Source of the DNA: Selaginella moellendorffii
Lineage: Eukaryota > Plantae > Lycopodiophyta
DNA: 64,000 nucleotides
Direction of reading: 5' to 3'
Assembly: GCF_000143415.4 (NCBI RefSeq)
Contig: NW_003314306.1
Coordinates: forward strand, 1,369,129-1,433,128
Position numbers and translations under genes: made by a program. Within the stretch, counting starts at the first letter, position 1; the number at the start of each line of letters is the position of its first letter. Under the pieces are notes generated by a model. The model was not told the origin of the DNA. It saw only the letters and a program-made list of their open reading frames with translations, and did no database searches. Below are positions 1 to 64,000 of this stretch, in pieces.

Positions 1-1051
1 CTTTTCTGTTTATGGTCGTGTTCGCCAACACTGCCACCTGGTCAAGGCCCACAGACCTGACCACTAAATCCCACTGTCCTTTAGAACTTCCTCACTATGT
101 GACCATATTCTTGGTCACTACACTAGATGACTGTTCCTCTACTGTTCCATAGTTTAGGACTTTAGGACAATATTTTGGAACACTATACCCCTACACGAGC
201 TTCATGGGTACTCTCCCCACTTTTCGCCTTTGAGTGCTCTAGCCATAGGGCTAGAGCAAGGTTCTATTGAGCTACGCCAAATATCCAAGTAGGTAGTGCC
301 ACCCACACTTGAACTAGGAGTATCAACCATTTGATCTCCCAAGGGAGCTAGAGCCAACTCTTGAATACTTCCCCAAACTACCCCACTTATTTATTTGTAT
401 TCACTCTAGCTTTGGACTCTTTAGTGGATATATTATCACCCAACACTCCATTTCAGACTCCATCTCAAACTCCATCTCAAACTCCATCTCAGACTCTATC
501 TTGGATCCATTTTAGACTCCATCTCAAACTCCATCTCAGACTCTATCTTGGATCCATTTCAGACTCCATCTCGGGTCCATCTCGAACACCATTTTGGACT
601 CTATCTCAGGTCCATCTCGGACTTCATCTCAGGTCCATTTCAGACTCCATTTCGGACTCCATCTTGGACTCCATCTCGGATCCATCTTGGACTCCATCTC
701 CGACTCCATCTCGGCTCCATCTCGGATCCATCTCAGACTTTATCTCGGATTCATCTCAAACTCCATCTCAGACTCCATCTTAGGTTTATCTTGGACTCCA
801 TCTTGGGTCCATCTCAACACTTCTATGAGTCATGTGTTGGTCCTTTTATATCCCTTTTCTAGAGACTCATTTATTGCTTGCTTTGAGCTCGTTCTTTGAG
901 CCCTTCATTGGGAGTTCCACTCTTGCTTTTGACTTTTCAAGTTAGAGCTTTTAGTCCGAATGTGTTACACTCGTTTGGCTTTCGCTTCGGCCACTACCAC
1001 ATGGCACCCTTTTAGCTCCATTTTGGGGTTTAGGAATTTGTGTCTCACACA
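1..1051 (-). mobile_element. LTR-like repeat, copy A, truncated by the window start
   Basis: The reverse complement begins TGTGTGAGA at 1051 and aligns in inverted orientation with 8761-9860 (e.g. GTGTTCGCCAACAC at 18-31 vs GTGTTGGCGAACAC near 9838-9851). It abuts a gypsy remnant whose other copy (near 24900) is uninterrupted at this point. Confidence 0.6.
445..815. repeat. Degenerate ~12-bp tandem array (TC(A/G)GACTCCATC-like) inside the LTR-like repeat
   Basis: Repeated tcagactccatc / tcaaactccatc / ttggactccatc units. These create the spurious QTPS/LDSI ORFs. Confidence 0.9.
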
Positions 1052-4017
1052 AGAATAATCAAGTAAAACCTTTGACAAGGATAATTAACTATCCTAGATG
1101 ATAGTCAATTATCACCAATGATTGCCAGATGCAAAAACTAACGTCAACATTGAAACTAATGAGCCAAAATATCTTCCCTAACAACTCCTAACAAATGGAA
1201 CAATGAATAAAAAACTTAAAGAATTAAAAGCTCAAAGAAACCTATAACCAGGTCTCTCATAATAATGATCACAAATCTTGCACAAATTAACTTCAATGCC
1301 AAAGAAGAAATCATGGTACAACCGACAACATCTTTCTCAATACATCCATAACCTTCATAATACCAAAGCTAATGAAAAACATGTCTGCATCAATCTAAAG
1401 AACTAGCACAACAAAGTTATAATCAACAAGTGATCATCAAATGATCCTTTATGAATCCATTTTCTATAGAAAACATAACTCACTTCATAATAAGTATAAG
1501 AAGAATCATTGATAATTGATATATTCCCAATTCAAATCCAACAAGAATTACCAACTTCAATATCAATCAGTAACTCTTCTTTTTATAAAGTTAGTATAGT
1601 CCACGATTAAATCACATTTCAAGGAAAAGCCAAAAACTCAACCCCTACTAAACAATCTCGTTTAAAACATAACTAACTCAAACTTGCCACTCAACTCGTT
1701 TGAATGCCAATATAGTTGCAATTAGTAAATGCATGAATGTTAATAACACAAAACTACAGCTAAATCATCAACACTATCTTCATCAAGACTAATGAAACTT
1801 AATATTAATCCTAAAGAGAAACATCTCATCCCACTTGAATCTCAACAACAATAATATCAACAACAAGGCATCACTTTAATACTATCAACACTAGAATAAA
1901 GCTAAAAGAAAGCAAGAATGAATCACCACTCAAAGTATTCTAATAACCAAGCTAGCCAAAGTCAAAGATACTTTAGTCAATATCTAAGACCAATTCCTTC
2001 AACAATACTTAGTTACAAATAATACATCACCAAGGAGTGAATCACCACATCCAAGACTTGATATAATCTAACACTACAGATTAAATGCCACCAAATAATA
2101 TTGATAAAAGTGGAATCGATATACCAACATAAAAAAACCATGCAAGCCTATGATATGATCCTCTACAACACCATCCAGTAAAGCAAGCCCATCACTACTA
2201 AATCATTATTGAATAAAACAAGTGTTAATAGTCCTCGATGAAGTCTACAAGCAATTACTAGTTGCAATGCAACTAATAACCACTCTTCAACTTGAATTCA
2301 CAAAACCCAAACATTAAACTTATGCTATCAAGTTATATATTTGTCTAACATGAACGTAATACCCTAGGTATAAGATAAAGGTTTATGGACAAGCACAAAC
2401 TAAATGACCACCAAGCTCACTAATTCATATAGCCAATAAACTTAAGCATGCTTTGAAAAAGTTAGCTATGCATGATCATCACTCAATTGAAATTAAAATG
2501 AAGATCATGAGATGAACTCATATTGGTACACAACTTCCTCATAAACAAAGCTATAGTATGGGTACTAACATCTAAACCTCAAACAACTAAATTAGACATC
2601 ACTATCCTTAGCCAAAGTGTAAAGCTATTAAGACTAAGTCAAGATCAGTGAGAGCTTACTACTCTCATAGAGTCTAACAAAATGTAAGGTGCAACTTACC
2701 ACCTAGCATAATGCTATAAAAAAAAAGGCATAATAGTCACATTTCTAGAAAAGTGTAACAGATACTTTTCTACATTACCTCTAAACTCTATTCAACTCAA
2801 TTGCTTTAGCCCCAAAAATTAGCATCCCTTTCAAGTCACATCATATAAATTATATACTAAAATCTAAGCTAACTGCAACCCTTTCACTAGTTTCTAATGG
2901 TTTTCAAAATTAGAATGGTTTTTGAGCAACATAATCAACAAATCAACCATTAGAAAAGTTTAAGAAAATTTATGGAAAATTTTCCATCCTAGAGAAAAAA
3001 TGACTCTCAATCTAGGAATGCAAACTTTCAAAACCCAACTAACTTCCTCCTACATATAACTTCACATAGGTTCACCTCAATATAAATTCTCATGATCCAA
3101 TAGTATGTTTAAGTATTGAATATTTTGCCCATATTTCCGACATTCAACATTGATATCCGCAAAATGCAAAATAAACATTCAAGACTTGAACATAAAGACT
3201 ATATATTTGGATATCCACATTGCAATAACACTCTTTTTTAATCATTTTCAAGATCCAATGTGAAGCTAAAACACTAACAGAAAAAATGACATGAAAAATC
3301 AAGGTCTAAGGAAAATTTCCCATCACTCAAAACAATAATGTCACTTCCACTAACACAAGTGTTAGCAATGTCAATGCTTCAACTACACACCTTTTCCATC
3401 TAACAATATACTCTAAGTGTTAACAAATAAACTAACAAGCTATAGCAAGTGAATGCTATAACCCTTTCCATCACTTTATGGGCAACTCTCAAAAACCAAG
3501 GTATCAACTCAAGCTTAGCATAATGGACCACCATCGAGAATCCAAGTCAAAGCTACTTCAATGTTACTATTTGTAAGTAGACTAGCTTCACTATTAACCA
3601 CTTTGGGGTTGATCATCATTTAACCAAGCAACTTCATAAATACATTGCTTAATACACATGGATATGATATAAAAAGCACAATAACTTTATCATCAATTGA
3701 GCAGCACCACGAGCAACATCCATATCATTACTTCAAAGATTTATATAAGTATCAAATGCTAACTCTATTTGACAAAATGCAACATAAATGCCACACCCCA
3801 CCAATAGAGATTTACAATACCTAACACCACTATTTTTTATTCACAACACAAACAAGCTCATGCCACTCTTTTTTCGATCAAACTCAAAACTAATCCAACA
3901 CTAAATTACTCAAGGATCAATAGCCAAGTTCCTTAGAAAAGAATTGAGCATTGTAATCCAAGTCTTCAATAACAATCTTGGACAAAATGGCCTAGCACTT
4001 CACACTATCTATCCCAT
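1052..4017 (+). mobile_element. Highly decayed Ty3/gypsy-like internal (pol) region
   Basis: Stop-riddled. 1052-2250 is the reverse complement of ~23720-24900. 2972-3180 matches 16229-16440, which reads VEKFSIIEKE*LSI (gypsy RNase H YSxxEKExLAI-like). Confidence 0.5.
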
Positions 4018-5009
4018 NNNNNNNNNNNNNNNNNNNNNNNNNNNNNNNNNNNNNNNNNNNNNNNNNNNNNNNNNNNNNNNNNNNNNNNNNNNNNNNNNNN
4101 NNNNNNNNNNNNNNNNNGTAAACTATCATAACTAATATGCATTAAAATAGAGACTCTTGATTGCATAATATGAATATGAGCAATGAGTTAACACTTAATT
4201 GCAAATTATCTCTCCAGAAAAAGAAAATGATTTACGTGTTTGATCCTTCGTCCCTGATAACTCTCTTTTCAGTCTCATCTTGACAAAACCTCAAACTTGC
4301 ATTTGTACTGCCTTTAGTCCAATTCAAGAAAAGTTTATGAGAGAGCATGGCAATGACTAATTGAACCAATAGACTAATCCCTATAGTATTGATTGATCCA
4401 CTTATAATCATGCTTAGGAAGGATTCACTAATGCTGTGCTAAACAGCTACAGACCAACATATTCACTACTCGTAACAAACCTAAAGGAGGTTTGTGCTGC
4501 CAGTTGCGATCTGCCAACTCAAAAGTGTAACCTTGTGTTGCTAATATGCCTCACTCACGAGCCCAAGTGTAAACTCATTCAAAATAGTATATCTAATATC
4601 CATCTTATGAGCCCAAGTGAAAGCTTATATAATTTAGTATGAAAAATAACCAAATTTTATACCCAAGAAACATGAAACAAGAAACATGAAACAAGAAACA
4701 AGAAATTTTATACCCAAATTTTATACGAATGCTAAGTCTTAGCACCAAAACATATACCCACTTAAATCATTTTTTTCATCTCTACATATGCAATGAAACT
4801 AATTGCCCAATTTCATTGGATAGTACTTGTTGAGACATATCCTTTAAAACCAAATGTAGTGCACCCTATCTCTCTCCCCTTAATCTAATTGGAAAAAGGG
4901 CAATTGCTTGGGATGAGATTTAAATTTATTGTCATTGTGGATCCTTGGAATTTTGGGGAATAAATGGGAATAAAATAGCCATTAAGGGCTCTTTCATCAT
5001 GATTACATG

Positions 5010-8000
5010 CGCTATAGTGAGCAAAAGTGAAGCAAGGGTGAGAGAGTGGAGGCAATCCCTGTGGCCAACAAAGATCGAGGGCAATAAAAGGGAGTAGACT
5101 GGAGAGAGAACACTAGGGGAAAAAATACAGCAAGAATAGGAGAGGGGGGGGGGGGGGCAGGGGGGATCAACAAAGGGAAGTGCAAGATGGATGTATATAA
5201 GATGAAGGACAGGAGAGCAAGCAAGAGCTAAAGGGTGAGTGGAAGGAAAGCAAAGACAAAAAGATGCCCCGAGCAAGGATGAGCACGGTAGGAGGGAGAG
5301 CTAGGGGAGTGCAGTTCTTGGGCTTGCCAAAAGTCCTTGACCCAGAAGAGGCACTAGTAGGAAAAGTATTATTGGTCAATGTAAAGAATAAATAACAGAT
5401 GGAGTCAAGTGAAGATGAAGGAGCACCTCTCCCAAGAGTGCCTAGAAGGAACTACACAATCGAATCACTAGGGAAAAGAAAGGAAAATGTAATGGCAAGG
5501 GGAAAAAAAGAAAATAGTGGGAAAGAAGCAAAGGTAGCATCTTTAGTAGGGATCAAGCAGAGAGTCAAATAGAACTGCCTACTGGATAAGGGCCCTCTTT
5601 GTTTTAAAACAATTCGGGAAACAAATGAAAGGAAGGAACAAGAGGCCAAGCTGGTGGCAAAGGAGGAGGCAAAGTGGATGTTGGAAGAGGAAGCGAGTCA
5701 AGAAAAAGAAAAGGTCAATAAGGTAGTGTGGGAGGAGATGGACAGGCAAGAAGGACCAAGTGAAGTGGAGTTAGTGGCACAGACATATGAAGCACTAATT
5801 GGGCAAGAGATGTTTAGAAGTATGGGGGAAGAGAAGGGAAAAGAAAAGTGGGAAGAGGGGAAAAAGAGTGAAGCATCATCGTTAAAAGGATATTAAGAAG
5901 AGGTTATTTCAAAGGTTGTGATATCCCCTGAAAGGAAGCAAGGGCCAAAGGTTGGTTATCCAAGTGTGATGCCAAAATACTCAAAAATGTCAATGTGTCT
6001 GGATGCACCTATAATCCTATTTGGACCACCTCCAGTAAAGATTGAGGAGATAATGCCACCAAGAAAGCCAACAAGAATGCTATATAGGCTAGCAAATGAT
6101 GTATTAGAAGTGGNNNNNNNNNNNNNNNNNNNNNNNNNNNNNNNNNNNNNNNNNNNNNNNNNNNNNNNNNNNNNNNNNNNNNNNNNNNNNNNNNNNNNNN
6201 NNNNNNNNNNNNNTTGGGTCTGTGCACATTAGCATATCAGAACATGATAGTTACTATAGTGGCTGAGGATGTGAAAGATCTGGGGGGAAAAGTGCTACAA
6301 TGTGGTAATCAAGGATGACAGAGCATGACACAAATTGCTGCAGGTGGATGCATATGCATAGCTAGAGTTTTAGTTATTCTTTAGAGCTTACCACAACAAC
6401 TTCACACCTTAGAAGAAACAAATGTTGCTTCCACCATTGGTGATTGTTAATTTTGATCTTCAAGGATTGGATATGGCATTGGTGGAGGATAAGATATTGG
6501 CAGCAATAATTGGATACATTCATAAGGATGGAAGGAATGCTGGTGGGATAGAGTCATAGTTAAAGTGAGAATCCCAAGGGAAATGTATATTCTATTTGAG
6601 GTTGAACTAAAGCAAAGGAAGGGAGAAGAGTCAAGGAGGATCAGAGTCATTCTGCTCCCAAATCCAAACCTTTGCATCATCTGTTGAAGGACGGAACACA
6701 TTGGAAAAAATTGTCTGACCAAAAGAGCAAGCACGGAGGAGGTTCGGGAGCCAGTAGAGGAGCGACAAAAGGCAACCAGTAGGGTAGAAGGGAAGAAATG
6801 AGGAGCCAAAGCAGAAAGAGAAATGAGGGAGAGATTAGCATCAAGTGGAGAAAGCAAGAAACCACGAACCAAAGGAAAAAAGGATGAGAGGCAAGGTGAA
6901 CAATCAATAATGACCAAACAGGAAAAGGGGTAATTAGGATCATCCAGAGTCAAAGAATGGAGACATGAAGGACATAACATGGAGAGGCATAGGGACCTAG
7001 TCTAGCAATAGAGACAGTGCAGGATAAAGGAGAGGTACCTCCACAACAAGTAATGTAGGGAGTACCAGGGCAAATCCAAGGGCAATCACGATCAAAATCG
7101 GCAAAAATAGAGGACTTTGCAAAAGGGAACTATCTACTAAGTTTTACTCCCCCGAGATGTGCAGTATGTGAAGTAGAACTGTATGTAACTAGCACAAACC
7201 TCTAAAGTTTTTGGGGGAGTGGATTGAAAACAGAATTGGCTACGTGCCATAGGCAATTCTAATCGTGCCAGGGCAAGACATCGGGCAAACTCTAGAAGGT
7301 ATACTAGCGTATAATTTCAATTGGAATCCGTACAGGTTTTCGATCTAAGAAGATCATTTTATGGAGCAAGCACTGAACTGATTTAGGTTTCGTGGAACTG
7401 TGAGAATCCTATTTGCATGGCCACTCCTTCTATGGACTTGAAATATCGGTGCACCATTTAAAAAAGATTGAAATGGCATTTGATGCTGCACGAAAGTACT
7501 ACAACCAAAGCATTGAGAAAGTCAGACAAATGACAACAGTATGGTGGATAGTGAATGGAAATATGATATATATGGCAACTAAAGATCATGCTAAATGTGT
7601 TAGTTTTCATGTTGGCTTGGCTGGCTGACTACTACCATTCAAGGTTCCCAAGGAAAGTATAAGACCAGACATGTTAAAAGCAAATTTGATCCAAGTAATA
7701 AAAATGGATAAGAAAACAGCAATGATGGATCCAACAATAATGGAAGGTTTCATAGCTAGGTAGTATTGGTTTAGGTAACAAAAATTAAACTAGTTGGTCT
7801 AAGACTCAGTAGAATGGAATTGGTAGGGGAAAAAGAAGGAAGAATTCTTTGTGTATGAGACAAAGTTGGGGAGACGACTTATTAGGCTGAGCATTGACTC
7901 ATTACTGATAACAAGAATGAAACAAACTAATATATAATATATGATACAGCAGACTACACTAAAAGGGTTGTGGAAAGGAAGATGGGTGGCGAAGACAAAA

Positions 8001-8750
8001 TACTTTATATGGTTGGTCATGCAAGATCATCTGCCATCTAAACAAAATATACATCTCCTAGACCAGTCATGTGATAAATGTGGGGCAAGGGAGACATAAA
8101 GGCACATACTTTAGGAATGTGAGAGCGCACAAGATGTATAGAGAGGCACATGCTAGTTGTTGCAACAACATTCCCAAAGACAAGTGTGCCTCACATATGA
8201 AGCAACAATGTGGGGTGAAGCTGCTGAGAGAATGTGAAATGGAACAAACTCTTGGAAATGGTCCTCAACAAGGGAAGGGGTACCATGGTTTAACCAACTC
8301 AACATGATGAGAACAGACACAAAGGAGTATCCTTAGAGTTAGTAGACTTGCTGTGAGGAATTACATTGTGGGAAGTTTGGAAAGCCAGGTGCAACAAAAT
8401 TTTCAACGACAAACATGAAGGGCCAAAGATGGTGGCATCACGAGTATGGACTAGAATGATTACTACAATAGCAGCTCATGTCCTATAATTGGAAAGGAGA
8501 GGAAGGTGAAATGGTCCAGAAAAAGCTAAGAAAGAAGCATAGATCTAGCAATTTTTGCGGAAGCAAAGGGAGGCAAGTACTTAGGAATGGATGTGGACAC
8601 CACTAAACGAATGGTTCTGGGTAACACATTTGAGCAAACCTTCAAGATCCAATTCACAAGCAACTCCCCTCTCCATAGGTACTTCTATAGTAGGCCCCTT
8701 TAAGTAAAGGTTCTTTACTGGTTTCATGCCCAATGAAGCTATACCCAATT
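5010..8750 (+). mobile_element. Decayed L1-type LINE (ORF1 zinc knuckle plus ORF2 C-terminal zf-RVT region)
   Basis: From 6673: CIIC*RTEHIGKNC (CX2CX4HX4C). From ~7962: KGLWKGRWVAKTKYFIWLVMQDHLP...CDKCGARET*RHIL*EC. Near 8365: LWEVWKARCNKIF. Purine-rich sense strand with many stops. Boundaries are approximate. Confidence 0.75.
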
Positions 8751-8760
8751 TTTGGTGTTT

Positions 8761-10250
8761 TGTGTGAGAAACAAATCTTTAAGCCCTAAAGTGGAGTAGA
8801 AAGGGTGCCATATAGTAGTGGTCAAAGTGGAAGTCTAACAAATGTAATCTGTTTAGATTAAAGGCTTTAATTTGGAAAGTCAAAAGTGGGAGTGGAACTC
8901 CAAATGAAGTGCTTGAAGGATGAGCACAAAGCAATTGATGAATGAGTTTTTAAAAAGGGACACAAGAAAGACTGACACATGGCAAGTGTCGTGACATATG
9001 AAAGTGTCAGAAATGAGTCCAAAAAAGAGTCTAAAATGGAGTCCAAGAAGGAGTCCAAGAAAGAGTCCAAGATGGAGTTTGATATGGACCCAAGATGGAT
9101 CCAATATGGAGTCCAAGATGGATCCAAAATGGACTTGAGATGGAGTTTGAGATGAATTCGAGATGGAGTCTGAGATGGACTTGAGATGGAGTCTAAGGTC
9201 AAGTCCAAGGTCGAGGTTGAGACCGAATCCGAGTCTAAGACCGAGATCGAGACCAAGACCGAGTCCGAGTCCAAGTTCGAGTTCAAGTCCGAGTTTGAGG
9301 GTGAAAGCCCAAAGTGATCATCTCCTAAACCCTAAGGGGTTTGAAAATATAGTAAGGGGAAGACTTTAATGGAGCTAATTTAGTGAGAAAAGGCTAGTGT
9401 GATCAAGGAAGGCTATACCCATGTGTTAGGTGATGATATATCCATTAAAGAGTTCAAGACTAGAGTGAACATGGATAGACAAACAGAAGAGCTTAGTGAA
9501 GTGTTCAAAAGCCGACTTTAGCTCCCCCAAGAGATCAAATGGTTGATGCTCCCAATCCAAGTGTGAGTGGCATTACTTACTTGGATACTTGGTGTGGCTC
9601 ATCAGAACCTTGCTCTAACCATATGGCTAAGACACCCAAAGGTGGAAGGTGGGGAGAGTACCCACAAGGCTCACATAGGGCTATAGTGTTTCAAAATGAC
9701 TTCCAAAAGTCCTTGACTGTGAAAAGAAGGAGGAATAGTTTTCTTGTGTAGTGACTAAAGATACAGTCACATGGTGAGGAAGTCCCAAAAGTCAGTAGGA
9801 CTTAGTGGTTAGGCCTTTGGGCCTTGATCTAGTAGTAGTGTTGGCGAACACAGCCGTGGATGAAGACTTGGTGGGAACGGAAGAAGAGACATTGAGGAAG
9901 GGTGTTCCCTATGTCTTTAAGCATCCTATGGATGTTAAGATGTAGTCATAAGATAACCACTCATGGATAGATGGCCTAGTTTTTTAGAGACGGGATTGTG
10001 ATGCAGGTGGTCTTGGACCACCAGTATGACAAAGGTGAATGAGCATGGCCTTAGCATAATAGGTTAATATATCGATGGTACCTTTGGGTGTCGGTCATGG
10101 GATCGGACATGTGGAGCATTTAGACCAAGTGCAAAGGCTAAATGGCATAAATGCCATTTACAGAGCTAGCATGTCCCCAAGTCGGGAATAAAACTTATGG
10201 AGGTTGTGAGTGAAACTCCTTCAAGTGGTTAAAGGTGTGGTTAAGTGACT
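8761..10250 (+). mobile_element. LTR-like repeat, copy B (right end uncertain)
   Basis: Begins TGTGTGAGAAACAAAT and is an inverted homologue of 1-1051. It contains the same 12-bp array (gatggagtccaa/gatggagtctga, ~9010-9300). Confidence 0.55.
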
Positions 10251-10439
10251 AAAGTAGAATAAAAAATTTAGTCACTTTCATATTATGCTAGTTCTCACAA
10301 TTCTTAACTCACAATCTCAAAATATCTATAACCATCACATCACAAATCATGTAGGTTTAAAAATTCTTAGCTCATAATTCAAGCAATTTATAGTGGAAGG
10401 CAAATGGTTAGCATGAGAAGTAAACCTCTATCATCTTTA

Positions 10440-11050
10440 ACAACCATGCCCCCACCAAAAACCACACTATAGACAAAAATTAATCAATTGGTGTGTATTA
10501 CATTAAGCCAAAAAGTCTCCACTAGCGGTATCAAATAGAGTTTGAGGTTTTCCATATAAATCCACAAACATTTAGAGAAGTGTTTTGGGTTTTAATAGCT
10601 ACATTCACTTTTTTTTGTGATGAGCTTGCTCTAAAATTGGCTAAGAGGCCTCCTCCAGGTTTAGCAAAAATACCAAGGCAACACTTACCTATTTCAAAAC
10701 AAGTAACTATTGCTTTAAAATGCTTGACATCTAAAGATATGTAGTGAATGATTAATGATGCATTTAGAGTGGTTTCATGCACTACTCAAGTTTGTCTACA
10801 CCATTTTAGAAAAACATTTCTTAAGCATGAAGGATTAATGATCCATTAGCCGAATGAGGAGGGAATGAAATTATAGTAAGATTTTAGAGATTGCATCAAT
10901 TCCCAAATTGTTGTGGTGCAATGGATTGCACTCATATTGCAATTAAACTCCCAAGATCAGAAGACACAACAGATTGGTATGCTGGGCAAAAATGTATTAC
11001 TCGATGGTAGTTCAAGCTGTGGTAGATAGTAAGACTTCATTCTTTGTTGC
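10440..11050 (+). mobile_element. PIF/Harbinger (HARBI1-like, DDE_Tnp_4) transposase remnant
   Basis: From 10891: LHQFPNCCGAMDCTHIAIKLPRSEDTTDWY, then a frameshift, then YYSMVVQAVVDSKTSF. Upstream LPISKQVTIALKCL resembles the LSVEKQVAIALxRL helix. Confidence 0.8.
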
Positions 11051-11649
11051 AGAGCATCTTGGAGTATAGAGATTCTTGGAATATTCCTTTTAAGAATATT
11101 TTAAGTATAAGAGAATATTCTATATGGGTATATACCTTTCTTTCCTGCAATTTTATGGCACCACAAGGGCATGAGTATATTGAGTTTTTGGCTATAGTGA
11201 ATTCCTTTATTAGCTTTCTTTAGGTTTTGGGACTCATGACTAAAAAGTCTTGTTCTTATGTCCTAGTTTTTTGTTTTTCAGCAAATTGAGTAGATGGGAT
11301 TGTAGATCTCATCCTTTTCTATTTTCTGGCATCACAAATTTATAGACTTGGCATAGGAATTGTGACATGCAAGGAGATTTAAGATGCATGCTAACAAGAC
11401 TATGTTTGGTGGAGGTGTACTTTCTCTACAAGTGACCTTTTTCTTGGATATTTTTGGCACTTAGTAGCCTTACTCCTATGGTTTCTAGTAAACTCTTTCT
11501 TAATTGATTTGGTTCATTCTCTTGCAACTTCTCATCGTTTTTTGACTGTTGAGGGTTTGAGTGGTTCTTTTTTTTTGTTTTGCAGTTTTTAAAAGAATTT
11601 TCTTGGATCTTTTTCTTCATTCCTAGAAGAAACCTCACAAGAGATTTCT

Positions 11650-12140
11650 TTTGAGTCCTGTCTCATGAATTTTGGTGCTGTGTGTCAAGAGATCTAGCAT
11701 TATTTCTCTTCTTGTTTTATCTACAAGAAGTTTGAAGCTTTCTCGCCTCTTTTCTGCTCCAATTTTCTAAAATTTGTTTTGACAAAGAGGTAGAGCAAGC
11801 AAATAGCTTTTCAAAGTATCCATTCTCATGAATTTTGGTGCTGTGTGTTGAGAGATCTAGGATCGTTTCTCTTCTTGTGTTGTCTATGTGGATTTTGCCT
11901 CTTTTCTGCTCAAATTTTCTGAAATTTGTTTTGTTGAAGAAGTATATCAGGCAAATAGCTTTCCAAAGAATCCTGTCTCATGAATTTTTGTGCTGTGTGT
12001 CAAGAGATCTAGTGTCATTTCTCTTCTTGCATTATATATATGGACATTTTTTTTAGAGCTTTCTTGCCTCTTTTGTGTTCAGATTTTTCGAGTCCAAGAG
12101 CTAGGGTAGGTCAAGGGCTTTTCAACGAGTCCTGTGTTGC
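11650..12140. repeat. About three tandem copies of a ~155-165-bp unit
   Basis: ctcatgaattttggtgctgtgtgt(c/t)(a/g)agagatctag recurs at ~11663, ~11826 and ~11977. Confidence 0.75.
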
Positions 12141-13449
12141 CCATTTTCATCACTTCTAACTCAAGCCTTCCAATTTCCATACTTGTTCTTATTTATTTCA
12201 AGAGTGTGGAGAAGTTTTCTTGGTGAATAGCTTTTGTTTATTTCAAGAGTTGAATGGTTGGTTACTGGAGCTTGGGACATTCTAGATGTATTTGTTTAGA
12301 CAAAATTATGTTGTAGCTAAATATTTCTTTGGTTTGTGGCATAACTTGGCATTTGCCACTGTTGGGCATCTACAGTTCATGTCTATGTGAATAACTCTTT
12401 AGAGTATATGACATAAACTATTCCCTTATTCCAAGTTCAAGAGCAATTCTCCTAATTGTGGCATGAGCTAGAGTTTTAGAAATGCATCTCAAATAGTGAG
12501 TTTTCTTCCTTAGTTATAGATTTCAAGAGTGGGCATTTGGATCTCACCATAAAGCATCCAACAATCCATTTTCTCTAACATGCTATGGATCTACCTATGT
12601 TTGATCATACTTCAATGTTTCTCCCACAAGACCATATTGATAATTTTGCCTAGTATTGCACTTCTAATTTTATCTTGACTGATGCAGCACAATGCTTAGA
12701 GTTCATAAGATCAATGGTAGAGAAAGCACAAGCTTAGGTGAGAGCATTGGCAAAGGATGAGTGTAAGGACTTCCCCATATTACTTGCTTCTTTTCGTATG
12801 AGATCAAGAAGAGCCCACATCAGCTACTTTATAAGCTTTTCCTTTTGCGATTCAAGGAAGGAGAAGCAGAGGAGGTAACGAAGGAGGAGAATTTGGCTAT
12901 CTCTGCTTGCGTGACCAGACTCAAGCTAAGGATTCAACAAAAGGTGGCCAACCAACACCATTCCAAGTGTAACGATGTATATGACCCTCTTTAAGCCAAC
13001 TAGAAAAAAGAGGTAATTGGATGTAGCTAACTAAAAAGGGGCAATTAGATGCTTCATAAAAGAAAATATATATGCATGGATGCCTAATATGTATGATTTT
13101 AAATTTAGGGGTAAGAATATACTTTATTTAAAGATATATTATATTTTAAGTAGCCACTAATCAATGAGAATCAAACCCATGCCATTTTATTTGATACCAC
13201 ATATAATGCACTTTATTTCTCTCCCTTTAAGCTAACTAAAAAAAGGGTAATTGCTTAATGAAAAAGCCTTTAGTGGCTATTTTATCCCTATTTATCCTCC
13301 ATCCAAGGATCCACGATAGCAGTATATCTAAATTTCATCCCATGATCACATATGTTATAAAGATCAAGAAGGATTTGATGCAAGAGTTAGAAATTTTCAA
13401 TATGACAAAGATGCTTGGACCATCTCTTAATATGGCAATGTATGCCATC

Positions 13450-15700
13450 TCTAGGACATAACCACCTGCCCCTACTTCAACACCCTCTATTACTACAATA
13501 ATAACTGTAAGAGTGGCTTCTAGAGGAACTTCGTGCTTTTAGGGTACAAGCCTTTTCTCATAGGCCACCTTATTACTACTCATATTGCAATTCCCAAACT
13601 CACAATAATGATCATTGCTAGAAGCTACACCAAAAGTAGCATCCCAGGAAGCAACAGCAAGCTATGACAAAGCCACTAGCGGACAACTCAAGCCTCTAGG
13701 CAGATGGTTACAAAACTGCATTGCAACAAAAAGCCATCGAAGCTCCACCACAACAAGATTGTGGCAAGGCTTTTGCATAAGTAGAAACTATAATGGAGGA
13801 GACCATTGTAGCTATGATTTATGGCAGGAAGAAGAAGATCCTAGCTGCTATTGAACTTGATCATGCACCAATATCACCATCTCCACTTACAGCGGTGCAC
13901 TTGGCCTTCCCATGGGCATCTACAGTAGCATCTTCAATTCCAACTATTGCTTCTCAACTAGGAGGAGTCTCACCTAGCAATTTACAATAAAGTGTTTCTC
14001 TTTCTCAAAACACTATAGCCACACTCCTAGCACACTTTTTGGAGCAGATTCATGCACTTCAACTCCAGATCTCTCTTGGCGACTTGCTTCAGTGCATTCA
14101 AGGCTTTGTTGACCAATGGACTAATTTTCTAGACTTTAACCCAACTCTAGTGCTTCTCCAGCACCAGGTGTAGCTTGTTGATTGTCCAGTTCAGCTGGAT
14201 CCAAGTCCTTTTCTCACACCAATTACAATTGCCAAGTCAATGATTGACAGAGTGCTCTTGAACTTTGGTTCTAGGAGCAACATCATTTCTTTACACCTTA
14301 TGCATCAACTGGATATAGAGATCTCATCCACTACAGCAATCACTCTCAAGACATTTGCTGACCACATGGTCATCCCAGCAGGTATTTGCAGAGGTGTACT
14401 CATTTTAGTCCAAGGTGTGGATCTTGTGCTTGATTGCTTGGTGGTTGATTATGGGGCTATTGGAGCTTCATATGGCAGTGACCATGTCATCCTTGGCTGG
14501 TCTTGGCATGAAGCAGTGGACTGTGACACATGTTGGCACTTGGGAACAATGACTATCTTAAATGGAAAACATTCTGCAACTCTTCTCAATGAGCGTGGGA
14601 GAAGACTTTAGGCTGAGCAAAAGGTGGTAAGTATGGTGGAGGCACAGAAATATGATGATCTACTTGTGGTTTTCCCGGAGCTTCTTTATGATAAGAGCTT
14701 GCCCGAGCTGAAAGTTTATGATTACCTAGGGCAAAAGCATTCTTGGAGAGATGGGGAGGACTCCATATTAGAGCCTCCAGGTCAATCACATATGCAATTG
14801 GATGCTCCTTTGTCACAGATTACTGCACAGTTGCTGAAGACCATGGTGATGCAACAGCATTGATTTCTTTCACACTGATTAGATGACATTAGCTCCCATA
14901 TATATTCATCTATTCAATAAGTTGGCAAAGATTCAAAAGATTCCCCAAATGCCCACTGTAAAGGATTTGGAGACAGCAACTGATTCGGGCATGCTTTTGC
15001 TTTCACAGCCAGTAGAGGAGCTTCAGAGTACTCATGTTGAGGTTATATCACCCCTGGAGCAGCCAAAGCACAGGGAAATTGTGGAGGAAAGCATAGTGGA
15101 GCTTCTTGTGGACACCTCTTCTTTGTGGGAGAGTTTGGAGAGTATAACCTCTTTATTTGAGGTTAAACTCATGTGGAGGAGGCTGTTGCAAGTCCCTAGG
15201 CTGAGTGCACAATGCTACTTTTGGGAGACAACAATCTTCTATTATTGCTAGCATTTGAAGCCACAGCAAAGTTTTCATTGGAGGCTTTCTTTGGCCAATT
15301 GTGAAGGTAATGTATCCACCCTATTGAGATCTCTTGTGCACTAATATGTGACTTTCAAGTACTTTTCTAAGCTCCATGTACTTTATCATGGATGCTTGAC
15401 ATGAGTTTTTTTCCATCCCAAATGGCAAATTCTCCTTCTATGCTTCTGTGCAAAACCCAGATTCTACAAGGTGGCATTTGCAAGATTCCAGCATGTTTTT
15501 CCTACTTGGACTTGGAGCAACGACTTTTTTTAGCCAAACTCAACTCTAGATCATGGCCATCCACAGTCAATCAAAGCACCTCATTTATTCGATGGCTTCA
15601 CAGTGACAAAGGTGCTAGACACAAACACTTTGCAGCTTTCTCACAACTTCAGTGCATTTTTAGTAGGACTCCTGGACATTAGAGATTCTCTTAACACTCT
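13450..15700 (+). mobile_element. Decayed Ty3/gypsy gag-protease region
   Basis: ORF 14240-14611 reads RVLLNFGSRSNII...VILGWSW, a retropepsin-like LLDxGSxxNI...ILGxxW motif with the catalytic D changed to N. Flanking frames are broken. Confidence 0.6.
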
Positions 15701-16062
15701 TTACATAGCATGAAAGGGAGAGCATTGATTCTTCAGCTTTGACCTTTCCACTTGGCTTCTAGCGCAGCTTTTGGTGGCATCACCACTTTGTATAACCCTC
15801 AGACTTCTATGGGCATCAATGGCTTTCTTTGCACCCACAGCCGTGAGCTTCTCCAGATGAACTGTCCGAAAGAGGTGTGCCTGGAAACCAGCCTCAATCC
15901 CAAACGAAGTTTTAGGGTAAGTTTGTGAGACCGTCACCCCGAGCGCGTTCCTGACCACAATCATCTGCTGCTCCTGTCATTCTGCCGCTGGAGCTCCGAC
16001 GCGGTCTAGAAGAGCTCCGAGAGCTTCATCGTCAGCCTGCTCTTGGAGAGGATCTCGCCATC

Positions 16063-16228
16063 GCCCTACCATCACGAACGCTCCAAGTTCCGTTGGCCAA
16101 GTTTCTTTCGTGCCCAAGAAAAGGCCTCAATTGCAACATACAGGAACGTCCCCAAGCCCGTGTAAATGCAATCGCTCACTCGTTTCCACGTCCTGGAGAA
16201 AGTGGAAGGGCCTGCTCAGTTAATAGTG
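16063..16228 (-). repeat. Inverted copy of 21472-21637
   Basis: About 165 bp of near-identical reverse complement of the sequence between the tRNA and the CA gene. Confidence 0.85.
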
Positions 16229-17329
16229 TGGAAAAATTTTCCATCATAGAGAAAGAATGACTCTCAATTCAGGAATGCAAACTTTCAAGACTCAACCAAC
16301 TTCCTCTTACCTACAACTTTACATAGGTTCACCTCAACACAAATTCTCAAGACCCATAGTATACTTAAGCTTTGAACATCATGCCCATATTTCTGATATC
16401 CAACATTGACATCCGCAAAAATGCAAAATGAACATCTAAGGCCCCTCTGAGAATGTCATTCTCACCATCCCGGCCCCTCAACACGCTCCACGAAAAAAAA
16501 CATCGATTACCTTAGCAGATCACTCGTAACCATGCGTCCTCCAGCAAATGCTGCGACCAGCATCAGCAAAAATTCCACCCCTTCAACAAAATTTCAAGCA
16601 GAAGATTTGGGCCGTTCAACCAATACATTAATTTCAGCGCCACATCTGGGCCGTTCATCCAGCATCAATCCGAAACGCTCAACTCCAACCACCTCAAAGA
16701 ATCTGGACGGACCATGCCACTTGCTTGAGGAGGCATGGTTGCGTGTTCTGTGAGTGATCGGCAAAGATAGTTGATGTTTTCCTTCGTGGAGCATGTCGAG
16801 GGGGTCGGGGCGGTGAGGTATAACGTTCTCAGCTGGTGGAGAAACCGAGTCCTGGGTGAGCAGCTACGTTTTCCTTTGGAGATGTTGAGTTGTTGGTGAG
16901 AAGTTGTCGGTTTTGGGGCTGATTCGAGTGGATCCAGGTGCTGGGGTGAGTGTGGAAGCTGGTGTGAGTTGTCTTCATTGTTGCTCATGATGAGATGCTC
17001 TCAGAGCAGCATCTTTCGAGCTGGATTCGCTGGTGTGTTGCATGTGAGGCGGCAGCGAAGTAGAGTTGAATCATTGGAGTGTTTGTTGCTGGAGCTGGTG
17101 TTGCTAGAGTGAGCTGAGCCTGATTGCTGAGATGCTGGCTTCGGTTTCTTGCTGGGAGTTTCTCCTTCTGATCCTGACTGATCCTTGGAGCTGTTGCTTT
17201 GTTCTTCAGAGTTTGTTTGGGTTGTCCCAAAGGGTTTGGGATTTGGATCAGAAATGTCTGTGGTGAGCTTGCTGATGGACATGTACTCCAGATGTAGTGG
17301 GCTCTCAAGTTGAGAACAATCGACACTGA

Positions 17330-19050
17330 GATATGATGCTATGAAACGCTGTGATATAGGGATATGTGGAGTCTGGGGATGATGAGTCGGCTCTAGAGCT
17401 GTTTAGCAGGATGGAGGCTAGCACAAAGGGACTTACATTGCCGTTTCAATGACATGCTTGAGCTTGGGAGCCGAAGAGGAAGCAACAGGTACGATGGAAA
17501 GCTTGTCTATATGGCTCGTCACCATCAGGCTTGCAAGTGTGGGTTTTAAGTCGGACAAATTTGGGAAGAAATGCACAATACAGCACCCCTCACTCTTACG
17601 TGGTTGCCCCTTTTCCTCCGTGGCGCGCTTAGTCACGCCCAGCTCTGCACCCTAAATGTTTAACGTTAAACTTTAATTAGTAGATACTGTTAACGGATAT
17701 GTTAAGGACTATAATTTTATAATTAGCCAGTGAATGAACGGCTATAATTTATAAGTATATAACCTACGATTGGTTTAGGTTTTTCCTCATTGTGTTTTAT
17801 GTTTGTGCTCCTTATATTTTCTTTCTTATTTTATTCATTCTCTTTAGTATTATGGTTAGACTAATTGCTTTGCTTATTTTATTCATTCTCTTTAGTATTG
17901 GAATATTCTTTTAGTTTTTGTATTACTGTTGGTCTTCTTCCACAAGAGAGAGAAAGGAAGCTACATTTAATATTCTATGTAGTCATATTAAGCTATACAA
18001 TCAAGATAATGCTGTTATAGTAGAATAAATAATATATTTGATTTTGTACTTTTAAATACTTAAAAATAGTTGAAAATAATATACAGTAATGAGGTGGCAT
18101 GTGCATGTAAGCAATGAGGTGGCATGCAAATCCAAATAAGCAAACGGGGCCCACCCTAAATAAAGGGGGGTGCTGTATTATGCATTCTACCCCAAATTTG
18201 TTGGTTGACATGTGCATGACATGTGGGAGCCTAAGCTAATTCTCGAGCAGTCTTTGAGAAGATCTTACATCCGGACATAGTGCTGTGGAACGCACTGATG
18301 CTGGATTACGTCCAAAACAGAGAGAGCGAGGAGGCTCTATGCCTGTGTTTTCACTTGCAAGGACCAGACCCAAGAAGCTTCGTCACTGCTTTCATGGTCT
18401 GCACAAGCTCACAAGCGACCAGTGCCGCAATGAAAGTCCAAGAGTTTGGCTGACATCCGCTGGACAGCATTATTTCAACGAGCTCTAGAGCGATCACTGC
18501 GTCACTGTTCTCTGCGTATCCCAGGATAAGTGCCGCCCAGAGTACACCTCATTCTATTGAAAACCAGCTCAGACTTGCACACTCGGCATACATCCCTACC
18601 AGATTGGGAGTGAACAGCCATCCCTTGCTCAAGCTGTCTTAGCTTCACAAACTCTTCTCTCACTTCCTGGCCTTCTTCCTTCTCTGCCAATGCTAGAAGC
18701 TGGCAAAGAGCTCCATGCAAAGATTTGCAGGCATGGACTGGAAGGCAGGACTTACATAGCGAGCTCTCTGTGGGTCTTTACAGCAAGTGCGCTTGCCTTG
18801 ACAATCCTGCGAGTCACTGGCAAGGAGGAAGCTCGTGGTGACTTGGAGCTCGCTCATGGCGAAAGACACGGGGAGTTGTTTGAAAGGATGCTCGACGAAG
18901 GCCTGCCAGGTGATCGTAGCGGAGCCTCATGCTAATCCAGCTCTTGATGTTTTTGTAGTGAGCCTTCACTTCCATACCGGGGTAACCCAAGACGTCTTTT
19001 CCCACGTTGAGTGTTCTCAAGGTTTAGGCCAGTGAGAGAGCAGAAACGAT
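17330..19050 (+). pseudogene. PLS-class PPR pseudogene with an inserted TIR element and an internally inverted segment
   Basis: Fragments GYVESGDDESALELFSRME, ARAVFEKILHPDIVLWNALM, LEAGKELHAKICRHGLE and VTWSSLM, with many frameshifts. Confidence 0.8.
17563..18192. mobile_element. 630-bp non-autonomous TIR element (Mutator-like MITE)
   Basis: Absent from copy 2, where the empty site reads ggaCAAATTTGttgg (~28719). TIRs are GGGAAGAAATGCACAATACAGCACCCC and GGGGTGCTGTATTATGCATTCTACCC. Target duplication is CAAATTT(G), 7-9 bp depending on the boundary chosen. Confidence 0.85.
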
Positions 19051-20989
19051 CTAGTGCATTCAGCAGGCGTTGTAGCTGTGCATTATCAGGACCAGGAATC
19101 CCGAGTTGGCTGCTTGTAAGAGGCACTGTGGCCGAGACATTATTCCCAGTTGAGCGTAGCCAATTGTGAAACTCACTCTCTTGGATTCAGTAGCGTGGCC
19201 GCTGTGCAGGTTGATCGTCTCCCTGTGGCTCCAACTGTGTAGCCAATGGGGTGGCAATTGGAGCTTCCAAGCTCTCTAAGAAAGGTCCAAGATGGACATT
19301 TGTGATCTACATTACATATTCTTGTTGCAGGTGGTTATGTAGTTTCTTCAAGAGCAAAACCTGGAGGAGAGAGTGAAAGTCAGTAGGATGAAGATCTTGA
19401 GAGGTCTGATTGACCGAGGACTCTCTCCTGGAAGACGATGCCGAGGTCCACATCGTGGCAAGAAAACCTGCCACAGTATGTAGTTGGCACGTGATTGGAT
19501 CTCTGGCTGGCAGCCCACCCCAGACTCGAATCTCGATCACAGCCCTCTTTGTACAATGGTAGTCATTAACGCTCTGTAGAGAGAGCTTGCTATGGATGAT
19601 GAACAAATAAAAAGAGAGCCCTCAGACTAAGGCCATGCTTTTTCCACATACAACCGAGCGCTCTCTTTCTCGACAAATCCATTCGCAGCAAAGAGACGAG
19701 ACCCACAAAGGAAACGACCCAACACTCGTTCTCGAGCTGGAAATCCTCAGGGAGATCAATGCCAAGCTGGATCAAGGATTCTCTCCCGGGACTGCATCAT
19801 GCTGGATCAATCGATTGCCGGGAACAATCCGAGAAACTGCCACTGTCCACAATATGGCGAAGGACTGAAGAGAGGGACCATTGCCGCTCTCAGAGAAGTG
19901 GCTGCTTACCTTTTGGATCACCCCGGAGCTCTGGCCGGGAAGAACGAACGGTAGACGAGGTCGTTATATCCGACTCGCCAACACTGACAAGAGTCGTCGC
20001 CGGACAGCGTGGGATTCACGTCTCTCTTCTTGCTGAGTACCTTTGGCTTTGTAGAAGTGAGACGTATTTAGATTTCCTTCAAAGATTGCAGCTTGGATCG
20101 ACTGGATCACGGCTGCTTCCAGTGGCTCGACTCCCGGCCAGAAGAATTGCAACAGCTCTTGCTCCGAGCTGGCTGTGTGAGGTATTTATGGGCTAAGGGA
20201 TCATAAGAGTCGCCAGGGTCAATGGCCGGTTGTTCCCAGAGCGTTTGTCCCTCGCGGTCAAAGCCCGGTAATCCATGTCAGTCGCCATCAGACATCTGAA
20301 CTGTTCCCGCTCCAAGGTCCTTGTTCTAATGCGGTTTCTTCAACGCCGAGAAGAAAGGCGCGTTCCAAATGCAACGTCTTCGGGGAAGACACCCGAAACC
20401 TCACAGTGCTTTGTTCTGCCATTTCGAAGAGAGATCTTGGCTCCCTTCGCTCACCGCCATCTCCAAACAATCAAGCTCAGATCGTCGAAGTCCTTGCCAT
20501 TTGCCATGCAACTCGCTGTTCTCGATAAGAGGAGAAACACTGGAAGAACCCCCAGATCTTCGCCCAAGAACGCCTGGCCTGCCTCGCCATGGCCAGGACG
20601 CCCAAATCGTCGCCATTCTGTGCCATCTCTCGCCAGATGCCGGGCCCAGGAGCCCGCGTCATAATGTCTTGCTTCGCCATGCTCTCCAGTCTCGCCGTCC
20701 TCGACATGCTGAGAAGGGGAGAAACACTGTGGAAGAACGCCCGCGTCATAAATCCTCGCCATGGAACACCCAAATCCTCCATGCATCTCGCCATTCTCGA
20801 CAGGCTAGAAGAGAAGCGAGGAGAAACACTGTGAAGAACACCCGCGCAGCTCGCATTTCATTTTAGAGCGCCTAAATCCTCGGGACAAAAACGTACCTGA
20901 GAGGCCAACGCCCCACAATATTCTGATGCTGATGCTTTTTTTTTTGTTCAATCATCCGTACGGAAAACATGGAAATTTCGCTGACTAAT

Positions 20990-21061
20990 GGGCATTTGGT
21001 CTAGTGGTATGATTCTCGCTTAGGGTGCGAGAGGTCCCGAGTTCAATTCTCGGAATGCCCC
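20990..21061 (+). tRNA. tRNA-Pro(AGG)
   Basis: GGGCATTTGGTCTAGTGGTATGATTCTCGCTT-AGG-GTGCGAGAGGTCCCGAGTTCAATTCTCGGAATGCCCC, a canonical 72-nt plant tRNA-Pro cloverleaf. Confidence 0.97.
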
Positions 21062-21859
21062 ATTCCTTACGAGAATTGGTAGATCGAGCAGCGCAGTTCT
21101 AGGAGGCTGCAAGCATATGTTCAAGGAAAATGCCAAACTGTTTATGTTTGTCACGTGACATCATCATCCAGAATAAAATTCCTCGTGACACATAAAGTTT
21201 TAGAATGGAACGTTCTCTCTATAGCCAGATGCCGCGTTTGATTTCTCCAAACCGGCACATCTTTTCTGAAGCAGAGAAGCTACTGCCTACACAAAAACAC
21301 TAATAGGCAGCGAATTTGCCTCTCTCAGGGATGTCATGTATTCCAACAAAATACGAAATTCCAAAGGAAGAATATGGTTTCTCCCTATTTGGCGGCACAG
21401 TCCAGAAGGCCGCAACAAGAGAAAAAATAAAGCACATTCATACGCTCTCGTGCACGACCAAAGTCAACAGTCACTGTTGACTGAGCAGGCCCTTCCACTT
21501 TCTCCAGGACGTGGAAACGAGTGAGCGATTGCATTTACACGGGCTTGGGGACGTTCCTGTATGTTGCAATCGAGGCCTTTTCTTGGGCACGAAAGAAACT
21601 TGGCCGACGGAACATGGAGCGTTCGTGATGGTAGGGCCAGATTCCTATTGGCATTTCCTAGATCTAGTCCAGAACAGCGGCACTTTATTCGAGACTTTGT
21701 ATCCATCTGCTGAGTAGCTTCCCACGTCGCCTTTATATTTTTAAGGACCGTTCTGGGGACCCAGGGAAGCAAATCACTCGAGGAGGAAGCAGCTACTCTA
21801 TATTTTTTTTCTTTCTTGCGTCTCAAACGAAACCGGGTGTAGATTTGAGACGAGGAGAG

Positions 21860-22944
21860 ATGGAGAGAACCAATCTCATACTATTGCTGTTCGTTTTTGC
21901 ACAAGCCATGATCATCGCACAAGCAGGTATAGCGAAATCAATCGATTGTTTTCAAGCAAAATCAATCGATCATATATTGTTTTCTTTTCTTCTAGCCGAG
22001 GAGTATGACTACTCGAATGGGACTCGAGGCCAGGCAAACTGGGGAAACTTGAGACAGGAATGGAGGGCTTGCAGCAGCGGCAGAATGCAATCTCCGGTGG
22101 ACATTCAATCCGAGGAGCTCCAACCAGTGTGCTCTTTGAAGCTGCTCCAGACGAGATACAAACCAACGAATGCCACTCTCACCAATCTCGACCACGACAT
22201 AGCAGTATGTTATCTCCTGAGTCCATCTCATCTCCGAAAGATCTCCATCTAATCATGGCTCGGGCCCCTCGTTTTTCTTTTCTCTGTTTGCGCAATAGCT
22301 CGAGTTTGGCGATTCTTCATCGGGATCGCTCATCATCGATGGCACCTTGTACAGGGTGAGCGAGTATCACATCCATGCTCCCAGCGAGCACACTGTGAAT
22401 GGGAAGCATCTCGCAGTCGAGGGGCATCTCGTCCACAGGAGTGAAGACAACAGGCTTGCAGTCGTCGCCGTCATGTACACGATTGGATCCGAGGACGACC
22501 CTTTTATCGATCAGGTAAACAGAGATCTGGGTTTTCTTTGTGATTTCTGAGAGTTTTTTTCAAGGTTGAGCATTTTCTACCTGAGCTGAGTGGCGAGCAA
22601 GATGTTCAAGTGGTGGATCCCTCGCTGCTCAATGTTGGAGGCAAGCGATTCTTCAGATATGTTGGATCACTGACATCACCGCCCTGCACCGAGCAAGTGA
22701 CATGGAGCGTGTTGAGAAGAGTAAACAAATTATTTCCTTAATCTTTTGTTTCTTTTCCGCTGACCATGGTTCTGATGTTGCAGCCACGAACGATCTCCAA
22801 AATCCAGTACCGGCTTTTGATGAATGCCCTCAATGTAAGAATTAATTCATGCGCTATAAACAGCTTCTAACATTCTGTGTACAGGGTGATAACAACAGAT
22901 CGATACAAGGCTTGTTTGGAAGAAGAATAAACTATTATAAATAG
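21860..22944 (+). CDS. Secreted alpha-carbonic anhydrase, apparently intact, 6 exons (21860-21926, 21996-22204, 22299-22514, 22565-22720, 22784-22834, 22885-22944)
   Basis: Signal peptide, WG..C..GRMQSPVDI, Zn ligands in YHIH and EGHLVH, GSLTSPPCTE and NNRSIQ. GT-AG introns keep the frame. Confidence 0.92.
22936..22942 (+). promoter_or_regulatory. Candidate TATA box (TATAAAT) overlapping the last CA codons; also at 33689-33695 and 39382-39388
   Basis: CA ends tat-tat-aaa-tag, and the next ATG is about 57-67 bp downstream in all three copies. Confidence 0.5.
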
Positions 22945-22999
22945 AAGATACGCTTTTGTCCTATTAAGGCACGCGGTTTTTTAATCTAGAAACAGCACA

Positions 23000-23103
23000 A
23001 TGTGGAAGTCTATATTTCTCTTGCTTCTGGCGCTTCTCCTAGTAGATGCAGACCAGCTCAAATTACATCCAGATTACCATCTCAAAGTGTTCCAGATTCC
23101 AGA
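23000..23103 (+). pseudogene. Truncated copy of the propeptide-like (I9) small gene
   Basis: MWKSIFLLLLALLLVDADQLKLHPDYHLKVFQIPE matches the 39455 copy, then runs into an antisense PPR fragment. Confidence 0.7.
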
Positions 23104-23104
23104 G

Positions 23105-23670
23105 GAGCTGGCCACGAATATGTCTGCTCCTCACAGCTCGGAGCTTGACAAGCTTTCCTCAAGCGCTTTGATCGCTGCCAGATAAGTCACTCAATTCAGA
23201 GCAAGGCCCTCGACGTCCGACCACTTCACAGTCTCCACTCTCCGCATAATGGTGGCGTTGCTATGCTTAAGTTGCACTTCAATGCAACAGGGTGTAGTGC
23301 ATTCCGTGGCATCATTTTGTTGTTGATCTCCGCCTAGATAGATAGTGCCCCGCGGCTTCAAATCTCCAGGTCAGAGAAACATTCGGGGAAATAGACAGGC
23401 TGTTTGCGATTGAGGACAAAAAAGAGTGATCTTGATTCACATATGAAAACATTACAACGAGTGGTGAGTTGACAGAGAAGAAAGTCTCTCGGCTCGATCG
23501 AATGGCATCGTCCATCAATCTGCGCCCTGGCCTCCGTCATCATCCCATCGATCAGGCAGTGGAAGTACAGCCTTGCCGCCAAATTCCATGATCTTGAAGA
23601 TCTCCGCAAACGTGAATGTGCACTGTCTCCAGGAGAGAGGAGATCCAGTGTTGGGTCTTGTGAAGGCAAG
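23105..23670 (-). pseudogene. PPR fragment plus an unassigned coding remnant
   Basis: The minus strand reads ...VTYLAAIKA..., homologous to 45380-45490. 23258-23490 matches 34260-34510. Confidence 0.5.
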
Positions 23671-23719
23671 TTAAAGAGTGATTGTTAGTTGCTTTGCGAC
23701 TGGTGATTACTTGTAGACT

Positions 23720-25430
23720 TTGTCAAGGACCGTTGACACTTGCTTTACTCGATGATGATTTAGCAATGATGGGCTTACTTTACCAGATGGTGTTGCGGAG
23801 GATCGTGTCGTTAGACTTCCATGAGTTTTTCATGTTGGCATGTCGACTTTACCTCTGTCGATATCATTTAGTTACATTTAGTCTATAATGTTGGATTTCA
23901 TGAAGTCGTGGATGTGGTGAATCATTCCTTGATAATGTGTTATCTAAAACTGAGTATTGCTGAAGGATTGGTCTTGGATACTAATTAAGTATCTTCGACT
24001 TTGGCTAGCTTGGTTGCTAGAGATGGTGATTCACTTTTGCTTTCTTTTAGCTTTGTTCTGGAGTTGATAGCATTCAAGTGATGCTTTATCATTGACATTA
24101 TTGATGTTAAGATTCAAGTGAGATGAGATGTTACTCCTTAGGATTGACATTAAGTTTCATTAGTTTTGATAAAGATAGTGTTGATGATTTGGTTATGGCT
24201 TTGTGTTATTGGCATTCATGCATTTGCTAGTTAGCAATTGCATTGACGTTCACATGAACTGAGTGGCAAGTTTGAGTTAGTTGTGTTCTAAACAAGATTG
24301 TTTAGTAAGGGTTAAGGTTTAAGCTTTTCCTTGAAAAGTGATTTAGTCGTGAACTATACTAACTTTATGAGAGGAAGAATTAGTGTTCCATATTAGACTA
24401 TTTGAATCCTTAGTGGATTTGAGTTCGGGATATATCGATCATTGATGATTCTTCTTGTGCTTGTTATGAAGTGAGTTACGTCTTGCTGTAGATGGATTCA
24501 TGGAGGATCGTTTCGTGATCATTTATTGGGCATAGCTCCATTGTGCTTAGCTTTTGGATTGATGCAGAAATGCTCTTCATTAACTTTGGCATTATGAAGT
24601 TTGGCTTATGGATGTGTTGAGGAAGATATTGTAGGTTGCACCATGATTTCTTCTTTAGCATTGAAGTTAACTTTTATGAGACTCGTGATCATTATTAGAC
24701 AAGACTTAGCTATAAGCTTCTTCGAGCTTTTGGTTTCTTAAGTTTTGTGCTCATTGTTCCATTTGTTAGAAGTTGTTGGGGAAGGCATTTTGGTTCCTAG
24801 CTTCGATGTTGAAGTTAGTATTTACATCTAACATTCATTGGTGATGATTGACTATCATCTAGGATAATTGATTATCCTTCTTAGAGGTTTTTCTTGATTA
24901 TCGTTGATCTAGATTGATTTGTTATTCTTCGAGATGGTGGATTCCTTCTTAAATGATGATTCTACATATCTTTTTTTTATGGGATGATTGATGATTTTTC
25001 ATGATAGTTAGTTGTTCTCTTTGATGGCTTTTGACTTTTGACAATACCACATGCTTTTTGTGGTTTGCTCTGGATTGGTCTTTTGGGTTTGAGACATCAG
25101 TAGGATGTTGCTGACACTTGCTTAGGCAACTTGAGTTCCTTAGTATTGTTGACAAGATCTATTCAGATTGGCTGGTGCGATGGTTGGCATAACTAAGTGT
25201 TTGTTGGTCTTACCACATTCATTATGTTCTATTGATTGTTGCTTGAGTTAGTTATGATAGATTTGGATGTTATTTCCTTTGGGTGATACATTCGCGAGTC
25301 TCTTGCTTGCTAGTCAATAATACTTTGTGTTCTTTGAGTTGTGTTTTGTGAGTTGTTTGGCAAGCTATCTGCCATTTTCGGTAGTTATATTTTATCATTG
25401 AGTGTCCTTGATGATACACTAGCTATTGAA
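23720..25430 (-). mobile_element. Decayed retroelement internal region, same family as 1052-4017
   Basis: The reverse complement aligns with 1052-2250. Confidence 0.6.
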
Positions 25431-25439
25431 TTTTATTAG

Positions 25440-26300
25440 ATAGTGAATCCTATGTGGGCAGGGGCATATCACACTATTGTAAGTTGGGTGACTCCCAGAG
25501 CAGCAAAGGTGGCTGACTCCGTTGGTCATTTCCTTGTCGACAACGGCTGGAAGGTGTTTGAGTGGGTAGCGCATCAGCGTTAGACAAAGAGGTTGCCCTC
25601 TAACTCATTTAAGTCGGTGCATTTCTCACATAGTGTGAGTACCGTGAACTTTTTCTGGAGTTGTTTCCTTGGCAATATTCTAAACTCAAGTATGTATCGA
25701 TGAGGACGTCGATCTTCTCTAGGAGGGGAGAGTGTCGCGAATGTGACTTCGGGTATTGAAAGTTATCTATCGACCAATCCTTACGGACACTCTTTCCTTA
25801 CTGCCACGACAGCAAGAGGTCGGTATTGCTGGACCCTTTATCAGTCCCTCTTATGCTAGTGGAGTTAACTGGGCATTTTGAGTGTACTTAGACCAGACGA
25901 GCATAAAGATGGAATTCCTACATGTTATTAGCTAAGCATACTTAGCCCGGTAAGGAGTTCCCGTCTCATTTTGTCTTGCACTAGCTAGTGACAAAAACCC
26001 TTGGGTATTGAGATTGGTCCCTCAATATCGCTGGATGATAGCTTACCGTGTCTGCCAAACACCCTTGTTATTATGCCCTTTGTGTTAGTCTCATTTCAGT
26101 CCCAAATGCTATTTATGGAAAGTGTCTAGATTTGCTCATTTGGCAAATCTACGGAATGTAGAGATTGTCCTGAACACAATGGTGTTCGTCCCGTGTCCAA
26201 ATTCGCAATCTAATGCCATTCCATATTTAGTAAGTTTTGAGCTTATGCTAGAGATTAACTCCTGATACTAAGGGAGGTTTGGGGTGAAAGCCCAAAGCAT
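25440..26300 (+). mobile_element. 3' end of a gypsy element: polypurine tract followed by an LTR start
   Basis: gaggacgtcgatcttctct-AGGAGGGGAGAG (25721-25732)-TGTCGCG is a typical pol end / PPT / TG junction. The LTR right end was not located. Confidence 0.5.
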
Positions 26301-26649
26301 GTGTTCCTTGGGGGGGGGGGGGGGGGGGGGCGGTTGTGGGGGGTTCCAAATGTATAGTAGGGATAGTGGGTAGGTTGGGCATGGCTGACAAACCTGAGGC
26401 ATAGTCTAGCTCCCCCTTGCATGCCTGTCCTTGTTCTGCGTCCGGCTTGGGTCTAAGCCCAAGTTCCATTCCATGCTAGCTGGTGGAGTACCCATATCCT
26501 CACGTTAGGCCATTGGTATGCCAAAATAGTGCTAGACTCCGTTTGGCTACATTTTGAGTGCTGGTCTTGACATTAGGATGCTGGTTGCTCCAGGACTGTT
26601 CCAAGTCGCTCCAAGCTCTTGTCCCTTCGCTAACGGGACACTTCGATCA

Positions 26650-27780
26650 CAGAAAATGATGCAAGCTCTTTCACCCTGGCACTTTAGGCACGTCATGCAC
26701 CATATTCCTAGGCTTCCCCAGCAATGACACAACTGCCTGGTTCAAGGACCATGGATTCGAGCTCCTCCACAAGGCCTTTTCAACACACCCTAACCAAAAG
26801 CTGGCAAGGAAGCTGGCTGCCTCCTTCAACCCCAAGAACAGCACCATAACCAACAGCAGCAATGAGATCACCCTCAGCCCAGCAAGAATCGCTTCCGTTT
26901 TCAAAATCTCCAACAAGGGAATGCTCAAATTCTCAGGAGAAGTTCCACAGCAAATCATCAAGGCGAATCTAGAGATTACTGGTGAGCTCACACAGCATAT
27001 GGATAGCCTCAAAGCCCTCTTCCTCTACTACGAACTTTGCCCAACGGATCGCACCATCAGCAAGCGCACAGCAGAGGTCTACGGAGCTCTACTCAATGGC
27101 GAACGTGTGAACGTGGCTCGTCATCTCCATGAGCTCCTTCTCAAGCTTCTCGACAGTGCATCCTTGCCACACTCAACAAGAAAACCATGCGGACAGTAAT
27201 GTTCCCACTGCTGGTAGCTCTACACCAAGCTCTTCCCAACAAGCAACCATGGACAACCCAAACAAACTCTGAAGAACAAAGCGACAGCTCCAAGGATCAG
27301 TCAGGATCAGAAGGAGAAATTCCCAGCAAGAAACTGAAGCCAGCATCTCAACAATCAGGCTCAGCTCACTCCAGCAACACCAGCTCCAGCAGCAAACACT
27401 CCAATGATTCAACTCTACTTCACTGCTGCCTCACACACAACACACCAGCGAATCCAGCTCGAAAGCTGCTGCTCTGAGAGTACCTCATCATCAGCAACAA
27501 TGAAGACAACTCACACCAGCTTCCACACTCACCCCAGCACCCAGATCCACTCGAAGTAGCCCCAAAACCAACAACTTGTCACCAACAACTCAACATCTCC
27601 AAAGGAAAACACCAGCTGATCGCCCAGGACTCGGTTTCTCCACCATCTGAGAACATCATTCTCACCATCCCGGCCCCCTCGACACACTCCACAAAAAAGA
27701 ACATCGATTACCTCTCCTCCAGCAAATGCCACCACCAGCATCAGCAAAAATTCCACCCCTTCAACAAAATTTCAAGCGGA
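26650..27780 (+). mobile_element. Retroelement-associated extra ORF remnant with a low-complexity S/T/Q tail
   Basis: Reads ...KLARKLAASFNP...EITLSPARIASVFKI...ALLNGERVNVARHLHELL, resembling accessory ORFs of plant LTR elements. Family assignment is an inference. Confidence 0.4.
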
Positions 27781-28390
27781 AGATTTGGACCGTTCAACTG
27801 ATTTCAGCGACACATCTGGGCCGTTCATCCAGCATCAATCCGAAACACTCATCTCCAACCACCTCAAAGAATCTGGACTGACCACACCACTTGCTTGAGG
27901 AGGCATGGTTGCATGTTCTGTGAGTGATCGCCAAAGGTAGTTGATATTTTCCTTTGTGGAGCACGTCAAGGGGGTTGGGGCAGTGAGTTCTCAGCTGTTG
28001 GAGAAACCAAGTCTTGGGTGAGCAGCTAACGTTTTCCTTTGGAGATGTTGAGTTGTTGGTGAGAAGTTGTCGGTTTTGGGGCTGATTCAAGTGGATCCAG
28101 GTGCTGGGGTGAGTGTGGAAGCTGGTGTGAGTTGTCTTCATTGTCGCTGATGACGAGGTGCTCTCAGAGCAGCAGCTTTTGAGCTGGATTCGCTGGTGTG
28201 TTGTGTGTGAGGCAGCGGCGAAGTAGAGTTGAATCGTTGGAGTGTTTGTTGCTGGAGCTGGTGTTGCTGGAGTGAGCTGAGCCTGATTGTTGAGATGCTG
28301 GCTTCAGTTTCTTGCTGGGAGTTTCTCCTTCTGATCCTGACTGATCCTTGGAGCTTTCGTTTTGTTCTTCAGAGTTTGTTTGGGTTGTCC
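27251..28390. repeat. Long inverted repeat (arms ~27251-27726 and ~27891-28390, loop ~165 bp)
   Basis: The same peptide TTQTNSEEQ...PANPAxKLLL is encoded on + (27187-27477) and on - (28164-28445). Confidence 0.92.
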
Positions 28391-28494
28391 CAAAGGGTTT
28401 GGGATTTGGATCAGAAATGTCTGTGGTGAGCTCGCTGATGGACATGTACTCCAGATGCAGTGGGCTCTCAAGTTGAGAACAACCGACACTGAGA

Positions 28495-29575
28495 TATGAT
28501 GCTATGAAACGCTGTGATATAGGGATATGTGGAGTCTGGGGATGATGAGTCGGCTCTAGAGCTGTTTAGCAGGATGGAGGCTAGCATAAAGGGACTTACA
28601 TTGCCGTTTCAATGACATGCTTGAGCTTGGGAGCCGAAGAGGAAGCAACAGGTACGATGGAAAGCTTATCTATATGGCTCGTCACCATCAGGCTTGCAAG
28701 TGTGGGTTTTGAGTCGGACAAATTTGTTGGTTGACATGTGCACGACATGTGGGAGCTTAAGCTAATGCTCGAGCAGTCTTTGAGAAGATCTTACATCCGG
28801 ACATAGTGCTGTGGAACGCACTGATGCTGGATTACGTGCAAAACAGAGAGAACGAGGAGGTTCTATGCCTGTGTTTTCACTTGCAAGGACCAGACCCAAG
28901 AAGCTTCGTCACTGCTTTCATGGTCTGCACAAGCTCACAAGCGACCAGTGCCGCAATGAAAGTCTGAGAGTTTGGCTGACATCCGCTGGACAGCATTATT
29001 TCAACGAGCTCTAGAGCGATCACTGCGTCACCATTCTCTGCATATCCCAGGATAAGTGCCACCCAGAGTACACCTCATTCTATTGAAAACCAGCTCAGAC
29101 TTGCACACTTGGCATACATCTCTACCAGACTGGGAGTGAACAGCCATCCCTTGCTCAAGCTGTCTTAGCTTCACAAACTCTTCTCTCACTTCCTGGCCTT
29201 CTTCATTCTCTGCCAATGCTAGAAGCTGGCAAAGAGCTCCATGCAAAGATTTGCAGGCATGGACTGGAAGGCAGGACTTACGTAGCGAGCTCTCTGTGGG
29301 TCTTTACAGCAAGTGCGCTTGCCTTGACGATCTTGCGAGTCACTGGCAAGGAGGAAGCTCGTGGTGACTTGGAGCTCGCTCATGGCGAAAGACACGGGGA
29401 GTTGTTTGAAAGGATGCTCGACGAAGGCCTGCCAGGTGATCGTAGCGGAGCCTCATGCTAATCCAGCTCTTGATGTTTTTGTAGTGAGCCTTCACTTCCA
29501 TACCGGGGTAACCCAAGACGTCTTTTCCCACGTTGAGTGTTCTCAAGGTTTAGGCCAGTGAGAGAGCAGAAACGA
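28495..29575 (+). pseudogene. PPR pseudogene, copy 2 (no TIR element)
   Basis: Duplicate of 17330-19050. The antisense segment reads LILGYAENGDAVIALELVEIMLSSGCQPNSQTFIAALVAC. Confidence 0.8.
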
Positions 29576-31543
29576 TCCAGTGCATTCAGTAGGCGTTGTA
29601 GCTGTGCATTATCAGGACCAGGAATCCCGAGTTGGCTGCTTGTAAGAGGCACTGTGGCCGAGACATTATTCCCAGTTGAGCGTAGCCAATTGTGAAACTC
29701 ACTCTCTTGGATTCAGTAGCGTGGCCGCTGTGCAGGTTGATCGTCTCCCTGTGGCTCCAACTGTGTAGCCAATGGGGTGGCAATTGGAGCTTCCAAGCTC
29801 TCTAAGAAAGGTCCAAGATGGACATTTGTGATCTACATTACATATTCTTGTTGCAGGTGGTTATGTAGTTTCTTCAAGAGCAAAACCTGGAGGAGAGAGT
29901 GAAAGTCAGTAGGATGAAGATCTTGAGAGGTCTGATTGACCGAGGACTCTCTCCTGGAAGACGATGCCGAGGTCCACATCGTGGCAAGAAAACCTGCCAC
30001 AGTATGTAGTTGGCACGTGATTGGATCTCTGGCTGGCAGCCCACCCCAGACTCGAATCTCGATCAGAGCCCTCTTTGTACAATGGTAGTCACCATTGATA
30101 AACGCTCTGTAGAGAGAGCTTGCTATGGATGATGAACACACCAAATAAAAAGAGAGCCCTCAGACTAAGGCCATGCTTTTTCCACACACAACCGAGCGCT
30201 CTCTTTCTCGACAAATCCATTCGCAGCAAAGAGACGAGACCCACAAAGGAAACGACCCAACACTCGTTCTCGAGCTGGAAATCCTCAGGGAGATAAATGC
30301 CAAGCTGGATCAAGGATTCTCTCCCGGGACTGCATCATGCTGGATCAATCGATTGCCGGGAACAATCCGAGAGGCTGCCACTGTCCACAATATGGCGAAG
30401 GACTGAAGAGAGGGACCATTGCCGCTCTCAGAGAGGTGGCTGCTTACGTTTTGGATCACCCCGGAGCTCTGGCCGGGAAGAACGAACGGTAGACGAGGTC
30501 GTTATATCCGACTCGCCAACACTGACAAGAGTCGTCGCCGGACAGCGTGGGATTCACGTATCTCTTCTTGCTGAGTACCTTTGGCTTTGTAGAAGTGAGA
30601 CGTATGTATTTAGATTTCCTTCAAAGGTTGCAGCTTGGGTCGACTGGATCACGGCTGCCTCCAGTGGCTCGACTCCCGGCCAGAAGAATTGCAACAGCTC
30701 TTGCTCCGAGCTGGCTGTGTGAGGGCTAAGGGATCATAAGTCAGAGGATCCCAGTCTTGTTGTCAGTCGCCAGGGTCAATGGCCGGTTGTTCCCAGAGCG
30801 TTTGTCCCTCGCGGTCAAAGCTCGGTAATCCATGTCAGTCGCCATCAGACATCTGAACTGTTCCCGCTCCAAGCTCCTTGTTCTATTGCGGTTTCTTCAA
30901 CGCCGAGAAGAAAGGCGCGTTCCAAATGCAACGTCTTCGGGGAAGACACCCGAAACCTCACAACCTTCTGCCATTTCCAAGAGAGATCTTGGCTCCCTTC
31001 GCTCACCGCCATCTCCAAACAATCAAGCTCAGAGCGTCGAAGTCCTTGCCATTTGCCATGCAACTCACTGTTCTCGATAAGAGGAGAAACACTGGAAGAA
31101 CCCCCAGATCTTCGCCCAAGAACGCCTGGCCTGGCCTCGCCATGGCCAGGACGCCCAAATCGTCGCCATTCTGTGCCATCTCTCGCCAGATGCCGGGCCC
31201 ACGCGTCATCCATGCTCGCCAGTCTCGCCGTCCTCGACATGCTGAGAAGGGGAGAAACACTGTGGAAGAACGCCCGCGTCATAAATCCTCGCCATGGAAG
31301 ACCCAAATCCTCCATGCATCTCGCCATTCTCGACAGGCTAGAAGAGAAGAGAGGAAAAACACTGTGAAGAACACCCGCGCAGCTCACATTTCATTTTAGA
31401 GCGCCCAAATCCTCGCCATGAGGGGACAAAAACGTACCTGAGAGGCGCCCAGCACCGAACGCCCCACAATACTCTGATGCTGATGCTTGAAACATTCACA
31501 TCCGTACGGAAAACATGGAAATTTCGCCGACTAAAGTGTTAAT

Positions 31544-31615
31544 GGGCATTTGGTGTAGTGGTATGATTCTCGCTGAGGGTGCGAGAGGTCCCGAGTTCAA
31601 TTCTCGGAATGCCCC
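31544..31615 (+). tRNA. tRNA-Pro(AGG) copy, probable pseudogene
   Basis: Two changes relative to 20990: GGTC->GGTG in the D-stem and the invariant U33->G (loop TGAGGGT). Confidence 0.8.
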
Positions 31616-32359
31616 ATTCGTTAGATCGAGGAGCGCAGTTCCAGGAGGCTGCAAGCATATGTTCAAGGAAAATGCCAAACTGTTTCTGTTTGTCACCTGA
31701 CATCATCATCCAGAATAAAATTCCTCGTGACACATAAAGTTTTAGAATGGAACGTTCTCTCTATAGCCAGATGCCGCGTTTGATTTCTCCAAACCGGCCC
31801 ATCTTTTCTGAAGCAGGGAAGCTACTGCCTACACAAAAACACTAATAGGCAGGGATGTATTCCAACAAAATACGAAATTCCAAAGGAAGAATATGGTTTC
31901 TCCCTATTTGGCGGCACAGTCCAGAAGGCCGCAACAAGAGAAAAAATAAAGCACATTCATACGCTCTCGTGCACGACCAAAGTCAACAGTCGCTATTGAC
32001 TGAGCAGGCCCTTCCACTTTCTCCAGGACGTGTAAACGAGTGAGCGATTGCATTTACACGGGCTTGGGGACGTTCCGGCATGTTGCAATCGAGGCCTTTT
32101 TCTTGGACACGAAAGAAACTTGGCTGACGAAACATGGAGCGTTCAGGGCCAAATTCCTATTGGCATTTCCTAGATCTAGTCCAGAACAGCGGCACTTTAT
32201 TCGAGACTTTGTATCCATCTGCTGAGTAGCTTCCCACGTCGCCTTTATATTTTTAAGGACCGTTCTGGGGACCCAGGGAAGCAAATCACTCGAGGAGGAA
32301 GCAGCTACTCTATATTTTTTTTCTTTCTTGCGTCTCAAACGAAACCAGGTGTAGATTTG

Positions 32360-32757
32360 AGACGAGGAGAGATGGAGGGAACCAATCTCATACTATTGCT
32401 GTTCGTTTTTGCACAAGCCATGATCATCGCACAAGCAGGTATGTAGTTTTCAAGCGAAATCAATCGATCAGATATTGTTTTCTTTTCTTCGAGACGAGGA
32501 GAGATGGAGAGAACCAATCTCATGCTATTGCTGTTCGTTTTTGCACAAGCCATGATCATCGCACAAGCAGGTATATAATTTTAAAGCGAAATCGATCGAT
32601 TATATATTGTTTTCTTTTCTTCGAGACGAGGAGAGATGGAGAGAACCAATCTCATGCTATTGCTGTTCGTTTTTGCACAAGCCATGATCATCGCACAAGC
32701 AGGTATATAATTTTAAAGCGAAATCGATCGATTATATATTGTTTTCTTTTCTTCTAG
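32360..32757 (+). repeat. 3 x 132-bp tandem repeat of CA exon 1 plus intron 1
   Basis: ATGs at 32372, 32504 and 32636, each followed by the signal-peptide exon and its intron. Confidence 0.92.
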
Positions 32758-33697
32758 CCGAGGAGTATGACTACTCGAATGGGACTCGAGGCCAGGCAAA
32801 CTGGGGAAACTTGAGACAAGAATGGAGGGCTTGCAGCAGCGGCAGAATGCAATCTCCGGTGGACATTCAATCCGAGGAGTGTGCTCTTTGAAGCTGCTCC
32901 AGACGAGATACAAACCAACGAATGCCACTCTCACCAATCTCGACCACGACATAGCAGTATGTTATCTCCTGAATCCATCTCATCTCCGAAAGATCTCCAT
33001 CTAATCATGGCTCGGGCCCCTCGTTTTTCTTTTCTCTGTTTGCGCAATAGCTCGAGTTTGGCGATTCTTCATCGGGATCGCTCATCATCGATGGTACCTT
33101 GTACAGGGTGAGCGAGTATCACATCCATGCTCCCAGCGAGCACACTGTGAATGGGAAGCATCTCGCAGTCGAGGGGCATCTCGTCCACAGGAGTGAAGAC
33201 AACAGGCTTGCAGTCGTCGCCGTCATGTACACGATTGGATCCGAGGACGACCCTTTTATCGATCAGGTAAACAGAGATCTGGGTTTTCTTTGTGATTTCT
33301 GAGAGTTTTTTTCAAGGTTGAGCATTTTCTACCTGAGCTGAGTGGCGAGCAAGATGTTCAAGTGGTGGATCCCTCGCTGCTCAATGTTGGAGGCAAGCGA
33401 TTCTTCAGATATGTTGGATCACTAACATCACCGCCCTGCACCGAGCAAGTGACATGGAGCGTGTTGAGAAGAGTAAACAAATTATTTCCTTAATCTTTTG
33501 TTTCTTTTCCGCTGACCATGGTTCTGATGTTGCAGCCACGAACGATCTCGAAAACCCAGTACCGGATTTTGATGAATGCCCTCAATGTAAGAATTAATTC
33601 ACGCGCTAATAAACAGCTTCTAACATTCTGTGTACAGGGTGATAACAACAGATCGATACAAGGCTTGTTTGGAAGAAGAATAAGCTATTATAAATAG
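32372..33697 (+). pseudogene. Alpha-carbonic anhydrase pseudogene, copy 2
   Basis: A 10-bp deletion (CTCCAACCAG) at ~32879 frameshifts exon 2. Otherwise near-identical to copy 1. Confidence 0.88.
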
Positions 33698-33752
33698 AAG
33701 ATTCGTTTTAGTCCTATTAGGGCACGCGGTTTTTTAAGCTAGCAACAGCACT

Positions 33753-34073
33753 ATGTGGAAATCTATATTTCTCTTGCTTGTGGCGCTTCTAGATGCAAAC
33801 CAGCTCAAAATACATCCATCTCAAAGTGTTTCAGATTCCAGAACCCGAGAATATTACGCTCTATGTGGAATTGCTTAATAGGCTTCCTGGCCCAGTGCGT
33901 CCTGTCTACCTGGATCCCGTCCATTCCTTCTATGCTTTGATGACGGAAAAGCAAGCAAGCATCTTGAGGAGTAAGTATTAAAGTTGATTTTTGTTTCTTA
34001 ATTCCTTATCGTTTTTTGAAGCGAGGGCAAATGTTTCTGTGATTCTTAAAGTGAATATGCTGTGCTGTTCTAA
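33753..34073 (+). pseudogene. Frameshifted copy of the propeptide-like (I9) small gene, 2 exons
   Basis: MWKSIFL...PEPENITLYVELLNRLPGPVRPVYLDPVHSFYALMTEKQASILR, intron, then RANVSVILK..EYAVLF* after correcting a 1-nt deletion. Confidence 0.7.
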
Positions 34074-35049
34074 GATTTTTCAAGATTAACTACGATTCAA
34101 CCTATCACTATTGTTTTGCTTGTTCTCCTACAGAAAAAGCTCTTTTGACTCTCTTGTGCTTTCTGAAGACGTCTTATGCCCCAGCTGGGCGCCAGGGTCT
34201 TTTGGAGCCCAGCTGGACGTCCTTATTTATTTGATTATCTCATAGGTTAACAATAAATTTGCTATGCTTAAGTTGGACTTCAATGCAACAGGGGTGTAGT
34301 GCATTCCGTGGCACCATTCTGTTGTGGATCTCTGCCCTACATTCATCTGGCAATGGCTAGATAGATAGTGCCCGGCGGCTTCAAATCTCCAGGTCAGAGA
34401 AACATCCCGGGAAATAGGCCGGCCGTTTGCGATTGAGGACAAAAAGGAGTGATCTCGATTCACATATGAAAACATTACAACGAGTGGTGAGTTGACAGAG
34501 AAGAAAGTCTCTTTTCTTTTCCAGATGAGAGCCAAATAGCTATGACTACCACGGAAATGATGGGAAGCTCTACTTGACAGCGAGAGCATGACTTTCACAT
34601 ACTCCAGTATACAGTATTTTCGTAAGTTACTCTTGAATGCATGACGTTGAGCTTCTGAGGGATCCAGCACCAGTTAACAAATCTTTTTTTTTCTCAGTCA
34701 CAAATTTGACTGGCCTTATTTGCCAATGTGCTCAGCTCAGGCGAGGATGAAACGTAGTCGTCTTTGATGATTTTGGCAATGCAAGTCTGAGATGGCTTAT
34801 CGACGCCGGCAAAGAATCAAAGTAGGTTTAAATTTACCGGGCAACACCACTAACATTCAGGAGCGGAGGAGAGGCGATGGACTGGGGCCTTTGAGACCAA
34901 GAGCTTTGCCGGAGTACTCTTCTCATGATGGGAAAAATTAAAATTCGATAGATTAACAATTACCAGGCCTGATCTATAGAGAGCCAAGGACCAGAGAGTT
35001 CTTGGCAATAGCAAATTAAAAAATTTAACTTGAATAAAATTTCTTTTAT

Positions 35050-38000
35050 AGCTTCAAAGATACGTTAACTGTTGTAGTGAAAAATTAAAAATCCAAGACT
35101 TTAGGTGAGCAAGAATGGGCTAAAACTATTCTATGTATGTTGTTTGTTGTGGCAAGAAAACATAGGAGTATTGTTCATCCTTTGGTAAGCAATAATTTTT
35201 TTCTATACTTCGCTACATTGATTTTTGTCTCACACAGCTCCATCAATCCTTCTCCCTCTCATTCTATGGAGTAGGTCAAGGGTTTATCAGATTGTATAGT
35301 GCTTTAGAGGGGATTTTACTCACCGTATGAAGTAGAGATCTGGCTATAAAAAAGCTTTAGGCCTGTGGTTTCATCCACATGAATATGGCTAACAGTTTAA
35401 GCCACCTTCCAACACCAAGCCCAAATAAAAGAGGAAAACATGGTTTAGAAGAATGTGACTCTTGTTCCTAAAGCAAATCCCATTTTAGAAGATTTATTAG
35501 AAGCCATGATGAATATATCTGTCTACTAAAGAAAATGAGTGAAAAATAAAATGCCCGCTAAAATATATAAAATATTCTCATGATGAACTTAGACTCTAGA
35601 CAATTTTAAATTTCTTACTTTATAAGAGTTCAAATTCACATTCACCATTTCTGCCATATGAGACTGGGTTAAAAAGCGATTGATATAGCAAGTCTTGTGT
35701 GCACTCCTTGCTAGGGTAGTTTAACAAGAACAATATCTCCCTCAAGCAAGTCTAAGTTATGAGATATCGATCAAGTTAGTTATTCATTGTATAACACTAA
35801 ATCCATATTGGCTCACTCAGCTTGAATTCAAGGGAGTCACATGCAAAGTGGTGTAATTTTGAGAGCCATTTGCTATTGATTTCTGCAGAAGAAGCAATTT
35901 TCAAATTAGGAGGATTATCACTTGCAAACCAATTGATCAAGTGTGCAAGTTCTCATCTATATTATTGCTAAATTATAGGCACTCAATGAATTGTTCTAGC
36001 CGGATGATCATATAGACCTGGAAAACTTGAAGAAGCTCATCTGTGCCAGGCTAGCCAATATGCCAAGTAAAATCCTTTTCTGGTGGGGTATTTCCTGTGC
36101 CCCCTTTGTCATGGAGTGAGCAAAACTTGCCCTTTAACATGTATGCCACTTACTTTAGCTTGTCAAACAACACTTGCCACACTACTATAAACATGCATTC
36201 TTCCATGGTGTCAACATAATTATCGTGGTTGTAAGAGTTAGTTGAGATATACAATTGTAAGGTCCTCAAGAATGGTTTCCACTAACTTCTTTTGGACCTG
36301 TTTAGAGCCTTGACTTGTCACCCCTCAGAGCATGTTCATGGCGTTCCACACAGAAAATAAGGTGGACTTCAAATCCATTTCAAATACTCTGCCCTGACAC
36401 AATCTCTTGTCATCTTGCTCAGGCATCTCCCTTGCTGCTATTGCAAGCATGGCTATTGTGCACGTCCATGATACCTAGACATTGTTCTTGAACACTTGGA
36501 AAAGAAACCAACCCATGAACATTGCTTGCACATTGAATCCTTGTTAGAAAGCATTACAAAGGACTATAGAGACTTACAAAGTTTTTATAACACTCCTGCA
36601 ATCGTGTCATACTAGGCAACATCCTTGGATGTCAATAGGCACCACCTTCTCCCAGCACAAACATTCCAATTGACTACAACATAAGTGCAAATGTGAGGCA
36701 TGAAAACCATGGATGTATGAAGTTGAACTTACACTGCTTAGAACTTGATAAAGAGCTTCACACAATACATTTTGCATTGGGCCTCTGGCATCTATAGCTT
36801 GGTCCTCCAAAACAAAACTATTGCCAAGTTCTATTGTGTACATAATGTTAAGCTTTGATGTCCTTAGGTGCTGTCAAAACTAAAACTAGAAACATATGAA
36901 CTCACATCTTAAGGCAATTTGGAACAAAATTAATATTAGAGCTATACCATTAACCTTGAATTGTGCAACCATCTTTGTGCCTCTTTGTATAGTCAAAGCA
37001 TCATATTGCCAATGAGGAAACCTAAGAAATATATATACTGTGTTTTTGCTCTCTCAAACAAGTCCCTCAAACTTCAAATTACATCCTTGTTCCTACATAG
37101 GTGCCAGACAAATATGTTCAATATGAGAAAGTGTAGCGATGTAGGAATTTTAACTCATCTTCTTTCCCAGTACCAAGATGCAGTCTCCTCCAACATGTCC
37201 TCTCGCCCTAGTGAGAACATCCTAAATGCCGCCATTACAGAAGAGTCACTTGAAGTCAGCCTTGAGGACCCCTGCAGCAGCTAGGACTGGCATGGCATGG
37301 TCATTTAGCATGTGATGTAAAAAAATCTCACCACCCATTCAGACAAGTTTGGCATAGCTAACAATCATTGAAACTATATCTTCATTTCTGCAGCTTCCAA
37401 TGCCAAAGTTTCCCAACAAAACCATTGCACCAGAGTCTAGGTCATTTGTGGTCATCAACTCCATCTTTGTAGTTGCATCTAATATAGCTTTGAACTCTTA
37501 TGTGTGAAATAGACCAAATCATACATCCTCTCTACTTGCGTATTAGCATTGTTGTATTTGTCACTTATGTTGAGCCATTGTTTCTAGTTGAACAAGAACC
37601 TACATGTATTCTTATTAAACTCTATACCATGCAATTTAAGAAGACATTTATGTGGACATGTTGTTGTTGTCTAGTACTTTTGTGACTAATGTTAGTTTAT
37701 AGAATATAAAATTGAACTTACAATCCATTTGGCATAGTGCATAAAACATGTCATTTGAGTATACTTGTCAGTGAATTCTAGTCATGTGTCTTTGTTGGAG
37801 TCTAGCTAAATTGTGTATAGCTAATGTTTGCCATATTTACTGTCAACTAAAACAATATCCTATGGTTCTACAGTTGGAGTGGGAGTTGATAATCCCCTAG
37901 TTTATGCAAACATAATTCATAGAAACATTAGCCCAGACAAGATTCAATACTCTCCTAGTGGCATCTTATTATATACACCCCTCCAATTAGGATCAATGAG

Positions 38001-38320
38001 CCATATACTTCTATTGCATCAGCCTTGAAATTCCAAGGTAAGTGTCTTGAGAATTTTAAGTGGCAAAATTAATTAGACTTCTACTAAAGTTGGAGGAAAT
38101 TTTAAAATCCCTATGCAAATAACAATTTTAGTATACAATAGATTTAGTATGATAATGGATAATTTAACTTACCTCAAAAATATCTCTATCCTCAATAGTC
38201 TCACTCTCAACACTTGATTCATCATAAACACAAACCAGGTGCATTGGGAAACACCCTAGGCTAGACAGTTTTAGGAAAAAACCAATGATCTACAAACAGG
38301 AAATAAACTTTACCTCTTGT
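35050..38320 (-). other. Heavily decayed, intron-containing, Cys/aromatic-rich coding remnant, probably a DNA transposon
   Basis: Minus-strand splice-like sites and fragments such as RCNYKDGVDDHK*PRLWCNGFVGKLWHW and ALYQVLSS...YIHGFH. No intact ORF; family not established. Confidence 0.25.
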
Positions 38321-38651
38321 CATCGTCTACGGTTGAATCCCGTCTGGGGCAGCATGCATCTCGCCATTCTCGGCAGGCTAGAAGAGAAGAAAGGAGACAC
38401 TGGATGAACACCCATGCAGCTCGCATTTCTTTTTAGAGCGCCCAAATCCTCGCCATGAGGGGAGAAAAACGTACATGAGAGGCACCCAGCACCCAACGCG
38501 CAGGAAGAAAACCCATAAGATTCTGATGCCGATGCTTTATTTATTTTGGGGACCCCGCGTGCCAAAGGCCGTGCCACATTCACAACTCAAAAGGTTTTTT
38601 TCGCGTTCCACGGATCACGGCTGACTAAAGTGTTAATGGGGTTTAGGAGAG

Positions 38652-39390
38652 ATGGAGAGAATCTCATACTATTGCTATTAGTTTCTGCACAAGCCATGAT
38701 CATCACACAAGCAGGTATATAGTTTTCAAACGAAATTGATCGATCATATATTGTTTTCTTTTCTTCTAGCCGAGGAGTATGGCTACTCGAATGGGACTGC
38801 AGCTAGGCAAACTGGGGAAACTTGGGAAAAGAATGGAGGGTTTGCAGCAGCGGCAGAATGCAATCTCCGGTGGACATTCAATCTGAGAGGCTCCAACCAG
38901 TGTGCTCTTTGAAGCTGCTCCAGACGAGATACAAACCAGCGAATGCCACTCACCAATCTCGACCACGACATAGCAGTATGTATCTCCTGAATCCATATCA
39001 TCCTTGTAGCGAGTATCACATCCATGTTCACAGCGACACTGTGAATGAGAAGCATCTCGTGGGCATCTTGTCCGTCGCCGTCATGTACACCGAGTACGAC
39101 CCTTTTATCGATCAGGTAAACAGAGATCTTTAGTTTTTTTCGTCGTTTTGGTAAGGTTGCCATTTTCTACCTGAGCTGAGTGGCGAGCAAGATGTTCAAG
39201 TGATGGATCCCTCGCTGCTCAATGTTGGAGGCAAGCGATTCTTCAGATATGTTGGATCACTGACATCACCGCCCTGCACCGAGCAAGTGACATGGAGCGT
39301 GTTGAGAAGAGTAAACAAAATTATTTCCTTAATCTTTGGTTGACCCTGGTTCTCGCGCTAATAAACAGGAGAATAAGCTATTATAAATAG
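38652..39390 (+). pseudogene. Alpha-carbonic anhydrase pseudogene, copy 3
   Basis: Same exons with multiple deletions. The EGHLVH region is broken and most of exons 5-6 is lost. Confidence 0.88.
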
Positions 39391-39454
39391 ATGGGCGGGC
39401 TGCCGGGCCTATTTAGTCCTATTAGGGCAGGCGTTTTCCTAACCTAACAGCACT

Positions 39455-39801
39455 ATGTGGAAGTCTATATTTCTCTTGCTTGTGGCGCTTCTCCTAGTAG
39501 ATGCGCTCAAAATACATCCAGATCATCATCTCAAATTGTTCTTGATTCCAGAGCCTGAGAACATCACGCCCTATGTGGAATTGCTCAATATGCTTCCTGG
39601 CCCAGTGCGTCCTGTCTACTTGTGCCACGAGAAATCCATCTATGCTTTGTTGACGGAGAAACAAGCAAGCATCTTCAGGAGTAAGTCTAAAAAGTTCGTG
39701 TCTTTTTAATTCCTGACCCTTCCTTTTTTGAAGTGAGAGCAAACGTTTCTGTGGTCCTTAAGCGTGAATATGCTGAGCTTTTTTCGTCTACGGCATTCTA
39801 G
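39455..39801 (+). CDS. 97-aa secreted stand-alone subtilase propeptide (I9)-like protein; exons 39455-39680 and 39734-39801
   Basis: Signal peptide plus LLNMLPG...SIYALLTEKQASIFR/MRANVSV, collinear with the prodomain of the subtilase at 48904 (LLNGLPG...SFYALMTDKQANFLR/RRANVSV), with the same phase-1 intron. The stop falls close to the TTRTW maturation site. Confidence 0.62.
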
Positions 39802-42734
39802 TATATTCTATAATATACATTTAAATTAATCTTATTTTTATAAATTCTAATTATTTTTATAATTTGCTGTATAGATAACATAGAATATTCTACCATCTAA
39901 TGGTTGTTATTCAATTTAGTTTATAAACATATTTAAATCTTATATTATTCTATCATTTAATAAAGATTAATCTTGATTTATAAATTATAAACATGTTTAT
40001 AATTATAAATAAATTTGAATATTTATTAATCCTAAACAAAAATAACACTAAAAAAAGAATGTTCTTTTGTTGATCATTCAGATTAATCTTATTGTGTATC
40101 AACCATAGCTAGCATTTGTGTATGGTTTGATTTCTTGCTGGGGCCACCATGTGTGTGGATGGAATCTGTATATTACTGACTATTTTCTTGTTCTAAGAAG
40201 TGTTTAGGAAATCTTATAAATTATTTTTAAAATAATAATAATAATAATACTAATGTTTTATAATATCCAATCATATTCTATATCCACTACTACACAGGTT
40301 TGCTTAAGTAAACCAAAAATTTTAAACTATGTTATAAAATTAAGAAGTTAATCTGTATAGTTTATTATATTTGAAGGTTATAAATAAAACTTGGTAAACA
40401 TGTGAAATAAGTTAAACTAGCATTTTACTATAAAAGCTATATTTGTTTTTCTTGTGAAAACTATTTGAAGTTTTGTCTTTCCCATCCACTTCGACAATAT
40501 ATTTTAACTATAAAAAATTTGAAACATTTTGGCTTCACATACCAAAAATATTGACTTACTTCTTGAAGATATTTGGTTGTTCTTTCAACCATATAATATT
40601 ATTCACAAAGTTGTTAATTTGATAAATTAAACTTGCATTTTAAATTTTTCAAAACCATTTCTTACTAGGGCTAGGGTTTAAGGCAAGACAAACTTGCAAT
40701 TACACATGCAATATATAATGTTAAGAAATAACATTGAAATCTACAGAAATAGTAGGGATTGTAAAGTTGCTTCTTGGATTTGGTCTGAAATGTTCTTAAA
40801 GGTTACTTAACTCAATAGTACTCAAACTTAAACTTAAACTCGGTCTCAAGTGTTTTAGAGGTCATTTAACCCAATAGTATGCAAACTTAATGATGTTTAA
40901 CTCCAAGTATCCCAAAACATTTAACCGATTGGAAAAAAAAAGACATTCTTATTCATGGGCTATTATCCTTTATAGTTGACCCCTATTTATATTTAGTCTT
41001 GAATTCAATCTTTGTCTATATTTTGAACTCGGTCTTGAATTCGGTCTTCGATATATTAAGTCCTAGATACATCCAGCCCTAGATATATCTAATCAAACCT
41101 TTTTATTATTTGGATCTTAATTTTATAGCTAACAACATCTTAGGGAATTTATTTTTTATAGTCATCTTGTATGTGTATAACTTTATTTGGTGTTAAACTC
41201 ATAACACTCCTTTTTGTGTGTTTGTAATTTTTTATTTGTTTGAGCTGGTGACATTTTTTTTATGACTAACTGCCAATAATGAATATGTCATTATTGCTTC
41301 TGGTCTCATAACTTCTTAGGTGGAAGTTTGTGCTCTTATTAATGCATTTACAATTGCTATTAGATACTTCCTCTCTAATTGAGTAATGTTTTAGCATTCT
41401 TGTTTGAAATGAATTCTCTTAGATAATAATTTTGCATTTATGGTTAAAGTAGTTTACATCTTAATGTCTTGGCTGTTGATATACCACACTTTCATGAATG
41501 TTTAGTATCCATAAATAAATAGTTTGGTAGAATTCCTCATTTAGACCTTCAAGGGGATAATTACAAAGTATATGACTTTTAATATTTAGATTGGGATGAT
41601 TATTTATTATCTCTCTAGTACACATATGTTATGGGGGTGTAAAGTTCTATTAGTGTTTCACTATATAAACTCATATATAGTTATGCATATATTGCTAATC
41701 AATTTGAGTTTGTTTTTATGATTGTCAATGATGCTAAATCTTGAAATTAATATTTAATGAGTATTTTTCTACTGGTTCAAGTAGAGTCTATTGAATACTT
41801 AAGTCACATACAAGTGGGATAATAATAATACTACAACTCTCATATCATCCATCAATATGAATGATTTGGTGTTGGTTTATTTTTCCTAATCTTATAATAA
41901 GTGGTTTGCTTAAAGGGCTCTATACCTAATGGAAAGGACTATATTGAGTGTTGCAGCAAGTTAGATTACAAGTTTATAAGATTTGACATAGTATTTAACA
42001 AATAAATCCTCTAAAAATTATATATGTATAAAAGGATTAAAAAGAAATTACACCACCTACAAATTCAATAGTGTGTCCTCCTGGTGTTCTTCCAAATCTC
42101 AACTTATCGATAGGAGAATCTTATTTCCCTTCCATCATTTAAAGAGGAGGTGATGATATGACAATGCCATATAAAATTATTAATATAGTTTTTCATAGTT
42201 GTCAAATTGATTTTAATATGGACCACTCATTCATATATATAATCTGAGGTTATTAAGCTTATTAAATATGTACATTTCTATATTCTATACACTTAAAAAA
42301 CTTCCTTATTATGAATTAGTGAAGTATCAATTTGCTCCATCCTCATAGAACATAATTTTGTATGGCATTATGAAACTAAGCCAAGTTAGGCAGTAATTAT
42401 TATAATGCCACTTGGATACTAAAGAACCCTAAAGTTGTAATTGTCAAATATATAAAATGAAATTTCATGTTTGGTTAATTCCTATAAAATTCCCTAGGTG
42501 AAGTAATGCATAGTAGTTCTGTAATATAAAGTTATAATACTGAACGATATAATATGGTTTGCCCATTTTGCACAAATTAAATTGTTTTCTAAGAGTTTTC
42601 TTTCCATTGAATCTAAGACTTTTTGAATTTCTTCCATATCAAGCTTGTGCAGCATTTTGAAGCCAGAGGAAATTGTAGACGAACACTGTGATGCACTATG
42701 TAAAAGTTGATAAAATCAAGTCGTGAATGGTGCA

Positions 42735-45296
42735 TGTAGAACTGAGAGAATATTCCAACTTTAGCCATGTCATGATGGGGAAGTTAGAAGGAGAGAAGTA
42801 AAAAGGGATTATATATAAGGTAAGAATAAAGATGTTTGTCTTGAAGATTACCAAGAGGGAGCATACTTGGGTGCTGAGGCACATCAACACGAAAAGCAAA
42901 AAATCAGCCCAAGAACCAGAAACCCCGGCAGCCCTGCTGCTGTGTAGGTCAGCAGCAGGGCTGCCAGAGTTTCTAGTTCTTAGGCTGGTTTTTGGCTTCT
43001 CATCAACAGTATAGCTTCTTCTTGATGTGCCTCAGGACCATCATAGCCCAGGTGCACTCCCTCTTGGTCTTCAGGACAGACATACATTACATACAATCCC
43101 ACTAGTGACATGACTAAAGTTGGAATCTACATCACCCCCCACCTATTGGGCTCCGTCCCAGAGCACATAGCTCCATGGCAGCTTCATCTCACTCATGGTA
43201 CTTGCGCAAGCGAGCACCATTGACACGAGTTGGTAAGAAGTTCCCACTGAAATCTTCAAGCCGGACCGAGCCGTTAGAAAAAACTTCAACAATGCAATAT
43301 GGCCCAAGCCAGTGAACACGTAGTTTCCCATGCTTTTTTCAGTGCTTGCTATCATACAGCAGAACCACCAGCAGAAAACTGTTTAGCACGCAAATGACGA
43401 TCATACCATTGCGGCACTTCTGAAGTGCTTCGCGAGCTTGGAAAGCGAGAAGTCGACGCTCGTCGAGCTGTAGAAGCATGTCCAGTCGAGCTTGAAGAGT
43501 GTTGTCCCAGTCCAAGTTGTGCTCGACAGCCATACGGAGAGAGGGAATCTCGAGCTCAAGCGGCAGGATGGCTTCTTGTCCATAAACAAGATGGAACGGT
43601 GAAGCTTTGGTGGTGACCTTGTAAGCAACGTGGTATGCCCAGAGTGCATCGAGCAAACGGTGATCCCAATCTGTGCGAGAAGCACTTGCGAGCTTCATGA
43701 TGATGTCACACATATCTTGTTGGTGCGCACCAAGCACGAGGGTGGTAGCGATGAGCGATGCCATACTTCTCCACCAAGGTCTCGATCACTTGATTGATGA
43801 AGTGAGTATCTCGGTCACTCACCAGCTCCAAAGGGCAGCCAAATCTCATGATGATGTTCTTGTAAAGAAAAGTCGCAACCTTGGCTGTATCTTCCGTGAG
43901 AGCTTCAGCCTCGGCCCACTTTGTGACGTAGTCCATGCAAACGAGAATGTAGCGACAACAGGAAGGATGACTGGCCGGCTTGATCGGTCCCACAAAATCG
44001 ATGCCCCACTTCTCAAAAGGAAGCACCAGAAGCAGAGGATTAAGCGGCATCAGATCGCGGTGAGTTGGGCGACCAGCACCCTGGCAGGGATCACAGGTCT
44101 GAACGTAGGTAGCAACATCCTTGTGAAGCGTTGGCCACCAATAGCCAGCTTGAAGAACTAAACGAATTGTTGCCTCAGATGAAAAGTGGCCTTAAGGTGA
44201 ATTATGGCATGAAGTGCTGACAGTGTGAGGAAGGATACGGCGGCGTAGAACGTCGTCACGGCCGAGGATGTAGAGCTGGCCATGCAGGAGAGAGTATGGA
44301 CGAGCCTGGATAATAAGTCGCTTGCGTTCGGTGGCAGTAAAGTCAGCAGGGAACTCGCCGGTAGCCAGATAATCTGCAATGCCTTGATACCATTCAGGAA
44401 CAGCGTCGGCCGCAAAGCGATCGTGGTGTCGCAAGAAAACAGAGCAGCACCAGCTGGGTCATCCTCAAGATCCTGGGAGGAGGGAGGGCATGGCAATCGT
44501 GAAAGATCGGCCATGGCATGAGCGCGGCCGGGCTTCAGGATCACCTCGAAGTCGAATTCCTGGAGGATGATCAGCCAGCGGGAGATTCGACCTATGCGGC
44601 AAGGCTTGTTGACTAGGTACTTGAGTGCTTGGTGATCCACGAAAAATTTGAAGTGTGTGCCCAACAAATACTTCTGAATAGCAAAGATCATGAGGAGCAC
44701 CAAGGAATCCTCCCTTTGCCATCTTCGTCGAGTGTAGGGTGATCGATGCCCCCCGGCTGGCAAAGAACAGCGCAGAAGCATCCACGTGGACGTGGAAAAT
44801 AACTGTCCAGTCAGGAACGGCTAAAATCGGAGCAGTGATCAGAGCTCCCCGGAGAAGCTCGAGTGTCCACTCATAAGGCACGAGAGTTTCGTCAGAGGCA
44901 AAGCTTTAGTCACGAAGTTGTAGATGAAGCGTCGATAGTAGCCAACACGTAGTCAAAGTGTAGTTTGATTGAAACAAGATCTTTTTTAAGGCAAGTTCTT
45001 CACAATAGCCACCTTAGCTGGATCCACAGCTAATCCTTCCCGGGCAGTGCACCAGTGAAGACTGGGAGGTCTAATACCTACCGAAGCTTAACTTGGCCTG
45101 CTACTAAGGTTTTTGGTTCTTGGGCTAGTTTTTTGCTTCTTGATGGCACAGCCTTAACACCATCAGGCGTACTCCTTCTTGGTAATCTTCAGGACAGGCA
45201 TTTTTATTCTTACGTCACATACAATCTCCTTTTACTTCTCCCTGTCGTGACTTACTACTGACGTGGCTAAAGTTGGAATATTCTCTCAGTTCTACA
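42735..45296 (-). mobile_element. Internally deleted Ty3/gypsy element: 5' LTR 45296-45056, PBS 45054-45037, RT end / RNase H / integrase remnants, PPT 43143-43132, 3' LTR from 43131, plus an extra inverted LTR at 42735-42942
   Basis: GYYRRFI, FHVHVDAS, YLLGTHFKFFVDHQALKYL, PFEKWGIDFVGP and WLGPY. LTRs start TGTAGA. PBS TGGTGCACTGCCCGGGAA resembles the complement of a tRNA-Gly 3' end. Confidence 0.85.
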
Positions 45297-45309
45297 GTGC
45301 ACCAAGCGG

Positions 45310-46130
45310 ATTATATTCGACGGCTACTTCCATCCTGCTCGGACTTGGCAGTGATCAGTCTCTGAACATGACAAGCCAACTTTGATCGCTGCCAGATAAG
45401 TCGCTGGATTCGGAGCAAGGCTCTCGACGTCCTCTATGCGAGGGAAAGTTCCAAGGCCTCTTCACACTCTCCATTCTCCACACAGTGGTGGAGCCCCATT
45501 GCTAGCAACATCCACTGCTTGCTTGTAGGTTGTGCGGGCTGCTACACTGGCCAAGGCGCCCGGCTGGATCCTGCAAGCGCGCAGCTCCTCGTAGCTTTTA
45601 CGGCCCGAAGAGAGGATCTAGAGTTCCTAGGACTGAAGAGCCTTCCATTCCTGTGGCTTACTTGACGATGGACCGTAGCGCCTCTTGGTGAGGCGTCTAG
45701 CAGAGAGCACTTTGGCTAGATAGCGCACCGGCGGCTCCAGGCTTAAGGATGTCCAGGGAATAGGCGCATCCAGAAGTAGTTTGACAAAGAGTAACGATCT
45801 CGTTAGATTCACAGATGAAGTCGCCAGGCTGGGAGCCTTCTCTCGTCTTCTCTTTTGTATCTTACTTTTCCAGATGGGATATGGCTACCAAGCAGCGAGA
45901 ACTTAAATGTATCCAAGAGCTTTTCTTTACGTAAGTTACTGAATCCTCGGAAGTTCTTTTGGTACCGGCACATTGCTCCAAAGAACGCTTTACTTCGAGG
46001 CACGCCAATTTGCTCCCGAATGGAGATGGCTGAGGATTGAGAAAGGGAGTCATCCTTTTGGTAGCATTTGGTACTTTGTCCGGAGTTTCTACTAACAGAG
46101 TTTCTGTGGGTATTCTATGTTCTGGCATTG
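45310..46130 (-). pseudogene. PPR fragment plus an unassigned coding remnant, related to 23105-23670 and 34500-34700
   Basis: HCVENGECEEALEL / VESLAPNPATYLAAIK. SNLRK...SH is shared with the 34227-34670 ORF. Confidence 0.5.
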
Positions 46131-46332
46131 CGGAGAGAATAACAAAGCAAGAGTTAGGTTTCTTTTGAGAACGCTGTTTCTGAGTCAGAACGAAGGTTGA
46201 AAACTTAGTCGTAACAGGCTAAATCTTCTTGCTGTTGGTGTTTCAAGATCAAGTATGCACCTATTTCTTTTACCTAAGGCTATCTCCAAAGGACTCTTTC
46301 TGATCCTTGGTGTGAACAGTGATTCTTATTTA

Positions 46333-48904
46333 TTATGCTTTGACAACAAATGGAAGGCGAACTTTATATCCAGGATGTTTGTAAGCATAGCACCTCCACA
46401 GAAGTGACCCAAATAGTGTTCCAGTGATAGTAGTGTCATTCAGAGAGAAAGTTATAGATATAGTTATCACTTTCACGCCTTCTTCCAGATCAAAAACCAT
46501 ATGTGGTGCTTCCACGTTCAATTCAGAAGGAATGTCATGCTTTAGAAAGTGATAGAATAGGTAATCCTTGGGTAGAGGTGGAAAACTAACCACTGTGAAT
46601 GTCCGTTTAACCACAACTTTCTGGCTTTTTAATAGCGTCACAACTATGGATGGATAGTTGCAATCTTTGCAATCCAGGTCGTTTTCGATAAAATCAGTGA
46701 AATCCAGCACTAAACCTGGTTCCATTGCTTCACTTGGATTAATAAAACCAGCCCCCATGGCATAAGGTGTTGCCACTTTTTCATCGAAATCCTTGATAGG
46801 TTCTCCTGTATTGTCTAATGGAGAGGCTGTGGTCATAATTGCAGATTTGATCATTGCTGGGGACCAAGTTGGATGTAAAGTTTTTAGCATGGCTACTATA
46901 GCAGCAACTTGAGGCGTCGCCATCGATGTACCACTTAGAAACTTGAACGATCTTTTAGCATCATCCTTTGGAAGCCAAGAAGCTAAAATATCCACACCCG
47001 GGGCAATGATATCAGGCTTGATGATTGAGAAATTGGGTGAACCTCTTGATGAAAATGCTGCCACTCGGGGAGCTGGAGTCAGTCCAGTAAGAGTTTTTAT
47101 CTTTGAAATTATGGCACCAGGTGATCTACAAAAGTGCACGAATGATATAAAATAAACTATAATCAACATAACTCACCTTGCTGTTTTGAGGAAATCATTA
47201 AGAATATCAGCCTCGCTAAAACTGACATAGAATATGGGTTTGAGCCCTCGATAGTCCTGCCGTACTATGAAGGGGGTGTGTACCAAAATAACTGCTGCAG
47301 CTCCTCCCCAATAAAGTGCTGCATTAGCACTGTTGCTTTCGTGGCAAATGACAATCTTTCCTTGCATATTCTCACGACTTTCTTTGCAAAACCTGCATAT
47401 AACTCTTTTAGACTGAAACTAAATATTGTGGAAGTATCAAGATATTACCGTCCCCAGGTATGAGTCGTTGAGCTGTACGTTAAGTTAAACGTATCGAACC
47501 TTAGGAAGGAGTCTTCAGGCCATATAGCTCCCTCACTGAGTGATGTAACTTGAATTGTTTTGGAAAAATGTTGATCGTCGTCCCAAAGCTCCATTTCAGC
47601 TATAAAGTCCCTATCCAGTGTGCAAGCTCCAACTGTCAGCAGCCATGGCGCCTGGTTTGATAGCTCTCCATACGGTCCTTCGTTTCCAGCAGCCGCCACA
47701 ACTGGTATTCCTTTTTTCTGCGCTAAGAAACCACCCCTACTACCAGCATCGTGTCCTAGCCCAGCGCCCAAAGACAGGGATATAACATCCACACCATCAC
47801 GTATGGCACTTACAAAAGCGTCGAATACGTCAGCATAGTTGCATCGGTTCCAGCATGCTTTGTAGATTGCGAGCCTGCAAAGTGGAGCTCCTCCCACAGC
47901 CATACCAGAGGCTAAACCTGTGTTGTGGACTTGCCTTCCTCCTACTGTTGATGCACAGTGCGTTCCATGGCCCTTTGTGTCGATAGGAGAGCGAATGTCG
48001 CTTGCTGCCAAAGAGTAGTTGACGTCCAAGTATGCTTGTACTCGCCTTGCGTTTCCAAGGAAGAACCTAGCTCCAATAACTTTCCTGCAGAAAGAAAGAC
48101 AAACAAATGGCTCTAGGAGAAGACTAGAAGAAAGAGAAAACACGATATATACAAACCGATTGCATGTGTAGCTTTGGAATTGTTGTCCCGCCTCACAAAT
48201 GCCTTTCCACCTCTTGGGGGCTCGAGACATGTCTTTGTCTCGAAAGGCTTCTAACCCCGGCGAGAAGCCTGGAAAAATCATAAACTTTTAACTTCAAAAG
48301 AAAGAGAATGATCAATGTACACAAACCTGTATCTATAACTCCAATGATTGAGTCACTGCCATACCCAGTTTGGGCCCAGAGAGACGTGTCTCCGGGGTTG
48401 AAGAGATAATTTGGATCATAGTCTGCTGACCTCCATATGCGGGAGCTGGAGTCAGACAGGTTTTTCTTCGCCATCGAGTCATCACCCCATTGACCAGAAA
48501 CGCCATCGATTCCACCGATGAACTTCCACGTCCGCGTTGTTTCAATGTACGAGTCAGGCGCTGAATGCACTGAAACATTCGCTCTTCCTGCCAAAGTAGA
48601 GCAAACAAGTTACGTATAAAATCTGGAAACAAAGGCTATGGAGCTTACTTCGGAGAAAGTTGGCCTGCTTATCTGTCATCAAAGCGTAGAAGGAACCTTG
48701 GCTAAAGCTCTTGATGTGCACAGCCTGCCTTTGCCCAGGAAGTCCATTGAGCAACTTGAGATGCGCAAGTTGGTCGAGGGATGCAAGCTCCTGGAATGAT
48801 TCGAAGTGGTCCTGCCCCGGGAGCGAGACTAAGAACGGCTTGAGCTGGTCCTCCATTCTCGCATCTGCCAGGAGCACCAGGAGCACAAAGAAGAGACGAA
48901 ACAT
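46333..48904 (-). CDS. Subtilisin-like serine protease (S8A, SBT), 6 exons (48904-48649, 48587-48327, 48268-48157, 48084-47449, 47392-47177, 47125-46333)
   Basis: Signal peptide, I9 prodomain, TTRTW, IIGVIDTG (Asp), GHGTHCAST (His), AAGNEGP, PA domain GKIVIC, SGTSMATP (Ser) and a fibronectin-like tail. Frame-preserving GT-AG introns. Confidence 0.93.
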
Positions 48905-49591
48905 CCTTCCGAGTGAGCTCTAGAATGTCCACTACTCGTTTAAGTAGTAAGGGAGTCATGAAAGTGAGGCGAGATTGACAGCCACACCCTTTCAATGTAG
49001 AAAGAGCCCGAAACTGTGTCATTTAGTTTAGAAAGATGTTTACACGAGCACACAGATATCGCTGGAACTGCAAGCAAAACAAAGAACTTATGAAAAAACG
49101 AAAGGAAAAGAAAAACCCCACTTGATTCCCTTTATGTGTGGCTTTAGCTTATAATCTGCAAGTATACAGAGGAAATAAAAACAGCATCATATATTCCAAA
49201 TGACGATACAATTCAATACCTTGCGCGCTTTGCGTTTTACACGAAGCGACACGGCAGCACTGTTTTGCTGTATAGCTAAGTTTCGTGAGTGAAAAAACAA
49301 ACTAAACGAGAGCTCAATTGCACCTACCTTTGCCGCCGCTGCTGCTGTAAGGAACAACGTTGCATTCCTCGCTGCACAGCCCCGGAGAGGAAGCCCGCCC
49401 GCATGCTTTTCTCACAGATCGACACAAAAAACATGTCAAAGGTGTTCCGATCCGTGATGCGAGCCGAGGCGCGGTGAGGGCTCCCCTGTGCTGCAAGTTC
49501 ATCAGTAACTTACAACAAGAGTTGTCGAGTTACCCGATTCCACCAACAATACTCCCTTTCGGAGGTAGGACTCGAGCTCTGTGGATGGCTT

Positions 49592-49718
49592 CTACCCCGC
49601 AACTGGACACGGCTTTACAACCTGCCACGCACCATTTACACACCTGAGTCTCAGCTTCCTGTATGACCTCGTTGCTTCTTCAATCTTCTTCCTCTTTCTT
49701 TCCTGCTGCTGCCGCTGC

Positions 49719-49756
<38 letters not shown>

Positions 49757-50875
49757 GACACTACCACCTCGATCTGATACCCACTTGCCGTTGAGCCGCT
49801 TGAGCTTCACAATCCTCGTCCTGGGAACAAAGCCACCTTCCTCCGTGTGCTTGAGCACCCAAGGATGCGTTTGAATCTGCTGCGTCGTCAAGCGCTTCTT
49901 TGGATCCAGGCACAGCATCCCCAAAATCAGCTCTTTGGCCTCCAGCCCGACGCCGGACCAGTCGAGCATATCAGCCGGCATGTCGACCCATCTCAGCCTC
50001 TCGAGCACGAACTCCGAGTCGAGCCCCGCAAAGGCCGTCAACCCGGACAGCGCCTCGTAGAGGATGAGCCCCAGTCCCCATATATCCACCGCCTGGTCGA
50101 ATCTACTGTCCCTCACCACCTCGGGGGCCAAGTACTTGGTTGTTCCAACGATGTGATCCAGCTTACCACCGGTGGACGCCACCGAGAGCCCAAAGTCGGC
50201 AACCTTGACGTCGTATGGAAAGGAGTCCCTAGAGAGGAGGATGTTTGGAGGCTTGAGATCCCTGTGGATAATCCCCAGAGCGTGCAATCCCTGCACAACC
50301 TTAGCCAAGCCTTTTATGAGAAGCGCAGCCTCCCTCTCACAAAGCCCTCGCTCTCTCTGGATCCTATCATGCAAACTGCACGCACACAACTCAAGCACAA
50401 GATGCCACACGCGATTATCATCTACAATTACCTCCACGAGGCTCACGGCACCACCACCTCCTCCTCCACCTGTAATCCCCTTTCCTCCACCACCGCCGCC
50501 TCGAAATCTCACGCCGCCGTTGCTCTGGATCAGCTTCATGATCGACACCTCCTGCCGCACCAGATCGAGCTCGCGGGATTCCTCCACCCTCACGCTCTTG
50601 CACGCAAACAGCCGCCCATCGCTCAGCCGCCTCACCTGGAAAACCCTGCCCTGGCCGCCATCGCCGATCTGGTACTCGATCGCGTACTTGCGCGACAGAT
50701 TGGGGAACGCCATGTCGTCGATCGACGAGAGCGACGAGGATTCCGTGCGATCGCCGTCGCCTCCGCCGCGGTCGCGCTCCGCAGCGCTCCTTTTTCTCAC
50801 CGCCATAGCCAAAACGACGCGTAACAAATCAAGAAAACCCTGATAGGAAGGCATCTTTTTGAACTGGATGACCAA
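49592..50875 (-). CDS. Intronless Ser/Thr protein kinase, CAMK group (CDPK/PPCK-related, no EF hands), with a Gly-rich insert and a polyQ tail
   Basis: IGDGGQGRVF, FACKS, HRDLKPPN, DFGLS, GTTKYLAPE and DIWGLG; 427 aa. The true start may be a later Met. Confidence 0.9.
49703..49755. repeat. CAG/CAA trinucleotide repeat (polyQ) in the kinase
   Basis: ctgctgctg...tgttgctg run. Confidence 0.9.
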
Positions 50876-51245
50876 AAGGGATGCCGGAATATTCTACCGT
50901 GACGGTTGCGCCGGGAATATGCCGGCTAACAATAACGTCTCGTGATTTTCAAACCAACGACGGGTAGTTTGTTCTTTTGATCATACAAAGATACTCGCAA
51001 AGATGAGAAAAATCACAATGTTTGCTATGATCAAACACCTGGAAGCCATCGATCCTCGCAACAAAGAGTACTCACAAATCTCGATCAAAATCTGGCCAAG
51101 ACAACATCAAACTCTGACACAACACCTGGAAGCCATCTCTCATCGCAAAAAGCATAGAATTCCTAGTGGTTTTGGCAGTGAAAACATCAAAATTTTGCCA
51201 CAGGTCGATCACCTTAAAAACCTTGAGCGATCACGATGTTGTCTT

Positions 51246-52382
51246 CTACAAAGTTACGACTGTCGTGAAGAGCGAGCCATCGTCTCTCACAGCCTGCAAG
51301 TGTTCTTCTTTACTCTGGTACGCATTCCACCGGTCTTCGATCCCGTCCATATGTGCCAGTCCCACCACAGCGACGATTTTCCCGTCGCAGCACAGCAATC
51401 TCTTGGTCATGATCTCGTCTCGCTGATCGACTACCGCATCAACCTGATGGGCTTGTCCACGGTCAGCATCGCTAGAGAAAGCAATCGTGTGAAAGGAATC
51501 ACGTACCACTTCCGGGAACTCCAGGCGAAGGTCACGAATCAAGCTCGAAGCAATCTCTCTCGTGTTCATGGACTCGAGAAGACTCAACTTTCGGTTTTGT
51601 ATGGCGTGGAGCATCACCTGGCACTCTTTCATTGTCCAGAGCTTTCTTATGAGCCTGAAAGCAACAGGCATGGTGAGTGCTCGATTCAGTCTCTCCTTAG
51701 TGACCTTCATTTTAATCTATGTAAGAAAACGAGCCCAAAAAAGACGGATATTTACCTTGCTGTTCTCATCGATGAGATGAATCTCAGCACCGAGTTTCAT
51801 AGCTTCAGTGCCTGCTACCTGAAAGGAAATTAAAAAAAAAAAAAACCATGAGAACAGTGAAAAGTTCTAGCTTAAGAATGCATACCACGAACTCTGATGC
51901 TGTTGCTATCCCGGCGTCCCTCACACCTTGATAGTAGAAGTGAAGCACGACGTGCAGTAGCCTCTCTCCAAAAGTTCCAGGACAATCGAGAAACTCTCGA
52001 ATCACTCCACGCCTCGGCTCATCATCTCCTCCATCTGGTTCCAACAAGCAATCCATTCGAGAAGGACATAACTCCACCTGTGTCGCAGCAACAATGTAGC
52101 CTAGCTCGATCGTGAATCACGCACTCACCGCGACGATATTGGGCCTCACCGATCGAATAAGCTAGGAATTTGGAGCAAAATCCCGTGTCAATCGCGTAGC
52201 ATAGAAATCGCGGAGATTACCTGTTGGACTTTATCAGCGCTGCGCTGCGAGATGTGCATCGTGCCTATCAGATGGACCTCCGCGCCATTGGCCGCATTGT
52301 AGAGGCGAGCGACGTTGTCGGCGGCAGCGAAGCTCTCCCGCGAGAATCGGAGCCCTCTCTTCAAGAGCGCCAAGCTCGTCAT
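51246..52382 (-). CDS. TraB/PrgY (TraB-domain) family protein, multi-exon
   Basis: EVHLIGTMHISQRSADKV, ELCPSR, VVDQRDEIMTKRL and KIVAVVGLAHMDGI. The Arg-rich N-terminus suggests organellar targeting. Confidence 0.88.
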
Positions 52383-52472
52383 TTGCTAAATCGATAAACC
52401 CTAAAAGGCATTAGCTTTAAAGTGGGCATCTATTCCGAATGTTCTTGTCTCATTGCTGGAAAAACCTTCCTT

Positions 52473-54030
52473 CTAGAGATATGGAATTGGCGACTGCTGT
52501 TCTTGAGGCGGCGGTGGCATTGGGATCGTCTTCCTCTCCTTGATCGCTTCCAGGACTTTGTTTGCCTCGTCGATGAACGCATCATACCCCTCGATGTTCC
52601 TTATCACGATGTCAATCTGATGGAGAAGAGAAGATCAGTGCCAAAGTTTGAGCAAGTTCTTACCTGTGTGAAACCCTGGCAGCCGTTTTTCAATGCCTTC
52701 AACGCTACTTCAGCTCCCTCCGAGTAAGGATACCTGCGTAGCTCCACATTCACAAAGAGAAAACGAATTAAAAGAGTGATTTTTACCCGTAGATTCGGCA
52801 CGAGAGGGGAGGGAACACGATGTGCTTGATGCCTTCCGTCGCAGCAAGAGCCAACGCCGAGCTGAAGCATCAAACGATGCGAGTGAGGTGGAACTCTCCA
52901 GCTCAAATCAAATAGAAACTTACGCGTAAGTTTTCTCTAAGTCGGCATCCGACTCCCTCCCTTCATACACAGGACCTACGGCATGGATGACTCGCGAAAC
53001 AGGAAGATTGAAAGCTCTGCACAAGAAAACACGAAAGAGAACAATGAGGAAAAAATCTAACTTGCGGCAAATGAAATACTTTGTGCTGACTGCTTGCCCA
53101 ACTTCACACTTAACGCCATGAGGAGCGACGTCTGGAAGCCTTTGGCAGGCAGACAAGAGCCTCGGCCCAGCAACCTTGTGAATAACTAGAAAAAAGAGAG
53201 CAAAGCAGTCAGCTTGAATCCAACATGTTTTCCAAGCAAAGCAGCATACCTCCATCAACAGCAGCTCCAGCATTCACTTTCTTGTTCGCAGGAGCCACCT
53301 GAGAATGCAAAAGAGCAAACCAAAATCATCCACCAAAAGAAGAGGAGGCAACACTTACAATGGCATCAGTAGCACCGTCGACTCGCCATTTGGTAATGTC
53401 TCCAAAGTAGATCGTCATGGAGCACGTATCCGAGAGCTTGAACTGTTCTCGCTGCATGAGCTCCGTCGGTGGAGGCGGAGGATTCAGCCACTCGATCACC
53501 CTCGAGTTCGTCGGCCTCTCGGGGTGGTATGGTCGCGGTGGTGGCTCCGGCTTCGCATAGGGGGACCTGTAAGTCGATTTGATCGGCTTTCCATCTTTAT
53601 CCGTAGGCTCGGGAAGGTCGAGCTCAGGAATTCCCAGAGCCGAGAGACCTTTGTTCTCAGGAACTGGAGGTGGCGGCTCGGCGTTCGTAGACTTTGGTGG
53701 CAGCTTGTCTGGATTGAGAGTCCTCGGTGGTGGCGGCGGTGGTTTAACCGGCGGCGGCGGACCATAGTAAGGCACCGGAGGTGGCGGCGGTGTGTAGTAC
53801 TCCTCCACTGGAAGCTTGTACTCGTTTGGCTGGCCTTGTCTTGGAATTCTAGGAGGAAATGGGTCAGAAGGATAGACGGAACGAATCACTATCCTTGACG
53901 AAGATGGCCTGGTGTGTAGAGGCGGGGACGAAATTCCATGCTTGCTGCTGGCTTCGCCATGGAAGCTGGAAGAGAATGCCGGTAGAGGAGCGGCGAGCCG
54001 GATTGCTCCGACCTGTATGGCTTGCGCCAT
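52473..54030 (-). CDS. Macrodomain (MacroD/Appr-1''-p-like) protein A, with a transit-peptide-like and Pro-rich N-terminus
   Basis: Spliced reading: GDITKWRVDGATDAI/VAPANKKVNAGAAVDG/VIHKVAGP...VIHAVGPVY...FPPLSCRIYG/YPY...IPYL*. Confidence 0.88.
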
Positions 54031-54285
54031 TCCTGGAAGAAAGAGATGTCAAATCCCAGCAAACGAAGAGAGTCACAGAACTAGGGAAAGCAAGAGAAAT
54101 GCGAGCGATAGCGCGGATTCTACACAAAGAACACGATGAATCCCACACAAGAGCTACTTAGAAACCACGCATTGTCACACAGAACTAGGGAAAGCAAGAG
54201 AGACCACGGATTCTACATAAACAACGTGATGAAATTCCACGAAAGAGCTACTGGCGATACTAGAAACCATAATCGCGAGCCATAC

Positions 54286-54480
54286 CTCAAGAACGCACTC
54301 GCTCGCTCCAACCCTGGCGCCAGGGAAGAGCCCTTCCAGGGTTTAAACACCTAGCCGGGAGATCGCGCGCATCGCGACCGTCTAGAGATTATGCCGTAAG
54401 ATATTTTCCAGAGGGATAAGAGATGAGCGGTCACGATTAAAGAACCGCTGATAAACCCTAGAGGAGGCGCTGAGGCGCAG
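54286..54480. promoter_or_regulatory. Compact bidirectional promoter and first non-coding exons of the two macrodomain genes; telo-box AAACCCTA at 54453-54460
   Basis: Candidate 5'-UTR introns at 54285-54033 (-) and 54481-54558 (+) leave about 195 bp for both leader exons and the promoter. Confidence 0.5.
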
Positions 54481-54570
54481 GTAAAGTTTTCGTCGATTCT
54501 TCGTTCGATCAGCGATTTCTAGCTCGAAATTTCTAGGTCTTATCGATCGATCGACCAGGTGGTAGCGCCA

Positions 54571-56085
54571 ATGCAGGGGATTAGCAAGCTCAGGGTCGCG
54601 CCGCTGTCCGGTCTCCGGCTCGGGAGCTCTGGATTCCTTGGAAGCGCGCGCGCATTCCAGACGAGCTCCACGGCGTTGTTTCGGCACGATGCGAGCCCCG
54701 GATTTGGAGCTGGGGTCGTCCGGGCGGCAATGCGGCCGGATGGATTGCCTCACAAGCGCCCACACTTTGATAACTGGCAGAGGTCTCCTCCGGTGAGCAC
54801 TGAGCCCCCAAAGCCGCCAGAGCCTCTCACGGGTGGAGTCAAGTACAAGCTTAGCGACCATTGCACGCTCGTTATGTGGAAGGGAGATATAGTCATCTGG
54901 CACGTCGATGGACAAACTGATGCTATTGTAAGTTCTCTCCAATTTTTTTCCGATTATTTTTTTCTAGCTTTATGATTGTTCTTTATTTTCCTGGTTCTTG
55001 GTTTTTCCTTTGATCCTTAGTTCGTTCTTTGCTATTCGTTTCGTTTTTTCTCTAGCTTTGGCTCTGATGGTTTTTCTTCTTTTTTTCTGGTTTTTGGTTT
55101 TGGTTTCGATCTTTAGTCTATGCTCGAGTGGTTTTTCAATACTTTTGTTAGTTCTTTTCGTTTCTTCTCTAGCTTTGGCTCTCATTAATTTGTTCCTTTT
55201 TTCCTGGTTATGGTTTTTCCTTTTGATCCTATTCTCCTTTAGCGTGGTTTTTCGCATTGTTTTTGTTCTTCTCTGGTTCTTACATGAAATGAAACTTACG
55301 AATTGTGTGCTTAGGTTGCTCCAGCAAACAAGAAAGTGAATGCTGGCCTGGGGATCAATGGAGGTGAGAGAAACCATACACTCTTTTTTCGCGATCTAAA
55401 AACTCGGTTTTGATTTTCGTCCCTGTGTTGCAGCAATTCATAGAGCTGCTGGCCCGAGGCTCGCTGATGCCGGTGCAAAGCTGCCGGATATGGCACCTCA
55501 AGGAGTGAAATGCGTTATCGGGGCAGCGGTCGTCACTAGGTATCGTAGAAACCCGAGCTCTCAACGCTGACTTCCACTTCCCAGGGCTTTCAACCTCAAG
55601 GTTTCTCGAGTCATCCACGCTGTGGCTCCAGTCTATCAGGAGAGAGACGATGCTTCACCCCGGGATCTCAACAGCGCATACAGGTGGGACACGCTTTCTA
55701 GTTTTCCAGCCTTGTAAGTAACACTTTCCTGGTGAAAACAAACAGGAGTGCTTTGGAGCTCGCCAACCGGGAAGGAGTGAAATACATTTGCTTTGCTGCG
55801 ATGTCTTGCGGCCTCTACGGGTATGACTCACTTCCAAACGATCGATTTCACTCACTCGCGAGATGATCAATCAGATATCCTTACGACGAAGCAGCTGAGA
55901 TCGCCTTGACGCAATGCTTGCGGAATCACGGAGACATCCGGGAGGTAAAAAAATGGTTTTCTTTTTCATTTGTTTCTTCGTCAAAAACCATTGTTTTGCT
56001 TGAATCACAGGTCCATTTTGTATTGAAAGAACAGGACTACTACGATACATGGCTCGACGAAGCGAAGCGTATTTTCAAGTGCTGA
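54571..56085 (+). CDS. Macrodomain protein B, divergent paralogue of A
   Basis: Spliced reading: KGDIVIWHVDGQTDAI/VAPANKKVNAGLGING/AIHRAAGP...VIHAVAPVY...FAAMSCGLYG/YPYDEAAEIAL...VHFVL...IFKC*. Intron positions match gene A. Confidence 0.88.
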
Positions 56086-56246
56086 AAGAGCTCTTCGTTC
56101 GTTCTCTTCGTTTTTCTAATAGAAAATTTCGTACCACGAAGCTCATCCTTTCGAAAGGGACATTCCAATGCTTTGCGGATATTCCCGGCATAATTCGTTC
56201 TCTAGGGTTTGTCAAAAGCAGAGCAGAGGAGGGGAGAGCTCCGGGG

Positions 56247-58330
56247 ATGGCTTCCACGGAAGGTCTGGTGCCAATCACCCGGGATTTCCTATCCAGATTC
56301 TACGATCGCTACCCGTTTGAGGCGCTCGCGCCGGGGATCGCCGCGGCGGATTCGCAGCTCCGCGAGGAGAATGAGCGGATGAGCAAGCATTACGCGGAGG
56401 AATCAGGTCAGTCACTTGGAATTGCCCCTGTTCGTTTAGGCGCATCGGCATTCTGGCAGGGAACGATCTCATCCTTGACTTGTCGTTCGATTCGCCTCAC
56501 AAGATCGACGAGAACTTGTGGAAGAACCGGGAGCAAGTGGAGGAGATTTTGTATTTGCTGGAGAAGAGGCACTGGCCTTCCTCTGTAAGTTTTTCCTTTC
56601 TTCTCTGTGGAATTGTATGACTTCTTTGCTTCTTCTTTCCTTTTCTTCCAGCTAAATGGACCACAAATGCCTGACAAGCTTTACAAGCTAGCTCTGGAGC
56701 TACAGAGCTTGCTCAAGTTCATTGAAGACTACCAGTATTTCAGCTCTGAAAAGATCTTCAGCATGAGTACGCTTAGCGTTTTTCTGTGAAGTACTTCATC
56801 TCTTTTTCCATCTTTGTGGACAGTTCTTACGTACATGCCTCAAGATTTTCGAGCGTCTCTAATCAAGCAGCAACGCGACCGCTCCGAGAAGAAGCGGCAA
56901 GCCGAGGTAGAAACGCTCTTAAATGGTGGTGGTAGCATTCAGGAAAAATATAATCTACTGTGGAAACAACAAATGGAAAGGTAGAGGGTGGGGCATTTTC
57001 TACTGCTTTAACCGGACTGTCTGGACACTGTGTAGACGCAAGCAATTGGTGATGCTGGGATCTGCTTCAGGTGTGTACAAGACGCTGATAAGATTTCTCG
57101 TCGGTGTGCCTCAGGTCTGTTTTGTACATTGGTCCGGCCCTTGTGTAAGTATGAGCTAGTCCTTTTTTTCTTGCAGGTCCTTCTGGACTTCGTGCAACAA
57201 ATAAATGATCACAACGGGTAAGACAGCATCGAGTCGTCTCTAAAATCGTGAATCTGTGCTTGTTTTCGTGTGTGAAGCCCCATGGAGGAGCAACGGGAGC
57301 GGTACGGGCCACCACTTTATCAGCTTACTCAACTCGGTTTGCACATACGAATCTTTCTGACTTTGTGGTGGAAGACATTTAATCGTGACACGACGTAAGC
57401 AAGCAAGCAAGCAAGCTAGCAGTTTTTCCTGTTACTGACTTTGGTTTTCTGAGCTTGAATGCAGGGCTCAAGACAGCCGCTTGGACTTGCTGGAGGAGTC
57501 CGTGAAGCTTTATTCGTCGGAACTCAAGCGTTTTCTGACATTTTTGAGGTATGAAGTCTTTGATTCTGTCCAAAAGCTCTCGTGATTTATCAGGGAAGTT
57601 TTCGAGCATTCCCCGTTTCTTATATCGGCGGAAGAAGCAGGAACAAATGGGGGAAAGTAAGCTAGCTGGCTTTGTTTGGATGATCCTGGATAAAATTACT
57701 TTTATGCAGGACCATGGTCAATGATTTTAAGGAAACCGTGATCTCCACAGGGAAAACTCACGAGGTGAGTCAATTTTTCGTGGTCTTCAGGCATCTCACA
57801 GCTCTGTTCTTCCAGGTTCTCTTGCCCGTCGACAGCGAGGGATCATACGTTGCGTGGGAGTTTAAACTGACATCCGGGAAGGTTTGCTCGTCATTCCTGT
57901 TCTCGCGACGGCTTACAAGGCTTGAAATCTCTACAGGACGTTGGCTTTAGCGTCGAATACATTAGCTCGAACGGCGCAAAGATGGTACGTTTGATGGTTT
58001 CACAATACTTTCGTGATAGCTTTCTCCCCCTGCAGCAAATGCTACCATATCAACGATATGATTCGCACCAGGTCCGTGATAAATAACTCGTTCGTTCGAC
58101 AAGTTTGTAAGCTTGGTTCTCGTTCCAGGGAAACTTCTACTCGCCGGGCGTCGGATCTTACAAACTAGTCTGGGACAACTCCTACTCCACATTCTACAGA
58201 AAAGTAAGGCCGCCTAGATCACGCTAGCGTTTCTATTGACGAGCGTGATACACACTTGCAGACCGTGCGGTACAAGGTGGACGCCATCCCTCCCGTCGCG
58301 GACGCGCAGAAGCTCGAAGACCAAAATTGA
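56247..58330 (+). CDS. Conserved plant protein with a C-terminal GOLD domain (At5g01010-like), many short exons
   Basis: Starts MASTEGLVPITRDFLSRFYDRYPF, then PHKIDENLWKNREQVEEI, YVAWEF, DVGFSVEY and YKLVWDNSYSTFYRK/TVRYKVDAIPP. Confidence 0.88.
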
Positions 58331-58789
58331 AAAACGGCATATTCTTCAGATATCTATCTCGGATATTCTACAGAATATTCTTTTGGTGGGTTTAGGGTTA
58401 GTTTAATTTAAATGTGGTACTTTTACAAATCACGGTAAGCTTAATTATTCTATGGGATATTCCTACAGAATAAGTTTTGGTGGGAATTCTTAAGTTTAGT
58501 TTAGTTTAACTGAGTCACGCTTAATGAGACAAGCTTGGAAAGAGAGATTCGCCTTTGTTGGTATATATGGTATGCGCGTCTGCTGTTGAAACTACACGAG
58601 GAATATCGCTTGGGTGGCTGGTGAGCAATCAAACAATTTCTCTCTTGTACCTTTGCGCGGTGGGATCGATTGAGAATCGCTGGCCCCCATGGTGGATGGG
58701 CCCCCGCTGCGCTTTGTTCGTCCACCCTGAATCCAAAGCTCATTAAAAAGCTTTCCCAAAGTAGCGAGGAAAGCTCTCTTTTCTCTCTG

Positions 58790-59528
58790 TAGCGGGACAT
58801 GACAAGGTCGTGGTCACTGGTGTGGCTTTCGTGGGTGGGCGATGGACCATCGCAAACCAACCGGCCGCCTCACGCGCTCTCTCATTGACCGGGCACAGCC
58901 TTTCCTCACGGCTTACAACGGGATCTTCATAAACTCCACTTTTCCGGCGGGGATGAACATCCCCCAGGCGCTCGTGAAGCACAAGGTGGCGGACGAGATC
59001 AGGTTCCGCTCAAGGCCGACGTGCTGAGTAATGGCGGAGTGACCGTCGGTGGGCACTTTCCGGCCCGACATCCAGTCCCAGCTGGTGGCATTCCTCGATC
59101 AGAGCCAGTGCCCCTTCACCATCAACCTCTACCCCTTCCTCAGCCTGCAGCAGGATGCAAACTTCCCCCGAGAGTTCGCCTTCTTCGCCGTGCCACCGAC
59201 AGTCGACGGCGCTCTTTCCTACACCAACGTCTTCGACGCGTCGTATGCGGTGGCGACGGAAATGCGTCGTATGCCTTCAACAGACCAGCTCAAGAGCCAG
59301 GTCGGGAACAGCTGCTACTTCGATGGCCTCGGCAAAGTCACGGACGTGGATCCGGCGCAAGGGGATTGCAAGTTTAAGATTGGGATTGTGACGGCCTCGT
59401 CTCCTCCTGGATTGTCGGCGGCAATGTCATTGTTGGCCGCCTCCTTGGCGTTTCTCTTCTTGCTTTTCTCAGTAGGCTTCCAGGCTGTGATAGCTGGAAC
59501 GTTTCATACCAGTCTTCGCTACTGGTAG
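58790..59528 (+). pseudogene. GH17 beta-1,3-glucanase pseudogene (partial catalytic domain, X8 remnant, GPI-like tail)
   Basis: PFLTAYNG, FRPDI, PFTINLYPFLSL, YTNVFDA, NASYAFN, SCYFDGLG and CKFKIGI. Large deletions and frameshifts. Confidence 0.82.
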
Positions 59529-59564
59529 TCCAATTGGTATGGAACGTTCCAGCTATCACAGCCT
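59482..59564 (+). ncRNA. Candidate miRNA-like hairpin (32-bp stem, 19-nt loop)
   Basis: Arms 59482-59513 and 59533-59564 differ at two positions, both G:U-compatible on the + strand. Confidence 0.4.
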
Positions 59565-59628
59565 CACAACAGCTCGCTGCTCGTGGAGCTGGTGCATGTC
59601 AATATAAAGGTTTGCAAAGTCTTAGGGC

Positions 59629-61444
59629 ATGGAGGAGATGGAGGGGGACGAGTCATTTTTGAACGCGCTGTGGGATTTGCCGCTCACTGCCGAGGAGAAG
59701 GCACGAATCCATTCGGAGTTTGTGGAAATGCCTGTGCATCTGGTAGCTAGGTACTTCATTCCTCCGACTCCACAGGACAAAGCGGCCACACTTCGCTCCT
59801 TCCTGAAACGGTAAGAAACGGCTTCCGAGCAATACATTTGTCACTGGTGCCAAAGATCGTTTTTCAGGTAAAGAACGGTTCCGAGCAATACATATGTCAC
59901 TAGTACCAGTAAAAGACAGAGGGCAATCAGCAGGTATAAACCGGTTTGTGTGCAGCCGGAGACAATGCTAGGCCATGCCAATCCGATTCTAGTTGCCCTT
60001 CTGTGGCTGTACTTGCTAGTCAAAGGAGGTAAAGTGCAGCTCACTCATATACGGACGGCTAGACTTCGGAAGATTAAGGTGGCGGAAGCGACTTACTACC
60101 CTGCTATTCTGTGCTTCTTGGAAGCGGCATCTTTTGGGCAGGAGGGTTTGCACTTTGGAGGAGTTTACCTTGTCTTCATCATCCTTACGATCCTCACTTC
60201 GTTGTCTTCATCATCCAGGAGGCTTTGCACTTTGGAGGAGAGGGAGAGGGAAAGGTAAAGACGTCGGATCTTCACCGTCGGATCTTTGTGTGCACCGAGA
60301 TGAAGGCTCCAACCGAAGTGAAGACCTCAGTCAAGCACGGAAATAACAGTGATCCGACAGGAGTTGAGTCCAATTCACTCTTGATTGGGCAAGAAGCTGA
60401 ATATGTGGAATCAACAGAGGGAGATGAACCTGTGGCTATGGACAGGTTCTGGGTGGTGAAATATTTGTGACAAGACGGAAGTGTGGAGGTGAGTCCTGAG
60501 TTCCCATGACCGCAGAAGTCCAATGAAACCCCGCAGCAGTTGGCCCTGATGAATCCCGCCTTCATACTGATGAAGCTGAGGGATTTGGACGACAGCGAGA
60601 GCAGGCTGGGGAGCGTTAGGCTCTGTGATATCCTTCCTGGCATGCCGTCAGCGGGATTCTCGACGTTGGTTGCATACATGGAGCAGCTGCGGGAGATACA
60701 TGGTCTACGGGTTTCAGTTGTTCGTTTGCATGGAGCACACAACGACGACATCAGCATCTCAGACCTGAACATCGTCGCTTATGGCCGCAAGTCGCTTGTC
60801 ATGCTCAGGAGATCGCGCTCAACAGCGTTGAAGATATGTTTGCCTGCAGATGCTGGCACCGAGAGAGAGATACATTCAGCATCGGATGATCATCCTAATC
60901 TGCGGCAACTACTGAACTGGGGGACTGTGGACGTCGGGAACAGGGAGGGTCTTTTCCAGCTTTTGGAGTTGGACGGATTTGGGAAGCGAAGCATGTAAGT
61001 GATTTAACTTCAACTGGGATGATGTGGAACCAGGCATTCGAAGGTCTGAGGGATCTTCACGGGAAAGGCATCCTGCATCGAGACGTGAAGCCAGACATGG
61101 TGTTTAGAGGGAATGTATTGAAGATCAATGACTACGACGTCACCTGTTTCAAAACTGATCGTCAGGAATTGAGGAGAAAGGTTGGCACTCGCGGCTATCA
61201 CTCGCCATCGAGCTCGATGCAGCCTTACAAAGAGGAGACGACATCCTATCCCTTGCTCTGGCGTTCTATTCTGCAAACCTCGGCATCACAAAGTCTTCAA
61301 GGAAGGGGCGCTTGCAGATCTTACGATGCTGTTTGGATCCGCGCCTTTCCCTGCTTGCATGAGGATGCGCAGTTGAGGATGCTCTGCGGAAACACGGCCT
61401 CGATCAAGAACAGGATGATGAAGACAACGAAGAAGAAGAAATGA
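59629..61444 (+). pseudogene. Divergent protein kinase pseudogene
   Basis: TALKI, DHPNLRQL, LHGKGILHRDVKPD, LKINDYD and KVGTRGY. In-frame stops near 60470, 60510 and 60998, small tandem duplications and an acidic tail. Confidence 0.7.
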
Positions 61445-62798
61445 CGACGAAGACGACGATGACGAGGAGGAAGGTTAAGCAGAGCATCGTCACTAGTTGT
61501 GATTTTTTTTTGTACTTATCTTTCTTATTTTTATTTTAATTTTGTCTTGTTTTTTCTAGTAGAAAGCGGTCTAAATGTGACTATGAAGTTATCATAGCAA
61601 CGGCGGACTCCACCATTTCGATGACTTTGTTAGCAAAGAAGATGGAATGATTGAAGCGAGCAAGCAACCAAAGAAGAATGGGAGTTTCAAGCAAAAAAGG
61701 GAGGACTGACTGATTGAGCTTGGAAAGTTTTCCATGATGTGATCTGAGTCACAGCAAGACCGGGAAGGCACAATTAACGCGAGATCCAGTGTGAATCTCC
61801 CGGCCAGCCAGCCACACGAAAACAACTTAAAGAATGGAATTTGACCGGCAGCACATCAACCAATGCAAATATCCGACCAAACCCACGCGAAGTACCATGG
61901 AAGCTTTTTGACAAGTGACCAGCCACTGTTTCGAGAAGTGATTCCACAATCCACAAGAGATTCTCGGCTTGGATCCGAGAAGGATGGATGGATTTAAAGC
62001 CATGGAGACATTGAGAGAGACTTTCTCTTGCCTTCCAGCACGCCATCCATCCATCCAAAACTTGTCTGACAATGGTGGTCCGGGAGAGACGAATCAAGCA
62101 AAGAAAACCCACAAAATTAAGCAAAAACAGCGCACTAGGAGCGTCATAAACGCAAGCAGGGAAGCAATCGATCGTGACTTCAATGAATAAAATTCAAGCC
62201 ACGGACCCACAAGGACGCAGAAAGAATCCACAGCCTCACAGCCAAATTCAGATGATCCACAGCAAGCAAAGACAATCCATGAGACAAAGAAGAAAAGAAC
62301 ACTCTAAAGAACAGGGAGGGGAATTAGATCGCCCACCTCTTGCCTTGTCTCTCTTAAGTAACCGAAATGATGATGACGATGATTGATGGTGGTCTCCATT
62401 GTTTACTCCAATTTGTCTAATGGTTGCCACGAATTCGATGACACGGGATCTGATCCAAGAAAGAAAGTTGCGTGAAAGAGAAAAAGAAAGGATCGGGATC
62501 ATCAGGCGCAAGAACACGACAAACCAGAGCAATGCACAAAAGGCGAACCTTAAAAGGAAAAAACCGCGATGACTCTCTTTCCACAGACAAACACCACATC
62601 TATAGCTCGTGAAGAGCGCGAGCGAATTTCCCTGAGGATCTTTTCCGAAGACTAAACAACGCACTGAAAAGAGAAAGCTTCCAATGCCATCAATCCGGAG
62701 GAGCCAAATTCCCCTCCCCTGATCTACGCTAGGCGGCGGACCTTCTTTCCTTTCTACCAAAAAAGAAAGACGAAGAAATCCTCTACTCCAGCCTCCAA

Positions 62799-62801
<3 letters not shown>

Positions 62802-62826
<25 letters not shown>
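62802..62826. repeat. (CT)n microsatellite
   Basis: ctctctctctc run downstream of the kelch gene. Confidence 0.9.
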
Positions 62827-62829
<3 letters not shown>

Positions 62830-62902
62830 TGATCAGATACTTCGCTCGATCTAGCAAAGAAGAAGCGAAATTCCACACCTGCATCACCGATCGGAGCTGG
62901 AA

Positions 62903-63997
62903 TCACGCCTTCATGACCGCGCAATTGTAGACGAAGTTGTCGCCGACGGGGCTCGCCTCCGCGACGCGCCGCCACAGCACGCCGCCGGATCGCGCCGGGC
63001 GGCACGCATCGATGAACGGCACATCCAGCTCGGAGCCGCCGATGAGCCACACCTCCTCCCCGACGCCCTTAAACCCTAGCCCCCATCCATGGGACTCGGC
63101 ATTTGCCCGCCGCCCCGCCGCCGCATCCAGCACCGTCCACCTCCCGCCAAACTTCTCATACCTCTTCAACAGACCGTTGGGATGATCCCACGCGTACAGC
63201 ACGTCGCCCACCACCGCCACTAGCGGCGGCGCCACCGAGCCTCTAAACCGCGACACGCTACTCTCCGGCCAAAGCCCCGGTATGACCGTCCACCGCCGAG
63301 TCCTGGGATCGAACCGCTCACCTGCCGTGACCGGCTGATCTCGGCCGTCCGTCCCCCCAATCACGTAAAAGCAGCCGTCCATCACGAACCCCGAGCACTC
63401 CTTCCGCGCGGTATGCATGGGCGGTAGCGCGCGCCAGCGCCCGGCGCCGCTGCAGTACACCTCCGCGTCGCGCAGCGGCGTGCTGGTCCCAAACCCCGCG
63501 CCGCCGGCCACGTACGCCATGCCGCCGAAGCTGGCGGACGCGAACTGGCACCGCGGCGTCGTCATGGGCGGCGCCGCAGACCACTCGTTGCGGTCCGCGC
63601 GGTACCGCCAGATGACCGGGTGCATCCGGAAGTTGTAGAACGAGGGCCCGACCACCAGGAGCTCCCGCCCGGCCACGAAGCACTCCTTATCGTTGTCCGT
63701 GAAGATCTGGTCCGCGGGAAAGGCCGGGAGGCGATGCCAGGCCATGAGAATTGGATCCAGCGCGAAGAAGGGGCCGCCCATGGCGAGCGTGATGTAGAGC
63801 CAGGGCTCCGAGATGCCGTCGTTGGATCGGATGGAGAAGATTTGGTCGGGGCGGAGGGCTTGATTCCACTGGCGCGAGACGAGGCGGAGGCGGGGGTAGA
63901 GTCCGCGCGGTACGCGCGCGAGGCAGCTCTGCGCCACGCCGCGCGGTAGCCCGGGGATCAGTGCCTGGTCTCGATCGGGCTCCTCGTCGGAGGACAT
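62903..63997 (-). CDS. F-box/kelch-repeat protein (SKIP11-like), intronless; may extend beyond the window
   Basis: F-box LIPGLPRGVAQSCLARVPR; kelch repeats PPMTTPRCQF...AYVAGG and LPPMHTARKECSGFVMDGCFYVIGG; also APPLVAVV and the C-terminal FVYNCAVM. Confidence 0.93.
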   Translation of the reverse strand: MSSDEEPDRDQALIPGLPRGVAQSCLARVPRGLYPRLRLVSRQWNQALRPDQIFSIRSNDGISEPWLYITLAMGGPFFALDPILMAWHRLPAFPADQIFTDNDKECFVAGRELLVVGPSFYNFRMHPVIWRYRADRNEWSAAPPMTTPRCQFASASFGGMAYVAGGAGFGTSTPLRDAEVYCSGAGRWRALPPMHTARKECSGFVMDGCFYVIGGTDGRDQPVTAGERFDPRTRRWTVIPGLWPESSVSRFRGSVAPPLVAVVGDVLYAWDHPNGLLKRYEKFGGRWTVLDAAAGRRANAESHGWGLGFKGVGEEVWLIGGSELDVPFIDACRPARSGGVLWRRVAEASPVGDNFVYNCAVMKA

Positions 63998-64000
63998 TCT

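What the first reader, a model, noticed from the sequence alone, without database searches (positions are those of the whole stretch)
39455..39801. Stand-alone subtilase-propeptide (I9) gene family next to a related subtilase: a candidate protease/inhibitor pair
Seen: splicing 39455-39680 to 39734-39801 gives a clean 97-aa protein (signal peptide plus prodomain). It is collinear with the N-terminus of the subtilase at 48904-46333 and has the same phase-1 intron. The subtilase reads RANVSV-HSAPDSYIE-TTRTW, this copy reads RANVSV-VLKREYAEL-FSSTAF*, and the frameshift-corrected copy 2 reads RANVSV-ILKxEYAVL-F*. Both stop at or just past the maturation site, and no catalytic domain follows any of the three copies. 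Known: excised I9 propeptides inhibit subtilases, and Arabidopsis SPI-1 is a free-standing example. Inference: this is a locally derived secreted inhibitor matched to the neighbouring subtilase clade, not just debris.
Basis: partly seen in the sequence, partly recalled or inferred. Interest (0 to 1): 0.72.

Follow-up and report, generated by a model that had tools for sequence, protein, structure and literature searches.

The report
Prodomain-only subtilase gene stump family
A spikemoss protease gene lost everything but its signal peptide and inhibitory prodomain, and the stump was copied at least nine times; eight copies are broken or have lost the promoter's TATA box, but the one studied here is intact, transcribed and correctly spliced, so it may still make a small secreted protease inhibitor, which is unproven.

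Summary
Joining 39455-39680 to 39734-39801 (GT..AG, 53 nt, phase 1) gives a 97-codon ORF. It is collinear with the start of the subtilase at 48904-46333 and has its intron at the same place and phase. No catalytic domain follows any copy.

New here:
- The window is Selaginella moellendorffii scaffold GL377610.1.
- The stump sits behind an alpha-carbonic-anhydrase gene and was copied with it. There are three copies in the window, two in an inverted arm about 50 kb away, and four on scaffolds that appear to be the other haplotype.
- Every B/C-type copy is broken. Two of the four A-type copies are frameshifted. A third has an open frame but has lost its TATA box.
- Only the window's copy A keeps TATA, ORF and splice sites. 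A 280-nt contig in run X1 matches it exactly with the intron removed. Three deep RNA runs show almost nothing.
- A/B divergence is biased to synonymous changes (omega about 0.2, P about 0.001). Recent changes look neutral.
- Pfam Inhibitor_I9 is not matched, and no relatives were found outside this species.

Verdict: a birth-and-death family of truncated duplicates with one live-looking survivor. The inhibitor reading is plausible (about 0.3) but unproven. The scan had no earlier follow-up of this stretch.

The parts
39382..39389 (+). TATAAATA box 66-73 nt upstream of the ATG of copy A
   Evidence: Read. Conserved in B and C. Changed to TATCAA in A' and A'' and deleted in A'''.
39455..39680 (+). 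Copy A exon 1: signal-peptide-like start (about 17 aa) plus most of the prodomain, 75 codons + 1 nt
   Evidence: Covered by the X1 contig 39454-39680 with no mismatches.
39681..39733 (+). Copy A intron, 53 nt, GT..AG, phase 1
   Evidence: The X1 contig skips exactly 39681-39733 (table 5).
39734..39801 (+). Copy A exon 2: RANVSV strand, a 15-residue tail and TAG
   Evidence: The X1 contig covers 39734-39786. The stop aligns with the TAA of B-type copies.
33753..34075 (+). Copy B, pseudogene: an 8-nt deletion in exon 1 shared by all four B-type copies, plus a private 1-nt deletion in exon 2
   Evidence: Fused to the upstream CA gene in public model P0006.
23000..23104 (+). Copy C, first 35 codons only, then a deletion
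38353..39341 (+). Dead alpha-carbonic-anhydrase copy (unit 3) directly upstream of A. It has frameshifts, a 127-nt gap, and lacks the last CA exon, which lies at 22784 and 33536 in units 1 and 2
   Evidence: (loose ends, indels).
46333..48904 (-). Full-length plant-type subtilase with the same phase-1 intron. The D, H, N and S motifs can be read. Public model is 992 aa, spanning window 49635-45627
39802..45300 (.). AT-rich DNA (26-33% GC) and a decayed Ty3/gypsy-like pol fragment between A and the subtilase
   Evidence: An rve gene is called at the matching place in L005.
27965..44521 (.). Left arm of an inverted segmental duplication on GL377610.1. The right arm is L001, and the spacer is about 40 kb

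Best explanation
Copy A is the best-preserved member of a Selaginella moellendorffii family of prodomain-only subtilase stumps, and the family is dying out.

Origin (inferred from shared ends): a subtilase of the same clade as the neighbour lost everything after its prodomain. What remained was a TATA promoter, a signal peptide, exon 1, the phase-1 intron, about 20 codons of exon 2, and a stop a few residues past the predicted maturation site. This stump lay just behind an alpha-carbonic-anhydrase gene.

Spread (shown): tandem and inverted segmental duplications copied it together with that gene. The reference assembly holds at least nine copies.

History: for part of it the stump was under protein-level selection (shown by synonymous-biased divergence). 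Recently the copies drift. All five B/C-type copies are broken, two A-type copies are frameshifted, and one has lost its TATA box.

The window's A still has promoter, ORF and splice sites and gives a correctly spliced RNA in at least one sample (shown).

My commitment: A is a dispensable survivor with little or no present function. If it is translated, it would be a secreted protein of about 80 aa that binds subtilases of its parent clade as their own prodomain does (inferred by analogy).
For: Location: the window is GL377610.1.

Copies and lesions.

Truncation predates the A/B split: both types end at the same place with aligned stops, and no S8 remnant follows any copy checked, in the window or in L001 and L002.

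Past constraint: 17 synonymous and 15 nonsynonymous differences, omega 0.21. Simulations give P 0.0004-0.002. Fixed differences by codon position are 8/6/17.

Present drift:
- Indel events in A run at 5.8 per kb against 4.2-6.3 per kb in the flanks.
- A-type copies differ by six nonsynonymous codons against one synonymous, and by two independent frameshifts.
- Overall A/B exon divergence (12-17%) is no lower than that of neighbouring introns (8-19%), whereas CA exons in the same units differ by 2-3%.

Expression: the spliced X1 contig has depth 16.5 and no mismatches. Depth on A in runs X13-X15 is at most 1.5.
Against: - The ORF of A has stayed open over an A/B divergence of 13-20%, in a region where indels are frequent. 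That is unlikely under pure drift.
- A alone keeps its TATA box. I could assign no derived nonsynonymous change to its lineage with certainty; its Ala-versus-Val difference from the other A-type copies is of unknown direction.
- The stop position is kept through a TAG/TAA difference.
- The ORF ends almost exactly at the prodomain boundary.

All of these fit a gene that is still alive.
Confidence: 0.5

Rival explanations
1. One reading: A is a living gene for a secreted, free-standing prodomain-like (I9/SPI-1-like) inhibitor. After signal-peptide removal the roughly 80-aa protein folds like a prodomain, docks on the catalytic domain of subtilases of its parent clade (the neighbour being the closest known), and lays its C-terminal tail in the substrate cleft. 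The other copies are redundant duplicates that decayed.
For: - Intact ORF, TATA box and exact splicing in RNA.
- Synonymous-biased divergence from B.
- Only the copy next to the subtilase stays whole with its TATA box, while the two A-type copies L001 and L002, which share a right flank and look allelic, broke independently.
- The ORF stops within a few residues of the predicted maturation site, and the stop position is conserved.
- Language-model feature search puts the A-type piece and the subtilase's exon 1 nearest to Inhibitor_I9 clusters, with scores 0.92 and 0.89 (leads only).
- SPI-1 shows that such inhibitors exist in plants (PMC11371169).
Against: - No Pfam I9 match.
- No relatives outside this species among 1.84 billion cluster representatives.
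- Near-zero reads in three deep RNA runs.
- Recent evolution of the A-type clade looks neutral.
- Only 43% identity to the neighbour, with a 13-residue gap in the first-helix region.
- The tail after RANVSV has no detectable DNA homology to the subtilase.
- No biochemical data.
Confidence: 0.32
2. The stump was never functional as such. The synonymous bias was imported by gene conversion from full-length, selected subtilase paralogues elsewhere in the genome, and the transcript is leftover promoter activity.
For: - Overall A/B exon divergence equals the local neutral level, and pS (0.34) exceeds intron divergence.
- The region is prone to conversion and duplication.
- Closer full-length paralogues could not be searched for, because the protein library holds only cluster representatives and the word search is limited by length.
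Against: Intron and upstream DNA of A and B align colinearly with divergence similar to the exons, as expected from simple descent. No donor was found.
Confidence: 0.1
3. The fragments are 3' exons of the carbonic-anhydrase genes, as in the public chimeric models EFJ18429.1, XP_024520581.1, SELMODRAFT_430002 and SELMODRAFT_420338.
For: Four public models join CA exons to A- or B-type sequence.
Against: - RNA reads from the expressed CA paralogue leave the exon at 39310 for the CA's own last exon, which lies at 33536 in unit 2.
- X1 covers A but not the CA copy upstream.
- The models enter the fragments downstream of the frameshifts, which suggests a gene-finder artefact.
- A has its own TATA box and ATG.
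Confidence: 0.04

Closest known systems
Arabidopsis SPI-1 (subtilisin propeptide-like inhibitor 1; Hohl, Stintzi and Schaller 2017, cited in PMC11371169)
   Same: A free-standing small plant protein related to subtilase prodomains, with no catalytic domain. It would act by binding mature subtilases.
   Different: No sequence similarity to any I9-only plant protein was found. A arose independently and recently from a local subtilase clade, is confined to one species as far as searched, and most of its copies are pseudogenes. SPI-1 has a measured picomolar Ki; A has no data.
Cis prodomains of plant subtilases (Pfam PF05922 Inhibitor_I9; Meyer et al. 2016, cited)
   Same: Collinear with the neighbour's signal peptide and prodomain, with the same intron phase and the shared RANVSV strand.
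   Different: Nothing follows the prodomain. There is a 13-residue gap in the first-helix region. The tail after RANVSV is not detectably homologous. Neither A nor the neighbour's exon 1 reaches the Pfam model.
Fungal free-standing I9 inhibitors (yeast PBI2, Pleurotus POIA1; from my own knowledge, not checked here)
   Same: Prodomain-like proteins that inhibit subtilases in trans.
   Different: Another kingdom, old conserved genes, no detectable similarity.
Truncated duplicate (unprocessed) pseudogenes carried along in segmental duplications
   Same: A 5' piece of a parent gene copied together with a neighbouring gene. Most copies carry frameshifts and deletions.
   Different: One copy keeps promoter, ORF and splicing and is transcribed. 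The older divergence is biased to synonymous changes.

Membership tests
Pfam PF05922 / MEROPS I9 prodomain-type inhibitors | Match to the Inhibitor_I9 profile | tested here: not met
   No family at E up to 10 for A exon 1, B, A exon 2, or the public join P0001:112-189. The neighbour's own exon 1 and exon 2 also fail.
Pfam PF05922 / MEROPS I9 prodomain-type inhibitors | Homology to the N-terminal prodomain of an S8 subtilase | tested here: met
   43% identity to exon 1 of the neighbouring Peptidase_S8 gene, same intron phase and place, shared RANVSV.
Pfam PF05922 / MEROPS I9 prodomain-type inhibitors | Beta-alpha-beta-beta-alpha-beta fold | tested here: inconclusive
AlphaFold2 on P0001:112-189 without an alignment gave pLDDT 55.5. 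It shows a helix, a hairpin and a helix, but the last strand is not formed. Feature searches point to I9 clusters, as leads only.
Pfam PF05922 / MEROPS I9 prodomain-type inhibitors | Inhibits a subtilase | not testable with these tools
   Needs recombinant protein and an assay.
SPI-1-type free-standing plant inhibitors | Stand-alone ORF with no catalytic domain downstream | tested here: met
   No S8 remnant after any copy in the window or in L001 and L002.
SPI-1-type free-standing plant inhibitors | Transcribed and spliced as a separate gene | tested here: met
   The X1 contig joins 39454-39680 to 39734-39786 with depth 16.5 and no mismatches, and X1 gives no cover on the CA copy upstream. Expression is very low in X13-X15.
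SPI-1-type free-standing plant inhibitors | Orthology or sequence kinship with SPI-1 and its homologues | tested here: not met
   A profile of A, B and the subtilase's exon 1 found only two S. moellendorffii chimeric models and one low-complexity false hit among 1.84 billion representatives.
SPI-1-type free-standing plant inhibitors | Kept intact among paralogues and alleles | tested here: not met
   Of nine copies, one is intact with a TATA box, one has an open frame without a TATA box, and seven are broken.
Truncated-duplicate pseudogene | Disabling lesions or neutral evolution in the copy itself | tested here: inconclusive
   A has no lesion. Old divergence gives omega 0.21. Recent changes and indel density look neutral.

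The most novel reading that the evidence does not exclude
Copy A is a young stand-alone subtilase inhibitor that evolved independently of SPI-1. It was born when a subtilase duplicate was cut almost exactly at the prodomain boundary. It is kept beside the closest surviving protease of its clade, and its redundant copies are caught in the act of dying. That would be a natural example of how propeptide-like inhibitors arise.
Probability: 0.28. Interest if true: 0.55.

Novelty: new member of a known kind. Interest (0 to 1): 0.38.

Why it matters
Free-standing prodomain-like inhibitors of plant subtilases are known from SPI-1, but their origin and their targets in the plant are open questions (PMC11371169). 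If A works, it shows a simple route to such an inhibitor, partial duplication of a protease gene, and offers a ready candidate pair to test, since the closest detectable subtilase lies 6.5 kb away. If it does not work, it is an ordinary truncated duplicate. Its practical value is then to flag four public gene models, one of them named 'alpha carbonic anhydrase 7', as chimeras of carbonic-anhydrase exons and subtilase-prodomain debris.

Tried and rejected
- Pfam on each exon peptide and on the public join P0001:112-189: no hit.
- Word search for proteins of 41-131 aa: none.
- Solved-structure sequence search with the subtilase's exon 2: only chance-level hits.
- AlphaFold2 on the 78-aa public join: too uncertain to use for a fold search, so no fold search was run.
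- Local alignment of the subtilase's exon 2 against A and B plus their downstream DNA: homology ends about 28 nt into exon 2, and scores are within the shuffled range.
- GC-to-AT asymmetry as a way to assign changes to lineages: not informative.
- I first read L001 and L002 as alleles of A and took their frameshifts as evidence that both alleles are broken. Searches corrected this: L001 is an inverted paralogous arm on the same scaffold as the window.
- I could not fetch the flank of GL377687.1, so I cannot say whether A''' (L005) is the allele of A.
- The Hohl et al. 2017 paper is not held in the library.
- Exons were used one by one, and the only joins used are those in public proteins P0001 and P0005.
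- Read laying was given 4,001 letters.

Full report
**What is at the coordinates.** Copy A starts with ATG at 39455. Exon 1 runs to 39680. A 53-nt GT..AG intron (39681-39733) lies in phase 1. Exon 2 (39734-39801) ends in TAG. That makes 75 codons, a junction codon and 21 codons, 97 aa in all. The start looks like a signal peptide: one Lys, twelve hydrophobic residues, then Val-Asp-Ala. A TATAAATA box lies at 39382-39389.

The gene at 48904-46333 (-) is a full plant-type subtilase. Its large exons match Peptidase_S8 and fn3_6, and the Asp, His, Asn and Ser motifs can be read. Its first intron sits at the same place and phase as the intron of A, and both second exons begin with RANVSV.

**Copies and their setting.** A self-comparison shows three tandem units. 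Each is an alpha-carbonic-anhydrase (CA) gene followed by a stump:
- unit 1, 18193-23104, carries copy C;
- unit 2, 28719-34069, carries copy B;
- unit 3, 38353-39782, is partial and carries copy A.

The CA copy of unit 3 is dead. It has frameshifts and a 127-nt gap, and it lacks the last CA exon, which lies at 22784 and 33536 in the other units. No subtilase catalytic remnant follows any copy in the window.

**Whose genome, and more copies.** A profile of the exon-1 peptides, searched against 1.84 billion cluster representatives, returned only two real hits. Both are Selaginella moellendorffii models that fuse CA exons to stump sequence: EFJ18429.1 and XP_024520581.1. A single-exon kinase ORF of the window (49595-50806, -) is encoded letter for letter on GL377610.1. 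This places the window at record position = window position + 1369128.

The locus of EFJ18429.1 (L001) lies on the same scaffold, inverted, with its A-type copy about 49.5 kb from A. The window region 27965-44521 and L001 are therefore the arms of an inverted segmental duplication. The spacer of about 40 kb holds the subtilase, the kinase, TraB, Macro and DUF3419 genes. Two more arms lie on GL377679.1 (L002) and GL377687.1 (L005), apparently the other haplotype. The assembly thus holds at least nine copies: four A-type, four B-type, and C.

**State of the copies.**
- A (window): TATA box, ORF and splice sites all intact.
- A' (L001): 4-nt deletion in the signal peptide; TATA changed to TATCAA.
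- A'' (L002): 7-nt deletion in exon 2; TATCAA.
- A''' (L005): open 98-codon frame, but the TATA region is deleted, the intron is cut to 42 nt, and the first 21 codons carry four private nonsynonymous changes and no synonymous one.
- All four B-type copies share an 8-nt frameshifting deletion. Three of the four (B, B', B'') also carry private deletions; B''' has none.
- C stops after 35 codons.

Neither L001 nor L002 holds a catalytic remnant; L005 was not included in that search. The public annotation calls no gene at A. A fourth chimeric model, SELMODRAFT_420338, fuses the CA gene of unit 2 to B.

**Expression.** One run of uncertain type (X1, contigs) holds a 280-nt contig at depth 16.5. It equals 39454-39680 joined directly to 39734-39786, with no mismatch. 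X1 shows nothing on the flanking 4 kb apart from a 30-nt repeat match, so it behaves as RNA, and A is transcribed on its own and spliced as predicted. The contig carries the window's variants, not those of A', A'' or A'''.

Runs X2-X4, from a second study, hold 12-27% of the sampled words. Three deep stranded RNA runs (X13-X15) give a depth of at most 1.5 on A. The same runs give 20-30 on CA reads, which cross-map from the live CA of unit 2: their loose ends equal 33536-33565. The 3' end of the transcript was not seen.

**Selection.** Over 73 alignable codons, A and B differ at 32 sites: 17 synonymous and 15 nonsynonymous. That gives pS 0.34, pN 0.089 and omega 0.21. Simulations that keep the kinds of base change expect about 9 synonymous differences (P 0.0004-0.002). 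Fixed differences between the A and B clades fall 8/6/17 on codon positions 1/2/3. A and B also end at aligned stops (TAG against TAA) and differ there by an in-frame 15-nt piece. The truncated ORF is therefore older than the A/B split, and part of its later history was under protein-level selection.

Three results weigh against this:
- Overall exon divergence (12-17%) is no lower than that of the intron, the upstream DNA or the CA introns (8-19%). CA exons in the same units differ by only 2-3%.
- Among the A-type copies, six codons changed nonsynonymously against one synonymously.
- Indel events hit A as often as its flanks: 5.8 per kb against 4.2-6.3 per kb.

The recent phase therefore looks neutral, except that I could assign no derived nonsynonymous change to the window's A itself; its Ala/Val difference from the other A-type copies is of unknown direction.

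**Is it an I9 domain?** By position, yes. By profile, no. Pfam gives nothing for A, for the public join P0001:112-189, or for the neighbour's own exons 1 and 2, so the prodomain of this clade is very divergent. Language-model feature searches put both the A-type piece and the subtilase's exon 1 nearest to Inhibitor_I9 and other subtilase-prodomain clusters, with scores of 0.92 and 0.89 and low shared-feature counts. These are leads only. AlphaFold2 without an alignment was too uncertain to use (pLDDT 55.5). DNA homology to the subtilase ends about 28 nt into exon 2. Aligning the tail (..EYAEL..) with the subtilase's ..SYIE|TT junction is therefore a reading, not a result.

**Verdict.** The most likely picture is a birth-and-death family of truncated duplicates that hitch-hiked with a CA gene. 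It was once constrained and is now decaying, and the window's A is the only copy that still looks alive (confidence 0.5 that it has little or no present role). It works like SPI-1 and cis prodomains (PMC11371169), but A is not a member of the SPI-1 lineage. Gene conversion from selected paralogues (0.1) and CA-stump chimeric genes (0.04) are less likely.

Earlier notes of this scan supplied the species name, which I confirmed through accessions. No earlier follow-up of this stretch exists.

Noticed in passing
window 27965-44521 and L001 6-15564 (GL377610.1 about 1397093-1413649 and 1453826-1469384): An inverted segmental duplication of about 16.5 kb. The arms differ by roughly 2% in substitutions and by many indels. 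The spacer of about 40 kb holds the subtilase, a kinase, and TraB, Macro and DUF3419 genes.
   Followed up: partly
P0001 (EFJ18429.1), P0003 (XP_024520581.1, 'alpha carbonic anhydrase 7'), P0005 (SELMODRAFT_430002), P0006 (SELMODRAFT_420338; window 32636-34234): Four public gene models are chimeras that join carbonic-anhydrase exons to subtilase-prodomain fragments, entering the fragments downstream of their frameshifts.
   Followed up: partly
window 49595-50806 (-) and 49635-45627 (-): A single-exon protein-kinase gene with poly-Gly and poly-Gln runs. The public 992-aa subtilase model starts inside its 3' end and runs 700 nt past the stop I read at 46333, so that model is probably over-extended.
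   Followed up: no
window 33536-33620 and P0006: Even the expressed CA gene of unit 2 seems to lack the usual C-terminal end of alpha-CAs after its last exon (..PRTISKTQYRILMNALN). The stump begins about 130 nt further on, so the subtilase fragment may have replaced the original CA 3' end.
   Followed up: no
L005 11688-17318, against window about 40598: A 5.6-kb insertion in the AT-rich DNA downstream of the A-type copy, present only in the GL377687.1 arm.
   Followed up: no
window 1055-2310 against 24901-23651, and 18-1052 against 9851-8760: Inverted repeats of 1.1-1.3 kb at 69-80% identity, probably transposon remains.
   Followed up: no
window 39620-39638 against 33910-33928: Nine of the A/B differences cluster in 19 nt (CHEKSI against DPVHSF). 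This looks like one complex event or a small conversion tract rather than independent substitutions.
   Followed up: no
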